A stretch of DNA of 64,000 bases from Pseudomonadota bacterium (GCA_021848825.1 JAJZTQ010000011.1:1051-65050), one strand, 5' to 3'; shown: positions 1-64,000, counted from the first letter of the stretch. Notes: a model not told the origin generated them from the letters alone. A program made the numbers and translations.

Positions 1-250
1 AACAATGTCAAGGTCGCCACCGCGAGCGGCCATCCGACGACTCGGTGAATCGGTCAATGCGAATGTAGCGGCCACGTCAACCGTCATTGGCAAGTTCCCG
101 CTCAATCAAACAAAGGCCGGATTGTTGATGCATTTCGTCTCAACATTCATAGGCGCGGCGTGATAACGCCGATGTGTTTGTAAAGTGTTGTACGTGAGGC
201 GATCTCGCAAAACGAAATCAATCCGGTTTCAAGGCTCATGAGGTCTTCTC

Positions 251-376
251 CTATCGGCGAGTAACCAGAGATTCGGTTGTATCGTAAAGTAGACACCAGA
301 CGGCAATTGCCGGAGCAAAAAATATGCGCGGCGTTTCCTTGGCACCCTTGATGAATCCTTCGATAAAATCACTCAT
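251..376 (-). CDS. Small hypothetical protein (41 aa, MSDFIEGF...)
   Basis: ATG at 376 directly after the upstream peptide's stop; last of a tightly coupled run of small ORFs. Confidence 0.5.
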   Translation of the reverse strand: MSDFIEGFIKGAKETPRIFFAPAIAVWCLLYDTTESLVTRR

Positions 377-377
377 A

Positions 378-500
378 TCAGACGCCCTCATCTTGATGTT
401 TCTTTCGATGGTCTTCTGCGCGATGGCTTGATGCATACCAGGACAACCCGACAAGGAATGCCGTCGCCAAAATCAAAACGACTTGGGATTCAATCGCCAT
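378..500 (-). CDS. Small single-TM peptide (40 aa, MAIESQVVLILATAFLVGLSWYASSHRAEDHRKKHQDEGV)
   Basis: Manual translation; RBS GAAGGAGG upstream; paralogue at 10696-10827. Confidence 0.65.
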   Translation of the reverse strand: MAIESQVVLILATAFLVGLSWYASSHRAEDHRKKHQDEGV

Positions 501-523
501 TTTCGTTTCCCTCCTTCACTCAA

Positions 524-655
524 TCAGGCTTGTGGCCGATCAGCATCTTCGTCTTTGCTGCGAATCCATAGAGCAAATCCGACAAACGCAATTGCACCGA
601 GCGATAGTTCGACACACATCAGGATCAGTCCAGTAGCGAGCGTCATATCAGGCAT
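524..655 (-). CDS. Small single-TM peptide (43 aa, MPDMTLATGLILMCVELSLGAIAFVGFALWIRSKDEDADRPQA)
   Basis: Manual translation; start overlaps upstream stop (ATGCCTGA); one hydrophobic helix. Confidence 0.55.
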   Translation of the reverse strand: MPDMTLATGLILMCVELSLGAIAFVGFALWIRSKDEDADRPQA

Positions 656-785
656 GCCTCACGTCTTGTTGCGGTTTATTTCTAGCCCCATCGCGTTTCT
701 GTAACCAAATCAGAAAGCCAGCAATACTGGCACCTCCATAGGCGATAATGGCCACCGACAGTATCATTCCGAGTGCAAGGCTCAT
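648..785 (-). CDS. Small single-TM peptide (45 aa, MSLALGMILSVAIIAYGGASIAGFLIWLQKRDGARNKPQQDVRHA)
   Basis: Manual translation; strong RBS GAGGAGG; hydrophobic helix followed by charged tail. Confidence 0.6.
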   Translation of the reverse strand: MSLALGMILSVAIIAYGGASIAGFLIWLQKRDGARNKPQQDVRHA

Positions 786-851
786 GACTTATCCTCCTCA
801 TGACTAACCGATTCTAGCTTGATGGCCGCTTGTTGTAAAAGACAGGTAAGC

Positions 852-1136
852 TCAGTTGCGACATTTTGGCTGCATGTCTGCCAAACCCTTTCCCGGTTTG
901 AAGCGCGGAACGAATTTCCCCGGCACGTCCACAGAATTCCCGTTGGCCGGGTTGCGACCTTTTCGTGGATTTCGGAAAGTCACCCCAAAAACTCCGAACC
1001 CCCGAATTTCGACGCGCCTTTGCTCAGAGATGGTGTTGGCAATGGCATCAAGAATGCCGTTCACGGCTAGACTTGCATCTCCCAGGCTAATTTCCTGCCG
1101 GTCGGCAATAATCTGGATTAGTTCGGATTTGGTCAT
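852..1136 (-). CDS. Element-encoded IHF-beta/HU family DNA-bending protein
   Basis: MTKSELI...RVEIRGFG.F...GRNP..G..V.VPGK..P.FKPGK signature; likely start ATG 1136. Confidence 0.88.
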   Translation of the reverse strand: MTKSELIQIIADRQEISLGDASLAVNGILDAIANTISEQRRVEIRGFGVFGVTFRNPRKGRNPANGNSVDVPGKFVPRFKPGKGLADMQPKCRN

Positions 1137-1754
1137 GGGAATTGATGATAATCGAATATATTGTTTTCTGCACCTGTAGGGTTCAGGCGATCCTGCACTT
1201 TCCAGTATTCCGTGAAACCTCAACCACCAAATCAGGACGGAACTGACTGTTTTCCATACTCCCACTCTGCATCATGTAGCTCCTGGGATTGCAGATTACC
1301 CGCGTCACTTTGGGATGCTTATAGCCGATGGAGGCCACAACAATCAAAGCAGCCAGAAACGGGCGAGAAACGCCATAGAATCGATTTTAAGGCTCCACCC
1401 CACCGAACCATACCCAGATCAGCAAATCACCCCAGAACAGCACAAAACGCGCCGAACCATTCCGAAACCCCGCCGACGCATCACCATCAAAGAAGTGATC
1501 TACTCGACAAAATCAGGTAAACATGGAATGAAGGAGAATTGGTTACTTCGCCCCGTACCTTTCCAGGTGCCTTGCCATTGAGTCAGCCGCACACCGTTTA
1601 CATCAGATAGCAATAACACGCCCCTAGTATGCCTAGACGGAGGCAGGTCAACCTCGCTGACCGGTATGTGCTCACGCCCGCAGGGCCGTACTGCCCTAAT
1701 CCAGTTTATTGGGAACAACAAAGTCTACAATAACCCCGGAGAAACGTGGTTGAT

Positions 1755-1802
1755 ATACTATATCTTGTGCTTTGACAATAACTCAGAATACATATATAGT
1801 TT
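1755..1802 (+). promoter_or_regulatory. Sigma70 promoter of the defence operon, overlapped by two NrdR-box-like sites
   Basis: TTGACA (1772-1777), 17-nt spacer, TATAGT (1795-1800); ATACTATATCTTGTGC at 1755 and a weaker AATACATATATAGTTT at 1787. Confidence 0.6.
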
Positions 1803-1853
1803 TATCACTCTCGGTGGCAGAGTGCTAATAGCCTGCCATCAATCCCAATCGAA

Positions 1854-3020
1854 ATGGGAGGTGCTGTGGCAGATATCCATCACGCAATTTTCTATCCGGT
1901 CGGTAACGGAGACACGACCCAAATCGTCCTAGCGAAAGGACGTCGCGTTCTGTTCGACTTCTGCAACCGCGACAAATCTGAAGACGCCCACACGCCGGAA
2001 ATCGACCTCAAGGCTCGGCTGAAGGAAGACCTGAAGGCCGCCAACCGCGACTACTTCGATGTCGTCGCATTCACGCACGCCGACCTCGATCACATCCAAG
2101 GCAGCACCGAGTTCTTCGAGTTGCAGCACGCGAAGAAGTACCAAGGCGACGGGCGGATCAAGATTCGAGAGTTGTGGGTGCCGGCGGCGATGCTGCTTGA
2201 AGAAGCGGACAACGATCATCAGACCGAGGAATACGTTCTGCTTCGCCAAGAGGCGCGGCACCGTCTGCTGGAGGGCAAGGACATCCTCGTCTTCTCGAAG
2301 CCGCAGGCATTGGTCGATTGGCTGGAGCCGCTGCTGAAAGCCCGCGGCGAATCGGCATCCGCGCGCGATCACCTCTTTATCGACGCCGGCACGATCGTGC
2401 CCGGCTTCACGCAGGCGAAAGATGGCGTCGAGTTCTTCTGCCACTCTCCTTTCATCAAGCACTGCGACGGCGGCGACATCATCCGCAACAGCGCCGCCTT
2501 GGTGTTCAACGTGCGGTTCAATGCCGACGGCGCCACCTACGACTATCTAGAGATCGGCGACGCGGAATACGGTGATCTGGAAGACATCGTTAGCACGACG
2601 CGCTACCACAAGAACGAGGATCGCCTGGCGTGGGACCTGTTCAACATCCCGCATCATTGCAGCTATCGCGCATTAAACGAGGACAAGGGCAAGGACGAAA
2701 CGGTCCCCGCGCCGCTGGTGAAGGACCTGCTGCTGATGGGAAAATCCGATGCCTACATCGTCAGTTGCAGCAAGCCGATCCCGGATGTCAAGGATTCGTA
2801 TGAGCAGGTCCAACCCCCGCACATCCAAGCCCGCAAGGCGTATGAGCGCTACTTGAAGGAAGTCGGCGGGCGCAAGTTCCTGGTCACGATGGAGGAGCCG
2901 AACGCCAACAAGCCCGAGCCGATCGTCTTCGAGATCGGCAGCGCCGGCGTGACCTGGAAGCGTTCGGCAACCATCGGCGCGCCGGCCATTTTGGCATCGA
3001 GGCCCCCGCGAGCTGGCTGA
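1854..3020 (+). CDS. ComEC-like metallo-beta-lactamase-fold hydrolase with C-terminal Gly tail
   Basis: PVGNGD, THADLDH, GD and PHH motifs; ends ...RPPRAG; probable GTG start at 1866 after GGAGG. Confidence 0.8.
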   Translation: MGGAVADIHHAIFYPVGNGDTTQIVLAKGRRVLFDFCNRDKSEDAHTPEIDLKARLKEDLKAANRDYFDVVAFTHADLDHIQGSTEFFELQHAKKYQGDGRIKIRELWVPAAMLLEEADNDHQTEEYVLLRQEARHRLLEGKDILVFSKPQALVDWLEPLLKARGESASARDHLFIDAGTIVPGFTQAKDGVEFFCHSPFIKHCDGGDIIRNSAALVFNVRFNADGATYDYLEIGDAEYGDLEDIVSTTRYHKNEDRLAWDLFNIPHHCSYRALNEDKGKDETVPAPLVKDLLLMGKSDAYIVSCSKPIPDVKDSYEQVQPPHIQARKAYERYLKEVGGRKFLVTMEEPNANKPEPIVFEIGSAGVTWKRSATIGAPAILASRPPRAG

Positions 3021-5266
3021 TGACCGATGCGTACCACGAACTGGCAAATGTCACAGAGGTCGGAAGCGCCGACGCACTGACCATTCCGCGTGCGCGCGCG
3101 CTGCTCGATGCCGTCCAGCGGCAACGCGACTATTCGTTAATCCAGCTTCTGCGGCATCCCGCAGACGGCGCGGCGACGCTCGAATGCTTGATCGTCGAAG
3201 TTGAGTGCGATGGCATCCCTCCGAAGAATCCAGTCGGCATCTGCTACCGGGAACGCTTGGCGCTGTGCGTCCCCAACGACCCCAAGCGGCTAATCGAAGT
3301 CCTGGCGCTGCGTCAGGATTTTCCGATTCTGATGCACCAGAATCAGGGTGTACACGGTGCGCCGGCCAGTCTGTGCCTGTACTTCGATCCGCCTGCTGCG
3401 GTGCTGCGCACCTGGACACCTGCGGCGTTCCTGCGCCGCATCCAGTGGTGGCTGGAAATGAGTGCTCGTGACGAGTTGCACCCGGCTGACCAGCCGGTTG
3501 AGCACCTGTTCTTCGCCAGCAAGTACGAACTGGTCCTGCCGTGGAATCTGGCCGAATTGCGCAAGAACCCGGCGTTACGCTTCATGGTGCTGCGGCAGGA
3601 AGAACGCCCCGATCAAGGGTTCACTTGCTTTCTGCAACCGATCTCGAAAGGTGCGCCGCAGGCAAAGACCTTTGCCCATATCGAGTTGACGCTGCCGCCC
3701 ATCGTGCATGGCTTCGTTGAGCGTGATCCCGCTACCCTCGGGCAGTTGGCAGACCTGCTGACACAGCGCAATGTGGATCTCATCACGCCGCTGCGAGCAA
3801 AGCTACAAGACAGCGTTGGCGAATCCGGTGCTGCCGCTTCGGCCGATGACAAGGCCACGGTCATCTTGCTTCACATTCCGATCAAACGGAGCGCCGACGC
3901 GGAACCCGACGGCATCACGCACCGGGCGTTCCTCGTGCCGATCGGCGCACTTGAACTCGGCGTCGCCACCGGCGCACTGCTGATACACCAAGGGCGTTAC
4001 TTCAAGGACGTGATGAACCAGCAGCCCTCGACGGCGTGGCAAAACCAGCCCGTCTTGCCGATGGACGTACTGGTGCAGAACGATGCGGCGGCCGCGAGAC
4101 GCCAGTCGGGCATCTTTGACGAAGGTCCGAAGGCCGTCCTGATCGGAGCCGGATCGCTCGGCAGCGCATTGCTCAACCTGTGGGGACGCAGCGGTTGGGG
4201 GCGCTGGACGGTCATCGACAAGGATCACATCAAACCCCACAACCTCTCAAGGCACGCCGCCTACATACAACACATCGGCGAGACGAAAGCGACGGTCGTC
4301 GCCGGACTGCACGCTGGTGCGACGGAAGGCGCGACCGAAGTAGTGCCTATCGTCGCCGATGCCACCGACCTTGCGCTGGAGTCAGTCGCGCACGCGCTCG
4401 CCGCCGCGAGTCTTGTGGTCGATGCCTCGACAACTCTCGAATATCCGCGTGCGGCAAGTGGGGTCGATACGCTGCCGCGCCATTGCTCGGCATTCATCAC
4501 ACCCGACGGCAACGCGGCAGTGCTGCTTGTGGAGGATGCCGAACGCGCGCACCGCCTGCGCACGCTCGAAGCCCAGTATTACCGCGCCCTGATTCAAGAG
4601 GACTGGGGCAGAACTCACCTCAGCGGTCACGCCAACACGTTCTGGAGCGGCGCGAGTTGCCGCGACATCTCGGCGGTTCTGCCGTACTCGCGCATCCTGG
4701 GCCAAGCGAGCACGCTGGCCGAACAGGTTCAGGCCGCGACGACCAATAAGGACGCCCTTATACGCACGTGGCAACGAGACCCGGCGAGCGGCGCCATCAC
4801 AGTGCATGATGTCCCCGTTCTGCCAGAGAGGCGCATCCCGCTCGACGACCTTGACGTGTTCATCGACGATGGCGTCGAACAACAACTACGGGAGCTGCGC
4901 CGCCAGGCTTTCCCAAACGAGACCGGCGGCGTGCTGCTCGGCTACTACGACTTCAACATCAAAGCCGTGGTGATCGTCGCCGGACTGCCGGCTCCGCCCG
5001 ACAGCAAAGCCAGTCGAGATTCCTTCGAGCGCGGTATCACTGGCTTGGCCGAAGCGGCGAAGGATGCCAGCTTGCGCACGGCCGGCATGGTCAGCTACAT
5101 CGGCGAATGGCACAGCCACCCACCCGGCCACTCCGCCTCGCCCAGTGGGCATGATCTGATGCAACTCATTCAGTTGGCGCTTGGGATGTCCGACGACGGC
5201 CTGCCGGCCGTCCAGCTCATCGTCGGCGAGCACGATCTTCAAGTCCTTCAGGGCGAGGTGAAGTGA
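3020..5266 (+). CDS. E2-E1(ThiF)-JAB fusion protein (Cap2+Cap3-like)
   Basis: E2 HQN...LCLY; E1 GAGSLGS and IDKD...HNLSRH; JAB ETGG...YIGEWHSHP...SPSGHD. Confidence 0.9.
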   Translation: MTDAYHELANVTEVGSADALTIPRARALLDAVQRQRDYSLIQLLRHPADGAATLECLIVEVECDGIPPKNPVGICYRERLALCVPNDPKRLIEVLALRQDFPILMHQNQGVHGAPASLCLYFDPPAAVLRTWTPAAFLRRIQWWLEMSARDELHPADQPVEHLFFASKYELVLPWNLAELRKNPALRFMVLRQEERPDQGFTCFLQPISKGAPQAKTFAHIELTLPPIVHGFVERDPATLGQLADLLTQRNVDLITPLRAKLQDSVGESGAAASADDKATVILLHIPIKRSADAEPDGITHRAFLVPIGALELGVATGALLIHQGRYFKDVMNQQPSTAWQNQPVLPMDVLVQNDAAAARRQSGIFDEGPKAVLIGAGSLGSALLNLWGRSGWGRWTVIDKDHIKPHNLSRHAAYIQHIGETKATVVAGLHAGATEGATEVVPIVADATDLALESVAHALAAASLVVDASTTLEYPRAASGVDTLPRHCSAFITPDGNAAVLLVEDAERAHRLRTLEAQYYRALIQEDWGRTHLSGHANTFWSGASCRDISAVLPYSRILGQASTLAEQVQAATTNKDALIRTWQRDPASGAITVHDVPVLPERRIPLDDLDVFIDDGVEQQLRELRRQAFPNETGGVLLGYYDFNIKAVVIVAGLPAPPDSKASRDSFERGITGLAEAAKDASLRTAGMVSYIGEWHSHPPGHSASPSGHDLMQLIQLALGMSDDGLPAVQLIVGEHDLQVLQGEVK

Positions 5267-5267
5267 C

Positions 5268-6146
5268 GTGTCCGGACAGATGATTCTGAAAATATGGGAT
5301 GTGCAGCATGGCGCATGTGCCATGCTCACGCACCTCTCGGTCCAGGGAATCGAAGGCCGGCTCGCGATGATCGACTCCGGTCACAATCAAGAAACGGGCT
5401 GGAAACCGAGCACCTACATCCGGCACTACTTGAAGCGGAGCGTGCTGGACTACCTGTTCGTCACCAATGCAGACCTCGATCACATCAGCGATCTGAACAA
5501 TCTGTGGCGCGAGGGAATCGCGGTCTCCACCTTCATTCGCAACCGCAGCGTGTCGCCCGAAGTGATGAAAATAATCAAGGAGGTCGGTGGCGAGTTGACC
5601 GACGACATCCAGCGATACTTGGACCTTCACGCCAACTACGTCTATCCGGTCGATACTCCATTCGATCAGAACATGGGCGGCATCACGGTAAAGACATTCT
5701 GGAACTCGACGCCACGCTTCTACGACACGAACAATCTAAGCCTGGTTGCATTCTTCAAGTTCGGAACCTTCAAGATTCTGTTCCCTGGCGATCTTGAGGA
5801 GGACGGCTGGCTCGCGCTGCTGGAGCAACCGGACTTTCGTGCTGAGTTGGCCGGGACGACCGTGCTCGTGGCCTCTCATCACGGACGCGAAAACGGCTAT
5901 TGTGAGGCGCTATTCAACTACATCCATCCTCTCGCCATCGTGATGTCCGATAAGGCGATCGTCCACGACACGCAACGCATGACGCAGACGTATCGCCAGC
6001 GCGTGGTCGATCATTGGCCGAACGGCGTTTCGGTCAAGACGACAGGCAAGCAGCGGCATGTACTGACGACGCGGCGCGATGGGTGGATTCAATTCGTCGT
6101 CGATGAATTTGGTAACTTCGACATCTACACCGAGAACAACGGATGA
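5268..6146 (+). CDS. Second ComEC-like MBL-fold hydrolase
   Basis: WDVQHG, IDSG, TNADLDH, FPGD and ASHHG motifs. Confidence 0.8.
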   Translation: MSGQMILKIWDVQHGACAMLTHLSVQGIEGRLAMIDSGHNQETGWKPSTYIRHYLKRSVLDYLFVTNADLDHISDLNNLWREGIAVSTFIRNRSVSPEVMKIIKEVGGELTDDIQRYLDLHANYVYPVDTPFDQNMGGITVKTFWNSTPRFYDTNNLSLVAFFKFGTFKILFPGDLEEDGWLALLEQPDFRAELAGTTVLVASHHGRENGYCEALFNYIHPLAIVMSDKAIVHDTQRMTQTYRQRVVDHWPNGVSVKTTGKQRHVLTTRRDGWIQFVVDEFGNFDIYTENNG

Positions 6147-6823
6147 GAGACCCCAAAGACTACAGCAGCAAGACGTTGAAGGGTCGCAACCTTGCATGGC
6201 TCGTAGCGACGCTCGTTCTCGATGTCCTGATCCTCCTGGTACTCGCCTTTCATACGGCGATCCAAGACTTGACGCCGACCTCCATCGCGGCCGTCCGAAC
6301 CAGCCTCTCGGTCCTGCTGCCGATTCCGGTCTTGATCCTGTCGTCACTGATCTCGGCCGACCACAAGGCTATCTTGGTTTTCTGGCGCCTCAAGTTCCCG
6401 CTTCCCGGATCGCGCGCGTTCTCCGTGTACGCGCCAGCGGATCACCGCATCGACTTGGCGAAATTGAAGAAGAACGTTGGAGCGTTTCCCGCAGAGCCGC
6501 ACGAACAGAACGCCAAGTGGTACGTCCTGTACAAGCAGGTCGATTCGGACCCCTCGGTCGCAGACAGCCACAAGAACTATCTGCTATTCCGCGACATCGC
6601 GGCAATGTCGCTATTGCTGGTGCCTGTGCTGCCCATTGCCATGTACCTCATAGGCATTGATGCGACACGCATTCTGATATCGGCGGCAGTGTTCCTTTGC
6701 CAGTATCTGATTACCGCATTCAGCGCACGGACGACAGGCATACGCTTCGTGCAGAACGTGCTGGCCGTGCACGCCAGCCGGAAAGTGACTGCCTCACGGC
6801 CAACAGGGACGGCAAAGGCGTAG
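6143..6823 (+). CDS. Multi-pass (about 4 TM) membrane protein, putative defence effector
   Basis: Four hydrophobic segments; ATGA overlap with upstream gene. Confidence 0.7.
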   Translation: MRDPKDYSSKTLKGRNLAWLVATLVLDVLILLVLAFHTAIQDLTPTSIAAVRTSLSVLLPIPVLILSSLISADHKAILVFWRLKFPLPGSRAFSVYAPADHRIDLAKLKKNVGAFPAEPHEQNAKWYVLYKQVDSDPSVADSHKNYLLFRDIAAMSLLLVPVLPIAMYLIGIDATRILISAAVFLCQYLITAFSARTTGIRFVQNVLAVHASRKVTASRPTGTAKA

Positions 6824-7075
6824 CCCGCACCAGACTCGCCCTTCTATGCCGCAACAAGTTGTCGAATTAGGTACTGACTGCTCCTGGCCAACCGCGGGCA
6901 TAATGTTCAGGGCGAAAGAAAACTCCGCTGCAATTTACTCAGCGGGGTTTATTCTAGTTCGTTTTGTACATCAACTACCACATATCGCTACTTCACTTGA
7001 TAATCCACACACCCTTCGCCAACGGCTAGAACCTCAGGTGCGGGCGAATGACTGTGATGGCAGAGCCGCCCATCG

Positions 7076-7534
7076 TCAAGCTACCGCCCGACGCTTGCTC
7101 TCTGCCTGCATCGCAAAGCCAACCGACAACAGCGCCCTTGTCAGGTGATATGCCTCCTGTCGAATCCCGACCAGGCGATTCTCCGTTTCCTCGACTATCT
7201 CCTTCTCCCACTCATGTGCGTACTTGTGCAGCTTGCTGATCGTATAGCCAAACGACCTGGCAGGTTTCGTGATCGCCTCCTTCTTGTCGAAGAATTTTCC
7301 ATCCTTCCCCTTCCCTACCCATGCTACCGCATACCATTCAGACCGTACCGAATTCCCATCCTTGATGCTTCTCAACCTGAGCCTGTTCCGGTTCTGCACA
7401 CCTGGCCTCTCCCCTTCCATGCGTAGCACCGCCGCCCAGTATCGTTCTGCTATACTCTCAACCTCATGGTGCAATTCTTCCATGCGCCTTTCCAGGGCTT
7501 CCTTGATTTCGGGATTTGTTGTCACCGCCCACAT
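7076..7534 (-). CDS. mobI: MobI-like conjugative transfer (oriT-recognition) protein
   Basis: YW...LRLR...S...EW...Y...L...A.EWE..IV..TE..L..IR pattern of IncC/SXT MobI; start ATG 7534 or GTG 7525. Confidence 0.65.
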   Translation of the reverse strand: MWAVTTNPEIKEALERRMEELHHEVESIAERYWAAVLRMEGERPGVQNRNRLRLRSIKDGNSVRSEWYAVAWVGKGKDGKFFDKKEAITKPARSFGYTISKLHKYAHEWEKEIVEETENRLVGIRQEAYHLTRALLSVGFAMQAESKRRAVA

Positions 7535-7643
7535 TCCTCCGTAAAGATTCACAGCTCAATTGGTAGCCTGTCCAGGGTAGCCAATCCCAACACTCTTACT
7601 CCGTTGCAATCTGCCAGCAAATCACAACTATCATTCCAGAATG

Positions 7644-7843
7644 ATCGTTGAGTAACACTAGCATTTTTCCCCGTTATCGTGTTGGTATTCCATGAATTTC
7701 ATCACGATCAGCACGAGTTCAATACCCAAATAATTATCGTTGAGTAATACTAGCATCTTTCCCCGTTATCGTGTCGATACATGGTATCATCGCAATGATA
7801 GTTGAGTAATGCCATTATTTTTCCCCGTTATCGTGTTGGTATT
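7644..7843. repeat. Three ~43-bp imperfect direct repeats upstream of mobI (candidate oriT region)
   Basis: GTTGAGTAA...TTTCCCCGTTATCGTGT starting at 7647, 7739 and 7801. Confidence 0.85.
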
Positions 7844-7934
7844 TCCAAAATTATATCGGCTTGGAAAAAAGCATCCTGGCACCGCATGAATAAAGTGCCA
7901 GGAAAATCGGCCTGATTCCCCAGTGGGAGGGATT

Positions 7935-8150
7935 ATGTTGGTGAAATTCGAGACCAGGAAACGCGGCTATATTTTGCAGCTTGAGCACGATCTGCTCGGC
8001 GATCTTGTGTTGACCCGTTACTGGTACGGACTGCAAAACAACCGGCATGGCTCCTGCATGCAAGTGTTCCTCAACGAGGAAGATGCGCACCGTCAGTTCG
8101 AAAAGGTTGTGCGTATGAGACTGAGAAATGGGTATGAAATCTCTGAATGA
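7935..8150 (+). CDS. Small WGR-domain protein
   Basis: R.Y...L..DL.G...L.R.W pattern; RBS GGGAGG. Confidence 0.6.
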   Translation: MLVKFETRKRGYILQLEHDLLGDLVLTRYWYGLQNNRHGSCMQVFLNEEDAHRQFEKVVRMRLRNGYEISE

Positions 8151-8152
8151 CC

Positions 8153-9130
8153 TCAATGCGCCCCCTCTTTACGGCCCCGGTAATATTGGGCGATATCGCG
8201 CTTGAAAAGACCCCACAGCATCGCCATCGCGCCACCGGCGATAAGCGCGTTTTCGTCCTCTATCGCTGGGCTGATTGCAACCACCGCCTTGTAGTGCTTC
8301 ACCAAATTCTTCACCATGAGCATGCCAACTTCGTCATCGATACCTTCAATCGTGAAATTTGAAGCGCCCGTTACGGCGGAATCCAGCTTCTGCACAACCC
8401 TGTTGCGTCCAACCAGGATCGGCTCAAATACGGCCTTGATGTCGGCGAAGGTCGCGCCATAGAACTCGTACTTCGCCGGCATGTTTACCTTTAGAGCGAG
8501 TATTTCACAGCCCATCCGGCGAAATTCATTGTATCCCCCCATCGCCTTGGTGAGCAAAAACACCGCGTCACGGTCGAAATTACTTTCCCGTGCGATATAG
8601 ACGCCGATCCGGTTGCTCGACTTGACCTTTATCTTGCCATCGCGTCGCTTGATGAAGCAAATGTACCCATCCCGCCATCCCTGGTTGGATGATACGGCAG
8701 CAAGCGCCCCCGCCGCCCCGCCCTCGTAAAGCCAAACATTATCAAGCACCTGGCCATTTGTCAGCAGGTATGCAGCCGACGACTGCTGTGACCGGCGCTC
8801 ACAGTCCAGAAAATACTTGCGAACCGCTCGCCCCTTCTCATTCCTCTCCACCATGGCAAGCTCTTTTGCCATGTCGAGAGTGATGCAGTATTCAACGGAA
8901 CGACGGTCTCCTCCGCGCCCCTCGGTTTGATTCCCCCGTTTGGGGGAGCGCAGTTCGAAGTCCTTTCCTTCCTCGAATCCGTATGCCTTGATCCGATTCT
9001 TGATCCAGTCGGTAAAGTCCTTCCCAACCTCCAGCACGGAATGCAGCTCACGCGCATCCACCACCAGCATTGACACACCCGCGATCTTTCCTTCCATCAC
9101 TGGAACGAGTTGTTTATCAGCTTCGCTCAT
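8153..9130 (-). CDS. AntA/AntB phage antirepressor-family protein
   Basis: VDARELH..L.V.KDF..WI..RI..YGF...DF; Y..TLDMAKELAMVERNEKG..VRKYF. Confidence 0.85.
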   Translation of the reverse strand: MSEADKQLVPVMEGKIAGVSMLVVDARELHSVLEVGKDFTDWIKNRIKAYGFEEGKDFELRSPKRGNQTEGRGGDRRSVEYCITLDMAKELAMVERNEKGRAVRKYFLDCERRSQQSSAAYLLTNGQVLDNVWLYEGGAAGALAAVSSNQGWRDGYICFIKRRDGKIKVKSSNRIGVYIARESNFDRDAVFLLTKAMGGYNEFRRMGCEILALKVNMPAKYEFYGATFADIKAVFEPILVGRNRVVQKLDSAVTGASNFTIEGIDDEVGMLMVKNLVKHYKAVVAISPAIEDENALIAGGAMAMLWGLFKRDIAQYYRGRKEGAH

Positions 9131-9175
9131 GTTGAATCCTCCTTGTTTGTTCAAGATTGCAAGCGACAAATTGGC

Positions 9176-9230
9176 AAAAAAATGGGCACCAATTCCCTTG
9201 CGGGAAATGATGCCCCCCTCGTATGGGTTG
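9176..9230 (-). promoter_or_regulatory. Conserved leader hairpin with GCAA loop and U-tract (copy A)
   Basis: Minus strand GGGCATCA-TTTCCC-GCAA-GGGAAT-TGGTGCCC-A-T7, upstream of antA. Confidence 0.65.
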
Positions 9231-9248
9231 AAATTACTTCACTTTCAC

Positions 9249-10541
9249 TTACTCGTCATCGAAGCCATCCCATTTCGCCAGATCGATTTCCTCGATGTCA
9301 CCGAACGGTTGATAGCCAGGATACTCGCCATGCTCGCGGCACCATTGAAGAAGCTCCAATGCTGCGCGATACTTCTTTCGGCCCGTCTCGATCATTGCTG
9401 CGCTTGCCTTGTACACCGCGGCCTCGTGAGGTCCGTTTTTCTCGCTGGGCAGGAAGTAGAAAGGCAGAGTCAAACCCGTCAGTTCCTTTACAGCATCAGT
9501 GTAGAAAGCTGCTTGCAGATCGTAGCTGTACTTCCCGATTGATCTGGCAAACCCGGTAATACTGGCATCCAGTGTGGATTTGACATCCAGAATGCCGGTC
9601 AAGGTTTTACCATCGTCCATCAGAAAATCCAGCCTGCACTTGCAACGAATCCCAGTTACCGGATCGTCCCAGTATGCAGTCAGTTCCGGCTTTCCCTTTT
9701 GAAGCAACTTTCGCGCTCCTTTATGGGATAGGGCTTTTTGCCGCATTTTGATGATGGCCTGCATATGCTCGTCCGTGAGGATGATCTTTTCGCCGTAAAC
9801 CGCCTCGAAAACATCATCCCTGAAGCGAAACTCGGAATTTGCATCAGCAGCCTTGATCGCCGCCTTCAGCTCGTCCTTTGTCAGCGCCTCGACACGAATG
9901 CCCAAGGTAATTGCCGCTGCCTTGTAATCGTCAAGCGATTGCAGGGCTCCTGCAAGTTTCTCCTGGGTCATTGCGGCAAGTTCAGCCTGCACATCTTCTT
10001 TGAAGCGAAACTCGGAATTTGCATCAGCAGCTTTGATCGCCGCCTTCAGCTCGTCCTTTTTGAGTTTGGCATCAACCCCCAAGCGTGCCGCCGCTGCCTT
10101 GTAGTCATCCATCGACTGCAAGGTATTTTCGAAGGCACCAAGGGAATACCGCGCCATTTCAGCCTGAACATCGTCCTTGAAGCGAAACTCGGAATTTGCA
10201 TCAGCGGCCTTGATCGCCGCCTTCAGCTCGTCCTTGCCAGGCACGCCGTAAGCGACACCCAACTTGTCCGCCGCTGCCTTGTAATCGTCAAACGATTGCA
10301 GGGTTCCAGCGAACACTTCTTCCTTGACGACATCATAGGTGGTCTCGAACAGCCACGGCTCAAGGATAGCGGCATGAACCGCTGTCCCGAACTGCATAGC
10401 CTGTGTGGGTTCGATCTTCTCGTTGATGTATTCCGCGAAATGAGCAGGCGACCGGAGCATACGCACCAAGGCTGAATGCCCTACCGCCGTCTTGTCCGCG
10501 TGATATTCGTCGGCTGAAATATTGATGAATTTGTCATGCAT
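9249..10541 (-). CDS. RecE/exonuclease VIII-like PD-(D/E)xK nuclease (DUF3799 type) with three inserted repeats
   Basis: YHA...S.S...SPAH; A..FGTA.HAA.LEP; CKCR.D...DVKST; Y..QAAFY; likely start ATG 10541. Confidence 0.85.
   Translation of the reverse strand: MHDKFINISADEYHADKTAVGHSALVRMLRSPAHFAEYINEKIEPTQAMQFGTAVHAAILEPWLFETTYDVVKEEVFAGTLQSFDDYKAAADKLGVAYGVPGKDELKAAIKAADANSEFRFKDDVQAEMARYSLGAFENTLQSMDDYKAAAARLGVDAKLKKDELKAAIKAADANSEFRFKEDVQAELAAMTQEKLAGALQSLDDYKAAAITLGIRVEALTKDELKAAIKAADANSEFRFRDDVFEAVYGEKIILTDEHMQAIIKMRQKALSHKGARKLLQKGKPELTAYWDDPVTGIRCKCRLDFLMDDGKTLTGILDVKSTLDASITGFARSIGKYSYDLQAAFYTDAVKELTGLTLPFYFLPSEKNGPHEAAVYKASAAMIETGRKKYRAALELLQWCREHGEYPGYQPFGDIEEIDLAKWDGFDDE
9821..10302 (-). 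repeat. Three in-frame ~59-60 aa repeats (periods 180 and 177 bp) inside the nuclease
   Basis: LQS.DDYKAAA..LG....KDELKAAIKAADANSEFRF x3; DNA copies at 9821, 10001 and 10178. Confidence 0.92.
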
Positions 10542-10567
10542 GATGTATCTCCTTTTCGATGAAACGT

Positions 10568-10619
10568 AAAAAAAAGGGACACCATGCCCCTTGCGGGAAG
10601 TGATGTCCCGCAAGGGTTG
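10568..10619 (-). promoter_or_regulatory. Conserved leader hairpin with GCAA loop and U-tract (copy B)
   Basis: Minus strand CAACCCTTGCGGGACATCACTTCCC-GCAA-GGGGCATGGTGTCCC-T8. Confidence 0.65.
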
Positions 10620-10695
10620 AACTACGAAATACTGGGATCGATTGAAGATCAACCGATCTGGATGATGCCGGTTTCCCGGCGATGGTTAAACGCAA

Positions 10696-10827
10696 TCAGG
10701 CGTGATTTACGTCATCCTGATGTTTCTTGCCATGACGATCTTCAGCACGATGATGCTTTGCGTAGATCGAGATCAACAGCAAAATGAAGGTTGCCAGACC
10801 AAAGGCTACCAGCGAATCAGTTGCCAT
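10696..10827 (-). CDS. Small single-TM peptide (43 aa, MATDSLVAFGLATFILLLISIYAKHHRAEDRHGKKHQDDVNHA)
   Basis: RBS AGGAAGG; paralogue of 378-500. Confidence 0.65.
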   Translation of the reverse strand: MATDSLVAFGLATFILLLISIYAKHHRAEDRHGKKHQDDVNHA

Positions 10828-10891
10828 TGCCGCTACCTTCCTTTCGCAGATAGATACCAGTAACAATACACAATATGAGCATAATGAGCAT
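10817..10891 (-). CDS. Putative 24-aa hydrophobic peptide (MLIMLILCIVTGIYLRKEGSGNGN)
   Basis: RBS AAGGAGG upstream; stop overlaps next start. Confidence 0.4.
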   Translation of the reverse strand: MLIMLILCIVTGIYLRKEGSGNGN

Positions 10892-10918
10892 AACAAGGTG
10901 CCTCCTTTTTGAAACAAG

Positions 10919-10966
10919 AAAAAGGGACACCATGGCCCTTGCGGGAAATAGCGTCCCGCTTGGGTG
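10919..10966 (-). promoter_or_regulatory. Conserved leader hairpin with GCAA loop and U-tract (copy C)
   Basis: Minus strand CACCCAAGCGGGACGCTATTTCCC-GCAA-GGGCCATGGTGTCCC-T5. Confidence 0.65.
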
Positions 10967-11353
10967 AATATCAACTACATTCGATCAGCCTGACGACTGA
11001 AGTGGTCCTGGGCGACTTGTCCCAGGTCTGCTTGTTTTAGAAGGCCATCTACCTTCGTCAACACTGCAATAAGCAAGTGAATTGATAGCAATAGGCTAAA
11101 TCTGATCCCTATGTTTGTCAACAAGCAAAGAAGAACCAAAATTTACCGCCCCGGATGCCCCGGTAATGCTCCAGGAACAATTGCGACTTTTTGGCTGCAT
11201 ACCAAGCTTGGCTTGTCATACGCTTTACAGGCTTATCCTGACGATGAGCTTTCGGAGTGCCTATTCATTGATTACATTACTTTTACAGTATATTGATACT
11301 ATTTTTACGTAATTGTGATACTATTAATACGTCAATCATGCATTGGAGCGATT

Positions 11354-11986
11354 ATGATAGTGTCATGCCTGAATACCAAAGGTGGCGTTGGCAAAACGAC
11401 AGCATCACTTAATCTCGCTGTTTCTCGCGCTCTCGAAGGCCGCTCCGTGCTTGCCGTCGATGGAGACCGACAAGGTTCACTGATCACGGCCTTGGCAAAC
11501 AGGGAATGGGAGCCCGCCATTGCTGCCGCTCATTACCCTGACGGTCAGATACTTCGCCAACAAGTCACAATGGCGAAAGGTCGATACGATGACATCATCA
11601 TCGATGCTGGTGGAAGGGATAACACGGCACTCCGGGCTGCGCTGATGCTTGCCGATCTAGTTCTGATCCCGTTTCTCCCGCGCTCGTTCGACGTATGGGC
11701 ACTGGAAGACATGGCACGACTGCTCGAAGAGGCCAGGGCAACCCGAGATATCCGTGCATTGGCATTTCTATCCATGGCTGACAGCCGTGGGAATGACAAT
11801 GCAGAAGCGGCAGAATCCATACCAGAAGGAATCGAGTACCTGGGCACATCCATCGGTAGACGGAAGGCGATTGCCGATGCGGCAGGAAGAGGTAAAGGGA
11901 TTCTGGAAGAGCCTAATCGAGACCTAAAGGCTTCTGATGAGATAAGGCGGTTTGTTGCGTCAATATACCGTTATGATAATCTCTAA
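11354..11986 (+). CDS. parA: ParA family partition ATPase (short, type Ib)
   Basis: KGGVGKTT deviant Walker A, VDGD.Q, IIDAGGRD. Confidence 0.9.
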   Translation: MIVSCLNTKGGVGKTTASLNLAVSRALEGRSVLAVDGDRQGSLITALANREWEPAIAAAHYPDGQILRQQVTMAKGRYDDIIIDAGGRDNTALRAALMLADLVLIPFLPRSFDVWALEDMARLLEEARATRDIRALAFLSMADSRGNDNAEAAESIPEGIEYLGTSIGRRKAIADAAGRGKGILEEPNRDLKASDEIRRFVASIYRYDNL

Positions 11987-12016
11987 AATCAGTAAACTTT
12001 ACGGAATAACTACATC

Positions 12017-12253
12017 ATGGCTATTACCCCCCCAAAGAAACCTGCAACGGCTGATGAATTCATTGCCGGAGCGCCCGATGGCAAATCTGCTGAACCATCC
12101 AAGCAGATCAAAACGGCGGGGAGGAAAGCCATCATAACGCTCTCCATCGATCACGCCCTGCTTGCCAAAGTCGATGCCTGGGCAAAAGCGCGAGGCATGA
12201 GCAGGGCTGCCGCGATCAGTTTTGCCGTCAGCAATTTGTTTCTGAGTGAATGA
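12017..12253 (+). CDS. Small ribbon-helix-helix/CopG partition partner
   Basis: ADEFI.GA N-terminus and ITLSID..LL..VD..AK..GMSRAA.I; follows parA. Confidence 0.75.
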   Translation: MAITPPKKPATADEFIAGAPDGKSAEPSKQIKTAGRKAIITLSIDHALLAKVDAWAKARGMSRAAAISFAVSNLFLSE

Positions 12254-12293
12254 TTGTTCCAGAAGTACTACGTCCACTACCGAGGAGAAAAAC

Positions 12294-12485
12294 ATGAGTC
12301 AAGACCTGATCGACATCATCGACCGTGAAGAGCGCGTTTTCAAATCCTTCCAGGCGGCCATCGAACTGATGGAAGGTAGCCCGTCTCAGGAAGTCCGCGA
12401 AGCGCAAACGCTTCTCGCATTGCTGGTCGATGAATATCAACCTTGTCGAGCCGCCATGCGGCAACAAGTCGAGGCCCGGTCATGA
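12294..12485 (+). CDS. Hypothetical protein
   Basis: RBS GAGGAG; ATGA overlap with next gene. Confidence 0.5.
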   Translation: MSQDLIDIIDREERVFKSFQAAIELMEGSPSQEVREAQTLLALLVDEYQPCRAAMRQQVEARS

Positions 12486-13354
12486 ACATGCCCTTTAAAA
12501 AGGGCCACACGGCGCTCGTATTGGCCGGATTCGGAATCCAGGCACATGCCCAAATCCAAAACACCATCATAAGCGACAGCTACCGTTTGCAGTCAGCAGA
12601 TATACAGAACTTCTCCAAGGAAACACCCTGTTATCTTAGAGGCATCGAAAAACTCAATGACGCTTTTGGGAAGAAGGTCTTGCAGCTATTCAAAGACGAA
12701 GGGTTCAAAATCACGGACGATAAAAACGCCGAATGCGAAATAAATGTCGGCGGATGGATAAATTCTGACTCCGGTGGCAAATCGTTCTATTCGGATGAGC
12801 CTGACAAATGGGCGGAAAAAGAGGTCAATCCAAATCCGAAGGTTGCGGCGGCGATCAATGAAGCCCAAAATAAAGCTACTGCGGCCCGTCAGGGCGAGCC
12901 CATCGGCGGAAACGGTATAAACCTGCTCACACAAGCTGGTGGGCTATTTGGCGGTAACGGGGCTGCAATTGCGGGTGGAGCTGGTGTCGTGATCAATCTT
13001 CTCAGCATTTTCAACGGCGGCAACTCAAGTCCAAGTGGGGTGGCCGAAGTCAACGGGACAATGAGGTTTGGCCGGTACTTCCCAACAACGCAAGTGAGCG
13101 CCGAGATTTATACGGCTTCGAACGTTCCAGAAAAGCCGGAGGATTTGTTCTATGCCGGATACAAGGCTGTTATCGAGGATATGAAACTATGCATCTACAA
13201 ATACCATGTGAAAAATAATCTGCCGTTTGATATGCCGGTTTCTGCCGATATGGCGGCAAAAGGGAAGGAATGGGCACCCCATCCCCCAGCGGCGGTTTCG
13301 GCATCGCCTGGCACGAGCTCTTTTGTCGCTGCAAAACCTGATGCTACTCAGTGA
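12482..13354 (+). CDS. Hypothetical exported protein
   Basis: Signal peptide ending AHA; Gly-rich hydrophobic middle segment. Confidence 0.65.
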   Translation: MNMPFKKGHTALVLAGFGIQAHAQIQNTIISDSYRLQSADIQNFSKETPCYLRGIEKLNDAFGKKVLQLFKDEGFKITDDKNAECEINVGGWINSDSGGKSFYSDEPDKWAEKEVNPNPKVAAAINEAQNKATAARQGEPIGGNGINLLTQAGGLFGGNGAAIAGGAGVVINLLSIFNGGNSSPSGVAEVNGTMRFGRYFPTTQVSAEIYTASNVPEKPEDLFYAGYKAVIEDMKLCIYKYHVKNNLPFDMPVSADMAAKGKEWAPHPPAAVSASPGTSSFVAAKPDATQ

Positions 13355-13357
13355 GGA

Positions 13358-13657
13358 GTGAATAGGGTCATGAAAGACATTATTTCAGTGAATAGACAAT
13401 TTTTCATTCTCGCAAGAGAGCGGGCGAGAAACAAGCCAGCAGACGTGTCTTTCGATGTTGTGACAGGCTTAAGCGCATCGGCTTTGAACAGGATCGCTCA
13501 ACTCGATATGGAAGAAATCGAGGTATTGGCTCAATCCGAAATAGGGCTTTTAACCCTCAGAATCTCCGAAAAGCAGATTGACACTATCTTGTCTGACATG
13601 CGTGAGAAGAAACGCACTGCCTACCTTGTCGCATCCTCACAATTGCAAAAATCATAA
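13358..13657 (+). CDS. FlhD-like transcriptional activator subunit (SetD/AcaD/SgaD type)
   Basis: DI..VN..F..LAR......GLS......IA.L....I..LA.S pattern; size ~100 aa; element context. Confidence 0.65.
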   Translation: MNRVMKDIISVNRQFFILARERARNKPADVSFDVVTGLSASALNRIAQLDMEEIEVLAQSEIGLLTLRISEKQIDTILSDMREKKRTAYLVASSQLQKS

Positions 13658-13668
13658 CTGGTGACAAA

Positions 13669-14124
13669 ATGACGATGATACTGATACTGATGGCCATAAG
13701 CTTTATCGTGATTCAATCGATCAATGAAAGCCCCCGCAAGAAGCAGCATATTGCATTATGGTTATCGTACTGCTGCACGATTCTGGGCATCACCTTGATC
13801 ACCAATGCCAGAGTCGGGCTCCTTCTCTCGGTATTGACCTTCCTGATCGCCCAGCTATTCCCGCAAATCCGGGCCGCTCGTAGACGAGTAATCGCCAAAA
13901 TCTTATACCCAACAGGTAGGCATTCAGTCAGAAGAAAGCGAATTCAGAGATGGCCCCATTTCTTACATTCTATAGATACACCTAGTACGAATTCCAATAT
14001 TGAGTTCGATTCTTCCTGCATGAATTCGAATTTTGGTCATGATTTCGCCCAGGGATATGGAACAGGCGTCTCTGACGGCTCGCTCGGTTCAACAATGGGG
14101 GCTGGTGCCAGTCACAAGTGGTAA
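13669..14124 (+). CDS. Small inner-membrane protein convergent on traG (entry-exclusion candidate)
   Basis: Three N-terminal hydrophobic segments; position like eex of SXT. Confidence 0.5.
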   Translation: MTMILILMAISFIVIQSINESPRKKQHIALWLSYCCTILGITLITNARVGLLLSVLTFLIAQLFPQIRAARRRVIAKILYPTGRHSVRRKRIQRWPHFLHSIDTPSTNSNIEFDSSCMNSNFGHDFAQGYGTGVSDGSLGSTMGAGASHKW

Positions 14125-14140
14125 TTGGCTTGCCGTTCGC

Positions 14141-17100
14141 CTAATTGCTTGGCGGCGGCAGGTCTCCATCATCTTTCGCTTCCACATCCCCATGCACTTG
14201 CTGTTCGCTTGGCGGCACGTATGCCTGGCCGCTTCCAAGCAAGTTTCCGAGATTTGATTTCCCAAGCGAGCTTGCCAGCTCGTCACTGACACCACTCTGT
14301 GAGCCCTCCATGTGCGATCCTGCCGGGACGGGTTGCGCTGGCATGGCAGCCTGCACTGGCGCTTCTGGCTCTGGTTGCTTCACGGCTTCCGGCGATCCTG
14401 CCGGGACGGGCTGCGAGGGCATGGCCGCCTGCACTGGCGCTTCGGGCTCGGGTTGCTTCACGGCTTCCGGCGATCCTGCCGGGGCGGGCTGCGAGGGCAT
14501 GGCAGCCTGCACTGGCGCTTCGGGCTCGGGTTGCTTCACGGCTTCCGGCGATCCTGCCGGGGCGGGCTGCGAGGGCATGGCAGCCTGCACTGGCGCTTCT
14601 GGCTCGGCGGTTTTGCCTGAGCCATCCAAAGTGTCAGTAATCAGTTTGTCGGCTTCCGAAGTCCCGACACCCACCAAGACTTGCTTGCTAAAATCCGTTT
14701 TGGCAACATTATCTGCCGTCACTTCAGCGGCTTTCTCTGCTGTGGGTTCGGCTTCTTTCACAGCAAAACGCCCTACAGCTCCAACCTCAGCCATACCGTC
14801 GCCTACAGCGAGCAAATCGATGCCTGTTTCTATCAATGCCTGCGTGTCGCTTCCCTTAAACCGTTCTGCCGCCTTCTGTTCGAAATAAGCACCACTCTCT
14901 ATACCCAATTTATTTTCGGCTTCTTCGGCTAAATGATTGGTTGCATCCGGTATAACGGATGAAGCTGCATTGTGGAATGTTCTCATCACTGTGCCCGGAT
15001 TATTCAGTTCTCCCAAAACGGTTCCAGAGACAGTATCCGCTGGCATACCGCCAGGCATAACCGGGTCTGTCGATGGTTTGGTGCTCGTCGTTGGCTTTGT
15101 GGCACTTGAAGTCTGATTCAGCATCCCGCCCACAGAACCAGCTATCGGATTGGCCACATGCTGGCCAGGCGTAACCCCTGCGTCTGTTTGATCGGCCTGC
15201 ACAGCGCCCTGATTACCGGCATTTGCTCCGAAAACAGCCGCTTTCCCATTTGCTGCCAGGGAATTCTTGTCGAAATCGGCCTTGATCCCCTTTTCTGTCT
15301 GCATTTGGCCGTTCACAAGCGCCTGTACATCTGCATCCATCAACTTCTCGGAAAACGCTCTCACAGTGTTCTGCATGTCCGGGTCGCCCTGGCGCATCAG
15401 CTTATCTATGTCCTGGGCGGCCATGTTGTGATAGGTATGCCCGCCGAAGGTCAGACCACCCGGTTCGCGGCTTGCCGCAATGATGCTGTTTACCACTTGC
15501 GTTGTCCGGTCATTGGTCAGGCTATTCTGGTCAGACCTGACCAATTCCGCCTTGTTCGCCAGTTCTTCCGACCGGCGCAGCTCGTTCGAGGCCGAGTTCT
15601 GGTATGTTTGAGCCTTCGCAAATCCGGCGCTGATGTCATGCGCCCCGCGAGCACCGCTGCTGTTCTTGTCGCTAAACTGGAGACCCCTGATTGCGTTGAG
15701 CGCATTGCTGGTCTGTTGAGTCAGGCTATGCTGGGTTGCATAATCGCTCGCTTCCTGCGCCACATGATCGGCTTCAGTCTTACTCATGCCTTGTGCCCTC
15801 AGTTCCGCGCTGATTATTGGCGTGGCCAACCCAGCCGATGCCATTGCGGTAACGGTCGTCGCCTGAGATTGGGTGAGCCCGTTGGCAGTCGTTAGTTTAT
15901 GGGTCATCGTTTGCATCGCCTGGTTAGCGTTGCTGATGGTTCCCATCCTTTGCAGGTTGTCTCCACTGATCAGATCGGAGTCATGGCCATGCTGCTGAAT
16001 GAAGCTGCTGATGTCGTTCCAATTCGATGCCCACTGGGTTCCGGCCTGCTGCCCGGATGAAACGGCACTGGAAAATGCCGTCTTCGATTCCGTTGCCAGT
16101 TTCGCTGCATAGGCGGAACCACTTTCCGCCTTGAAGTTCATGCTGTCGCTGGCAACGCCCTTGTCATAGGTGCGTGTCCCATTAGCAGCGATGTTTGTGA
16201 TCGATCCATTGTCGTTGACATGCTGTTGAAGCCCTGCGCCAGCCGTGACATGAGGGGCGGCATTCACCTGCCCGTTCTGGAAGTTTCCCTCGGCCATCTG
16301 GGTGGCCAGCTTCTCGACGGAATGGGGCGGGCTGGCCAGGCTGCCAATGGCCTGAAGCCCTATCTCCCCACCTTTCACGATTCCCCAGGCAATGGGCGGA
16401 ATCGCCACCACCAGCATGCCCGCAATGGCCTGGTCGGACACGCTGCTCGACGTAATCCACTGCTGATACTGCAACGCCATCGCGTTGCCCTGCGTGGCAT
16501 TTCCCCAATATGCCGCATGGACGTTCATCATATAGTTGACCACGGCATAGAGCGGCGGCCAGAGCTGAATCCACACCAGGCTCTTCACGTATCCTGCGAG
16601 GACGGCAAGCGCCTTGTGCCCGGCAACCACGATGAAGATGAGGATGATCGGGAAAATCGCATACTGGATCAGCTCAATGGCATTCCTGACTTTCGGCATG
16701 GAGCTTTGGGCAATGTTCGCCATGGCGATATAGCTGGAATTGGTTTGCCGGAAGCCTTCCGATTGGGTCAGGCATTCAGTGGCCAGCGCTGTATTCGAGG
16801 TTTGCGCAAGCATGTTGCAGTGCGCGTCGATGATGGCATTTGACACCATCCCCTGCTGCACGGCGGCATTGGCTGATGTTGCAATACCATAGAAATAGCT
16901 TGCCGAATCGACGATGGTGTTGCTCATGGAATTCACTGCAAGAGCTTGCGAGGTCGTCTGAGATAATTCCGATACCGCAAGCTGCTGAAGCGTGGCGGGC
17001 ACTTCAGATGTCGTCAGCCTTGTGTTCAGATCGTTGTACGCTGCCGGGCAATTTACAGTCCCAACCGTGGAGAGCGTCACATAGAGGCCAGGATTGGTGT

Positions 17101-17680
17101 TTCCCAGCAAGCTCCATATATTGCTCGATGAATTGATCTGATCTTGCGTGAGGGTGCCGTTCAGGATGTCCGGGACCAGGCATTGCGAATAATAGTTGTT
17201 GAAATCGTTCTGCCAGGCAACGGTTGCAGGTTTGAGGTAATCGAGTTCCTTCTGAACACGTTGGCCGAACATCATGCCGTTCGCCTCGAAGTTCAAGTCG
17301 CTTGGCAAGGCATAGACCGTTTCATAGGCTGACGTGAGCCAATAACCAATTGTGCTGACACTGGAAGCGATGGCCGCGAGCCCGATGGGGACATTGGAAA
17401 TGACGGCAGGCGGATTCGTTCCTGTCTTATCGACAAGTTGCACTGTGGCCTTTGGCGCGAGCAGGAATCCGTTGAAGAGTGCCGCCATAAGCGTCCACTG
17501 CCAAAATTCGTCCATTCTGCCCCGACCGGACAGCACTGCCATGGCGAGAGCCATCATGGCAACCAAGGCAAGAAACCTGATTGCTCCGCCGTAATCAGCG
17601 CTCCCAACCAAAGCGGCGATGGCGTTGAAGACGCCTGTGAGTTCGGTGATGTTCCAGTAGCTGTAGATGGTGTAGATCAC
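14141..17680 (-). CDS. traG: F-type conjugal mating-pair stabilisation protein TraG
   Basis: IY.YWN...L..VFNA.A; NVP.GLA; multi-TM N-domain with W.QLWPPLYAV.N; follows traH. Confidence 0.9.
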   Translation of the reverse strand: MIYTIYSYWNITELTGVFNAIAALVGSADYGGAIRFLALVAMMALAMAVLSGRGRMDEFWQWTLMAALFNGFLLAPKATVQLVDKTGTNPPAVISNVPIGLAAIASSVSTIGYWLTSAYETVYALPSDLNFEANGMMFGQRVQKELDYLKPATVAWQNDFNNYYSQCLVPDILNGTLTQDQINSSSNIWSLLGNTNPGLYVTLSTVGTVNCPAAYNDLNTRLTTSEVPATLQQLAVSELSQTTSQALAVNSMSNTIVDSASYFYGIATSANAAVQQGMVSNAIIDAHCNMLAQTSNTALATECLTQSEGFRQTNSSYIAMANIAQSSMPKVRNAIELIQYAIFPIILIFIVVAGHKALAVLAGYVKSLVWIQLWPPLYAVVNYMMNVHAAYWGNATQGNAMALQYQQWITSSSVSDQAIAGMLVVAIPPIAWGIVKGGEIGLQAIGSLASPPHSVEKLATQMAEGNFQNGQVNAAPHVTAGAGLQQHVNDNGSITNIAANGTRTYDKGVASDSMNFKAESGSAYAAKLATESKTAFSSAVSSGQQAGTQWASNWNDISSFIQQHGHDSDLISGDNLQRMGTISNANQAMQTMTHKLTTANGLTQSQATTVTAMASAGLATPIISAELRAQGMSKTEADHVAQEASDYATQHSLTQQTSNALNAIRGLQFSDKNSSGARGAHDISAGFAKAQTYQNSASNELRRSEELANKAELVRSDQNSLTNDRTTQVVNSIIAASREPGGLTFGGHTYHNMAAQDIDKLMRQGDPDMQNTVRAFSEKLMDADVQALVNGQMQTEKGIKADFDKNSLAANGKAAVFGANAGNQGAVQADQTDAGVTPGQHVANPIAGSVGGMLNQTSSATKPTTSTKPSTDPVMPGGMPADTVSGTVLGELNNPGTVMRTFHNAASSVIPDATNHLAEEAENKLGIESGAYFEQKAAERFKGSDTQALIETGIDLLAVGDGMAEVGAVGRFAVKEAEPTAEKAAEVTADNVAKTDFSKQVLVGVGTSEADKLITDTLDGSGKTAEPEAPVQAAMPSQPAPAGSPEAVKQPEPEAPVQAAMPSQPAPAGSPEAVKQPEPEAPVQAAMPSQPVPAGSPEAVKQPEPEAPVQAAMPAQPVPAGSHMEGSQSGVSDELASSLGKSNLGNLLGSGQAYVPPSEQQVHGDVEAKDDGDLPPPSN
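14314..14606 (-). repeat. 78-bp tandem repeat (~3.75 copies) in the TraG C-terminus
   Basis: PEAPVQAAMPSQPAPAGSPEAVKQPE units; GCGATCCTGCCGGG at 14314, 14392, 14470 and 14548. Confidence 0.95.
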
Positions 17681-17691
17681 ATTACCCCCTG

Positions 17692-19104
17692 CTATCGGCT
17701 GAATTTCATGACGGAGCTTTGAATTGATGGCGATAATGCACCCATCATTTCATCGTTGATCTTCTTCATGTTTTGCTGAAGAGTGATGGTCGATGCAATC
17801 CTGGTGTATTCGGCCTGATACTTGATGGTGGCGAGCTGCAACTGTTTATCGATTTGCGCGGTCAGGAGTTTGTTGGCATCAATTACATCCGTTGCGTGGG
17901 CTGTCGTGGAATTTGTCGCAAGCACGGCCTGGATGTTTTGCAGAACGGAAATCATCCACTTGTAGGCGAGATCAATGGCGATCACCTGTGAATAGTCAGC
18001 CGCGAGCGCCGGATTATTGTTCATCGCGGCAATCCTGGCCAGCTTGTACAGCGGAATCGTCGTATTCGTGAACAGCGTCATGTCGCTGGTGCTGAAGTTC
18101 TGGGCTGCCCGATTCTGAATATTGATCATCCCTGCCGTGATCGTCTTGCTGACCTCATAGGAAAGCGAATCGGCATTTTTCGCTTGTGCCGTAGGATTCA
18201 TGCAACCAGGCGATGGATCGCATTGCAGCACCATCAGCGATGTCGTTGTCTGAACGGACGGATCGCCAATAAAATCGTCGAGTGACAAATTGGTCGGCGG
18301 CACATAGGACCATTGTGCATCATGACCCGGATTCGATGCATCCCCGGCAGGGCGAATGATTATGGCTCCCGTCAGTCCCATCATGAGAGGATACAAATCG
18401 GTTGGAACGTTCGACTTTTGCAGAGCGGCATAGACGATGTTCCCCGGATTCAATTCGGCGCTCAGATTCGGATCGGCGGCAGAGGCCGCTTTCCTGGCCT
18501 GAATCTTCGCCTGTTCAGATTGATTCCATTGGTTCAGCGCATCGGCTGCATCCTGGAAAAGATTTGTAGAAGCCGCTGTTCCCTGGGCTGTGGCCTGTTC
18601 CTTGTTGTCGGTGATCGCCGAGCCAACCGCGTTGACGATGCCCTCGGCGGCATGACATGAAGTGGTATTCAGGCTGTTTATCTTCGCAGCCGCATCTTGA
18701 AGATATTGCAGCAGATCGGCCATTTCGCCCGATGCCGACTTGATGGCCAGCATGAAAGCATAGTTGACGGCGTTGTTTCCAATGTTTCGGAAAAGAGCGG
18801 TCAACTGAGAGGAATTGATGAAAGAGAACGACCCGGCAAACGCATCAATGCCGCCGCAACCTGCCGTAATGCTGGGCGGGGCAAATGCGGCAATCTGATA
18901 ATTTTGATTCGGCGTGCGGACGAACAAATTGCCCCCCGTGTAGGTGGTCGAAGTCTGGCCGTTCACCACCTGAGCCCCGGTAACATTGCTGTATCCGCCC
19001 ATGCTGTTGAACCAAGACTGCATTTCAGACTGCACGTCAGCGGTGGCGATAGAGCTTGCAAAAAGACCGGCGATGAGAGTTGCGGTAAGCGTTTTCTTGA
19101 ACAT
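17692..19104 (-). CDS. traH: F-type conjugal transfer protein TraH
   Basis: Signal peptide; GG....R; P...AGCGGID.F.GSFSFIN signature. Confidence 0.92.
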   Translation of the reverse strand: MFKKTLTATLIAGLFASSIATADVQSEMQSWFNSMGGYSNVTGAQVVNGQTSTTYTGGNLFVRTPNQNYQIAAFAPPSITAGCGGIDAFAGSFSFINSSQLTALFRNIGNNAVNYAFMLAIKSASGEMADLLQYLQDAAAKINSLNTTSCHAAEGIVNAVGSAITDNKEQATAQGTAASTNLFQDAADALNQWNQSEQAKIQARKAASAADPNLSAELNPGNIVYAALQKSNVPTDLYPLMMGLTGAIIIRPAGDASNPGHDAQWSYVPPTNLSLDDFIGDPSVQTTTSLMVLQCDPSPGCMNPTAQAKNADSLSYEVSKTITAGMINIQNRAAQNFSTSDMTLFTNTTIPLYKLARIAAMNNNPALAADYSQVIAIDLAYKWMISVLQNIQAVLATNSTTAHATDVIDANKLLTAQIDKQLQLATIKYQAEYTRIASTITLQQNMKKINDEMMGALSPSIQSSVMKFSR

Positions 19105-19122
19105 GATTTTTCCTTTTCAGAT

Positions 19123-19542
19123 TTACATGCCTTGTTTAAGCATCGGCACAATCTTGCCAATGTCCATCCCTTCAAGCGGTGGCTCGCCGTTCTTGCAGTA
19201 GTTGATCCCGATGTTCATGGCAAAAGTAATCGGCTTTACTTTTATGTCGAGGACATTTGCCTGTTCAAATCGAAGATTAAGTCGGCTGCAACCAGGCTGA
19301 TTGAATTGCCTGATGGTGGTCACGGTTGCGATCACAGGTGCGGTAGACCTGGTAGTTGCCCTGAATTTCCCTGCAATGGGGCCGATCATTTCGCCCTGGA
19401 TCGTCGCGCCCGGATTATCGAGCGCCTGAAGCAGCAATGGCTTCACGCTGGCGTACTGATCAAGGTTAGATGCAAGGGATATGCTGCTAGCCATAAGCAG
19501 CCCTATTCCAAGCACGATCATTGTTAACGGTGATTTGTTCAT
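19123..19542 (-). CDS. Exported hypothetical protein in the tra operon
   Basis: Signal peptide, two Cys, lies between traN and traH. Confidence 0.65.
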   Translation of the reverse strand: MNKSPLTMIVLGIGLLMASSISLASNLDQYASVKPLLLQALDNPGATIQGEMIGPIAGKFRATTRSTAPVIATVTTIRQFNQPGCSRLNLRFEQANVLDIKVKPITFAMNIGINYCKNGEPPLEGMDIGKIVPMLKQGM

Positions 19543-19571
19543 GTCGCTGTCCTTTCAAATGATTCGAAAAA

Positions 19572-21359
19572 TCACTGGTGCCCCAGGTTGTAGTAGTTCT
19601 GGATTTTTTGCTGGATCACGCCGGTCGCGTTCTGGGTGATTCCGGCCTGGTTCGGCCCCGTGACTGAGGCCATGATTTGCGCGGTGAACTGTGACAAATC
19701 GATCTTGGAGAAATCGATTTGCTGGAACTGCGCCGTGGTCAGGCCGGAGCAATCCGGCGACTGGGCGCTGCCATACCCCTTGCCGATCTGCGCCCTTCCC
19801 TGCTCTTCGATGATCTTGGCCAGGAGGCTGTTGTAGCAGCAATAGGAATTGGTGTTCTCGATGCAGATCGAACCGACAAGCAGGTTCAAGCTTTGCGAGC
19901 AATACGTCCCGACATAGGTGCAGAGGTTTTGTCCCTGCTTCAACCCAAGCATCTGTTCGTCATTGTTACAGCTCGTCAAATCCTGAATGACGGCGATCAC
20001 AACCACGGCGGCGAAAGCGTAGGGGTTGAAAGATACTGTAAAATTTGCCCCCAGCGTCCCTGGAGCACCCAAAGCGGTGCTCATAGTTGCTGAGTTGTAC
20101 GCACTAGTGAGTGACGAAAATAAACTCGGAGCAATCGTGGTTGTCGTCGTAGTGCTCACTGCCCCAACCGCAAAACCCGTATAGGAAATTGAAACCCCAT
20201 ACAATCCAAGCGATGGCGTGAAGCTGCTTAGGGTATTTCCAGCAGCCCCCGTCAGCGCCTTGAAACCGTTCTGGAGCATTTGCGGTGAATTGTTGTAAAG
20301 CGAGTCATATGTGTACCTGCTCCCAGCTGACAACGCTTCACCGCCAACATTTAGTGCCAGCCCCAGGACCGCATTGTTGCTGTAACCCGATCCCCCGCCA
20401 TTCGTCTTGCAACAATTGGCGAGCCCGAACAAGCGAATTCGGCAGCTATCGGCCTCCCCTGAGAAAATCACCCCGTTCTGGTTGTAGACACCACCCTGCC
20501 GACCGGCTTCCATGAGGGCTGTTGCCGTGGCAAAGGCGGTATCGTTCGGGTGGCCCGTGTTGAAGCAGTTTCCGCCCTGACAAAATGATGTTCCACTGCA
20601 ATCGGCTGTCGTGGTCGTCGTCGCTGGCGAAGTCATGCAGTTATAGGTTTGCTGGTTTACCGCGCATGATCCATTCGGCAGGGTGTTGACGCAGTTCGAT
20701 GACTGAGGCGAGCAATTCGGATTTGAGGAATACTGGCCGCAATCGCTTGTGGTGGTTCCGTCAGTGCAGGCATAGGTGGTTGTCTGCTGGTAGCAGCCAT
20801 CGGGAGCTGCGGCAGTCGGGCTGATCCCTGGCGGCAGTGGCGGCGATGGCGTTGTGGACGTGCAAGTTGACGATGCAATTGAACAATTCGAACTCGTCGC
20901 AGATGGGCAGGTAGACGTGTCATAGCCTGTCGAGACAAGCGTATAGGTATCGGCGAGCTGCACGGTATTCGTCGGAGCAGTTGGCATGGACGAGCTATTG
21001 CACTGATAAGACTGCGTGTACTGCATGCAGCCGGTGCCGAAAGTGACATCCATCTGCGAGCAAACGGAACTGGTTTGCCAGCATGCAGGAGCGGCATTGA
21101 TGAGCGGTTGACAGTAGTTCACCGCGTTAGGTTTGATGCAGTTGTAGGTATCCTGGTATTTCCAACAAGTTGCTGAGGTTGGAATGGCTCCTGCGGGTAA
21201 CGGCACGCCTGCAAGACAAACCTGATATCCTGAAATCGTTTTACATGGCGTCGAGTCCACGCAAGTTGTGCCGGTTTTCTGGCACGTGGCCGCATCAGCG
21301 GCTACGCACCACAGAAGCCCCAGTGCCACGAGTGCGGCGAGAAAGCGAATCATGGCCAT
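19572..21359 (-). CDS. traN: F-type mating-pair stabilisation protein TraN (short form)
   Basis: Cys-rich; FSG....C...NCC; C.YVG.YC; YCC.NS.LA.II.EQGR.Q; PDC.G; IDFS.IDLS. Confidence 0.9.
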   Translation of the reverse strand: MAMIRFLAALVALGLLWCVAADAATCQKTGTTCVDSTPCKTISGYQVCLAGVPLPAGAIPTSATCWKYQDTYNCIKPNAVNYCQPLINAAPACWQTSSVCSQMDVTFGTGCMQYTQSYQCNSSSMPTAPTNTVQLADTYTLVSTGYDTSTCPSATSSNCSIASSTCTSTTPSPPLPPGISPTAAAPDGCYQQTTTYACTDGTTTSDCGQYSSNPNCSPQSSNCVNTLPNGSCAVNQQTYNCMTSPATTTTTADCSGTSFCQGGNCFNTGHPNDTAFATATALMEAGRQGGVYNQNGVIFSGEADSCRIRLFGLANCCKTNGGGSGYSNNAVLGLALNVGGEALSAGSRYTYDSLYNNSPQMLQNGFKALTGAAGNTLSSFTPSLGLYGVSISYTGFAVGAVSTTTTTTIAPSLFSSLTSAYNSATMSTALGAPGTLGANFTVSFNPYAFAAVVVIAVIQDLTSCNNDEQMLGLKQGQNLCTYVGTYCSQSLNLLVGSICIENTNSYCCYNSLLAKIIEEQGRAQIGKGYGSAQSPDCSGLTTAQFQQIDFSKIDLSQFTAQIMASVTGPNQAGITQNATGVIQQKIQNYYNLGHQ

Positions 21360-21574
21360 AGTCCCATCACGATGGCTTCGACGATGACGCAAATCGTCAT
21401 GGTGCCTATCCCTCGCCACATCCATAAATTGAATGCCTCATCGAATCGGCGAGATACACCTTCCGGGTCGGCCTCCCATTCCGCATTTGCGCGGTCCAAA
21501 TAGTCATGAAATCGCCGGATTTCCGCTGCAATGGCCGACCCGACTGCCCAGGCTGATTGTTTGAGTTTTTTCAT
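21350..21574 (-). CDS. Small hypothetical protein with C-terminal TM
   Basis: RBS GAGAGG; overlaps traN start. Confidence 0.55.
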   Translation of the reverse strand: MKKLKQSAWAVGSAIAAEIRRFHDYLDRANAEWEADPEGVSRRFDEAFNLWMWRGIGTMTICVIVEAIVMGLWP

Positions 21575-21623
21575 GGTTTTTCCTCTCAGTTTTCAAATGG
21601 ACAAGATGCTTGTTGGCAAACGA

Positions 21624-21824
21624 TCAATGAACCTTTCTCGAAAGCTCGATCAAAATATCGATACGACACATGACCAACTCATCAAATAGCAAATCCAAAA
21701 GTTCGGCCACCATACGTAATTCAGGGGATGCGCTGGTTCGCATCCGGGTGATGGCACTGCTTAACTGTCTGAAGAGTCGATCTTCGCGGTCGAGGGTATC
21801 AAGTGGGTCAAGCGCCATGATCAT
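21624..21824 (-). CDS. Small hypothetical protein
   Basis: ORF with RBS AAGGA, co-oriented with neighbours. Confidence 0.45.
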   Translation of the reverse strand: MIMALDPLDTLDREDRLFRQLSSAITRMRTSASPELRMVAELLDLLFDELVMCRIDILIELSRKVH

Positions 21825-21929
21825 TCATCCTTGGTCGGCAAAAAGAACATTTATCCACTAGGGCATCGCCTCCAACTATCGGGAAAGATAGAGGGAAAAA
21901 CCTAACGGCATAACCTATCGGTTTAGGGG

Positions 21930-22025
21930 GGGGCCAAAATAACGAATCCCGGTGGACCGATTTAACGTAATTTCGAGGCGTGCGGTGGCCCGATTTAACG
22001 AAATACGGGGGTCGGAAATAACGTG
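21930..22025. repeat. Iteron-like repeats downstream of repA (candidate oriV)
   Basis: CGGTGG.CCGATTTAACG.AAT at 21950 and 21983; TAACG cores at 21940, 21963, 21996 and 22019. Confidence 0.65.
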
Positions 22026-22089
22026 GATAACTTCCGCCGCCCACAGCCTTGTTCACATTCTTGATAGGTGAATGCATAGGGGGTCCGAT

Positions 22090-22971
22090 TTATCGATCAT
22101 TTTTGTGTGGAATTGGGGGTGGTGACGGCATCAGCAGCAAACCGCCTGTGATCTGCCTCACTTTTGCTCGCGGATAGACTGCTAGCACGTCACTTAAGGC
22201 ATGCCGGAATTTTTTTTGAAAATCTTTGCCTGGTTCTTTGCCTTTGTATTCCTGACCGAACTGCTCTCGTAAAGCTTTCCAGTGCACTGTTACTGGCCGC
22301 CCCTCGATGCGATAAAGCCTATGCGAAAGCCACGTATAGACATCGAGGGCTAGAGACGAGCCGCGAAGCGCCATCAATGCTCGGTTATCCAGCGGGACAC
22401 TATAATGTTCGAGCTCCGAGAAGTAGTGCTCGGACAGCACCAGGTGCCCTGGCCATAACGCTCGCTGACTCGATTCCCGATTCGTCACCCATGCGTCGAA
22501 TTGTTGGATAGGCGTATCACTGAAGGTGCGCCCCTTGAAGCCCAGTTGTAGACGACATGCAGCAAGTGCATGCATTTGACGGCGGAGGGTAACATAGCGC
22601 GCTCCCTGATGGTCCATGCCCAATTTCCTTAAAAAATCAGCGGCACTGTCTCCAATCGGAATTTCTCGCGTGCCCTTCTGCTTCGCATAAGTAGACAGCC
22701 AAGCCATGGCTAACCGAGGCATTGCCCCGTAGGGGATGGGTTGCGGGACCGGCCCACGCCCCTCATCTATACTTCCTGCCTGCACGCTGATCCATGCCTC
22801 GCCGGAGGTCCTTATGAATCGATCGCCGTCAAATCGTGATCGCGGTAACCCGACCTGGCATAGAACCGAATGCGTAAAAGCGATATTGTCACTTCCCGCA
22901 GACTCAGCAGAAATCTGATATCCGGCTTCGATGAGCTTGTTATTTTTTCTCGGTGTCACGATTTCCATCAC
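22090..22971 (-). CDS. repA: Plasmid replication initiator, RepA_C (IncW/SGI1-like) family
   Basis: F.HSVLCQVGLP; IPYG..PRL...WL; S.LALD.Y.WL..RL; W..L..QFG. Confidence 0.85.
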   Translation of the reverse strand: MMEIVTPRKNNKLIEAGYQISAESAGSDNIAFTHSVLCQVGLPRSRFDGDRFIRTSGEAWISVQAGSIDEGRGPVPQPIPYGAMPRLAMAWLSTYAKQKGTREIPIGDSAADFLRKLGMDHQGARYVTLRRQMHALAACRLQLGFKGRTFSDTPIQQFDAWVTNRESSQRALWPGHLVLSEHYFSELEHYSVPLDNRALMALRGSSLALDVYTWLSHRLYRIEGRPVTVHWKALREQFGQEYKGKEPGKDFQKKFRHALSDVLAVYPRAKVRQITGGLLLMPSPPPIPHKNDR

Positions 22972-23324
22972 GCCATCCCCTCAGCCTGGCGCTTGGCGAT
23001 CTGCTCGGCCTTCGTCAAGCCGCCTCGCCGTCGAGGTATATTTTGGCGCTCCAACCGATTAATATGCTCTTGTTCTTCCAAGAAATTTGCCAATCTCTGG
23101 ACATGAATTACCAGTTTTCCGCTGAGCTTGAAGAATCCAGCGTTTTTGATTGGGTGGTTTTTTTTCTTGTCTGAAAGTTGATTGTGGATCGTCCCTGGCT
23201 CGCTCTTTAAGTGCTGCGCTGCTTGCGCCAACGTCAAATAGATATCTTGGTGCAGGTTGGCAAAAACGAGCGCGTCTGGCGAGAGGCCAAGGTCGCCTTC
23301 GAATTTCGGTTTTGTGAGATCCAT
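22968..23324 (-). CDS. Excisionase-like HTH DNA-binding protein
   Basis: LTL..AA..L.....TI.N motif; between int and repA; ATGA-coupled to repA. Confidence 0.55.
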   Translation of the reverse strand: MDLTKPKFEGDLGLSPDALVFANLHQDIYLTLAQAAQHLKSEPGTIHNQLSDKKKNHPIKNAGFFKLSGKLVIHVQRLANFLEEQEHINRLERQNIPRRRGGLTKAEQIAKRQAEGMA

Positions 23325-23409
23325 GTCGCTCTCCTCGAGGGCAGAAGGGCGACCGAATATTGCTCGCGGCCATCCTTCTCCCGCGAATCGTCAAAATACA
23401 AATTGTTAT

Positions 23410-23889
23410 TTAACTTTTCGGGGGGAATACAGCCAGGGTGCGAGGAAAGGAAGGAGCGAACGTGAGAGCGCGAAGGGCCGCGCCGAGGTGGTTGATGAGT
23501 TTATTTTTTTTTGCCGAACTGCGGGGCAAAAATAATTTTGGAAATTTCGGGAGTAGGATTTCGACTGGCAGTGGTGGGGGCGAAGCTAGAAGTTCATCTA
23601 CAACATTTTCAGCTGCAATCGAATCAATATCCTTTTTGATTTTTTTGCGCGCAGCCACCCGGACGGCTTTCTCCACAAATATAGCCGAGAGCCATGCCGC
23701 AAGAATCGAACCGAAAAAAATCTCGAAGGGCAGCGGATTGCCGAAAACCGCAAAAACCATCATAAGCACACCCAAACCAACAATTCCAAACCGCATTTCC
23801 AATTTTTGCGCTTTCAGGAAATGTCGTCCGCTCCACGCCCAATCCTGGGTGGCGGAAAGTCTTTCGAGTGTTTTACGATTAAAGCGCAT
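23410..23889 (-). CDS. Hypothetical membrane protein
   Basis: Two TM segments; AT-rich upstream region. Confidence 0.5.
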   Translation of the reverse strand: MRFNRKTLERLSATQDWAWSGRHFLKAQKLEMRFGIVGLGVLMMVFAVFGNPLPFEIFFGSILAAWLSAIFVEKAVRVAARKKIKKDIDSIAAENVVDELLASPPPLPVEILLPKFPKLFLPRSSAKKNKLINHLGAALRALTFAPSFPRTLAVFPPKS

Positions 23890-24063
23890 TCTACAAATTT
23901 TAGTGCGTTGATGAAAAATGTCAATAAATTATTATTTATTATCATTGAACTATCATTCTTTATCATTCTGCATCATCTAGTATTGTCCGCGACGCCGCTC
24001 TCGCTTTTTGATGCTAAGGTTTAAGGTGTTCAATCACCATCGTGCGTTACTTCTAAACAAGTG

Positions 24064-25101
24064 CTAACCCAGCATCTTCGCCAAATCTTCAACCTTGGGA
24101 TGATAATAGCGTTTCAGCATCTGCAAATCCTTGTGACCGGTGATTCTGGCGAGCATTAGGACATTCGGGATTTTCATGGCTAGACGGCTGGTCGCTTCGT
24201 GCCGAAGATCGTGGAAATGCAGATCGCCCAGAAAACCTTTTCTCGGCTTATTCTCTGCTTCCTTGCAGTCATCCTCGTACTTCTTCAAAGCTCTGGCAAT
24301 AGTGCGCGACCAGGACTGCTTGACAGCATTTGTGGACATTGGAAACACCCTGCCGCCGATTGATCGGGGCATTTCCTTGAGGATGGAAACCGCCTTGGTG
24401 GACAGTGGCACGGTTCGGGAATCACCGTTCTTTGTCTTGGGAAGATGGGCAGAAGGCGCGGAAAGATCGATATTATCCCAAGTCAGGGTGCAAAGCTCAC
24501 CTTGTCGCATAGCAGTTTCAAGGGCGAATTCGATCATGGGACGAAGCCACGGGGTCTGGCAAGCGCCAGTGGCTTCGAACAAGTATTTTTCCTCAAGCGG
24601 TTCAATGCGGCGCTCCCTGGCGTTATCCAGTCGAGGACGGGATACCAGCTTTACAGGGTTATCGTGCAGGTTGATCCCCCATTCACGTCTTGCTTGGTCG
24701 AGCACTTGCTGAAACAGCCCGAGCTCCCTATGGACGGTTGCTGCCGCGACTTTCTTTAGTCGCGAATCACGGTATGCCGCAAAGTCGCTGGAGGTGAGGC
24801 TGGCTGCGGTTTTCTTGGCGATGTCCCTCACGGCCATGGCCTTCAACCGAATCGATTCGGATTCGTACCCCCTGTGGGTAGGCGTTACTTCCTGGATGTA
24901 TCGATCTATGAGTTCTTTGAGCGTTGTCTTCTCCGCTGCTGCTCTGGAAACAAAGACTCCTCTGCCGATCTCGGATTCAAGCGTTGCCGCCCAGAGCTCT
25001 GCATCAGCTTTATTCTCAAACGTCTTTGTTTGGTCAGGGTAGCCCTTTCTCCGAACCCTGGCCCGCCATTGGTAATCCCCCCTTTTTTCGATCTGCGCCA
25101 T
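24064..25101 (-). CDS. int: Tyrosine recombinase/integrase
   Basis: ETAMR.GE, KTKNG..R, FHDLRHEA, GH...ML.RY catalytic residues. Confidence 0.95.
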   Translation of the reverse strand: MAQIEKRGDYQWRARVRRKGYPDQTKTFENKADAELWAATLESEIGRGVFVSRAAAEKTTLKELIDRYIQEVTPTHRGYESESIRLKAMAVRDIAKKTAASLTSSDFAAYRDSRLKKVAAATVHRELGLFQQVLDQARREWGINLHDNPVKLVSRPRLDNARERRIEPLEEKYLFEATGACQTPWLRPMIEFALETAMRQGELCTLTWDNIDLSAPSAHLPKTKNGDSRTVPLSTKAVSILKEMPRSIGGRVFPMSTNAVKQSWSRTIARALKKYEDDCKEAENKPRKGFLGDLHFHDLRHEATSRLAMKIPNVLMLARITGHKDLQMLKRYYHPKVEDLAKMLG

Positions 25102-25196
25102 ACCGCCTCCAAGTATATTAGCGTTAGATTATTGGCCCAATAATGACCCAATGAATGCTAATATAGCTATAATAACGCATAAATACTAGATAGATA

Positions 25197-25248
<52 letters not shown>

Positions 25249-25474
25249 TCCATCATACAAGTGTCTTGTCGATCTGCTCATGAAACCGGTCGGATTGCCG
25301 TCGGCTGGGCAAGGCGTCACATTGGATCCCATCATCAACCGGTTTTTTCGTCATGCTCTCCCCGGGAAACCCGTCCGTCAGAGTTTGACAATCGGCCACC
25401 ATGCAGAAACAATATGATTAATTGTTTTTAATATGCTGTGCCTGCGGCGCGCTTTCTTGATTCTGGAGGAATAA

Positions 25475-26608
25475 ATGTTCTTTGGCAGCAGTAAGAAAAT
25501 CGATGAGTTGTCCGGTCGGGTCCGGGAGCTCGAAAACCAGATCGAATCGCGAGACAGGAAGATAGATGATCTGACAAGCCAGCTGAAATCGGCGCAGGAA
25601 AGGGAACAGGAACTGCGTTCCGAAGTCGAACGACTCAGCGGGCTGATACAGCAGCTGCAGGCTTTCGGCCAATCCCTGTCCGATGTTCAGGCAAGCCTGA
25701 TGACTTTGGCCAACGACATGCGCACGGAAAAGGACCATGCGATCGATGCCCAGGGCGTATCTTTGACCACTCGCAGCGCAATCGAGAGCATCGCGGCAAA
25801 CCTTTCGGAGCTTGCCGACGGTTCCCGGAATGCAGCCTCCAAGGTAGGCGAACTCGACGGACGCGCCCAGGAAATCAGCAGGATTGTGCAGCTGATCAAG
25901 GAAATAGCGGACCAGACCAATCTGCTCGCGCTGAATGCGGCCATCGAAGCGGCCCGTGCAGGCGAACAGGGTCGCGGATTCGCGGTTGTTGCCGACGAGG
26001 TCAGAAAGCTTGCAGAGCGCACAGCCAATGCAACCGAGGAAATCTCGGCGCTGGTGGGAAAAATACGTGACGATAGTTCATCCAGCTACGATCAGATCAA
26101 GTTGTTGGCTGAGCATTCCGGTGAATTCAGCCATGACGGACAAAAAGCGGCTGAAACCATGCGCGAACTCCTCAATCTCTCCGAGGGAATGGAAAAAGCG
26201 ATTGCGGCATCGGCGCTGAGAGGATTCTGCGAACTGGCGAAAGTGGATCACCTGATTTACAAGTTCCGGATCTACAAGGTGCTGTTTGGTCTGTCGGACG
26301 AAACGGAAGACAAATTCGCCAGCCACACTTCCTGTCGTCTCGGAAAGTGGTATTACGAAGGGGAAGGACGCGACTGCTTTTCGCAACTGCCGGGATATCG
26401 GGATATCGAGGCGCCCCATATGGAGGTTCATCAGGCAGGTCTGGATGCGCTTCGCGCCCACTTCGAAAAAAATACGGCCAGGGTGCTCGACGGCATGAAG
26501 CTCATGGAAAGCGCCAGCCTTCGCGTGCTTGAAGGACTGGAAAAAATGGCAAGAAGCGGCGAAGAAAACAGCAGCCTGTTGTGCAGCAGCGCGACGCAGC
26601 CTGACTGA
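25475..26608 (+). CDS. Soluble methyl-accepting chemotaxis protein with C-terminal CZB domain
   Basis: [34 protein letters not shown]; DH..K...H..CRLGKWY...H..VH. Confidence 0.92.
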
Positions 26609-26616
26609 AAGACGGC

Positions 26617-27048
26617 TCAATCGTCGAAGGCATGGAGCATCATGACGATCACCGTGATCAGGACGGCGAATGTGCCCAAAGTGATGCGAAGCGCCCGCTG
26701 CTGTCCCGGCGTATCCGGCAATTCCTCATTCGTTCCCGCATAAGCCAGGATCATATCTGCAGAAAGCGTGATGAATCGGTCGTCGTCCAGCAGGATTTCA
26801 CGGGTGGCACCCAGAGGATCGGGCTTGAATCGCACGACCACGGAACAGCCCGAAGTCTCACGCTTCAGGGCAAGCCCGAGATTCGAGATGTCTTTGCAGC
26901 CCTGCTCCGTCAGAAACAGCTTGTGCGGACTCATGCCCAGAAACCGATGCTGTTGAAATATGACGAGCATGCAAACAAGCGCGACGAGCAGGCCGGCAAG
27001 GGCCATTCTCAGTTTCTTCGGCGTAATCGCGTCTTCGTCCAGCTGCAT
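26617..27048 (-). CDS. Hypothetical membrane protein
   Basis: TM segments at both termini. Confidence 0.55.
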   Translation of the reverse strand: MQLDEDAITPKKLRMALAGLLVALVCMLVIFQQHRFLGMSPHKLFLTEQGCKDISNLGLALKRETSGCSVVVRFKPDPLGATREILLDDDRFITLSADMILAYAGTNEELPDTPGQQRALRITLGTFAVLITVIVMMLHAFDD

Positions 27049-27094
27049 GGATTTTCCCCTTTCATCGCTGCCTTAAGAATAGAAACACAAAAGA

Positions 27095-27123
27095 AAAAAG
27101 GCCCCCGGGATACCGGAGGCCTT
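27095..27123 (-). terminator. Intrinsic terminator after purA
   Basis: AAGGCCTCCGG...CCGGGGGCCTTTTTT on the minus strand. Confidence 0.65.
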
Positions 27124-27144
27124 GAAGCGCGAACATATTGAAAT

Positions 27145-29594
<2,450 letters not shown>

Positions 29595-29636
29595 TTCAAT
29601 CGAATGGAAAGCCCAGGAAAAACAGTTTTCAACATG

Positions 29637-30509
29637 CTAGGGCTTGCTTCCCGAATGCCTGAAATACTTGAAGAACTCGGAATCGGGTGAAAGCAGCAGC
29701 GTGCTGTTTTTCCCGTCAAAGCCCTTCCTGTAGGCTTCGAGGCTCCGATAGAAGGCATAGAATTCAGGATTCTTCGAAAAAGCCTGGGCATAGATGGCAG
29801 TCGCCGAGGCATCGCCCTGCCCCTTGATGGTCTGGGCCTGCTTGTAGGCATTGGCGACGATCACTTCACGCTGCCTGTCGGCATCCGCCCTGATCTGCTC
29901 CGATTCCGCAGCACCTGTCGACCTCAGTTCGTTCGCCACGCGCTTCCTTTCCGCCTCCATCCGCTTGTAGACGGAATCGCTGACCTGCTGGGGAAGATCG
30001 ACCCGTTTCAGCCGGACATCGATGACCTGGACGCCGATTTTCCGGGAATCGAGGTCGGATTTGCGCCTCATCATATCCGTGATCATGTCGCGCTGCTTCG
30101 AAATGACGTCATGAACCGTCAGGTTGCCGATCTGGTCCCTGAGGCTGGAATTGATCGTCTGGGAAAGCCTGATCTGCGCCCTCGCTTCGTCCCCGCCGGT
30201 GCTGATGTAGTACTGTTTCGGATCGACGATGCGCCACTTGACGAAGGAATCGACGAGCACGTTTTTCTTCTCCGAAGTGATGTAGCGCTCGGGCTCAGGC
30301 GACTCGAAAGTCTGGATCCTGTTGTCGAAATAGCGCACATTCTGGATGAGCGGAATCTTCCAGTAGAGACCCGGCGATGTCTTGACCGAGACGATCTCCC
30401 CGAGCTGCAGCACGATTGCGCTCTGCCTCTGGTCGACAATATAGAGGCTCGAGCTCAGCAGGGCGATCGCCACGATCGCGGCGACGATGTAACCTGTCAG
30501 ATTCTTCAA
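29637..30509 (-). CDS. hflC: Protease modulator HflC
   Basis: SPFH domain; RM.AER...A...RS.G. Confidence 0.95.
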   Translation of the reverse strand: MKNLTGYIVAAIVAIALLSSSLYIVDQRQSAIVLQLGEIVSVKTSPGLYWKIPLIQNVRYFDNRIQTFESPEPERYITSEKKNVLVDSFVKWRIVDPKQYYISTGGDEARAQIRLSQTINSSLRDQIGNLTVHDVISKQRDMITDMMRRKSDLDSRKIGVQVIDVRLKRVDLPQQVSDSVYKRMEAERKRVANELRSTGAAESEQIRADADRQREVIVANAYKQAQTIKGQGDASATAIYAQAFSKNPEFYAFYRSLEAYRKGFDGKNSTLLLSPDSEFFKYFRHSGSKP

Positions 30510-31675
30510 GGCCTGTCCTCCCTTTCCCGACTCCTGAACGCATCTCTCGATCTTGCCGCATCGCTTTCAGGCTGGGCCGCCTTGGCCGCTGCATCTTCCT
30601 GCGGCTGGGGCGAAGAAGTCGTCGCGCTCTTCTGCATCAGCTTGTCGAGCGGAAGATAAAGCAGGTTGCCGCTCTTTTGCTGGTCGATCAGCACCTTGTT
30701 GGTATTGCCGAGAATATCCTGCATCGTCTCGAGATAGAGCCTCTCCCTTGTCACTTCAGGCGCCTTGCTGTACTGCGCAAGGATTTGCTGGAAGCGGCTC
30801 GCATCCCCTTCGGCGTTGGAAATGACGCGCTGCTTGTATCCTTCCGCACTCTGGACGAGGCGGGCGGCATCCCCCGCCGCACGGGGCACGACGTCGTTGG
30901 CATAGGCCTGCCCTTCGTTCTTCATCCTGGCCCTGTCCTGATTGGCCTTCACCGCGTCGTCGAATGCAGCCTGAACCTGCTCCGGCGGCTGGGCATTCTG
31001 CATCGTGACCTTGCTGATCTCGATGCCTGTCTTGTAGAGATCGAGGATCTTCTGCATCAGCACGGCAGCCTGGTCTGCAACCTGTTCCCGCCCCTCGTAC
31101 AGAACGAAATTCATCTGGCTCTTTCCGACCACCTCGCGGATCGCCGCCTCGGCGATCTGCCTCACTGCATCCTCGGGAGAGCGATTGTTAAAAAGAAAGG
31201 CTTCGGGGTTCTTGACGATGTACTGGACCGCGAACTGCACGTCGACGATGTTCTCGTCGTCGGTCAGCATCAGGGACTCCTGAAGGATCTTGCTCTTGAT
31301 GTTATTCCTGTAGCCGATTTCAACTGTCCTGACCGTCGAGACATCGACGATCTCGGCACTTTCTATGGGATAGGGAAGGTGCCAGTGGGGTCCGGGCATG
31401 GTCGTTTCGACGTATTTCCCGAAGCGCAAGACGATGCCCCTGTCGCTCGCATTGACGATATAGAAGCCGCTGGCGAGCCATACGACGAAAGCGATGGCGA
31501 TGAAGAGCCAGATTCCCCCGCCGAGACTGAAACCCGGTTTCTGCCCGGCAGGAGTCCCGCCTTTCTTGCCGGAAAAAAGCGACTCGAGCTTCTGGCTGAA
31601 ATTCCGCCATAGCTCATCCAGATCAGGCGGACCTGATTTGCCGCCCCCTCCCCACTGTGGATCGTTTAATCCCAT
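30506..31675 (-). CDS. hflK: FtsH modulator HflK
   Basis: LNDPQWG...GPPDLDE; MLT.DENIV. Confidence 0.95.
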   Translation of the reverse strand: MGLNDPQWGGGGKSGPPDLDELWRNFSQKLESLFSGKKGGTPAGQKPGFSLGGGIWLFIAIAFVVWLASGFYIVNASDRGIVLRFGKYVETTMPGPHWHLPYPIESAEIVDVSTVRTVEIGYRNNIKSKILQESLMLTDDENIVDVQFAVQYIVKNPEAFLFNNRSPEDAVRQIAEAAIREVVGKSQMNFVLYEGREQVADQAAVLMQKILDLYKTGIEISKVTMQNAQPPEQVQAAFDDAVKANQDRARMKNEGQAYANDVVPRAAGDAARLVQSAEGYKQRVISNAEGDASRFQQILAQYSKAPEVTRERLYLETMQDILGNTNKVLIDQQKSGNLLYLPLDKLMQKSATTSSPQPQEDAAAKAAQPESDAARSRDAFRSREREDRP

Positions 31676-31686
31676 TTTTAAACCTG

Positions 31687-32805
31687 TCAAAATGATGCTG
31701 CCAGCCCGACCTCGACGGGCTTGTCCCGGTCGAGGAATTCGCCAAGGCATTCCCTCACCAGATCCAGACCCTGTCCCGTTGCTGCACTCAGACGAATTCC
31801 GGAAATTCTACCATACTCGTCGCGATCCAACCCCGGCGACAGTCCATTTATGTCTATTTTGTTATAGATCAGCACCTGCGGAACGTTATCCGCGCCGATT
31901 TCAGCGAGGACACGATTGACTTCGGCGATCTGCTCTTCCCTGGCCGGATTGCTGGTATCCACGACATGGAACAGCAGATCGGCACGGACGGTCTCTTCGA
32001 GGGTGGCGCAGAAGGATTCGACCAGCGTGTGAGGAAGCTGTCTGATGAAGCCGACCGTGTCGGAGAGCACAACCTGCCCGTGACCGGGAACGAACATTCG
32101 GCGCGAAGTGGTATCCAGCGTGGCGAAAAGCTGGTTTGCAGCATAACTGTCGGCATGCGTCAGCGCATTGAAGAGCGTCGATTTTCCGGCATTGGTATAG
32201 CCCACGATGGATACCGAAGTGACGTGCCCTCTCGCCCTGGAGCGTCTCTGAACCTCGCGCTGGCGTCTGAGCTTCTTCAGCCGCTCCTTCAGCAGCTTGA
32301 CTCTTTTCCCGATCAGCCTTCTGTCCGTCTCGAGCTGGGTTTCTCCAGGCCCCCTGAGTCCTATGCCGCCCTTCTGTCTTTCCAGGTGGGTCCATCCCCT
32401 GATCAGCCGCGTCGAAAGATGCTCGAGCTGGGCGAGTTCGACCTGGAGCTTTCCCTCGAAGCTCTTCGCTCGCTGGGCAAAGATGTCGAGGATGAGGCTC
32501 GTCCTGTCGATGACCCTGCACTTCAGCCTGTTTTCGAGATTTCTCTGCTGCGCCGCCGAAAGTTCGTGATTGAATATGACGATCCCGGCGCGGGTTTCGG
32601 CCAGCATGGCCGCGACTTCATCGAGCTTGCCGCTGCCGACATAAGTTGCGGAATCGGGCGATACCCTTTTTCCGGTCACGCAGCCAAGCGCGTTGACTTT
32701 CGCGCTGGATGCGAGCTCTTTCAATTCTTCCAGACTCTCGGAAAAACCGGGCTCGCCGAAATCCACCGCGACGAGCACGGCCTCGTTACCCGAATTTTCT
32801 ATCAT
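31687..32805 (-). CDS. hflX: GTPase HflX
   Basis: [18 protein letters not shown]. Confidence 0.96.
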
Positions 32806-33041
32806 CCAGCTGAATTGGATTCGAACGGGATGGAAACCGGACGGGATGGCACGACAGTGGATATCGCATGCTTGTAGACCATTTGCGTGACCGTATTCTT
32901 GAGCAGGATCACATACTGGTCGAAAGACTCGATCAGGCCCTGCAGCTTGATGCCGTTGACCAGATAGATCGAGACAGACACATGTTCCTTACGCAAGGTA
33001 TTCAGAAATGGGTCTTGTAACAGTTGCCCTTTTGCGCTCAT
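32802..33041 (-). CDS. hfq: RNA chaperone Hfq
   Basis: LQDPFLN.LRKE...[10 protein letters not shown]. Confidence 0.97.
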
Positions 33042-33159
33042 AAACTTCTCCAAATTTTATTATTGCCGTTCCACATTTTAGACCAGTGCATCCATTTGTG
33101 TATAAGACATTTTGAAAATACTTCAAGAATTTTGACATGCCGGCAGAAAATAGGTTCGC

Positions 33160-34557
33160 CTATCCGTATCTTTTTCTGCCCATGATGCGCTTTCTGTGAG
33201 CCGCCCGCTTTTCGCTTTCGGTCTGCGGAGCAGGCCTTTTCCCGGCAAAAGGATTCTTCCCTCCCTTGAATTCGACGCGCAGCGGCGCCCCCTTGAGATC
33301 GAAGGCATCCCTGAATGTCTTTTCGAGATAACGCTTGTAGCTTTCCGGAACCTGGTCCAAGGACGTGCCATGGATGATGATGAGCGGGGGATTCATTCCC
33401 CCCTGATGCGCATAGCGAAGCTTGGGTCTCAGCATGCCTGACCTGGGCGGCGCCTGCTTTTCCACTGCGGCGATCAGGAGCCTGGTGAGCTTCGGCGTGG
33501 AAAGCTTGGCCATCGCCGCTGAATAGGCCTCGTCCACCGACCTCATGAACGGGTCGAGGCCGGTTTTCTGCAGGGCCGAAATGTAATGGATGGCAGCAAA
33601 ACCGGCGAAATTGAGCTTCCTGGAAATGTCCCGCTTGACTGCTTCTCTTGCAGAACCTGAAAGACCGTCCCACTTGTTGACAGCGATGACGAGCGATCTT
33701 CCGGCTTCCAGCACGAAGCCTGCGATATGCGCATCCTGATCCGATATTTCGGCGCTCGCATCGAGCACCAGCACGACCACATTGGCTTCCTCGACCGCCT
33801 GCAGCGTCTTGATCACCGAAAACTTTTCGACCGCCTCGAAAACCTTTCCCTTTCGCCTCAGTCCTGCGGTGTCGATCAGCGTATAGGCCTTGCCGCCTCG
33901 CTCGAACTCGACATGGATGCTGTCCCTGGTGGTCCCTGGCTGATCGAAGGCGATGACGCGCTCCTCCCCGAGAAGCGCATTGACGAGCGTCGATTTCCCC
34001 GCATTCGGCCTGCCGACGAAAGCGATCTTGGGCCCCTCATTGAGCTCGAAATCGGATTCTTCGGAAGGGAAAGGCGCCAGCACGATCTCGACGAGATCCC
34101 GAACGTTGTCGCCATGCGCCGATGAAATGGGCAGCGGCTCGCCCAGTCCGAGCTCGTGAAACTCCGCCGAAACCACATGGCGCATCATGCCTTCGGTCTT
34201 GTTCACGACAAGATGGACAGGGCGCCCCGATTTCCTCAGTTGCTCCCCTATGATCCTGTCCTGCGCAGTCAATCCCTCCCTGCCATCGACCATGAAGAGG
34301 ATGGCATCGGCCTCGTCTATCGCCTGGAGGGTCTGCCTCGCCATCTCGTGGAGGATGCCTTCCTTGGCGACAGGCTCGAAACCGCCGGTATCGACGACAA
34401 GGAAGGGTTTCTCCCCTATCCTGCCGTGGCCGTAATGCCTATCGCGCGTGAGCCCGGGAAAATCGGCGACGATCGCGTCCCTGCTTTTCGTGAGCCTGTT
34501 GAAAAGAGTGGACTTTCCGACATTGGGTCTGCCCACGATGACCAGTGTGGGTTTCAT
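33160..34557 (-). CDS. der: Ribosome biogenesis GTPase Der
   Basis: Two GRPN.GKS G-domains. Confidence 0.97.
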
Positions 34558-35690
34558 CAGGGCACGGCCATGGCATAAAGCTCACCCTTCCTGGTCTGAA
34601 CCAGGAACATGTCGCTGTTGAGATAGACCGGGTGGGAAAGGATGGGGCTGCCGTCCGTCTTGATCCTGGCAACGATCTGGCCATCGCTCCTCCTCAGGAA
34701 ATGCACCACGCCTCCGGCATCGCCGACGACGACATAGCTTCCCTGGATGTAGGGCCGGGTAATCCGCCTGCCCTCTAGATCGGACTGCTTCCAGACCGTC
34801 GCGCCGCTCGTGCTGTCGAGGCTCAGCACGTCATCCTGATCGTCGCTCAAGAAGAAGTTGCGCTGACTCACGATCATCCCGGCATAGCTGGAAATGTTCT
34901 TGGACCAGATCAGGTCGCCCTTGCTAAAATCGAAGCAGGCCAGCCTCCCCTGGAATGCGGCGGCGCATACCTGAAGTTCGTCAACCACGGGAAGACTGGT
35001 GACATCCGCTATCCTTTCAAGCTCCGTCGTGCCATGCGGCTGGGCCACGGCCGACTCCCAGTTGACCCCGCCTGTCTTCAGATCAAGCGATACCATCTTG
35101 CCGCCGGCAAATCCGGCAAATACGGTTCCCTGAAAAACGACGACACCTGCATAACTCCTGACGGAAAGGGCAGGCGTGGTGTACTGGTAAACCCATAGCT
35201 GCTTTCCATCCTTTTCATCGAGACCGAAGACTCTGCCGTCTCCAGTTCGCACTACCGTAACCCCATCTGCAATCCTCGGCATGCTCAGCAGCTCGCCCTT
35301 TACATGATGCTGCCAGAGCGGCTTGCCCGACTCGTCGTAGGCCAGCACATCGCCGTTTTCCGCGCAGACGACGATGATGTTGTCGCCGATTCCCACGCCC
35401 GCAGAAAGCGCATGCTGGGTATCGATCTTCCAGACCCGCTCGCCCCTCAGGCTTTCCAGTTTGGACAGCGTGCCATCGTGAGAAGCCGCGAAGACGGAAC
35501 CATGATCCACGGCAGGAAGCAGCATCGCATCGTCTGCGGAGCCGACGTCGGCGTGCCAGAGCACCAGCGGCTTGAATGCTTCATGGATGTCATGGAGCTC
35601 GGAAAGCGATGCCTTCTTGCCGAAAACGCTCTCGAACGTGGAGCAGGCCGAAAGCGACGCGAATAGCAGGATGAAGGCGATCTTCCTCAT
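34557..35690 (-). CDS. bamB: Outer membrane assembly lipoprotein BamB
   Basis: Lipobox LSAC, beta-propeller repeats, synteny. Confidence 0.92.
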
Positions 35691-36319
35691 TTCCCTCCTC
35701 CCGTCGAATCGAGCTTGATGCTGACAAGATCGCGGTAGGGGCTCGCCTTGTCGATCTTCACGAGCGCAAGAAGATAGGCGCTCCTTGCCTGATCCTTTTT
35801 CCCTTCCGCCAGGAAAATGTCTCCCTTCAGGTCGGAATAGAGGCCGTCGAACGAATCGCCATGCTTTTCATCGAGTGCTGCAACCGCGTCGCCGTATTTC
35901 TTCTGATCGAAAAGCACCCTCGCGAGCCTCAATCTCGCCACATCCTTGAGTTCAGGCTCCTGGCTGTGGTCGAGCACCCATTGCAGCTGGATTCTGGCGT
36001 CATCCATCTCGCCGGAATCGAAGTCCCTGGCCGCAGCGTAGAGGGCAGCCCTTGCAGCATAGGGCGTCTTCCCGAAATTTTCCATGATGTTCGATGCCGC
36101 AAGCCTTATCTTCTTGACGTCCTTTTCATCCTTCATTTTCGTCAATTCGGCATAAAGCATGGATGCTTTTTCATCCTGCTTGTGCTCATAGCGCTGGTAC
36201 CCCGCAAATGCGCCCCCGGCAATCGCGGCCACAAGCAGGGCCGCAGCCAGCTTGTTGCCATGGCGCCTCAGCCAGGCCTTGATGATTTCCAACTGCTGCT
36301 GTTCATCCAGATCGTACAT
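35687..36319 (-). CDS. yfgM: YfgM family TPR membrane protein
   Basis: YDL.EQ.QL..IK.W; ARLRLAR; synteny. Confidence 0.88.
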   Translation of the reverse strand: MYDLDEQQQLEIIKAWLRRHGNKLAAALLVAAIAGGAFAGYQRYEHKQDEKASMLYAELTKMKDEKDVKKIRLAASNIMENFGKTPYAARAALYAAARDFDSGEMDDARIQLQWVLDHSQEPELKDVARLRLARVLFDQKKYGDAVAALDEKHGDSFDGLYSDLKGDIFLAEGKKDQARSAYLLALVKIDKASPYRDLVSIKLDSTGGGK

Positions 36320-36326
36320 TTTTTCC

Positions 36327-37595
36327 TCAATTTGATTGTGAGCGCAGCCAGGCCACTGCTTCTTCGGGATGCATTCTGAATTGCCCCAATTCTTCCCGCA
36401 AGGGCTTCACTGTCAACTGGCGAGATTGCGCCTCTTCATCGCCTATGATGGCAGAGAATCTTGCGCCGCTCGCGTCCGCCTTTTTCATCTGCGACTTGAA
36501 GCTTCCTCCGCCGCAATGGAGGATGACGGAAAAGCCGTTATCCCGCAAATACTCTGCAGCGATCACGGCGAATCCAGAAGCCACCTCTCCCTGATGAACG
36601 ACGTAAATGTCCGTCCTCTTCGGAGAAATATCCTGATGATCTTCCTGGATCAAAGCCAGGATCCGCTCGATGCCGATGGCGAAACCGCAGGCAGGGGTCG
36701 GCTTTCCCCCTATCTGCGAAACGAGACCGTCATATCTTCCGCCGGCACAAACCGTTCCCTGGGCACCCAGCCTGTCCGTCACCCACTCGAAAACCGTCCT
36801 GTTGTAATAATCCAGCCCCCTGACGAGCCTCGGATTGATTTCATAGCCGATGCCGAGCTGTTCCAGCACCGCCTTGAGGCCTTCGAAATGGGAGGCGGAA
36901 TCCGGATCGAGATCATCATACAGCTTCGGCGCATTTTCCACGATCTCGCGCATCGATGGATTCTTGCTGTCGAGTATCCTCAAGGGATTGCTGTGAAGGC
37001 GCCTTTTCGCATCCTCGTCGAGGCTCTCCATGTGCTCCTCGAAATGCCTGACGAGCTTTCCCCTGTGTCTCGCGCGGGAAGCCGCATCGCCCAGGGAATT
37101 GATTTCCAGCCTGACATCCCTGAGCCCGAGCTTCTTCCAAAGCCTTGCCGCCATGGCGATCTGTTCGGCATCGACATCAGGCCCCTCGAACCCCAAGGCC
37201 TCCACGCCGACCTGATGAAACTGCCGGTAGCGCCCCTTCTGCGGCCGCTCGTGCCTGAACATCGGGCCCGTGTAGGAAAGGCGCAAGGGCCCCGGATAGA
37301 GCAGATTGTGCTGCAATACCGCCCTCACGCAGGAAGCGGTCCCCTCCGGCCTCAGCGTCAGGCTCTCGCCGTTCAAGTGATCGACGAAGGTGTACATCTC
37401 CTTCTCGACAATGTCCGTCACTTCCCCTATGGAGCGCTTGAAAAGCGCAGTCTGCTCGACGATGGGAAGGCGAATCCTGCGATAGCCGTAGGCATCGAGC
37501 CAGTCATTTATCGTCTCTTCGAAATAATCCCACCAATGTCCTTCATCCGGGAGAATGTCGTTCATTCCCCTGATTGCCTGAATCTTATCGTTCAT
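36327..37595 (-). CDS. hisS: Histidine--tRNA ligase
   Basis: [26 protein letters not shown]. Confidence 0.97.
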
Positions 37596-38799
37596 TCCCG
37601 TACCGCGTTCTGACATAATCGTCTATGATCAACTGGAATTCCTGGGCGATGCGCTCGCCCTTCAAAGTCACCGTCTTGACGCCGTCGACATAGACGGGCG
37701 CGACGGGATTCTCGCCTGATCCAGGCAGGCTGATCCCGATGTTGGCAAGCCTGCTTTCCCCGGGACCGTTCACCACGCAGCCCATCACCGCCACACTCAT
37801 GTTTTCCACGCCCTGGTAGCGGCCCCGCCATTGCGGCATGCTGTCCCTCAGATAAGCCTGTATGTCGCGCGCCAGCTCCTGGAAAAAGACGCTGGTCGTC
37901 CTGCCGCATCCCGGGCAGGCCGTGACCATCGGGGTGAAGGAGCGGAATCCCATGGTCTGCAATATTTCCTGGGCAACGACGACTTCCTGCCTCCTCTCTC
38001 CGCCCGGCTCAGGGGTAAGCGAAATACGGATGGTATCCCCTATGCCAGATTGAAGCAGCACGGCGAGCGCAGCAGTGGAGGCGACGATGCCTTTCGACCC
38101 CATTCCCGCTTCGGTGAGGCCGAGATGAAGCGGATAATCGCAGCGCTTGGCAAGATCAGCATAAACCTTGATCAGGTCCTGCACCCCGCTCACCTTGCAG
38201 GAAAGGATGATCCTGTCAGGCGGCAGGCCGAGTTCGACAGCGCGCTCCGCGCTCGTGAGCGCAGAGGCGATGAGCGCTTCCCGCTGAAGCGCTTCCGCTT
38301 CCAGCGGTTCTGCAAGCCTGCCGTTTTCGTCCATCATTCTGGCAAGGAGATCCGGGTCCAGACTTCCCCAGTTGACGCCTATCCTGACCGGCTTTTCATA
38401 ACGGCAGGCCATTTCGATCATGGTCGCGAACTGCTCATCCTTTTTTCTTCCGGCACCGACATTGCCGGGATTGATGCGGTATTTGTCCAAGGCTTTGGCG
38501 CAATCCGGGTATTGGGAAAGCAGCTTGTGTCCGTTGAAATGGAAATCTCCGACCAGCGGCACATTGCATCCCTTGCCGTCGAGCAGATCCCTTATTCTCG
38601 CAACCTGGCTCGCCGCCTCCATGGTGTTCACGGTGATGCGGACGATTTCGGATCCGGCTGCGGCGAGCTCGGCAATCTGATTGGCCGTGGATATTGCATC
38701 GGCCGTATCGGTATTCGTCATCGACTGGACGACAATCGGCGCGTCTCCTCCGACTGCGACATGCCCTACCCACACTTTCCTGCAGTTTCTTCTCGCCAT
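37585..38799 (-). CDS. ispG: HMBPP synthase
   Basis: VQSMTNT, RINPGN, CPGCGRT. Confidence 0.97.
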
Positions 38800-38802
38800 G
38801 AT

Positions 38803-39597
38803 CTATTTCAGCGTGACATGCGCCACTTCGGCCTTGACGTAAGGGGAAAGATCGACAGGCTTGCCTTCATACCGCAGCACGACATGCCTGGCATTGCCTA
38901 TCGTCATGGAAAATGGCGCCTGCCCGGAAATCGATTGAGTCGACCCCGCAGGGCTCAACTTCGAAAAAATCAGCTTCCCGCTTCCATCCTTGACCTCGAC
39001 CCAGGAAGGGGCGTCGAAAGAAAGCACGATCGGAGCGGATATCGAAGCAGACGGCGCGGAAAGCGGCAGCGGTGCGGAAAGCGGCAGCGGCGCCGAAGCG
39101 GCAGGTGAAGATTCGGGCGCAGCAGCAGGAAGCGGCGCTGAAACGGGCATGGGCTCAACAGCTGCCGGCTTCGCCTCGGGTTTCACGGCAGGCGCCTTGA
39201 CGGGCTTGACAGCAGGTTCCCGATGATTTTCCCTGTACATCTCGAACATCAGGATGAAAAATGCCGCCAGCACGAAAAGGATCGCGTAGTGAAAACCCGT
39301 CTTCTTTTTCCCGGAAGGAAAAGGGATGCCCTCGTCCTCGATAGGCGTGATCGATTCCTTGGGCGTGCCGATGTTCTCGAGCAGGCCTGCCGGATCGATC
39401 TGAAGCAACTTTGCGTAATTCCTGATGAACCCCCTGACGAAAACGATCCCCGGAAGCGCATCGTAATCGTCAGCCTCGAGCGCCTCCAACTGGCTTCTCG
39501 TCAGCCTCATCTTGCTTGCCACTTCTTCCGTGCTGAGCCCCCTCCTTTCGCGTTCCAGACGCAGGATGAGGCCGGGGCTTTTCCTTTCATCCGTCAT
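38803..39597 (-). CDS. rodZ: RodZ family HTH membrane protein
   Basis: N-terminal HTH, RGF.RNYA, TM, DUF4115-like C-terminus. Confidence 0.88.
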   Translation of the reverse strand: MTDERKSPGLILRLERERRGLSTEEVASKMRLTRSQLEALEADDYDALPGIVFVRGFIRNYAKLLQIDPAGLLENIGTPKESITPIEDEGIPFPSGKKKTGFHYAILFVLAAFFILMFEMYRENHREPAVKPVKAPAVKPEAKPAAVEPMPVSAPLPAAAPESSPAASAPLPLSAPLPLSAPSASISAPIVLSFDAPSWVEVKDGSGKLIFSKLSPAGSTQSISGQAPFSMTIGNARHVVLRYEGKPVDLSPYVKAEVAHVTLK

Positions 39598-40340
39598 TGG
39601 AATTTTCCGTCGTTGAGTTGCTGCGCTTCTCTCGACTCGGGAAAACGATGCTTCAACTGGGTTTCGTAATCCGATTCAAGATCCGATCCGCCGAGCGCAT
39701 GTTCAATCCTGACGCCCAGCCAAAGGCTCTCGGCGGTGGGTTCGCCCATCAGCATGTACCTCGAAAGATAGCGGCGCGCCAGACCGTACTGTTTTTCTCC
39801 GAAATAGATTCTCGCCAAACCGAGATTGGCTTGCGGAATGCTGGGCTGGATCTGAAGGGCATCGCGGTAGTATTTTTCGGCGTTCGATTGCTCTCCCATC
39901 TTTTCCGAGCAGATTCCCGCATTGAGGTAAGCCTTCTCGGGGGTCGAATAGAGGGGGTTCGCGACCGCGGTCAGGAAATGCCGGATGGACTGGACCTCGC
40001 GATGGGTCTGACAAAGGAACCAGCCGTAATTGTTGTTGATGTCGGAATCCTTGGGGCTCAGACTGTATGCATGTTCGAAATTCTGCCCGGCCTCATCGTC
40101 CTCCTTCAGCGTCATGTAGACCAGGCCGAGCACATTGTAAGCCTGGGCGTAGGTCGGATCGGCCTTCACCGCATCCTTCAGCTCCTGGATCGCCACCGCA
40201 TACTGCCCCCTGCCATAGTAGCCTGCCCCGAGTTCGGTATGCACCGAGGCGCTGTTCCTAGCATCTTTTGCAGTATCGAGCTGGGCTGGCTGTGAAGCGC
40301 ATCCCGCCAACAGCAGAAAAAGCACGATCAGTTTTCTCAT
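39594..40340 (-). CDS. pilW: Type IV pilus biogenesis TPR lipoprotein PilW/PilF
   Basis: Lipobox LAGC, NNYG.FLC, synteny. Confidence 0.9.
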
Positions 40341-41410
40341 GCCGCTTCCCTGCTCCTTTTCGTCCTGTCATGCACCTTGCCCGCGAGCTGGCCGCATGCC
40401 GCATCGATATCGTCCCCTCTCGTCCTCCTAGTCGTAACGATGAGGCCCGCATCCGTCAAGACCGCCTTGAAAGCCGCAATGGCTTCGTTCTTCGAACGGC
40501 CGTAGCCGGAATCGGGAAAGGGATTGAAGGGAATGAGATTGAACTTGCACGGCACCTCCTTCACCAGCTTCACGAGCTCCCTGGCATGAGCAATCGTGTC
40601 GTTCACCCCGTCGAGCATCACATACTCGAAAGTGATGAAATCCCTTGGCGCGTGCTCGACATAACGGTTGCATGCCGCCATCAGCTCCTTGAGCGGATAT
40701 TTCCTGTTGAGGGGCACGAGCACATCGCGCAATGCGTCGTTGGGTGCATGGAGGGATACGGCAAGCGCCACCGGACAGCGCTCGGCCAGCCTGTCCATGG
40801 CCGGGATCACGCCGGACGTGCTGACGGTCACTCGCCTGCGCGAGAGACCATATGCAGAATCGTCGAGCATCAGATTGAGCGCAGTCACCAGATTCTCGAA
40901 ATTGAGCAGGGGTTCGCCCATGCCCATCATGACGACGTTGCTGATGATGCGCTCCCCGCCAGGCTCACGCCCGAGCGCCCGATTCGCCCACCAAAGCTGG
41001 CCGATGATTTCGGCAGCGGAAAGGTTGCGGTTGAATCCCTGCCTGCCCGTCGAACAGAAGCTGCATTCCAGCGCACATCCGACCTGACTCGATATGCAAA
41101 GGGTGCCCCGCCCTGATTCGGGAATGAACACGGTTTCCACCGCATTGCCCTCTCCCACGGACAGCAGCCATTTCCTTGTCCCGTCGGTTGCATCGAGTTC
41201 CCTGACGAGGCTGGGCACCCTGATCTCTGCCCTTTCCCTGAGCTTTTCCCGGAGGCTTTTGGCGAGATCGCTCATGTTCGAGAAATCATTTTCGCCGAAA
41301 TGATGCATCCACCTCATCAGCTGCCTGGCGCGAAAAGGCTTCTCGCCGATTTCCGAAAAAAATCCGGCGAGCTTGCCAGCATCGAGATCAAGCAGGTTTA
41401 CCGTCATCAA
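40337..41410 (-). CDS. rlmN: Dual-specificity RNA methyltransferase RlmN
   Basis: CISSQVGC...C.FC, MGMGEP, AACGQL. Confidence 0.96.
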
Positions 41411-41832
41411 CGGGTATATACATCCAGTGCTGGAAAGAAATAGGCGATTTCAGTCGCAGCCGTGTCCGGACCATCCGATCCGTGAACCGCATTGGCATCG
41501 ATGCTTTCCGCGAAATCAGCGCGTATCGTGCCTTTGTCGGCTTTCTTCGGGTCGGTTGCGCCCATCAGGTTGCGGTTCTGCGAAATGGCGTTCTCGCCTT
41601 CGAGCACCATAATCATGACCGGACCGGAAATCATGAATTTCACGAGATCGTTGAAGAAAGGGCGCTCACGATGCACGGCATAGAACCCTTCCGCTTCCTT
41701 CTGGGAAAGCAGCTTCATGCGCGCCGCCGCGATCCTGAGGCCATTGTCTTCGAAACGGGAAATGATCTTTCCGATGACATTCTTAGCCACGGCATCCGGC
41801 TTGATGATGGAAAGGGTGCGTTCGACAGCCAT
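41407..41832 (-). CDS. ndk: Nucleoside diphosphate kinase
   Basis: [13 protein letters not shown]. Confidence 0.97.
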
Positions 41833-41901
41833 GCGTTTCTCCAAATATAGTCAAGAAATCCGATATTTTATCAGGGATTGCGGGCAATGTCGCATTCAGG
41901 A

Positions 41902-43209
41902 TCAAATCGGTGCCCACCTTGGGAGAAGTCCCGGTTTTCCGGGCACAGCCCGATAATCCGGATCCGTCCCCAATCCGGGCACCCAGACAAGCCGGTCGCG
42001 GCAATAGAGAAGCGGAATTCTTTCCCTTTGCCAGGGCGGCACGCCTTTTTCCTGGAAAGCATGCTTGAGGCGCTTGGTCGGACGTTGCGCATGGAAACGG
42101 AAATGTTCCCCGCCGCACCTTCCCCTGACATTGACCTCGAAAAGCTTTTCCGGATCCAGCCCTTCCTCGCCTTTTTCGAAATGAAGGATGCCGCCGAGCT
42201 CGGGAATGGCCATCGATGATTCACCCGCCCAGCTCTTTCTGAAGTCGACTGAAACGGGAAGCGCCTTAACGACATGAACGAAGCCCCGGTAGCACCTGAT
42301 CTCGCAGCCGTCATGCGCAACGCATGCGCTTTTCGAGGCAAGCTGCTTCAGCATTTCCGCAAGACGCCTGCTGGAAGGCATTCTCAGTCCTTTCAAGGCG
42401 AGATAATGCCGAAGCAGATTCCCTGCTCTCGAAGCGGAAAGCCGATCGAGAACCGAGAGATCGAGACAGCCCTCCCTTATCGCCCCGGATGCATCGATTT
42501 TTGCGAGTTCATCGAGAAGTCTCGCGCTTTCAGCAAAATGAAGCGCCGATCGGGAGACCGTTTCCCTGAATGCCGGAAACCGCTTCTCGATCACCGGAAA
42601 GAGCATGTGACGGACATAATTCCTGTCGTAGGCGGGATCTGCATTGCTCTCGTCCTCTATCCATTCAAGCCTTTTTTCCAGCGCATAATTTTCTAATTCT
42701 TTCCTGGAGAGCGAAAGGAAAGGCCTAAGGAGAATCTTGTCCCCGAAAGGCATGCGCTCGCCCATTGCCGCAAGGCCGTCCGGCCCCGCCCCCCTGAAAA
42801 GCTGAAGCATGACGGTTTCGGCCTGGTCGTCCAGATGATGGGCGAGCGCGATATGGTCGGCCTCAAGCCTTTCGAAAACCGCATATCTTGCCATGCGCGC
42901 AGCCGCCTCGATTCCCGAAGACAGATAGGGAAAAATGTCCACTTCCTCGATCAGGATGGGAACATCGAGCATCCTGCACTGATTTTCGCAAAATCCGACC
43001 CAGCTTTCCGCGTTCCTGCTGAGTTTGTGATTGACATGCACGCAAGCAAGCGAGAAACCGATTGCCGATTCGAGATTCTTCAGGACATGAAGAAGAACGA
43101 TGGAGTCCAGCCCGCCGCTCAGGCCGAGGAGGACGCGGCTTCCCTTTGCAAGGAGCCCCCGTGCGGCTACGACGGAATCAGGAGAGCGCGACTTCCTTGA
43201 ATTTCCCAT
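41902..43209 (-). CDS. tilS: tRNA(Ile)-lysidine synthetase
   Basis: SGGLDS, AHH.DDQAET, RN.VR. Confidence 0.95.
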
Positions 43210-44146
43210 AACCCATCAGGCGCTCGTATCTTTCCTTCAGCAAGATGTCGATCGCCTTCGACTGCGCCTGGCTCAATGCATCCCTCAACGCGGACTTGAG
43301 CGTTTTCATCATCGCATCGTAGTCGCGATGCGCCCCGCCGAGCGGTTCGGGGATGATCTTGTCGACGAGCCCCAGCGTTTTGAGCCTCGTCGCCGTGATG
43401 CCGAGCGTTTCGGCCGCCTCGGCAGCCTTCTCGGCGCTTTTCCACAGGATGGATGCGCAACCTTCAGGGGAAATCACGGAATAGGTCGAATACTGGAGCA
43501 TCAGCAGCGCATCGCCTACGGCGATGGCCAGCGCGCCCCCCGATCCGCCTTCCCCTATCACCGTGCAGATCACGGGCACCTTGAGCTCCGCCATGACGTA
43601 AAGATTTCTCCCTATCGCCTCCGACTGGCCGCGCTCCTCTGCACCTATCCCCGGATAGGCGCCTGGCGTGTCGATGAAGGTGAAGATGGGAAGATTGAAT
43701 TTTTCGGCAAGCTTCATCAGCCTCAGCGCCTTCCTGTAGCCTTCCGGGCGGGGCATGCCGAAATTGCGATAGATCTTTTCCTTGGTATCCCTTCCCTTCT
43801 GATGGCCGATCACCATGACCGATTGGCCGTTGAATCTCGCCACCCCGCCCACGATCGCATGATCGTCGGCGAAAGCGCGGTCTCCGTGAAGCTCCTCGAA
43901 GTCAGTGAAGAGATGCTGGATGTAATCGAGGGCATAGGGTCGCTGTGGATGCCTTGCGACCTGTGAAATCTGCCAGGCATTGAGCTTCGAGTAGATTTCC
44001 TTCGTCAGCCCGAGATTCTTTTTCTGAAGGCGGTCAATTTCCTCTGAAATATCGACTGCGGATTCGTCCTGAACAAAACGCAGCTCCTCTATCTTGGCTT
44101 CAAGTTCTGCAATCGGTTGTTCGAAGTCGAGGAAGGTGATTTTCAT
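43178..44146 (-). CDS. accA: Acetyl-CoA carboxylase carboxyltransferase alpha
   Basis: [18 protein letters not shown]. Confidence 0.97.
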
Positions 44147-44206
44147 AAGCAAGGTTTGAATGAAATGGCGTAATCATACCCGATTTTCATGCCAATTTCT
44201 TATAAA

Positions 44207-44887
44207 TCAGGTCAACTTCCAGACACACGACCCCTTGCTCGCCTTGTCTATTTCTTCAAGCTGCGCAGCATGGGCCGCGAGCTCGTCCGCATCCGCGCGA
44301 TGAACGATGAGGCGCCGTTCGAACATGCCGATGTCGTCCGGAGCAGCGTCCTCGAGTTCCATTGCCAGGCTTTCCTGCCCTCTCGTCATGGCGAGATACA
44401 CTTCGGCCAGCAATTCCGCATCGAGAAGCGCGCCATGCAGGGTTCTCTTGGCATTGTTGACGGCGTATCTTTCGCAAAGCGCATCGAGATTGTTGCGTTT
44501 GCCAGGATGGCGCTCCTTCGCCATCACCAGGGTATCGATGTAAGTGCAGTAGCTCGTCATGCCGGGCAGACTCATCAATCCCAGTTCGGCGTCCAGAAAG
44601 GAAAGATCGAACGGCGCATTGTGGATGACGAGTTCGGCACCTTCCACGAAATCCAGGAATTCGGCGGCTATGTCCCTGAATTTCGGCTTGTCTTCAAGAA
44701 ACGCAAGGCTCAATCCGTGGATTTCCTGGGCCTTTTCGTCGATCTCCCGCTCGGGATTGAGATAGCGGTGAAAACGCTTGCCCGTCAGCCTTCTGTTCTG
44801 CATTTCAACGGCTGCAAGCTCGATCACCCTGTGGCCGAGCTTCGGGTCGAGCCCGGTCGTTTCAGTATCGAGCACGATCTGTCTCAT
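44207..44887 (-). CDS. dnaQ: DNA polymerase III epsilon subunit
   Basis: LDTETTG, HNA.FD, HGALLD. Confidence 0.96.
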
Positions 44888-45336
44888 TTCATCCCTTTCT
44901 CGATCACGCTCTGAACGCCCAGGTTTGCGAGTCTGTCCGCGGTCTCGTTGCCCTCGTGGCCGCTGTGTCCCTTGACCCACAGCCATTCTATCTCGTGCCT
45001 GGCGACGAGCTCGTCGAGCTCCCGCCAGAGATCGACATTCTTGACAAGCTGGTTGGCAGCCGTTTTCCATCCCCGCCGCTTCCAGTCGTGAATCCAGCTA
45101 GTGATGCCCTGCTGCACATATCTGGAATCGGTATGGACCCTTACCCTGGCCTGACGCTTCAAGGCTTCCAGCGCCCTGATCACCGCCATCAGTTCCATTC
45201 GATTGTTGGTGGTGTCCCTCTCTCCGCCGAAAAGCTCCTTGCGGTGTATTCCATGGCGAAGAAGCGCGCCCCATCCGCCTATGCCCGGGTTGCCCTTGCA
45301 TGCGCCATCCGTAAATATTTCAACTTGTTCCGTCAT
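44884..45336 (-). CDS. rnhA: Ribonuclease HI
   Basis: TDGAC.GNPG.GGW, TNNRMEL, WVKGH. Confidence 0.96.
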
Positions 45337-46033
45337 TCGTTTTCCTGCACGGCGGTTTATTGTATTCCCTGACAGCGAGGGGGTTCGCAGCCAGCCCATT
45401 CCAGCTCGGCATGATGATCCGCATGCCCCTGACTCGCTTGATTGCAACAAGGCAGTATACCCCGCCCGATACCGGCCACCATCTATCCCCGGCCTTTTCC
45501 ATGAAAGAAAAGCGGTTGAGCCATTTTTCCTGATCGAAAGGCGGGATGTAGCAGCAGAGCTTGCCTGCAGCCACCTCGAATCCAAGCAGCGCGAGCCAGT
45601 CCTTCAGCCGGGCAAGCGAAATGAAGTCGCCATGCCAGGGCGCGGAAGCGGAGCGCGATGCAAGGCGCCTCAAGCCCCAAAGACTGAAAGGATTGAATCC
45701 GCTCAGCATGATCCTGCCTTCCGGACGCATCACGCGACTCACTTCCCGCAATATCTGGTGAGGATTGCCGCTGAATTCGAGAAGATGGGGCAGCACTGCA
45801 AGATCGATGCTGCAGGAATCGAAAGGCAGATTGAAGAAATCCAGCGCGACATCCACATCGCTTCGGAGCTTGAGCTGCATTCTGCTCGCTCTCAGGAAGT
45901 CGAGGCTTCCCAGCCCGAGCTGGAGGGCATGATAGCCAAAAACATCCCCCACGCTCTGGTCGAACCATGCATATTCCCGCTCGAGGAGGTATTGCCCGGC
46001 GGGCGTTTCAAGCCAGTGTTCGAGTCCTGTCAT
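45320..46033 (-). CDS. Class I SAM-dependent methyltransferase (YafS-like)
   Basis: LPH.LEF...PH..LRE; located between gloB and rnhA. Confidence 0.88.
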
Positions 46034-46068
46034 AAGCTATAATTTCGATTTGAACCGGGATTCCCGTC

Positions 46069-46833
46069 ATGACAACGATCGAAGCCATTCCCGCATTCAG
46101 GGACAATTATATCTGGGTGGCGGGAAATAAGCAGTATGCCGCCGCAATCGATCCGGGAGACGCTGCGCCTTTGCTCGACTATCTGGAGAGCAAAGGGCTC
46201 GCGCTCGTCGCGATCCTCAATACCCATCATCATGGCGACCATGTCGGCGGCAATCTTGAGCTGAAGAAGAAATTTTCCTGCCCGATTTACGGCCCCGCAG
46301 CCGAAATCATACCCGGAATGACCCATCCCGTATCAGGAGGCGATACCGTCTTCCTGCCTGAAATCGAGATGGCATGCGAAGTGATGGACATACCCGGTCA
46401 CACATCGGGCCATATCGCTTTCCTCTCGAAAGACAGGCTGTTCTGCGGGGACACGCTTTTCGGATGCGGTTGCGGCAGGGTTTTCGAGGGGACCATGAAA
46501 GAGATGCAGCATTCGCTCGAAAAGCTCGCCAGCCTTCCGGAAGAGACTCTCGTCTACTGCGCCCACGAATACACCCTTGCAAACATCGCCTTCGCGAGGG
46601 AAGTCGAACCTTGCAACGACATGCTTCGCGAGCGGGGGGAAAAGGCGCTCGAAATCAGGAAGCGCGGCATGCCCACGATTCCGTCTACCATAGGACTGGA
46701 AAAGATGACCAATCCCTTCCTGAGATGCGGCATCGAAGAGGTCGCAGAAAGCGCGTCACGGCATGAAGGCCGACCGCTCAGAGACAGGCTGGACGTCTTT
46801 TCCGCCCTGAGGATATGGAAAAACAGCTTCTAG
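46069..46833 (+). CDS. gloB: Hydroxyacylglutathione hydrolase
   Basis: THHHGDHVGG, GDTLF, CAHEYT. Confidence 0.95.
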   Translation: MTTIEAIPAFRDNYIWVAGNKQYAAAIDPGDAAPLLDYLESKGLALVAILNTHHHGDHVGGNLELKKKFSCPIYGPAAEIIPGMTHPVSGGDTVFLPEIEMACEVMDIPGHTSGHIAFLSKDRLFCGDTLFGCGCGRVFEGTMKEMQHSLEKLASLPEETLVYCAHEYTLANIAFAREVEPCNDMLRERGEKALEIRKRGMPTIPSTIGLEKMTNPFLRCGIEEVAESASRHEGRPLRDRLDVFSALRIWKNSF

Positions 46834-48255
46834 TCAGCCGCGACCGTAGACATCGTCGAACCTGACGATGTCGTCTTCTCCCAGATATTCCCCGCTTTGC
46901 ACCTCGATCATGACGAGATCGAGCACACCCGGATTGATCAGCCTGTGCGGCGTTCCTGCGGGAATGAAAGTGGATTCGTTCGTTCTGACAAGATGTTCCA
47001 GTTCCCCGTTGACGATTTTCGCTGTTCCCGAAACCACAACCCAGTGCTCGCTCCTGTGGTGATGCATCTGCAGCGAAAGGGCCGCCCCCGGCTTGACCTC
47101 TATCCGCTTGATTTTGAATCTTTCCCCTTCCTCGAGGACGGTATAGGTTCCCCATGGCCTGTGGACGGTCCTGTGCAGCTTGTAGGCGTCATGCTCGGCA
47201 AGTCTCAACCGCTGCACGACCTGCTTCACTTCCTGCGACCGGTTCTTGTCTGCAACGAGCAGCGCATCAGGCGTGTCGATGACGAGGAGGTTGTCCACCC
47301 CGACCGTCGCAACGAGACGGTCTTCGGATTGAATGTAGCAATTTCCCGAATCCACCATCACGGCCGTGCCGACTATCCTGTTTCCGGCCTCGTCTTCCGG
47401 AACCAGTTCGCTCACGGCGCTCCAGGACCCGATGTCGTTCCAGTCGAATTCCCCTGCAACCACGGCAACCTTGCGTGATTTTTCCATGACGGCATAGTCT
47501 ATGGAAATGTCGGGAATCGCGGAAAAACTCGCTTCATCCAGGGTGACCGGAAGCTCGTTTCGCCTGGATTTTTCCCAGCAAGAAAGGGCTGCCTCGAACA
47601 CCTCCGGGGAGCAGCCCTTCAGCGCCTCGATCAATGTCCCCGCCTTGAAGCAGAACATGCCGGAATTCCAGAGGAAATTCCCTTTCTCGAGATATTCCGA
47701 TGCGAGTTCGAGCGAGGGCTTCTCGAAAAAGCTGGATACTTCGCCCACCCCCTCCCCGAACGGATTGCCGTATTCTATATAGCCGTACCCCGTCTCGGGG
47801 TAGGTCGGGCGGATGCCGAAAGTGACGAGGTAATCCTGAAGGGCATACTCGCATGCAAGCGAGACTGCTTCGGAAAAAGCCTGCTGGTTCTCGATCAGGT
47901 GGTCCGCCGGCAGCACCAGCATCAGCGTATCTTCCCCGCGGTTTTCCATCAGGCTGAAGGCGGCCATGGCGATGGCGGGAGCGGTGTTCCTGCCGCAAGG
48001 CTCGAGCACATAATCGAAACCGAGCGCTTTTCCCTTCCTGGAAGAAGCATACTCGTCCCTCGTCGTGAAGAAATATTCCCTGTTGGTCACCGTGAGGATG
48101 TCCGAGACCCCTGGAATGCCCGCAGCCCTCGCAAGTGTTTTTTTGAGCAGGCTCTCCCCGCACGGGAGCTTCATGAAAGGCTTGGGAAAACTCTCCCTGG
48201 AAACAGGCCATAGCCTCGTGCCCGCCCCACCTGAAAGGATGACCGGTACCAGCAT
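46834..48255 (-). CDS. manC: Mannose-1-phosphate guanylyltransferase/mannose-6-phosphate isomerase
   Basis: ILSGG.GTRLWP, EP..RNTAPA, cupin HHHRSEHW. Confidence 0.93.
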   Translation of the reverse strand: MLVPVILSGGAGTRLWPVSRESFPKPFMKLPCGESLLKKTLARAAGIPGVSDILTVTNREYFFTTRDEYASSRKGKALGFDYVLEPCGRNTAPAIAMAAFSLMENRGEDTLMLVLPADHLIENQQAFSEAVSLACEYALQDYLVTFGIRPTYPETGYGYIEYGNPFGEGVGEVSSFFEKPSLELASEYLEKGNFLWNSGMFCFKAGTLIEALKGCSPEVFEAALSCWEKSRRNELPVTLDEASFSAIPDISIDYAVMEKSRKVAVVAGEFDWNDIGSWSAVSELVPEDEAGNRIVGTAVMVDSGNCYIQSEDRLVATVGVDNLLVIDTPDALLVADKNRSQEVKQVVQRLRLAEHDAYKLHRTVHRPWGTYTVLEEGERFKIKRIEVKPGAALSLQMHHHRSEHWVVVSGTAKIVNGELEHLVRTNESTFIPAGTPHRLINPGVLDLVMIEVQSGEYLGEDDIVRFDDVYGRG

Positions 48256-48291
48256 GTTAATCTCTCTCCATTCGAAATGAATGCATGGATT

Positions 48292-49623
48292 TCACCTCCC
48301 CACGCCGTAATAATCGAAGCCGAGCTTCCTGACCTTCTCGGGCTCATAGACATTTCGCCCGTCGAAAATCACTTTCTGCTTCATTACCTGCTCCATGAAA
48401 GAAAAATCGGGCGTCCTGAAAGCCTTCCATTCCGTCACGAGAAGAAGCGCATCGACCGCCAGGAGCGCATCGTACTGATGATTGACGAGCTCGAGATTGC
48501 CCGAATCGAACCATTTCGCAGGCAGCTCCCGCTTTGCCACAGTCATCGCCACAGGGTCATAAGCCTTGACTTTCGCCCCCTTCTCCATCAGATATTCGAG
48601 CAAAACGATGCTGGATGCTTCCCGCATGTCGTCCGTCCTGGGCTTGAAGGCAAGACCCCACAATGCGAAAGTGAGCCCTGAAAGATCTTCCCCGAAATGC
48701 AAGGCGATCTTTTTCGAAAGATAGCGTTTCTGCTCGGCATTCCTGTCCTCCACGGCATTCAATACCAGGGGATCGAGCCCGCAATCCTTCGCCATCTGGA
48801 TGATCGCCTTGACGTCCTTCGGAAAGCAGGAGCCGCCGTAGCCGCATCCGGGATAGATGAAGGAATAGCCTATTCTGGCGTCAGACCCGATTCCCAGCCT
48901 CACCTTCTCCACATCCACGCCCATCCTGTCGCAGAGATTGGCTATTTCGTTCATGAAGGATATCTTCGTCGCAAGCATCGCATTGGCGGCATACTTCGTC
49001 ATTTCCGCTTCCTTGATGCCCATCAGGCAAAGGCGTTCGTGGTTCCTGACGAAAGGAAAATAGAGTTCCCTCATCACTTCCAGGGAACGCTCGGTGTCGC
49101 AGCCGACGACGATGCGGTCAGGCCTCGTGAAATCCTCGACGGCAGCCCCTTCCTTCAGGAATTCGGGGTTGCTCACCAGATCGAACGAAACGGAAACTCC
49201 CCTTTTTTCGAGTTCCGACTTGATGGCTGATCTCACCTTTTCGGCCGTGCCGACAGGAACAGTGGACTTGTCCACAATGACGCAGTAATCCTTGAGATTC
49301 TCCCCTATTTCCTTCGCCACCGCGAGCACATGCTTGAGATCGGCAGATCCGTCCTCGTCAGGCGGCGTGCCCACCGCAATGAAGCAGGCTGCCGCGCCTT
49401 CCAGCGATTCGGGCAGCGAGCTGGTGAATTTCAGCCTGCCTTCCCGGTAATTGTTGACGACGATATCCTCGAGGCCGGGCTCGTAGATCGGAAGAATCCC
49501 GTTTTTCAGATTCTCGATCTTTTTCTCGTCTATATCCACGCAGGTTACGATGTTCCCCATCTCGGCAAAACAGGCACCCGTGACCAGGCCGACATAGCCT
49601 GTCCCTACAACCGACAGTTTCAT
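48292..49623 (-). CDS. ugd: UDP-glucose 6-dehydrogenase
   Basis: GTGYVG, PEFLKEG, GYGGSCFPKD. Confidence 0.93.
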   Translation of the reverse strand: MKLSVVGTGYVGLVTGACFAEMGNIVTCVDIDEKKIENLKNGILPIYEPGLEDIVVNNYREGRLKFTSSLPESLEGAAACFIAVGTPPDEDGSADLKHVLAVAKEIGENLKDYCVIVDKSTVPVGTAEKVRSAIKSELEKRGVSVSFDLVSNPEFLKEGAAVEDFTRPDRIVVGCDTERSLEVMRELYFPFVRNHERLCLMGIKEAEMTKYAANAMLATKISFMNEIANLCDRMGVDVEKVRLGIGSDARIGYSFIYPGCGYGGSCFPKDVKAIIQMAKDCGLDPLVLNAVEDRNAEQKRYLSKKIALHFGEDLSGLTFALWGLAFKPRTDDMREASSIVLLEYLMEKGAKVKAYDPVAMTVAKRELPAKWFDSGNLELVNHQYDALLAVDALLLVTEWKAFRTPDFSFMEQVMKQKVIFDGRNVYEPEKVRKLGFDYYGVGR

Positions 49624-49768
49624 TATTGAACTCCCTGATAGATATTAGCGGCCGATTTTAACCCGGAAAGGCATATTGATACCAAGTTCATCTTGTGAAC
49701 GCATACAAGATTGTAATTCAATTGGAACGAAAAGCGTACCTGCATCAAAGCGCTCAAGAGAATCCTTT

Positions 49769-51364
49769 TCACGGGTCGCGAAACTGCACGCTCGCCAGCA
49801 ACCGCCTGGTATATTCGTGATGGGGAGAGTGAACGATGCGTTCTGCAGGACCGATCTCCAGAATTCGGCCCTCTTTCATCACGGCGATGCGGTGGGACAT
49901 CGCCATGATCACTTCGAGGTCGTGACTGATCAGGAGATAGCTCATGTCATGGGCAAGCTGAAGTTTCGAAAGAAGCAGCAGCACCTGTTTCTGCACGGAA
50001 GCATCGAGGGCACTGGTCGGCTCGTCGAGAACGAGCAGTTTCGGCTTGAGTATGACGGCTCTCGCAATGGCGATTCTCTGCCGCTGCCCGCCTGAAAACT
50101 CATGAGGATATCTGGTCAGCGCATCCGGCCCGATGCCGACTTCCTCCAAGGTCCGCACGATGAGATCCCGGCGCTCGGAGACGGGCATTCGAGGATGATG
50201 CAGGGCCATCCCTTCGCCGACAATTTCCTCTATGGTGAGCCTGGGAGAAAGGCTGGCGAACGGATCCTGGAAAACCACCTGCATCCTCGCGCGCAATGAC
50301 CTCAGCTGAGCCCTTGAAGCCGTATTGAGAGAAATGCCCTCGAAACGGCATTCGCCTCCCGCTACAGCCTGCAAGGCAAGCAATGCCATGGCAAGCGTCG
50401 ATTTTCCCGAACCCGATTCCCCGACGATGCCGAGCGTTTCCCCGCGCTTCACCGCAAGGCTGACATCTTCCAGGGCGGTGAATGTTTTTTTCCTGAACCA
50501 TCCAGAGGCATAGGAAAATTCTACGCGCAGTCCATTTGCCTGCAGCAGATCCTCGGAAGATTCGAATTCCGCCGGCAAGGGCTGAACGATGTTTCCCGGG
50601 CGGCTGTCCAGAAGGCGCCTGGTATAAGGATGTTCGGGATTCGTGAACAATTGCCCCGTCTCCGCGATTTCCACGAGCTGCCCCATCTGCATCACGCCGA
50701 CACGGTCGGCAAAATGGCGCACCAGATTGAGATCATGAGTGATGAGCAGGATGGCCATGCCGAATTCGCGCTGCAGCTCGTCCAACAGATTCATGATCTG
50801 GGCGCGAATGGTGACGTCGAGCGCAGTGGTCGGCTCGTCGGCGATCAGGAGCTGCGGGCGACAGGCGAGCGCCATGGCGATCATGGCCCGCTGCCTCTGC
50901 CCGCCGGAGAGCTCGTGAGGAAAACTCGAATAGCGGCGCGAAGCCTCCGGTATGCCGGTTTTCTCGAGCAGGGAAATGGCGCGCGCTCGCGCAGCAGCCT
51001 CATCCATTCCTTCATGCAGCGCGAGCACTTCCCTGATCTGGTCGCCGATTTTCATGAGCGGATTCAAGGCGCTCATGGGTTCCTGGAAAATCATGGCGAT
51101 ATCCTTTCCCCTGATCCCCAGAATCTTCCGCTCGCTTGCCTTCAGGAGGTTTTCACCCTGGAAATTGATTTCCCCGCTTGTTTTCGCCGAAAGCAGGCGG
51201 AGAATGGAAAAGGCGGTGACGCTTTTGCCCGAACCCGATTCGCCCACAAGCGCGAACTTCTCCCCCTGATTGATGCTGAAAGAGACATCCTGAACGGCAT
51301 GAAGCCTGTTTCCGTCATTTTCGAAGCTCACGCAGAGATTGCGCAATTGAAGCAGGGGGGTCAA
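49769..51364 (-). CDS. yejF: Peptide/microcin C ABC transporter ATP-binding protein
   Basis: Two ABC domains, GESGSGKS x2. Confidence 0.88.
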
Positions 51365-52392
51365 TTTCGCACCCTTCTCGTGTCATAGGCATCGCGCAAT
51401 CCCTCCCCGATGAATACCAGCAGCAGAAGGGTGACGAAAAGAACCGTGAATGCAGTGACCCCTATCCACCAGGCGTCGAGATTGTCCTTGCCCTGGGCGA
51501 GCAGTTCGCCCAGGCTGGGCGTCGACGGCGGAACGCCGAGCCCGAGAAAATCGAGGCTGGTGAGCGCGGTGATGGACACGCTCATCCTGAATGGCAGGAA
51601 GGTAATGACAGGGGTCAGGCTGTTCGGCAGAATATGCCGCCACATGATCATCGCGCTCGGGAGACCCAGGGCGCGCGCCGAACGGACATAATCGAGCTGG
51701 CGATTCCTGAGGAATTCCGCGCGCACGTAATCGGCGAGCGACAGCCAGCCGAAAAGGGAAAGCAGCAACAGCAGCAGCCCGATGCTCGGCCGGAATATGG
51801 AAGCGAATATCAGCAGGAGATAGAGTTCCGGAAGGGATCCCCATATTTCCGAAAGCCTCTGGAAATAAAGATCGATTCTCCCGCCGAAATAGCCCTGTAC
51901 GGCCCCGGCCAGAATCCCCAGGAATACGCCGATTGCAGTCAGCGCCATGCCGAAGAGCACCGATACGCGAAAACCGTAAAGGGCGCGAGCCAGAACATCC
52001 CGCCCCCTGTCGTCCGTTCCCAGCCAGTTTTCCGCGCTGGGAGGAGCGGGATTGGGCAGCGTGGCGAAATAATTGATGGTGTCGTAGCTGTAGACATTCG
52101 GGGCATAGATCGCCCAGTTTCCCGGTTTGGAAAACCGATCCCTGATATAGGGATCGAGATAGTCGGTCGGAGTAGGAAAATCCCCGCCGAAAGCGGTTTC
52201 AGGATAATCGTGGAAAAGGGGAAAATAATAGGAACCCTGGTAATGAACGATCAGGGGCCTGTCGTTCGAGAGCGCCTCGGCGAAAAGGCTCGTCAGGAAC
52301 AGCGCGGAAAAGATCAGCAGGCTGAAATAACCCAGCCTGTTCTCTTTGAATCGCAGCCAGCGCTGCCTGTTCGGAGAAAGCCGCCCCCTCAC
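51361..52392 (-). CDS. yejE: ABC transporter permease
   Basis: LGTDD.GRDV, FRVS.LFG. Confidence 0.88.
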   Translation of the reverse strand: MRGRLSPNRQRWLRFKENRLGYFSLLIFSALFLTSLFAEALSNDRPLIVHYQGSYYFPLFHDYPETAFGGDFPTPTDYLDPYIRDRFSKPGNWAIYAPNVYSYDTINYFATLPNPAPPSAENWLGTDDRGRDVLARALYGFRVSVLFGMALTAIGVFLGILAGAVQGYFGGRIDLYFQRLSEIWGSLPELYLLLIFASIFRPSIGLLLLLLSLFGWLSLADYVRAEFLRNRQLDYVRSARALGLPSAMIMWRHILPNSLTPVITFLPFRMSVSITALTSLDFLGLGVPPSTPSLGELLAQGKDNLDAWWIGVTAFTVLFVTLLLLVFIGEGLRDAYDTRRVRN

Positions 52393-53444
52393 CTCGACAC
52401 CTCTTCGAATTTCACCCTGGGGTCGGCAAGCACATAGCTGATGTCGGTGACGAGCTTCGCAGCCAAGCCGAGCAGCGTGTAAAGGTAGAGCGTGCCCATG
52501 ACGACGGGGTAGTCACGCTGCATGATCGCCTGGTAGGAAAGCAGGCCCAGGCCATCGAGCGAAAAAATCGTCTCGATCAGCAGGCTCCCCGTGAAGAATG
52601 CCCCGATGAAGGCTGCAGGAAAGCCCGTCAGAAGCGGGAGAAGGGCATTCCTGAAGACATGCCGATAAAGCACCTTGCGCTCTGGCAGCCCCTTTGCATG
52701 CGCGGTCATCACATATTGCTTCCTGATTTCCTCGATGAAGCTGTTCTTCGTCAGCATGGTGATCACGGCGAAGCTGCCTACCACCTCTGCGAGCACAGGC
52801 AGGGTGATATGCCAAAGATAGTCGGTGATTTTTCCCCACAATGAAAGCTGAGCCCAGTTGTCGGAAACGAGCCCCCTCAACGGAAACCATTGCAGGAAAC
52901 TTCCCCCTCCGAAAAGCACGAGCAGCACCACGCCCAGGACGAAGCTCGGGATGGCATAGCCGCTCATGATCACGAGGCTTGTGAGCGTATCGAAACGCGA
53001 GCCGTTTCTGACCGCCTTGGCTATGCCGAGCGGAATCGATATCAGATAGGTGATGACGAGCGTCCAGAGTCCGATGGATATCGAAACCGGCAATTTCTCC
53101 TTGATCAGCGCCCATACCGATTCATGATGGAAAAAGCTCTTGCCCAGATTGAAGGTTGCGAATCCCTTCAGCATGATCCAGAAGCGCTCCGGCGCTGGCT
53201 TGTCGAACCCGTAAAGCGCCCTGATCTCCTTCATGCGCTGGGGACCGATGTCCTGGGCGCCTCGGTAGAGGCTCTGAGGTCCGCCGCCCGCTTCCTGAAC
53301 CCCATGCCCTTTTCCGCGAAGCTCGCTCACCATCTGCTCGACGGGACCGCCGGGCACGAACTGGATGACCGTGAAAGTGAGAAGAAGCACGCCCAAGAGC
53401 GTGGGGATCATGAGGAGCAATCTCTTTGCGATGTAGCGGATCAA
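52389..53444 (-). CDS. yejB: ABC transporter permease
   Basis: RLLL.IPTL, PGGPVEQ, YGFDKP; probable TTG start at 53444. Confidence 0.88.
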   Translation of the reverse strand: MIRYIAKRLLLMIPTLLGVLLLTFTVIQFVPGGPVEQMVSELRGKGHGVQEAGGGPQSLYRGAQDIGPQRMKEIRALYGFDKPAPERFWIMLKGFATFNLGKSFFHHESVWALIKEKLPVSISIGLWTLVITYLISIPLGIAKAVRNGSRFDTLTSLVIMSGYAIPSFVLGVVLLVLFGGGSFLQWFPLRGLVSDNWAQLSLWGKITDYLWHITLPVLAEVVGSFAVITMLTKNSFIEEIRKQYVMTAHAKGLPERKVLYRHVFRNALLPLLTGFPAAFIGAFFTGSLLIETIFSLDGLGLLSYQAIMQRDYPVVMGTLYLYTLLGLAAKLVTDISYVLADPRVKFEEVSR

Positions 53445-55315
53445 TGCTTTTCTCCCTGCTTCATCCACCAGGTGGAAACCGACCATTCCTCTATGCTGTA
53501 ATAAAGAGGCAGAACCTTCGGATAGGCCAGCGTATGCCGATATGAAACACGGTATACGCTGCTGTAGAAATGGGGAACGATGTAATAGCCAAGGCGCAGG
53601 ATGCGGTCCAGGACCCGAACGAGCGTCACGAGTTCTTCTCTGCTTTTCGCCTGACTGATGCGCGAAAGAAGCTCATCCACGACCGGATCCGAGACCCCCA
53701 TGGCGTTGTCGGAGCCGGGCATGTTCCGGCTCTCAGAGCCGAAATAGCTGAAGAGTTCGCTTCCAGGTGTCTGGGAACCGGGCATCATTGCCCATACCAT
53801 GTCGTAATCGAAATTTTCCGCCTTGCGCTGATACAATGCAGCGTCATAGACCCTGTAGTTCATCTTGATCCCGAGCTTTTCCAGGTTGCGCGCGTAGGGG
53901 GCGGAGGCACGCTCCTGCATCTTGTCCTGAAGCATCATTTCGAACCGGAATGGCTCTCCCTTCGCGTTTCTCAAGGCGCCGTCCCGGTATGTCCAGCCGG
54001 CTTCGGCCAGCAAGGTCTTGGCGCGCTTCAGGTTTTCGCGAAGAGAATGGGGCGGGGAAGTGGTGGGAGGCAAAGGGATCGAATCGAATGCTTCCTCAGG
54101 CACGAGTTTGCCGAAGCGTTTCTGCAACTGGTTCAGCACGTCGATTTCGGCTGCATCGGGCTTGCCCTTCGCCTCCATTTCCGTATTGGTGAAATAGCTC
54201 GGGCTGCGCTTGTAGAGGCCGAAGAAAAGCATCCTGTTCATCCACTCGAAATCCATCGCCAATCCGAGCGCTTCCCTCACCCTTTTGTCCTGAAAAAGGG
54301 GACGCCTCGTATTCATGGCGAAGCCCTGCCAGCCTGCGCCATTCCGGTTGGGGAAGGTGGTCTTGATCAGCTCTCCATCGTCCCAGCGCTTGCCCTGATG
54401 GCTGCGCGCCCAGTTCTTCGAGGAATTTTCCTGAATGAGATCGATATCGCCCGCCTTGAGCGCCTCCATTCTTGCCAGGGTGTCCCTGTAGTAGCGATAG
54501 GTGATGCGCTCGAAGTTGAACATGCCTTTTCGGGTCGGATGATCGTTTCCCCAATAGGCGTGATTGCGGCGATAGGTGATGCGGCTTCCCGGATCATAGG
54601 ACTCGATGACATAAGGGCCCGACGCGATCGGCGGATCGAGCGCGATCTGGTTGAAAGGTTTTCCGTTTCCCCATTTGTGCGAGAAAACGGGCAACTGACA
54701 GATGGCTGTCCTCAGCTCGCGGTTGTTTCTCCCGAATTCCACCCGCACGGTCATGGGGTCGACCACCACCATCCGCTTCACATCCATCCAATACTGGCGA
54801 TAAACCGGCGCCGCGTTCCTGCTCATCAGCATATCGAAGGAATATTTCACGTCCTCTGCAGTCACGGGATCACCGTTCGAGAATCTGGCCCTGGGATTCA
54901 TCCTGAAAGTGATAGACATGCCGTCAGGGGCGGGTTCGATGTCTTCGGCGAGCAGTCCGTACATGGTATCGGGCTCATCCCAGGAAGGAACGGCCAAAGT
55001 CTCGAACACCAGATATTGCAGGCCGTCTGCAGCCAGCCCCTTGAGCGTGAAGGGATTGAATTTCTCGAAGTCCCCCATTCCTGACACGTAAAGCTCGCCC
55101 CCCTGGGGCGCATCGGGATTGACGTAATCGAAATGCTTGAAGCCGGCCTGGTATTTGAAATGATCGCCGTAAAGCGCGATCGCATAATCGGAGTAGGCAG
55201 TCCAAGGAAAAAAGAGTGAAGTGAGAAGGAGCAGCGTCCGGAAGATCTGCAGGCGTATCGATCGCCCCCCCTGCCGCAGGCGGAAGGAAGTACCGGAATG
55301 AAGGCATTTTTGCAT
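53441..55315 (-). CDS. yejA: ABC transporter periplasmic peptide-binding protein
   Basis: HFDYVNP.AP.GG, NPF..KG; true start uncertain. Confidence 0.85.
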   Translation of the reverse strand: MQKCLHSGTSFRLRQGGRSIRLQIFRTLLLLTSLFFPWTAYSDYAIALYGDHFKYQAGFKHFDYVNPDAPQGGELYVSGMGDFEKFNPFTLKGLAADGLQYLVFETLAVPSWDEPDTMYGLLAEDIEPAPDGMSITFRMNPRARFSNGDPVTAEDVKYSFDMLMSRNAAPVYRQYWMDVKRMVVVDPMTVRVEFGRNNRELRTAICQLPVFSHKWGNGKPFNQIALDPPIASGPYVIESYDPGSRITYRRNHAYWGNDHPTRKGMFNFERITYRYYRDTLARMEALKAGDIDLIQENSSKNWARSHQGKRWDDGELIKTTFPNRNGAGWQGFAMNTRRPLFQDKRVREALGLAMDFEWMNRMLFFGLYKRSPSYFTNTEMEAKGKPDAAEIDVLNQLQKRFGKLVPEEAFDSIPLPPTTSPPHSLRENLKRAKTLLAEAGWTYRDGALRNAKGEPFRFEMMLQDKMQERASAPYARNLEKLGIKMNYRVYDAALYQRKAENFDYDMVWAMMPGSQTPGSELFSYFGSESRNMPGSDNAMGVSDPVVDELLSRISQAKSREELVTLVRVLDRILRLGYYIVPHFYSSVYRVSYRHTLAYPKVLPLYYSIEEWSVSTWWMKQGEKH

Positions 55316-55392
55316 AGCCTACAGTTTATCCCATTCGATGGCCCTATCACCACCCATGATATAATCGCCCATCCATCAACGAAGGAAAAAAC

Positions 55393-56172
55393 ATGGGATT
55401 TCTAGAAGGCAAGCGCATCCTGGTGACCGGTCTCCTGAGCAACCGTTCGATCGCTTACGGCATCGCAAAGTCATGCAGGGAACAGGGCGCAGAACTCGCT
55501 TTCACCTACCAGAGCGAAAGGTTCCTCGAACGAACTCAGAAGCTCGCGGCCGAATTCGACAGCCAGACCGTGTTGCCATGCGATGTATCGAACGACCAGG
55601 AAATCTCGGCGCTTTTTACGGAACTCGGCAAGCATTGGCCTGCATTCGACGGGCTTGTGCATTCCATCGCATTCGCGCCCAGGGAAGCACTTTCAGGCGA
55701 CTTCCTGGAAGGCATGTCGAGAGAAGCTTTCAGGATCGCTCACGATATCAGCTCATACAGCTTCGCAGCCCTTGCCAAGGCAGCGCTTCCCCTGCTCAAT
55801 GAAAACGGGGCGCTGCTCACCCTTTCCTATCTCGGCGCCGAGAAATCGGTTCCCAATTACAACCTGATGGGGCTTGCCAAGGCGAGCCTGGAGGCGAACG
55901 TCCGCTATCTCGCCCAGAGTCTCGGCAAAAAGGGCATTCGGGTCAATGCGGTTTCGGCCGGACCGATCAGGACGCTTGCAGCGAGCGGGATTGAAGGATT
56001 CGGAAAGATCCTGGATTTCGTCGAGAAGAATGCCCCGTTGAAGCGCAACGTGACCATAGAAGAAGTCGGCAATGCCTCCGCGTTCCTGCTCTCCGATCTC
56101 GCCTCCGGCATCACGGGTGAAATCACCTATGTCGATGCTGGATTCAACACCACCCTGGGCGACATGGGCTGA
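55393..56172 (+). CDS. fabI: Enoyl-ACP reductase
   Basis: [25 protein letters not shown]. Confidence 0.96.
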
Positions 56173-58056
56173 TCACTTCCCGGAAATGAGGCTGCGATTG
56201 ACGTTTATCTTGGCCCTGCCCTTGAGTCCCATGAAGTAGTCGGAGAGCTCTTCTTCCGCAGCCGCGTTTTTCATCTGGGTCTTGACTGCCTGGAGCTCCG
56301 GCGCAGAAGGCTCTCCAGCGTCGATCAGCTTCGAGATCCTGACGATGGTATAGCCTGTCGGTCCTTCGACGCCGGCATAGAAAGGAAGCTTGGCGACGTC
56401 GGCCGACAATACCGCCTTCAGGATGTCCGGGGAAAGCCCCTGCCTTTCACGCCTGCTCACATCCACTTCAGGCTGCCACGAAAGGGATGTCTCCCGTCCG
56501 GCCTGAAGCTGGACAAGCGTCGATTTTCCCTGCTGCATGGCGGCATCGAGCGCCTTCTGCTGGACGACCTTCTTCCTGATCTCGTCCGCGACTTCGGCAA
56601 GGGGCTTCGTGAAAGCGGGCTTCATGTCGACGACATGGGCCGAGACAAGAACATTGGGCGAGACTTCGATGGCCTCGGTATTCCTCTTCTTTTTCATGGA
56701 ATCATCGGAAAAGACCGCCTTCAGGAGCTTCTTGCTGGAAGGGAATGAAGGATTGCTGCCCGATTCATCTATCCAGCCGCTCGTCTGAACCTGCAGACCG
56801 AATGCATCTGCTGCAGGCTTGAGGCTCGAACTCTGCTCATAGACCATGTTGCTGAAATTGTCGGCATTTTCGCTGTACTTCTTCCCGGCCTGCTGCTTTC
56901 TGATTTCCTGGACGATATCGTCTTTCGCTTCCGCGAAGGTACGCGTCGTTGCCGGCTTGATCCCATCGAGCCTGATGACGTGAAATCCGAATTCGGAATG
57001 CACAGGTTCGCTTATTTCTCCCGGCTTCATGGAAAAGACGGCGTCGTCGAACGGCTTGACCATCGTGCCCTGCTTGAAGAACCCGAGATTTCCGCCGTTG
57101 GCTGCAGAACCCGGATCTCCTGAATATTTCTTTGCCAGTTCGGCGAACTTGCCAGGGGATTTTCTCAGCTCAGCGACAATCTTGTCCGCCTTGTCCTTTG
57201 CCTCATCGATCTGGGCTTTCGTCGCATCCTTGGCCAAAGGGATCAGGATATGGCTCGCGCTCCGCTCTTCGGGAATGCTGAATTCCGATTTGTGCGCATC
57301 GTAATACTGTTTCGCCTCGTCAGCGCTCACTGCTATCCCGGACTGAAGCGTTTCCGGAGAAAACACCACATAATCCACTTTCACCTCTTCCGGAACCTTG
57401 AATTCGCCTGAATGATCCTTGTAATACTTCGCCACCTCGTCTTCGCTGACCTGCTGCCCCTTGAGATACTGCTCTGGCGTGAAGGAGACCAGGTTCACGA
57501 CGCGTTTCTGATCGATCATCTTCACGAACTGCATTGCCGATGCCTGTGCAACGAAGCCGTCCTGCGCCACTGCCCCCAGCAGCTGCTCCCTTGCGATGTC
57601 CTCTCTCACTTCGGATTCGAATCGAACGGCCGTCAGTCCCTGACCTTGCAGCAGTTTCTGATACCGCTCCTCCGAAAAAGCGCCATCCTTCTGGAAGATG
57701 GTCATGGCCCTGATCGCAGAAATCAGCTGATCGTCGGTGACCGCTATGCCGACCTTCTCGGCATCGTTCGTGAACAACTTTCTCTGGATCAGCCGCTCGA
57801 GCACGGCAAGCTTGAACCCGGGGCTGTCCAGCATGGACTGATCCGCACGGCTGCCCAGCTGTTGTCTCAGGTCCTCCTGCTGCTGCCTCAGCACGAGATC
57901 GAATTCGCTCATCGCTATCTTCGCGCCATCCACGCTCGCCGCGTCGTTCGCGCCGCCGCTCCTGTAAGACTGAATTCCCCAGAACATGAATGTCAGAATG
58001 ACAAGCCCGAGTATGATTTGAACTATTTTTCTGTTTCTGTCTACGAAATCGAACAT
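56173..58056 (-). CDS. ppiD: Peptidyl-prolyl isomerase PpiD
   Basis: N-terminal TM, SurA-like domain, parvulin ASHIL...GG.LG...FGFH. Confidence 0.9.
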   Translation of the reverse strand: MFDFVDRNRKIVQIILGLVILTFMFWGIQSYRSGGANDAASVDGAKIAMSEFDLVLRQQQEDLRQQLGSRADQSMLDSPGFKLAVLERLIQRKLFTNDAEKVGIAVTDDQLISAIRAMTIFQKDGAFSEERYQKLLQGQGLTAVRFESEVREDIAREQLLGAVAQDGFVAQASAMQFVKMIDQKRVVNLVSFTPEQYLKGQQVSEDEVAKYYKDHSGEFKVPEEVKVDYVVFSPETLQSGIAVSADEAKQYYDAHKSEFSIPEERSASHILIPLAKDATKAQIDEAKDKADKIVAELRKSPGKFAELAKKYSGDPGSAANGGNLGFFKQGTMVKPFDDAVFSMKPGEISEPVHSEFGFHVIRLDGIKPATTRTFAEAKDDIVQEIRKQQAGKKYSENADNFSNMVYEQSSSLKPAADAFGLQVQTSGWIDESGSNPSFPSSKKLLKAVFSDDSMKKKRNTEAIEVSPNVLVSAHVVDMKPAFTKPLAEVADEIRKKVVQQKALDAAMQQGKSTLVQLQAGRETSLSWQPEVDVSRRERQGLSPDILKAVLSADVAKLPFYAGVEGPTGYTIVRISKLIDAGEPSAPELQAVKTQMKNAAAEEELSDYFMGLKGRAKINVNRSLISGK

Positions 58057-58159
58057 GGGGTATCGCTTGTGATGGGATCATGAAAAAGGGCGAAACAGGT
58101 TTCGCCCTCCAGGCCGAGTGATTATACCTAAAAAATCCGTTATTGACAGACCCAAGAAT

Positions 58160-58192
58160 AAAGCCCGTCACCTGGGCAGGTGACGGGCTTTT
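58160..58192. terminator. Intrinsic terminator hairpin
   Basis: AAAGCCCGTCACCTG-GG-CAGGTGACGGGCTTTT. Confidence 0.75.
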
Positions 58193-58197
58193 CCTTA

Positions 58198-58221
58198 TGG
58201 CGGAGTGGACGGGACTCGAAC
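58198..58221 (-). repeat. 24-bp duplicate of the tRNA-Asp 3' end (att-like)
   Basis: TGGCGGAGTGGACGGGACTCGAAC, identical to 59435-59458. Confidence 0.9.
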
Positions 58222-58257
58222 ACGGGGCGCCGGCCCGAGTGAAGCCGATGGAATCGA

Positions 58258-59007
58258 TCACGCCGAGCGTCGTCGCACTGCCATCACTCCAAAAAGCCCG
58301 ATCCCGAACAGCGCCAGACCTGCAGGCTCAGGCACTACGGCACCCGGCCCTGCCGCGCCAGCATTGCCGGGAAGCACAGCCCACGAGTAGTAATAGCGAT
58401 TACGGTTCTTGGCGAGCGTGCCCTGAGCGCCATTGAAGGTAGTGAATTCCCACGCGTACCCGGGATTGGAAGCGTCCTCCGTGCTGGACCAGTACAAGTC
58501 GTAAAAGACATTTGTGAACAGGCTGCTCGCTGGAATGACATGCCCTGCCGTTCCACCCAAAGCTGTATAAAACAACTCCCCCAGCATGCTGTTGGTGCAG
58601 TTATAACCGAAACAGCTCTGATCGTAGGTCGTTGGCAGTTCCCAGGTGTTGTGTCCCAGGTAATCGATGCTGTTGAGATAGCCCATGAAGGCCATCGCGC
58701 CCCACCAATCAGATGGACCTCCGCTTGAGTTGAAGTCACTTGCGCTCACATTGTAATTGCCAGGGCCGGCATTATCAAAGGAATTGGGCGTATCGTGAAT
58801 CGTAGGTACTGCAGCGATGATCTGGCTGATCAGATTCGCATTTCCCGCTTCCATTGTGCCAAGAAGGTTTGCGTCAGACGACCACGTCACGTTCGCCACG
58901 TTGTCATATACCAATCCCGGGCCCACGCTGATCAGGCTCGCCCGCGAAACTTGCGCACCCAACAAACCCATCGCAAGCATCGCGCCTGCCAAAATCTTCC
59001 TCTTCAT
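58258..59007 (-). CDS. PEP-CTERM sorting-domain protein with DUF1566/Lcl-like domain
   Basis: Signal peptide; W.LPT...YWSST...AW; C-terminal VPEP + TM + RRR. Confidence 0.9.
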   Translation of the reverse strand: MKRKILAGAMLAMGLLGAQVSRASLISVGPGLVYDNVANVTWSSDANLLGTMEAGNANLISQIIAAVPTIHDTPNSFDNAGPGNYNVSASDFNSSGGPSDWWGAMAFMGYLNSIDYLGHNTWELPTTYDQSCFGYNCTNSMLGELFYTALGGTAGHVIPASSLFTNVFYDLYWSSTEDASNPGYAWEFTTFNGAQGTLAKNRNRYYYSWAVLPGNAGAAGPGAVVPEPAGLALFGIGLFGVMAVRRRSA

Positions 59008-59160
59008 GTTTTTTCTCCCAAATGGTGAATTGTAAATGCCATTAAAAAACGATCAATTCCAAAAAATGCGGACCCAAGTGCCTTATCGGGGCGTTATAGA
59101 CCGCTCGAACCTGTTAATCGCTATTAGTTTTCACGCATCACTCTACCGCGTCGCATAGCA

Positions 59161-59176
59161 TGCAATTATCATGCCT
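59161..59176 (-). promoter_or_regulatory. Sigma54 promoter of the PEP-CTERM gene
   Basis: Minus strand AGGCATGATAATTGCA = GG-N10-GC. Confidence 0.65.
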
Positions 59177-59262
59177 CAAGCTTGTCGGTAACGACATAAC
59201 ATTGATTTACTGAGATGTTTTTGATCAGGATAGGCAGATAGCCGGATGGACTGACAGGCAGG

Positions 59263-59279
59263 TGTAAAATATCTCGACA
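59263..59279. promoter_or_regulatory. Enhancer-binding site TGT-N11-ACA
   Basis: TGTAAAATATCTCGACA about 90 bp upstream of the sigma54 site. Confidence 0.55.
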
Positions 59280-59434
59280 GATATCTTCTCGGGCTCGCAG
59301 GACAAAACTTCGTTTGCGAGGCGCGGCCCGCCTAGTGCTTTGGGGGACCGGATTCACGCCGAAGCGCCGGACAGAAAAGAAAAACGCCTTGGGAAGTCCG
59401 TACAGAACGGAATCACAAGGCGTCCTTCAACAGT

Positions 59435-59511
59435 TGGCGGAGTGGACGGGACTCGAACCCGCGACCCCCGGCGTGACAGGCCGGTATTCTAACCGACTGA
59501 ACTACCACTCC
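59435..59511 (-). tRNA. tRNA-Asp(GTC)
   Basis: GGAGTGGTAGTTCAGTCGGTTAGAATACCGGCCTGTCACGCCGG...GTTCGAGTCCCGTCCACTCCGCCA. Confidence 0.97.
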
Positions 59512-59699
59512 ATAACCTTTGAAACAGGGTCTAGCTGCAACAGAAGCGGAATTCTACAAGAGAATGCGTTTCGCCGCAACTGTAGCCTGCAACAATGCTG
59601 TTACAAACAAGCAAGAACTTTTTTCGAAAATCCCGGGTCCACTGGAGGGAATACGAAAAACAAGCGCATCGCGATATCAACCGCTGAGAGGAGATTTTC

Positions 59700-59930
59700 A
59701 TGAGAATCACTGCCATCATGCTTTTCGGCATGTTCGCCGCCTCGTCCATCGACGCGTCCGCCCAGCCGCCAGCCTGGTTTATCGCCAAGCATCCCGAGGT
59801 GAAACAGATGGAGAAGAGACAGGAACAACTAGCCGCCAAGGAAAGCGCCAGGAAGAAGCTGGCTTCCCGGCACGGCAAATCGCACCACACGACGTCCAGT
59901 CAATCCGGAAAGGAAACGCAGGGCAGCTGA
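59700..59930 (+). CDS. Small exported basic protein
   Basis: RBS GAGGAG, signal peptide ending ASA, downstream hairpin. Confidence 0.55.
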   Translation: MRITAIMLFGMFAASSIDASAQPPAWFIAKHPEVKQMEKRQEQLAAKESARKKLASRHGKSHHTTSSQSGKETQGS

Positions 59931-59958
59931 AAAACAAAAACCCGCCATAGAGCGGGTT

Positions 59959-60034
59959 TGGTGGGTGCTGAGGGGATCGAACCCCCGACATTCGCCTTGT
60001 AAGGGCGACGCTCTACCAGCTGAGCTAAGCACCC
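59959..60034 (-). tRNA. tRNA-Val(TAC)
   Basis: GGGTGCTTAGCTCAGCTGGTAGAGCGTCGCCCTTACAAGGCGA...GTTCGATCCCCTCAGCACCCACCA. Confidence 0.97.
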
Positions 60035-60072
60035 TGTCACGATTTTGCGAAGCATTGCTTCGCAAAATCGCG

Positions 60073-60345
60073 TCAGTTTACAGCATCCTTGAGGCCTTTT
60101 CCAGCACGGAATTTCGGCGCTTTTGCGGCACTGATCTTGATTTCCGCGCCGGTGCGGGGATTGCGTCCCGTACGGGCAGGACGATCGCCTACATAGAACG
60201 TCCCGAATCCGACCAGCGTAACCATGTCGCCTTTCTTCAATGCGCCCTTCACTGCATCGACGACCGCATCCAGGGCACGCCCGGCAGCCGCTTTGGAAAT
60301 ATCTGCGGAGTCGGCAATTGCATCAATAAGCTCAGATTTGTTCAT
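60073..60345 (-). CDS. hupB: DNA-binding protein HU
   Basis: [19 protein letters not shown]; downstream of lon. Confidence 0.95.
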
Positions 60346-60496
60346 GTAATCCCCTTTACGTTCACTACACTATCGACAAACATCCCGCCTCGCCAAGCAC
60401 AAACCTGAAAGGGTTGTTCATAGCATTGCAAGACGATTCTAATATGTTTTTTGCAGCCCTACAACAGGCAAAGCCAGTTTCCATGCGCTTTTCCCG

Positions 60497-62923
60497 TCAA
60501 TGCTTGGTGACGACAGGCTGGGCTATCTCCTCGATCTTGGCCGGAATGGCCTCGACTTCCCCCTCCTCAGCCACCCCAGGAAGCGCAACAGGCTTGCTTT
60601 CTAGCGCAAAATCAATGACTTGATCTATCCATTTGACTGGATGAATGTCGAGCTTGCTCTTGATGTTGTCGGGGATCTCGGCCAGATCCTTGACGTTCTC
60701 TTCCGGAATCAGCACATGCTTGATTCCGCCGCGATGGGCTGCAAGAAGCTTCTCCTTGAGCCCGCCTATGGGAAGCACCTCGCCGCGCAGGGTGATCTCG
60801 CCCGTCATCGCCACATCCGCCCTGACCGGGATGCCGGTCAATATGGACACGATGGCGGTGCAGATCGCAATCCCGGCGCTCGGACCATCCTTCGGCGTCG
60901 CCCCTTCCGGAAGATGGATATGGATATCCGTCTTCTGATAGAAGTCTTCCGCGATACCCAGAGACTTTGAACGGTTCCTCACGACAGAAAGCGCAGCCTG
61001 TATCGATTCCTGCATGACTTCGCCCAGGGTGCCGGTGGTGATGGTCTTGCCTTTCCCGGGCAGCATCACGCTTTCTATGGTCAGCAGATCGCCGCCGACT
61101 TCCGTCCAGGCAAGCCCGGTGACCTGCCCGACCTGGTTCTTCTTCTCGGCCATGCCGTAGCTGTACCTTCTCACCCCAAGAAACTTGTCGAGGTTTCTTG
61201 ACGTGACGGTGATGGTTCGCTCGGTCTTCTTCAGAAGCAGCATCTTCACCACCTTGCGGCAGATCTTCGCGATTTCCCGTTCGAGGCTCCTGACCCCTGC
61301 CTCCCTGGTGTAGTAGCGGACGATGTCGCGCACAGCGCTTTCGGATACCGAAAGCTCCGTTTCCTTCAGGCCATGGTGCTTCATCTGCTTCTTGATGAGG
61401 TAGCGCATGGAAATGTTGATCTTCTCGTCTTCCGTATAGCCCGAAAGCCTGATCACCTCCATCCTGTCAAGAAGCGGCGCAGGAATGTTGAGGGTGTTGG
61501 CAGTCGCGACGAACATCACATCCGAAAGGTCGTACTCAACCTCGACATAATGATCGACGAAGGTGCTGTTCTGCTCGGGGTCGAGCACTTCCAGAAGGGC
61601 GGAGGAAGGGTCACCCCTGAAATCCGCCCCCATCTTGTCGACTTCGTCGAGCAGGAAAAGTGGATTCCTGACCCCCACCTTGCCCATGTTCTGCAATATC
61701 TTGCCCGGCATGGAGCCGATGTAGGTGCGCCTGTGGCCGCGTATTTCCGCCTCATCCCTGACGCCGCCCAAGGACATCCTGACGAACTTGCGGTTGGTCG
61801 CACGGGCGATGGACTGCCCCAGGGAAGTCTTGCCGACCCCGGGAGGGCCGACGAGGCAGAGTATCGGCGCTTTGAGCTTGTCGACGCGCTGCTGGACGGC
61901 GAGGTATTCGAGTATGCGTTCCTTGACCTTTTCGAGGCCGTAATGGTCATGCTCGAGTATATCTTCCGCAGCAGCGAGATCTCGGCTGATCTTGCTCTTC
62001 TTCTTCCATGGCAATTGAACCAGCGATTCGATGTAGTTCCTGACGACTGTCGCCTCTGCAGACATCGGCGACATCATGCGCAGCTTCTTCAGTTCCGATT
62101 CAGCCTTTGCGCGCGCCTCCTTCGGCATCTGCGCAGATTCTATCTTCTTTGCAAGCTCGTCGAGGTCAGCGCCTTCCTCTCCTTCACCGAGCTCCTTCTG
62201 GATCGCCTTCACTTGCTCGTTGAGATAGTATTCGCGCTGGCTTTTCTCCATCTGGCGCTTGACCCGCCCGCGTATGCGCTTCTCCACCTGCAGGATGTCG
62301 AGTTCAGCTTCCAGCAGACCGAGCAGATGTTCGAGGCGCTTCTGCACGTCGAATATCTCGAGCACAGCCTGCTTCTGTTCCAGCTTCAACGGAAGATGGG
62401 CGACGACCGTATCGGCAAGCCTTCCCGATTCGTCGATGGAAGAAAGGGAAGTCAGCACTTCCGCAGGAATCTTCTTGTTGAGCTTCACATACTGGTCGAA
62501 CTGCGCGAGCAGCGCGCGCCTCATCGCCTCTATTTCGTGATTCTCCGTCTCGTTCTCCGGAACGAGGGTAACGACCCCCTCGAAATGATTCTTCCTGTCG
62601 AGTATTTCGAGAATCTCGGCGCGATGAGAACCTTCGACGAGCACCTTGACCGTCCCGTCCGGAAGCTTCAGCATCTGAAGGATATTGGCCACGTTGCCGA
62701 TGCGATACATGTCTTCGGCTGAAGGTTCATCCTTGGCAGCGAATTTCTGGGCAACCAGGATGATGCTCTTTCCCGATTCCATCGCGGCATCGAGCGCCTG
62801 GATCGATTTGGCGCGCCCGACGAAAAGCGGAATGACCATGTGCGGAAAAACCACGACATCGCGCAGCGGCAGAAGCGGCATGAGAAGTTGACTGGCTTTG
62901 TTCTCGACTAGATCGGACATCAT
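60497..62923 (-). CDS. lon: Lon protease
   Basis: [27 protein letters not shown]. Confidence 0.98.
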
Positions 62924-63001
62924 GGCTCACCTTGAAAGTTGTATGGTGATGGAATGGGGGCGACATGGACTTATTTCAAGCCCTCTCCCCCAATATTTCG
63001 A

Positions 63002-64000
63002 TCAGGCGGAATCCGCCAGCTTGGCCTGCTCGGAATAAATCAGTATCGGCTTGATCTCGCCGCCCGCGCCGACATCGAGCACGACCTTGTCCACATTGCT
63101 GAGCGAAGGCAGGTCGAACATGATGTCCAGAAGCGCATTCTCCAGTATGGAGCGCAATCCCCTTGCCCCGGTCTTCCGGGCGAGCGCCTTCTTCGCGACA
63201 GCATGCAGCGCCTGTTCCCTTACCTCGAGTTCAACCCCTTCCATGCCGAACATCTTCTGATACTGCTTGATGAGCGCGTTCTTGGGCTCGGTCAGGATCT
63301 GGATGAGGGCTTCCTCGTTGAGCTCCTCCAGGGTCGCCACGACCGGAAGCCTTCCGACGAATTCCGGAATGAGTCCGTACTTGATCAGGTCCTCTGGCTC
63401 GACATCGCGCAGAACGACCCCGACATCCTTGCGGTTGTCACGGCTCTTGACTTCGGCACCGAATCCTATCCCGCCCTTTTCGGACCTTGCCCTGATGATC
63501 TTGTCCAGACCGTCGAAGGCGCCGCCGCAGATGAAGAGAATGTTGGTGGTATCGATCTGCACGAATTCCTGGTTGGGATGCTTCCTTCCCCCCTGGGGCG
63601 GCACCGAGGCGACCGTTCCTTCTATCAGCTTCAAGAGCGCCTGCTGCACGCCTTCCCCCGAGACATCCCGGGTGATGGAAGGATTGTCGGATTTCCGGGA
63701 GATCTTGTCGATCTCGTCTATGTAGACGATGCCGTGCTGCGCCTTGTCTATCTCATAATCGCATTTCTGCAGAAGCTTCTGGATGATGTTCTCGACGTCT
63801 TCCCCGACATAGCCCGCTTCGGTCAGGGTGGTCGCATCCGCCATGATGAAAGGCACGTTGAGCAGCCTCGCCAGGGTCTGGGCAAGCAGCGTCTTGCCCG
63901 AGCCGGTCGGTCCTATCAGCAGGATATTGCTCTTTGCTAGCTCTATCCCGTCGTCCTTCCTGGAAAGATTCTTGAGGCGCTTGTAATGATTGTAGACTGC
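63002..64000 (-). CDS. clpX: ClpX ATPase (5' end outside window)
   Basis: [34 protein letters not shown]. Confidence 0.97.

Follow-up and report, generated by a model that had tools for sequence, protein, structure and literature searches.

The four genes at 1854-6823 of the window, the whole 64,000-nucleotide stretch of DNA analyzed here, were best explained as an anti-phage operon of the 6A-MBL type that forms cargo (1794-6877) of an integrative conjugative element (ICE), in which an MBL-fold enzyme, MBL1, would be conjugated through its terminal glycine by a fused E2-E1-JAB protein, Cap2_3, and the genes behind Cap2_3 would fill an output slot. The probability of this whole explanation was put at about 0.6, and its parts are graded separately below. 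The operon almost certainly belongs to 6A-MBL. Its core is not new, since both genes 1 and 2 exceed the cut-offs of the NCBIfam equivalog models that bear the name of this system (NF058524.1 and NF058523.1), in agreement with the preliminary description of this DNA, which had pointed to a 6A or 6A-MBL class and allowed that the layout might not be wholly new.

Results

Organization and mobility of the operon

Four densely packed ORFs were found on the plus strand in the ORF listing: MBL1 (gene 1, 1854..3020, 388 aa, ATG start), Cap2_3 (gene 2, 3020..5266, 748 aa, ATG start), the triple-module E2-E1-JAB protein, MBL2 (gene 3, 5268..6146, 292 aa, GTG start) and a transmembrane (TM) protein (gene 4, 6143..6823, 226 aa, ATG start). 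MBL1 and Cap2_3 overlapped by 1 nt, Cap2_3 and MBL2 were separated by a 1-nt spacer, and MBL2 and the TM protein overlapped by 4 nt; at the latter two junctions, GGATGA was kept in 21/21 genome loci examined. The GC content was 0.59-0.65 over 2001-5250 and 0.55-0.58 over 5251-6750, compared to about 0.49-0.52 on the upstream side and 0.44-0.53 over 7251-8250, and that of the chromosomal part of the window was about 0.56-0.57. The tight spacing and the higher GC content relative to the flanks were both as first described, and so was the lack of a cyclase gene and a ubiquitin-like gene: no CD-NTase and no ubiquitin-like family was matched by the four operon proteins in Pfam, PADLOC and NCBIfam (for Cap2_3 in PADLOC, among the best 25 of 53 families), and the intergenic space within 1854-6823 was too small for a further gene. 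The small flanking ORFs at 1161-1520, 6846-7148 and 7145-7426 had no Pfam match and fell outside the conserved block at 1794-6877.

This block (5.1 kb, plus strand) aligned by blastn without a break to the loci L001, L002, L003 and L005, at 93.2-93.7% nucleotide identity, with identical end points in 4/4 and unrelated flanks. The four genes form one conserved block that moves horizontally. Its neighbours were ICE genes, including MobI, ParA, TraG/H/N, RepA_C and an integrase. A candidate sigma-70-like promoter (TTGACA-17-TATAGT, 1772..1800, plus strand), 54 nt 5' of gene 1, was recognized by consensus match alone (11/12); the region had 3 such sites, where shuffled sequence would give 2.7. Conservation with the closest relatives set in at 1794, within the -10 element of this candidate. 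Just beyond the block, a terminator-like hairpin was found by eye at 6923..6955 on the plus strand (8 bp with one G-T pair, a 9-nt loop, then a T-rich run), which was missed by the scanner due to its loop limit of 8.

Domains and conserved residues of Cap2_3

Cap2_3 scored 702.1 bits against NF058523.1 (cut-off 320). Three Pfam domains were detected in the one polypeptide. The E2 domain (Prok-E2_A, residues 25-178, 3092..3553, plus strand, 154 bits) carried the invariant H106 and C119, with residues 62-76 as the predicted MBL1 contact; the E1 adenylation core (ThiF, residues 371-470, 4130..4429, plus strand) carried G376-x-G378-x-x-G381, D400, R411, K423 and D468; and the JAB/JAMM peptidase domain (Prok-JAB, residues 619-735, 4874..5224, plus strand) carried the invariant E634, H698, H700, S709 and D712. 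The adenylation residues and the JAMM motif were invariant among 33 sequences, in which C119 of the E2 domain and C547, downstream of the E1 adenylation core (nt 4658-4660), were the sole invariant cysteines. The fusion of E2, E1 and JAB with intact motifs was thus as originally read, and the catalytic motifs of both MBL1 and Cap2_3 are intact as judged from sequence.

The top E1 matches of Cap2_3 in the PDB were Cap2 chains, with residues 342-471 aligned to 7to3/7tsq, and the JAB domain matched the chain 9ild_A, annotated as 'Peptidase'. The corresponding cysteines of Cap2 are C109 and C548 according to a preprint; C119 and C547 correspond to them by position alone, the Cap2 sequence alignment spanning just residues 342-471.

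MBL1 and its glycine-ended tail

MBL1 scored 398.5 bits against NF058524.1 (cut-off 220) and covered profile positions 1-346 of 346. Its top PDB fold match was the beta-lactamase-like domain of ComEC (9ic4, E 1.6e-11, TMt 0.63), and its relatives by sequence in PADLOC were the MBL proteins of the RTasMBL, LmuA and Avs1a defence systems. The metal ligands H75, D77, D79, H80, H173, H197, D236, H267 and H268 were intact and, together with R386, A387 and G388, invariant among 34 sequences. The HH and D-x-D-H metal motifs of the ComEC/Rec2 nuclease domain recur in both MBL1 and MBL2. Unlike that domain, MBL1 stands alone as a soluble protein and has a tail of 17 residues that ends in Gly; its sequence identity to the domain is about 16%.

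The C-terminus of MBL1 reads ...APAILASRPPRAG. The terminal Gly, to which the preliminary description had drawn attention, was conserved throughout, with R-A-G invariant in 69/69 homologues, which are not independent events since some of the loci are near-duplicates; 13 of them carried short extensions past the Gly, resembling ubiquitin precursors. Among the genome loci with the 3' end of MBL1, R-A-G was present in 44/44, of which 33 ended at the Gly and 11 were extended by S, A, RG, KK, GQ, WRAG, YRAG or CNDTRVL. The metagenome loci whose match spanned the C-terminus gave 25/25, 2 of them extended, and included an MBL1 of 42% identity. In the AF2 model (pLDDT 82.4), residues 372-388 fell below 50, so the 17-residue tail is disordered by prediction, consistent with the flexibility first ascribed to it.

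Predicted complex of MBL1 and Cap2_3

The complex of MBL1 with residues 1-605 of Cap2_3 was modelled with scores of 0.72, 0.73 and 0.72, compared to 0.00 for the best of 3 controls. The score mark was met by 58/80 solved complexes and 2/110 mismatched pairs, counts which apply just roughly to this model because it used its own alignments. At least 60% of the contacts agreed between the runs, and the partner pLDDT was at least 84. The predicted interface comprised residues 62, 64-71 and 76 of Cap2_3 and residues 227, 298-299, 340-341 and 362-370 of MBL1. As MBL1 and cGAS are not related, memory of the structure 7to3 is an unlikely source of the passing score. The model supports binding of the MBL1 body to the E2 domain of Cap2_3; no confident contact of the MBL1 tail in the E1 site was obtained in it. 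The earlier proposal that MBL1 itself is the conjugated modifier agrees with the invariant R-A-G with its precursor-like ends, with the predicted disorder of the tail and with the passing complex model, in which the tail was not placed in the E1 site. On this evidence, MBL1 is probably a substrate of Cap2_3 through its Gly.

MBL2, the TM protein and the slot behind Cap2_3

MBL2 (P0003) fell below the cut-off of Pfam Lactamase_B (21.8 against 22.7 bits) and its ComEC/Rec2 matches were weak, while PADLOC PDC-M48B (PDLC04674), for which PADLOC gives no curated cut-off, was matched at 182.6 bits (E 2.2e-54). The MBL metal motifs common to MBL1 and distant relatives were retained (D69, D71, H72, N155, D175, H204 and H205). 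MBL2 is a second ComEC-like MBL-fold protein, without the flexible tail. The TM protein showed four hydrophobic segments by hydropathy (residues 17-35, 54-72, 147-165 and 168-186), and is an all-helical 4-TM (2+2) membrane protein with a conserved polar loop (residues 75-151), the invariants of which include K75 and polar residues. No family was matched by it in Pfam, NCBIfam, PADLOC or PHROGs, none of its 316 homologous clusters had a Pfam domain, and its AF2 model (pLDDT 74.2) gave no Foldseek match at E <= 0.001. No CBASS effector model of PADLOC was matched by MBL2 or the TM protein.

The slot behind Cap2_3 was surveyed in 47 related genome loci. It contained MBL2 and the TM protein in 21 loci, a disrupted MBL2 with the TM protein in 1, the TM protein alone in 3, a patatin in 13, an MBL with a patatin in 1, another PDC-M48B-type MBL in 3, an unrelated 2+2 TM protein in 1 and nothing assignable in 3 (L020, L039 and L044), and in 1 locus the contig ended. 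A patatin phospholipase was thus present in 14/47 loci overall, and these Cap2_3-linked patatins matched no PADLOC CBASS effector model; the slot MBLs of L019 and L029 hit a further PDC-M48B model, with 335 and 343 bits. In a tree built from the Cap2_3 of 33/47 loci, from which near-duplicates and truncated rows were omitted, the slot state changed at least 11 times. The order MBL1 then Cap2_3 on one strand was kept in 44/47 loci, the exceptions being L004 (MBL1 deleted), L009 (MBL1 absent upstream) and L047 (contig cut).

Linkage was also followed from the TM protein. Of the TM-seeded metagenome loci, 29 reached at least 3.2 kb upstream; 25 of these had a full Cap2_3 with MBL1 upstream and 2 had a partial Cap2_3. 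Where the TM protein was at least 62% identical, Cap2_3 lay directly upstream in 27/27 assessable TM-seeded loci. The TM protein alone stood behind Cap2_3 in 6 metagenome loci as well as the 3 genome loci, and in L078 a 64%-identical TM protein stood behind Cap2 and Cap3 encoded as two separate genes. Distant homologues of the TM protein, at 37-45% identity, were paired with PDC-M48B-type MBLs in other settings.

Discussion

The layout of genes 1-2 is the same as that of row 6a in Table 1 of Iyer, Burroughs & Aravind 2006 (PMC1779556), an operon type described there as 'usually two genes'. Papers citing van den Berg et al. 2024 (Cell Host Microbe 32:1427) credit it with the anti-phage activity of 6A-MBL, 6A-MBL is listed among known jumbo-phage defences in 10.1101/2025.09.30.679545, and 'MBL pathways' are described as conjugating their enzyme via a fused E2-E1 in PMC11601596. 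The present operon shares with 6A-MBL an MBL-fold gene immediately 5' of a single E2-E1-JAB polypeptide without a cyclase or Ubl, and differs in the addition of MBL2 and the 4-TM protein, apparently co-transcribed, beyond the two-model definition of NCBIfam.

In type II CBASS, which comprises a CD-NTase, Cap2 (E2-E1), Cap3 (JAB) and an effector (the patatin CapV, for example), the chemistry of the E2-E1 and JAB parts is homologous to that of Cap2_3, a C-terminally tailed substrate enzyme likewise precedes the ligase, and the downstream slot is likewise swappable, with patatin in related loci. Here, in contrast, there is no CD-NTase, Cap2 and Cap3 are fused, and cyclic-nucleotide chemistry is not evident. 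Membership of type II CBASS was rejected, the CD-NTase and separate family-level Cap2 and Cap3 being absent; the Cap3 model NF050170.1 gave 28.4 bits on Cap2_3 against a cut-off of 200, and the top PADLOC E1-E2 match was just 70.1 bits. Components of the E1, E2 and JAB types also occur in the Bil and Bub systems, which take part in phage defence or are linked to it (PMC11601596), but they conjugate a separate small Ubl, whereas here the enzyme bears the Gly tail. Membership of Bil or Bub was likewise rejected, as the small Ubl gene is absent (no Ubl match, and flanking small ORFs outside the conserved block).

A mechanism may be proposed on this basis. MBL1 would be a ComEC-like two-metal phosphodiesterase or nuclease, docking on the E2 domain of Cap2_3 via the beta-hairpin that precedes its tail. 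The E1 module would adenylate Gly388, and the acyl group would pass to C547 of E1, to C119 of E2 and then to a target amine; the JAB domain would trim the residues past the Gly in precursor forms and also reverse conjugates. Conjugation might prime or relocate MBL1 in infection, as for cGAS in type II CBASS. MBL2 and the 4-TM protein would fill a swappable output slot, which in other lineages holds the TM protein by itself or a patatin phospholipase, and would damage the membrane, and perhaps nucleic acids too, leading to abortive infection. MBL1 might work through a diffusible signal or directly; MBL-fold enzymes are hydrolases, and signal-making chemistry is not evident.

The effector role originally proposed for MBL2 and the TM protein stays plausible: the swappable slot, the joint transfer and the linkage of the TM protein to Cap2_3 speak for it, and the distant MBL+TM pairs without Cap2_3 speak against it. 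On balance we lean slightly toward functionally coupled effectors. Two independent systems in one transcription unit, a self-sufficient MBL1 and Cap2_3 with a hitch-hiking PDC-M48-type MBL+TM pair, seem unlikely but stay in consideration because such distant pairs occur. In L090 Cap2_3 was absent within 5 kb upstream of the pair, in L088 the pair stood behind a weak OLD/AriA-like ATPase, and in L087 and L093 the MBL/TM order was reversed on contigs too short to judge the proximity of Cap2_3. The core may indeed be self-sufficient, given L020, L039 and L044 without a third gene, the usual two genes of 6a and the two NCBIfam models, and clustering of defence genes is common, as with PD-T7-5 adjoining L029 and PDC-S02 adjoining L035. 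The match of MBL2 to the B component of PDC-M48 points the same way, but in the window this B-type MBL sits within a 6A-MBL operon, and PDC-M48A was matched neither by P0001, P0004 or the scanned neighbours of related MBLs (E limits 0.1 or 0.01) nor by Cap2_3 (P0002) among the best 25 of 53 families. Two unconnected systems also fit poorly with the constant position of Cap2_3 upstream of close TM homologues, the conserved junctions behind Cap2_3, the TM protein alone behind Cap2_3 or behind split Cap2 and Cap3, and the patatin occupying the same slot.

It is less probable still that MBL1 alone is the effector, as a nuclease that conjugation would unleash or direct to its target, with MBL2 and the TM protein as accessories (for instance as regulators, as a conjugation target or as a factor for immunity or anchoring). 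The nuclease domain as nearest fold and the MBLs of defence systems as relatives would suit such a role, as would the loop invariants of the TM protein, which could receive or bind MBL1, and the stronger conservation of MBL1 relative to Cap2_3 (mean column identity 80% vs 69%; 73% vs 45% in L041). Patatin phospholipases and small TM proteins, however, are typical killing effectors of CBASS, and their repeated exchange on the Cap2_3 tree makes the position look like an output slot rather than a regulator slot. A conjugative-element maintenance or DNA-processing module using a ubiquitin-like ligase would agree with the ICE genes around the cassette and with the action of ComEC-like MBLs on DNA; it is very improbable given the cassette with unrelated flanks in many genomes, the models named for an anti-phage system that both core proteins pass, and the anti-phage activity that citing papers report for the family.

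Returning to the output-slot explanation, judged from papers citing the 2024 description of 6A-MBL rather than from that description itself, the slot content behind Cap2_3 may be undescribed. It is tentatively suggested that 6A-MBL is a three-layer CBASS-like pathway rather than a two-gene system, with a Gly-tailed enzyme, priming by the ligase and a swappable membrane-directed output. In this still speculative scheme the Gly-tailed ComEC-like phosphodiesterase would be the infection-responsive enzyme, and the outputs would be a patatin, the new 4-TM family or an MBL with the 4-TM protein. If this is true, the 4-TM family, which also stands behind the split Cap2 and Cap3 of L078, would be an undescribed effector family common to ubiquitin-like defence systems, and the 4-TM protein may also be what MBL1 is conjugated to, drawing MBL1 to the membrane.

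Operon layout and assignment to the 6A-MBL system

The four ORFs were called on the forward strand as MBL1 (1854-3020, 388 aa, ATG), Cap2_3 (3020-5266, 748 aa, ATG), MBL2 (5268-6146, 292 aa, GTG) and TM (6143-6823, 226 aa, ATG), with a 1-nt overlap between the first two, a single spacer nucleotide between the second and third, and a 4-nt overlap between the last two. The GC content was 0.59-0.65 in genes 1-2 and 0.55-0.58 in genes 3-4, with flanks of about 0.50 and a chromosomal part of the window of about 0.56-0.57. The ORF calls and the GC profile agreed with the tightly spaced, GC-rich four-gene operon of the preliminary description, and the C-terminal tail quoted there for MBL1 was present at the end of gene 1. 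The fused E2-E1-JAB polypeptide was likewise borne out by the Pfam domains of Cap2_3 (Prok-E2_A, ThiF and Prok-JAB, in this order). As had been stated, none of the four proteins matched a CD-NTase or ubiquitin-like family in Pfam, PADLOC or NCBIfam.

In NCBIfam the "anti-phage 6A-MBL system" is represented by two equivalog models, and both were exceeded: MBL1 scored 398.5 bits against NF058524.1 (cut-off 220) and Cap2_3 scored 702.1 bits against NF058523.1 (cut-off 320). The 6A name originates from row 6a in Table 1 of Iyer, Burroughs and Aravind 2006 (PMC1779556), in which the operon comprises a triple-module E2-E1-JAB protein and an adjoining specialised metallo-beta-lactamase, "usually with two genes", and the layout found here is that of row 6a. 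Citing papers credit the anti-phage activity of 6A-MBL to van den Berg et al. 2024 (Cell Host Microbe 32:1427). The system is also named in PMC13276650 and PMC13700489 and is placed among the jumbo-phage defences of P. aeruginosa in a preprint (10.1101/2025.09.30.679545), and PMC11601596 refers to MBL pathways in which the enzyme is conjugated by a fused E2-E1. The core of the operon is therefore a member of the known 6A-MBL system, and the earlier identification with a 6A or 6A-MBL class was right.

MBL1 and its C-terminal glycine

Scanning species-representative genomes yielded 47 loci with Cap2_3 homologues (44-96% identity), and MBL1 was directly upstream of Cap2_3 in 44 of them. At L047 the contig was cut upstream of Cap2_3. 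In L004, MBL1 was reduced to its last eight codons, joined to an unrelated ORF; the resulting 222-aa ORF (L004:1962-2630), directly before Cap2_3, ended in the MBL1 tail (...PPRAG) and was otherwise unrelated to MBL1, which reflects a genuine deletion or fusion, or else an artefact of MAG assembly. No MBL1 was found upstream of Cap2_3 at L009. An ORF of 1144 aa, in frame with Cap2_3 at this locus, was considered as an MBL1-Cap2_3 fusion and rejected because its first 396 residues had no similarity to MBL1; it is taken to be spurious, in a GC-rich frame, or to result from a contig rearrangement.

Conservation of the terminal Gly had been proposed as a check, with its absence as a refuting result, and the residue proved invariant. 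The R-A-G motif was present in all 44 MBL1 C-termini from the genome loci and in all 25 metagenome copies whose match reached the C-terminus, counts that exceed the number of independent events because several loci were near-duplicates. The protein ended directly after the Gly in 33 of the 44, and 1-7 further residues (S, A, RG, KK, GQ, WRAG, YRAG or CNDTRVL) followed in the other 11; two of the metagenome copies were extended, and one metagenome copy with R-A-G was only 42% identical. In the AlphaFold model of MBL1 (pLDDT 82.4, pTM 0.86), residues 372-388 had pLDDT below 50. An invariant terminal Gly, a disordered tail and an occasional short masking extension are shared with the ubiquitin-like precursors that are trimmed by a JAB peptidase.

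The metal ligands of MBL1 were invariant (H75-x-D77-x-D79-H80, H173, H197, D236 and H267-H268). Its top structural match was 9ic4, the beta-lactamase-like domain of ComEC (E 1.6e-11), with a phosphorylcholine esterase second, and its PADLOC relatives were MBL proteins from other defence systems. MBL1 is most probably a phosphodiesterase or nuclease of the two-metal type. It was more conserved than its own ligase, with a mean column identity of 80% versus 69% for Cap2_3.

Cap2_3 ligase and its predicted contact with MBL1

Among 33 Cap2_3 sequences only two Cys were invariant, C119 in the E2 domain, accompanied by H106, and C547, which follows the adenylation core. G376-x-G378-x-x-G381, D400, R411, K423 and D468 were also invariant, as were the JAMM residues E634, H698, H700, S709 and D712. 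The catalytic Cys of Cap2 are given as C109 (E2) and C548 (E1) in the Cap2 preprint. C119 and C547 would be their counterparts by position, which is the sole basis of the equivalence because the alignment to the PDB Cap2 spans residues 342-471.

When Cap2_3 residues 1-605 were modelled with MBL1, the complex scored 0.72, 0.73 and 0.72, and the highest score among three controls was 0.00. Of 80 solved complexes, 58 reached the mark used for this score, as did 2 of 110 mismatched pairs; these calibration counts apply only roughly because our own alignments were used in the model. At least 60% of contacts were shared between the runs, and the partner pLDDT was at least 84. The confident interface was formed by residues 62-76 of the E2 domain and the last beta-hairpin of MBL1 (362-370) with its neighbours. 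The MBL1 tail was not confidently placed in the E1 site, and this has no bearing either way. The model supports, without showing, the binding of MBL1 to the E2 domain of Cap2_3. Comparison and modelling lend good support to the still unproven proposal that MBL1 is itself the modifier conjugated by Cap2_3.

The slot behind Cap2_3

The position directly behind Cap2_3, which holds genes 3 and 4 in the window, varied among the 47 loci. MBL2 and TM occupied it in 21, a disrupted MBL2 with TM in 1, TM only in 3, a patatin-like phospholipase in 13, an MBL with a patatin in 1, another PDC-M48B-type MBL in 3 and an unrelated 2+2 TM protein in 1; nothing could be assigned in 3 and the contig ended in 1. 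On a Cap2_3 tree of 33 of the 47 loci, from which near-duplicates and truncated rows were left out, the state of the slot changed at least 11 times. The linked patatins and the other third genes had no NCBIfam names.

Three copies look like decaying ones. In L025 (~8280-9740) a 462-aa ORF lay between Cap2_3 and TM and MBL2 was reduced to residues 231-291, in L040 (~7340-8250) the Cap2_3 frame was broken past residue 394, and in L016 it ended early. Defence genes were found just downstream of two related operons, namely PD-T7-5 (387 bits, L029:10368-11417) and PDC-S02 (92.6 bits, L035:5232-6026), and these surroundings are defence-island settings.

MBL2 scored 182.6 bits against PDC-M48B, component B of a PADLOC candidate system, and no PDC-M48A partner was found among the neighbours of related MBLs. 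It had the D-x-D-H, Asn, Asp and HH positions in common with MBL1 and weakly resembled ComEC. MBL2 had Gly as its final residue in each of the 21 genome loci examined and also in the window, where the 4-nt overlap was the same; the sequence GGATGA (window 6141-6146), which comprises the Gly codon, the stop and the overlapping ATG of TM, was kept in 21 of 21 genome loci. MBL2 was considered as a second substrate of Cap2_3 and set aside, with only 3-4 residues past the last conserved strand and the Gly codon lying within the GGATGA overlap. This Gly may serve the ligase or translational coupling alone.

The TM protein contained four hydrophobic segments in a 2+2 arrangement and a strongly conserved polar loop, and its model was all-helical. 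It had no match in Pfam, NCBIfam, PADLOC or PHROGs, fell in unnamed clusters only in the ESM Atlas, and gave 0 Foldseek matches at E <= 0.001; among 120 listed homologues the one informative source name was "RDD family protein". Proteins of the same 2+2 layout were observed behind Cap2_3 at L021 (8253-9047, 264 aa) and behind an MBL at L029 (9531-10361, 276 aa). They had no BLAST similarity to gene 4 and no family match, and may be remote homologues or analogues of it.

Relation of genes 3 and 4 to the core

The region 1794-6877 was a single unbroken nucleotide match, at about 93.5% identity, to the four closest relatives, with unrelated flanks; the four genes therefore travel as one cassette. 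A metagenome scan seeded with TM gave 48 loci, 29 of which had at least 3.2 kb upstream. A full Cap2_3 and MBL1 preceded TM in 25 of the 29 and a partial Cap2_3 in 2. These were all the assessable loci with a TM at least 62% identical, and MBL2 was missing in 6 of them. A conserved core followed by a swappable patatin/TM slot is the pattern seen in CBASS. With a probability of roughly 0.55, genes 3 and 4 are coupled effectors of the system.

Several observations were counted against their membership. Distant TM homologues (37-45% identity) were paired with PDC-M48B-type MBLs elsewhere, as might be expected if a 6A-MBL core and a separate MBL/TM pair were two independent systems. An MBL and TM pair at L090:4169-5898 had neither Cap2_3 nor a recognised partner in the 5 kb upstream, and another at L088:51-3232, also without Cap2_3, followed a 510-aa protein that weakly matched AriA/OLD/GajA-like ATPases; at L087 and L093 the MBL/TM order was reversed, on contigs too short to reveal a nearby Cap2_3. 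Set against the Cap2_3 preceding the closer TM copies, two independent systems appear unlikely. Three loci lacked a third gene and the linked patatins matched no PADLOC CBASS effector model, which also count against genes 3 and 4. That MBL1 acts alone as the effector, genes 3 and 4 being accessories, is judged slightly less probable still. The reading as coupled effectors was preferred. Novelty may lie in the effector slot and in the 4-TM family, the core of the system being already known.

As a further point in favour of membership, a 64%-identical TM was also seen behind separate Cap2 and Cap3 genes on a 41% GC contig (L078:37-2026; Cap2 (E1-E2) 225.7 bits, cut by the contig end; Cap3 (JAB) 168.4 bits), the upstream substrate gene lying off the contig. 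The TM family is therefore not confined to the fused Cap2_3 form.

Genomic setting, mobility and expression

The cassette was flanked by an HU-like gene (852-1265, reverse strand) and by MobI (7076-7552, reverse strand), which was followed by AntA antirepressor, a DUF3799 PDDEXK-like protein, ParA, TraG_N, TraH, TraN, RepA_C and, at the far end of these conjugative-element genes (window 7076-25101), a tyrosine integrase (24064-25101, reverse strand). Housekeeping genes (MCP, purA, a HisS-family gene, hflK, der and lon) began at ~25.4 kb. The cassette is therefore carried as cargo on an integrative conjugative element, which extends beyond the start of the contig and has one end near 25.2 kb. 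No tRNA was found near this end; tRNA-Asp and tRNA-Val were at 59.4-60.0 kb. At the contig start, an ORF of at least 385 aa ran off the contig end (L049:1-1155, reverse strand, equal to contig C38:1-1155), its 5' end reaching window 1-105. This beta-class N4/N6 DNA methyltransferase ORF carried SPPY and FxGxG-type motifs, and its best PDB matches were N4-cytosine and N6-adenine DNA methyltransferases (2zie, 1.2e-22; also RsrI, PvuII and CcrM). The ORF may encode a methylase, orphan or part of a restriction-modification system, adjoining the cassette.

Among L001, L002, L005, L025, L046 and others, cassettes 92-96% identical at the protein level were present in records labelled Bradyrhizobium, Fulvimonas, Rhodocyclaceae and Lamprocystis, a 74% copy in a MAG labelled Bifidobacterium, and further copies in MAGs labelled Thermoflexus and Gloeobacterales. 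They reflect wide and recent horizontal transfer or else, in some of the MAGs, errors of binning. Window 1-12000 had no plasmid match by megablast and no Rfam family, and the PHROGs search gave nothing informative.

A promoter-like site was located at 1772-1800, and a hairpin with a T-run was read by eye at ~6923-6955. The search of sequencing runs returned small shares only (at most 0.15 of sampled words). Four RNA-library runs from four studies contained contigs 90-97% alike over most of the cassette, which spanned the junctions at 3020 (X2 record 1), 5267 (X4 record 21) and 6143 (X4 record 23). These contigs came from relatives and the libraries may hold DNA, so they are not proof of transcription or of a single transcript, and the uncovered parts carry no meaning.

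Discussion

The R-A-G end with its precursor-like extensions, the two invariant ligase Cys and the swappable slot make the mechanism of 6A-MBL directly testable. The comparative results point to residues for mutation and to sub-constructs for comparison, and the extended MBL1 tails provide the JAB peptidase with natural substrates. The slot alternates among a patatin, the new 4-TM family and an MBL with the 4-TM protein, and a curated definition of two genes can conceal an output module found in about half of the family's members. Distant bacteria exchange the cassette as an intact unit, with binning errors possible for some MAGs, and here it is carried by a conjugative element.
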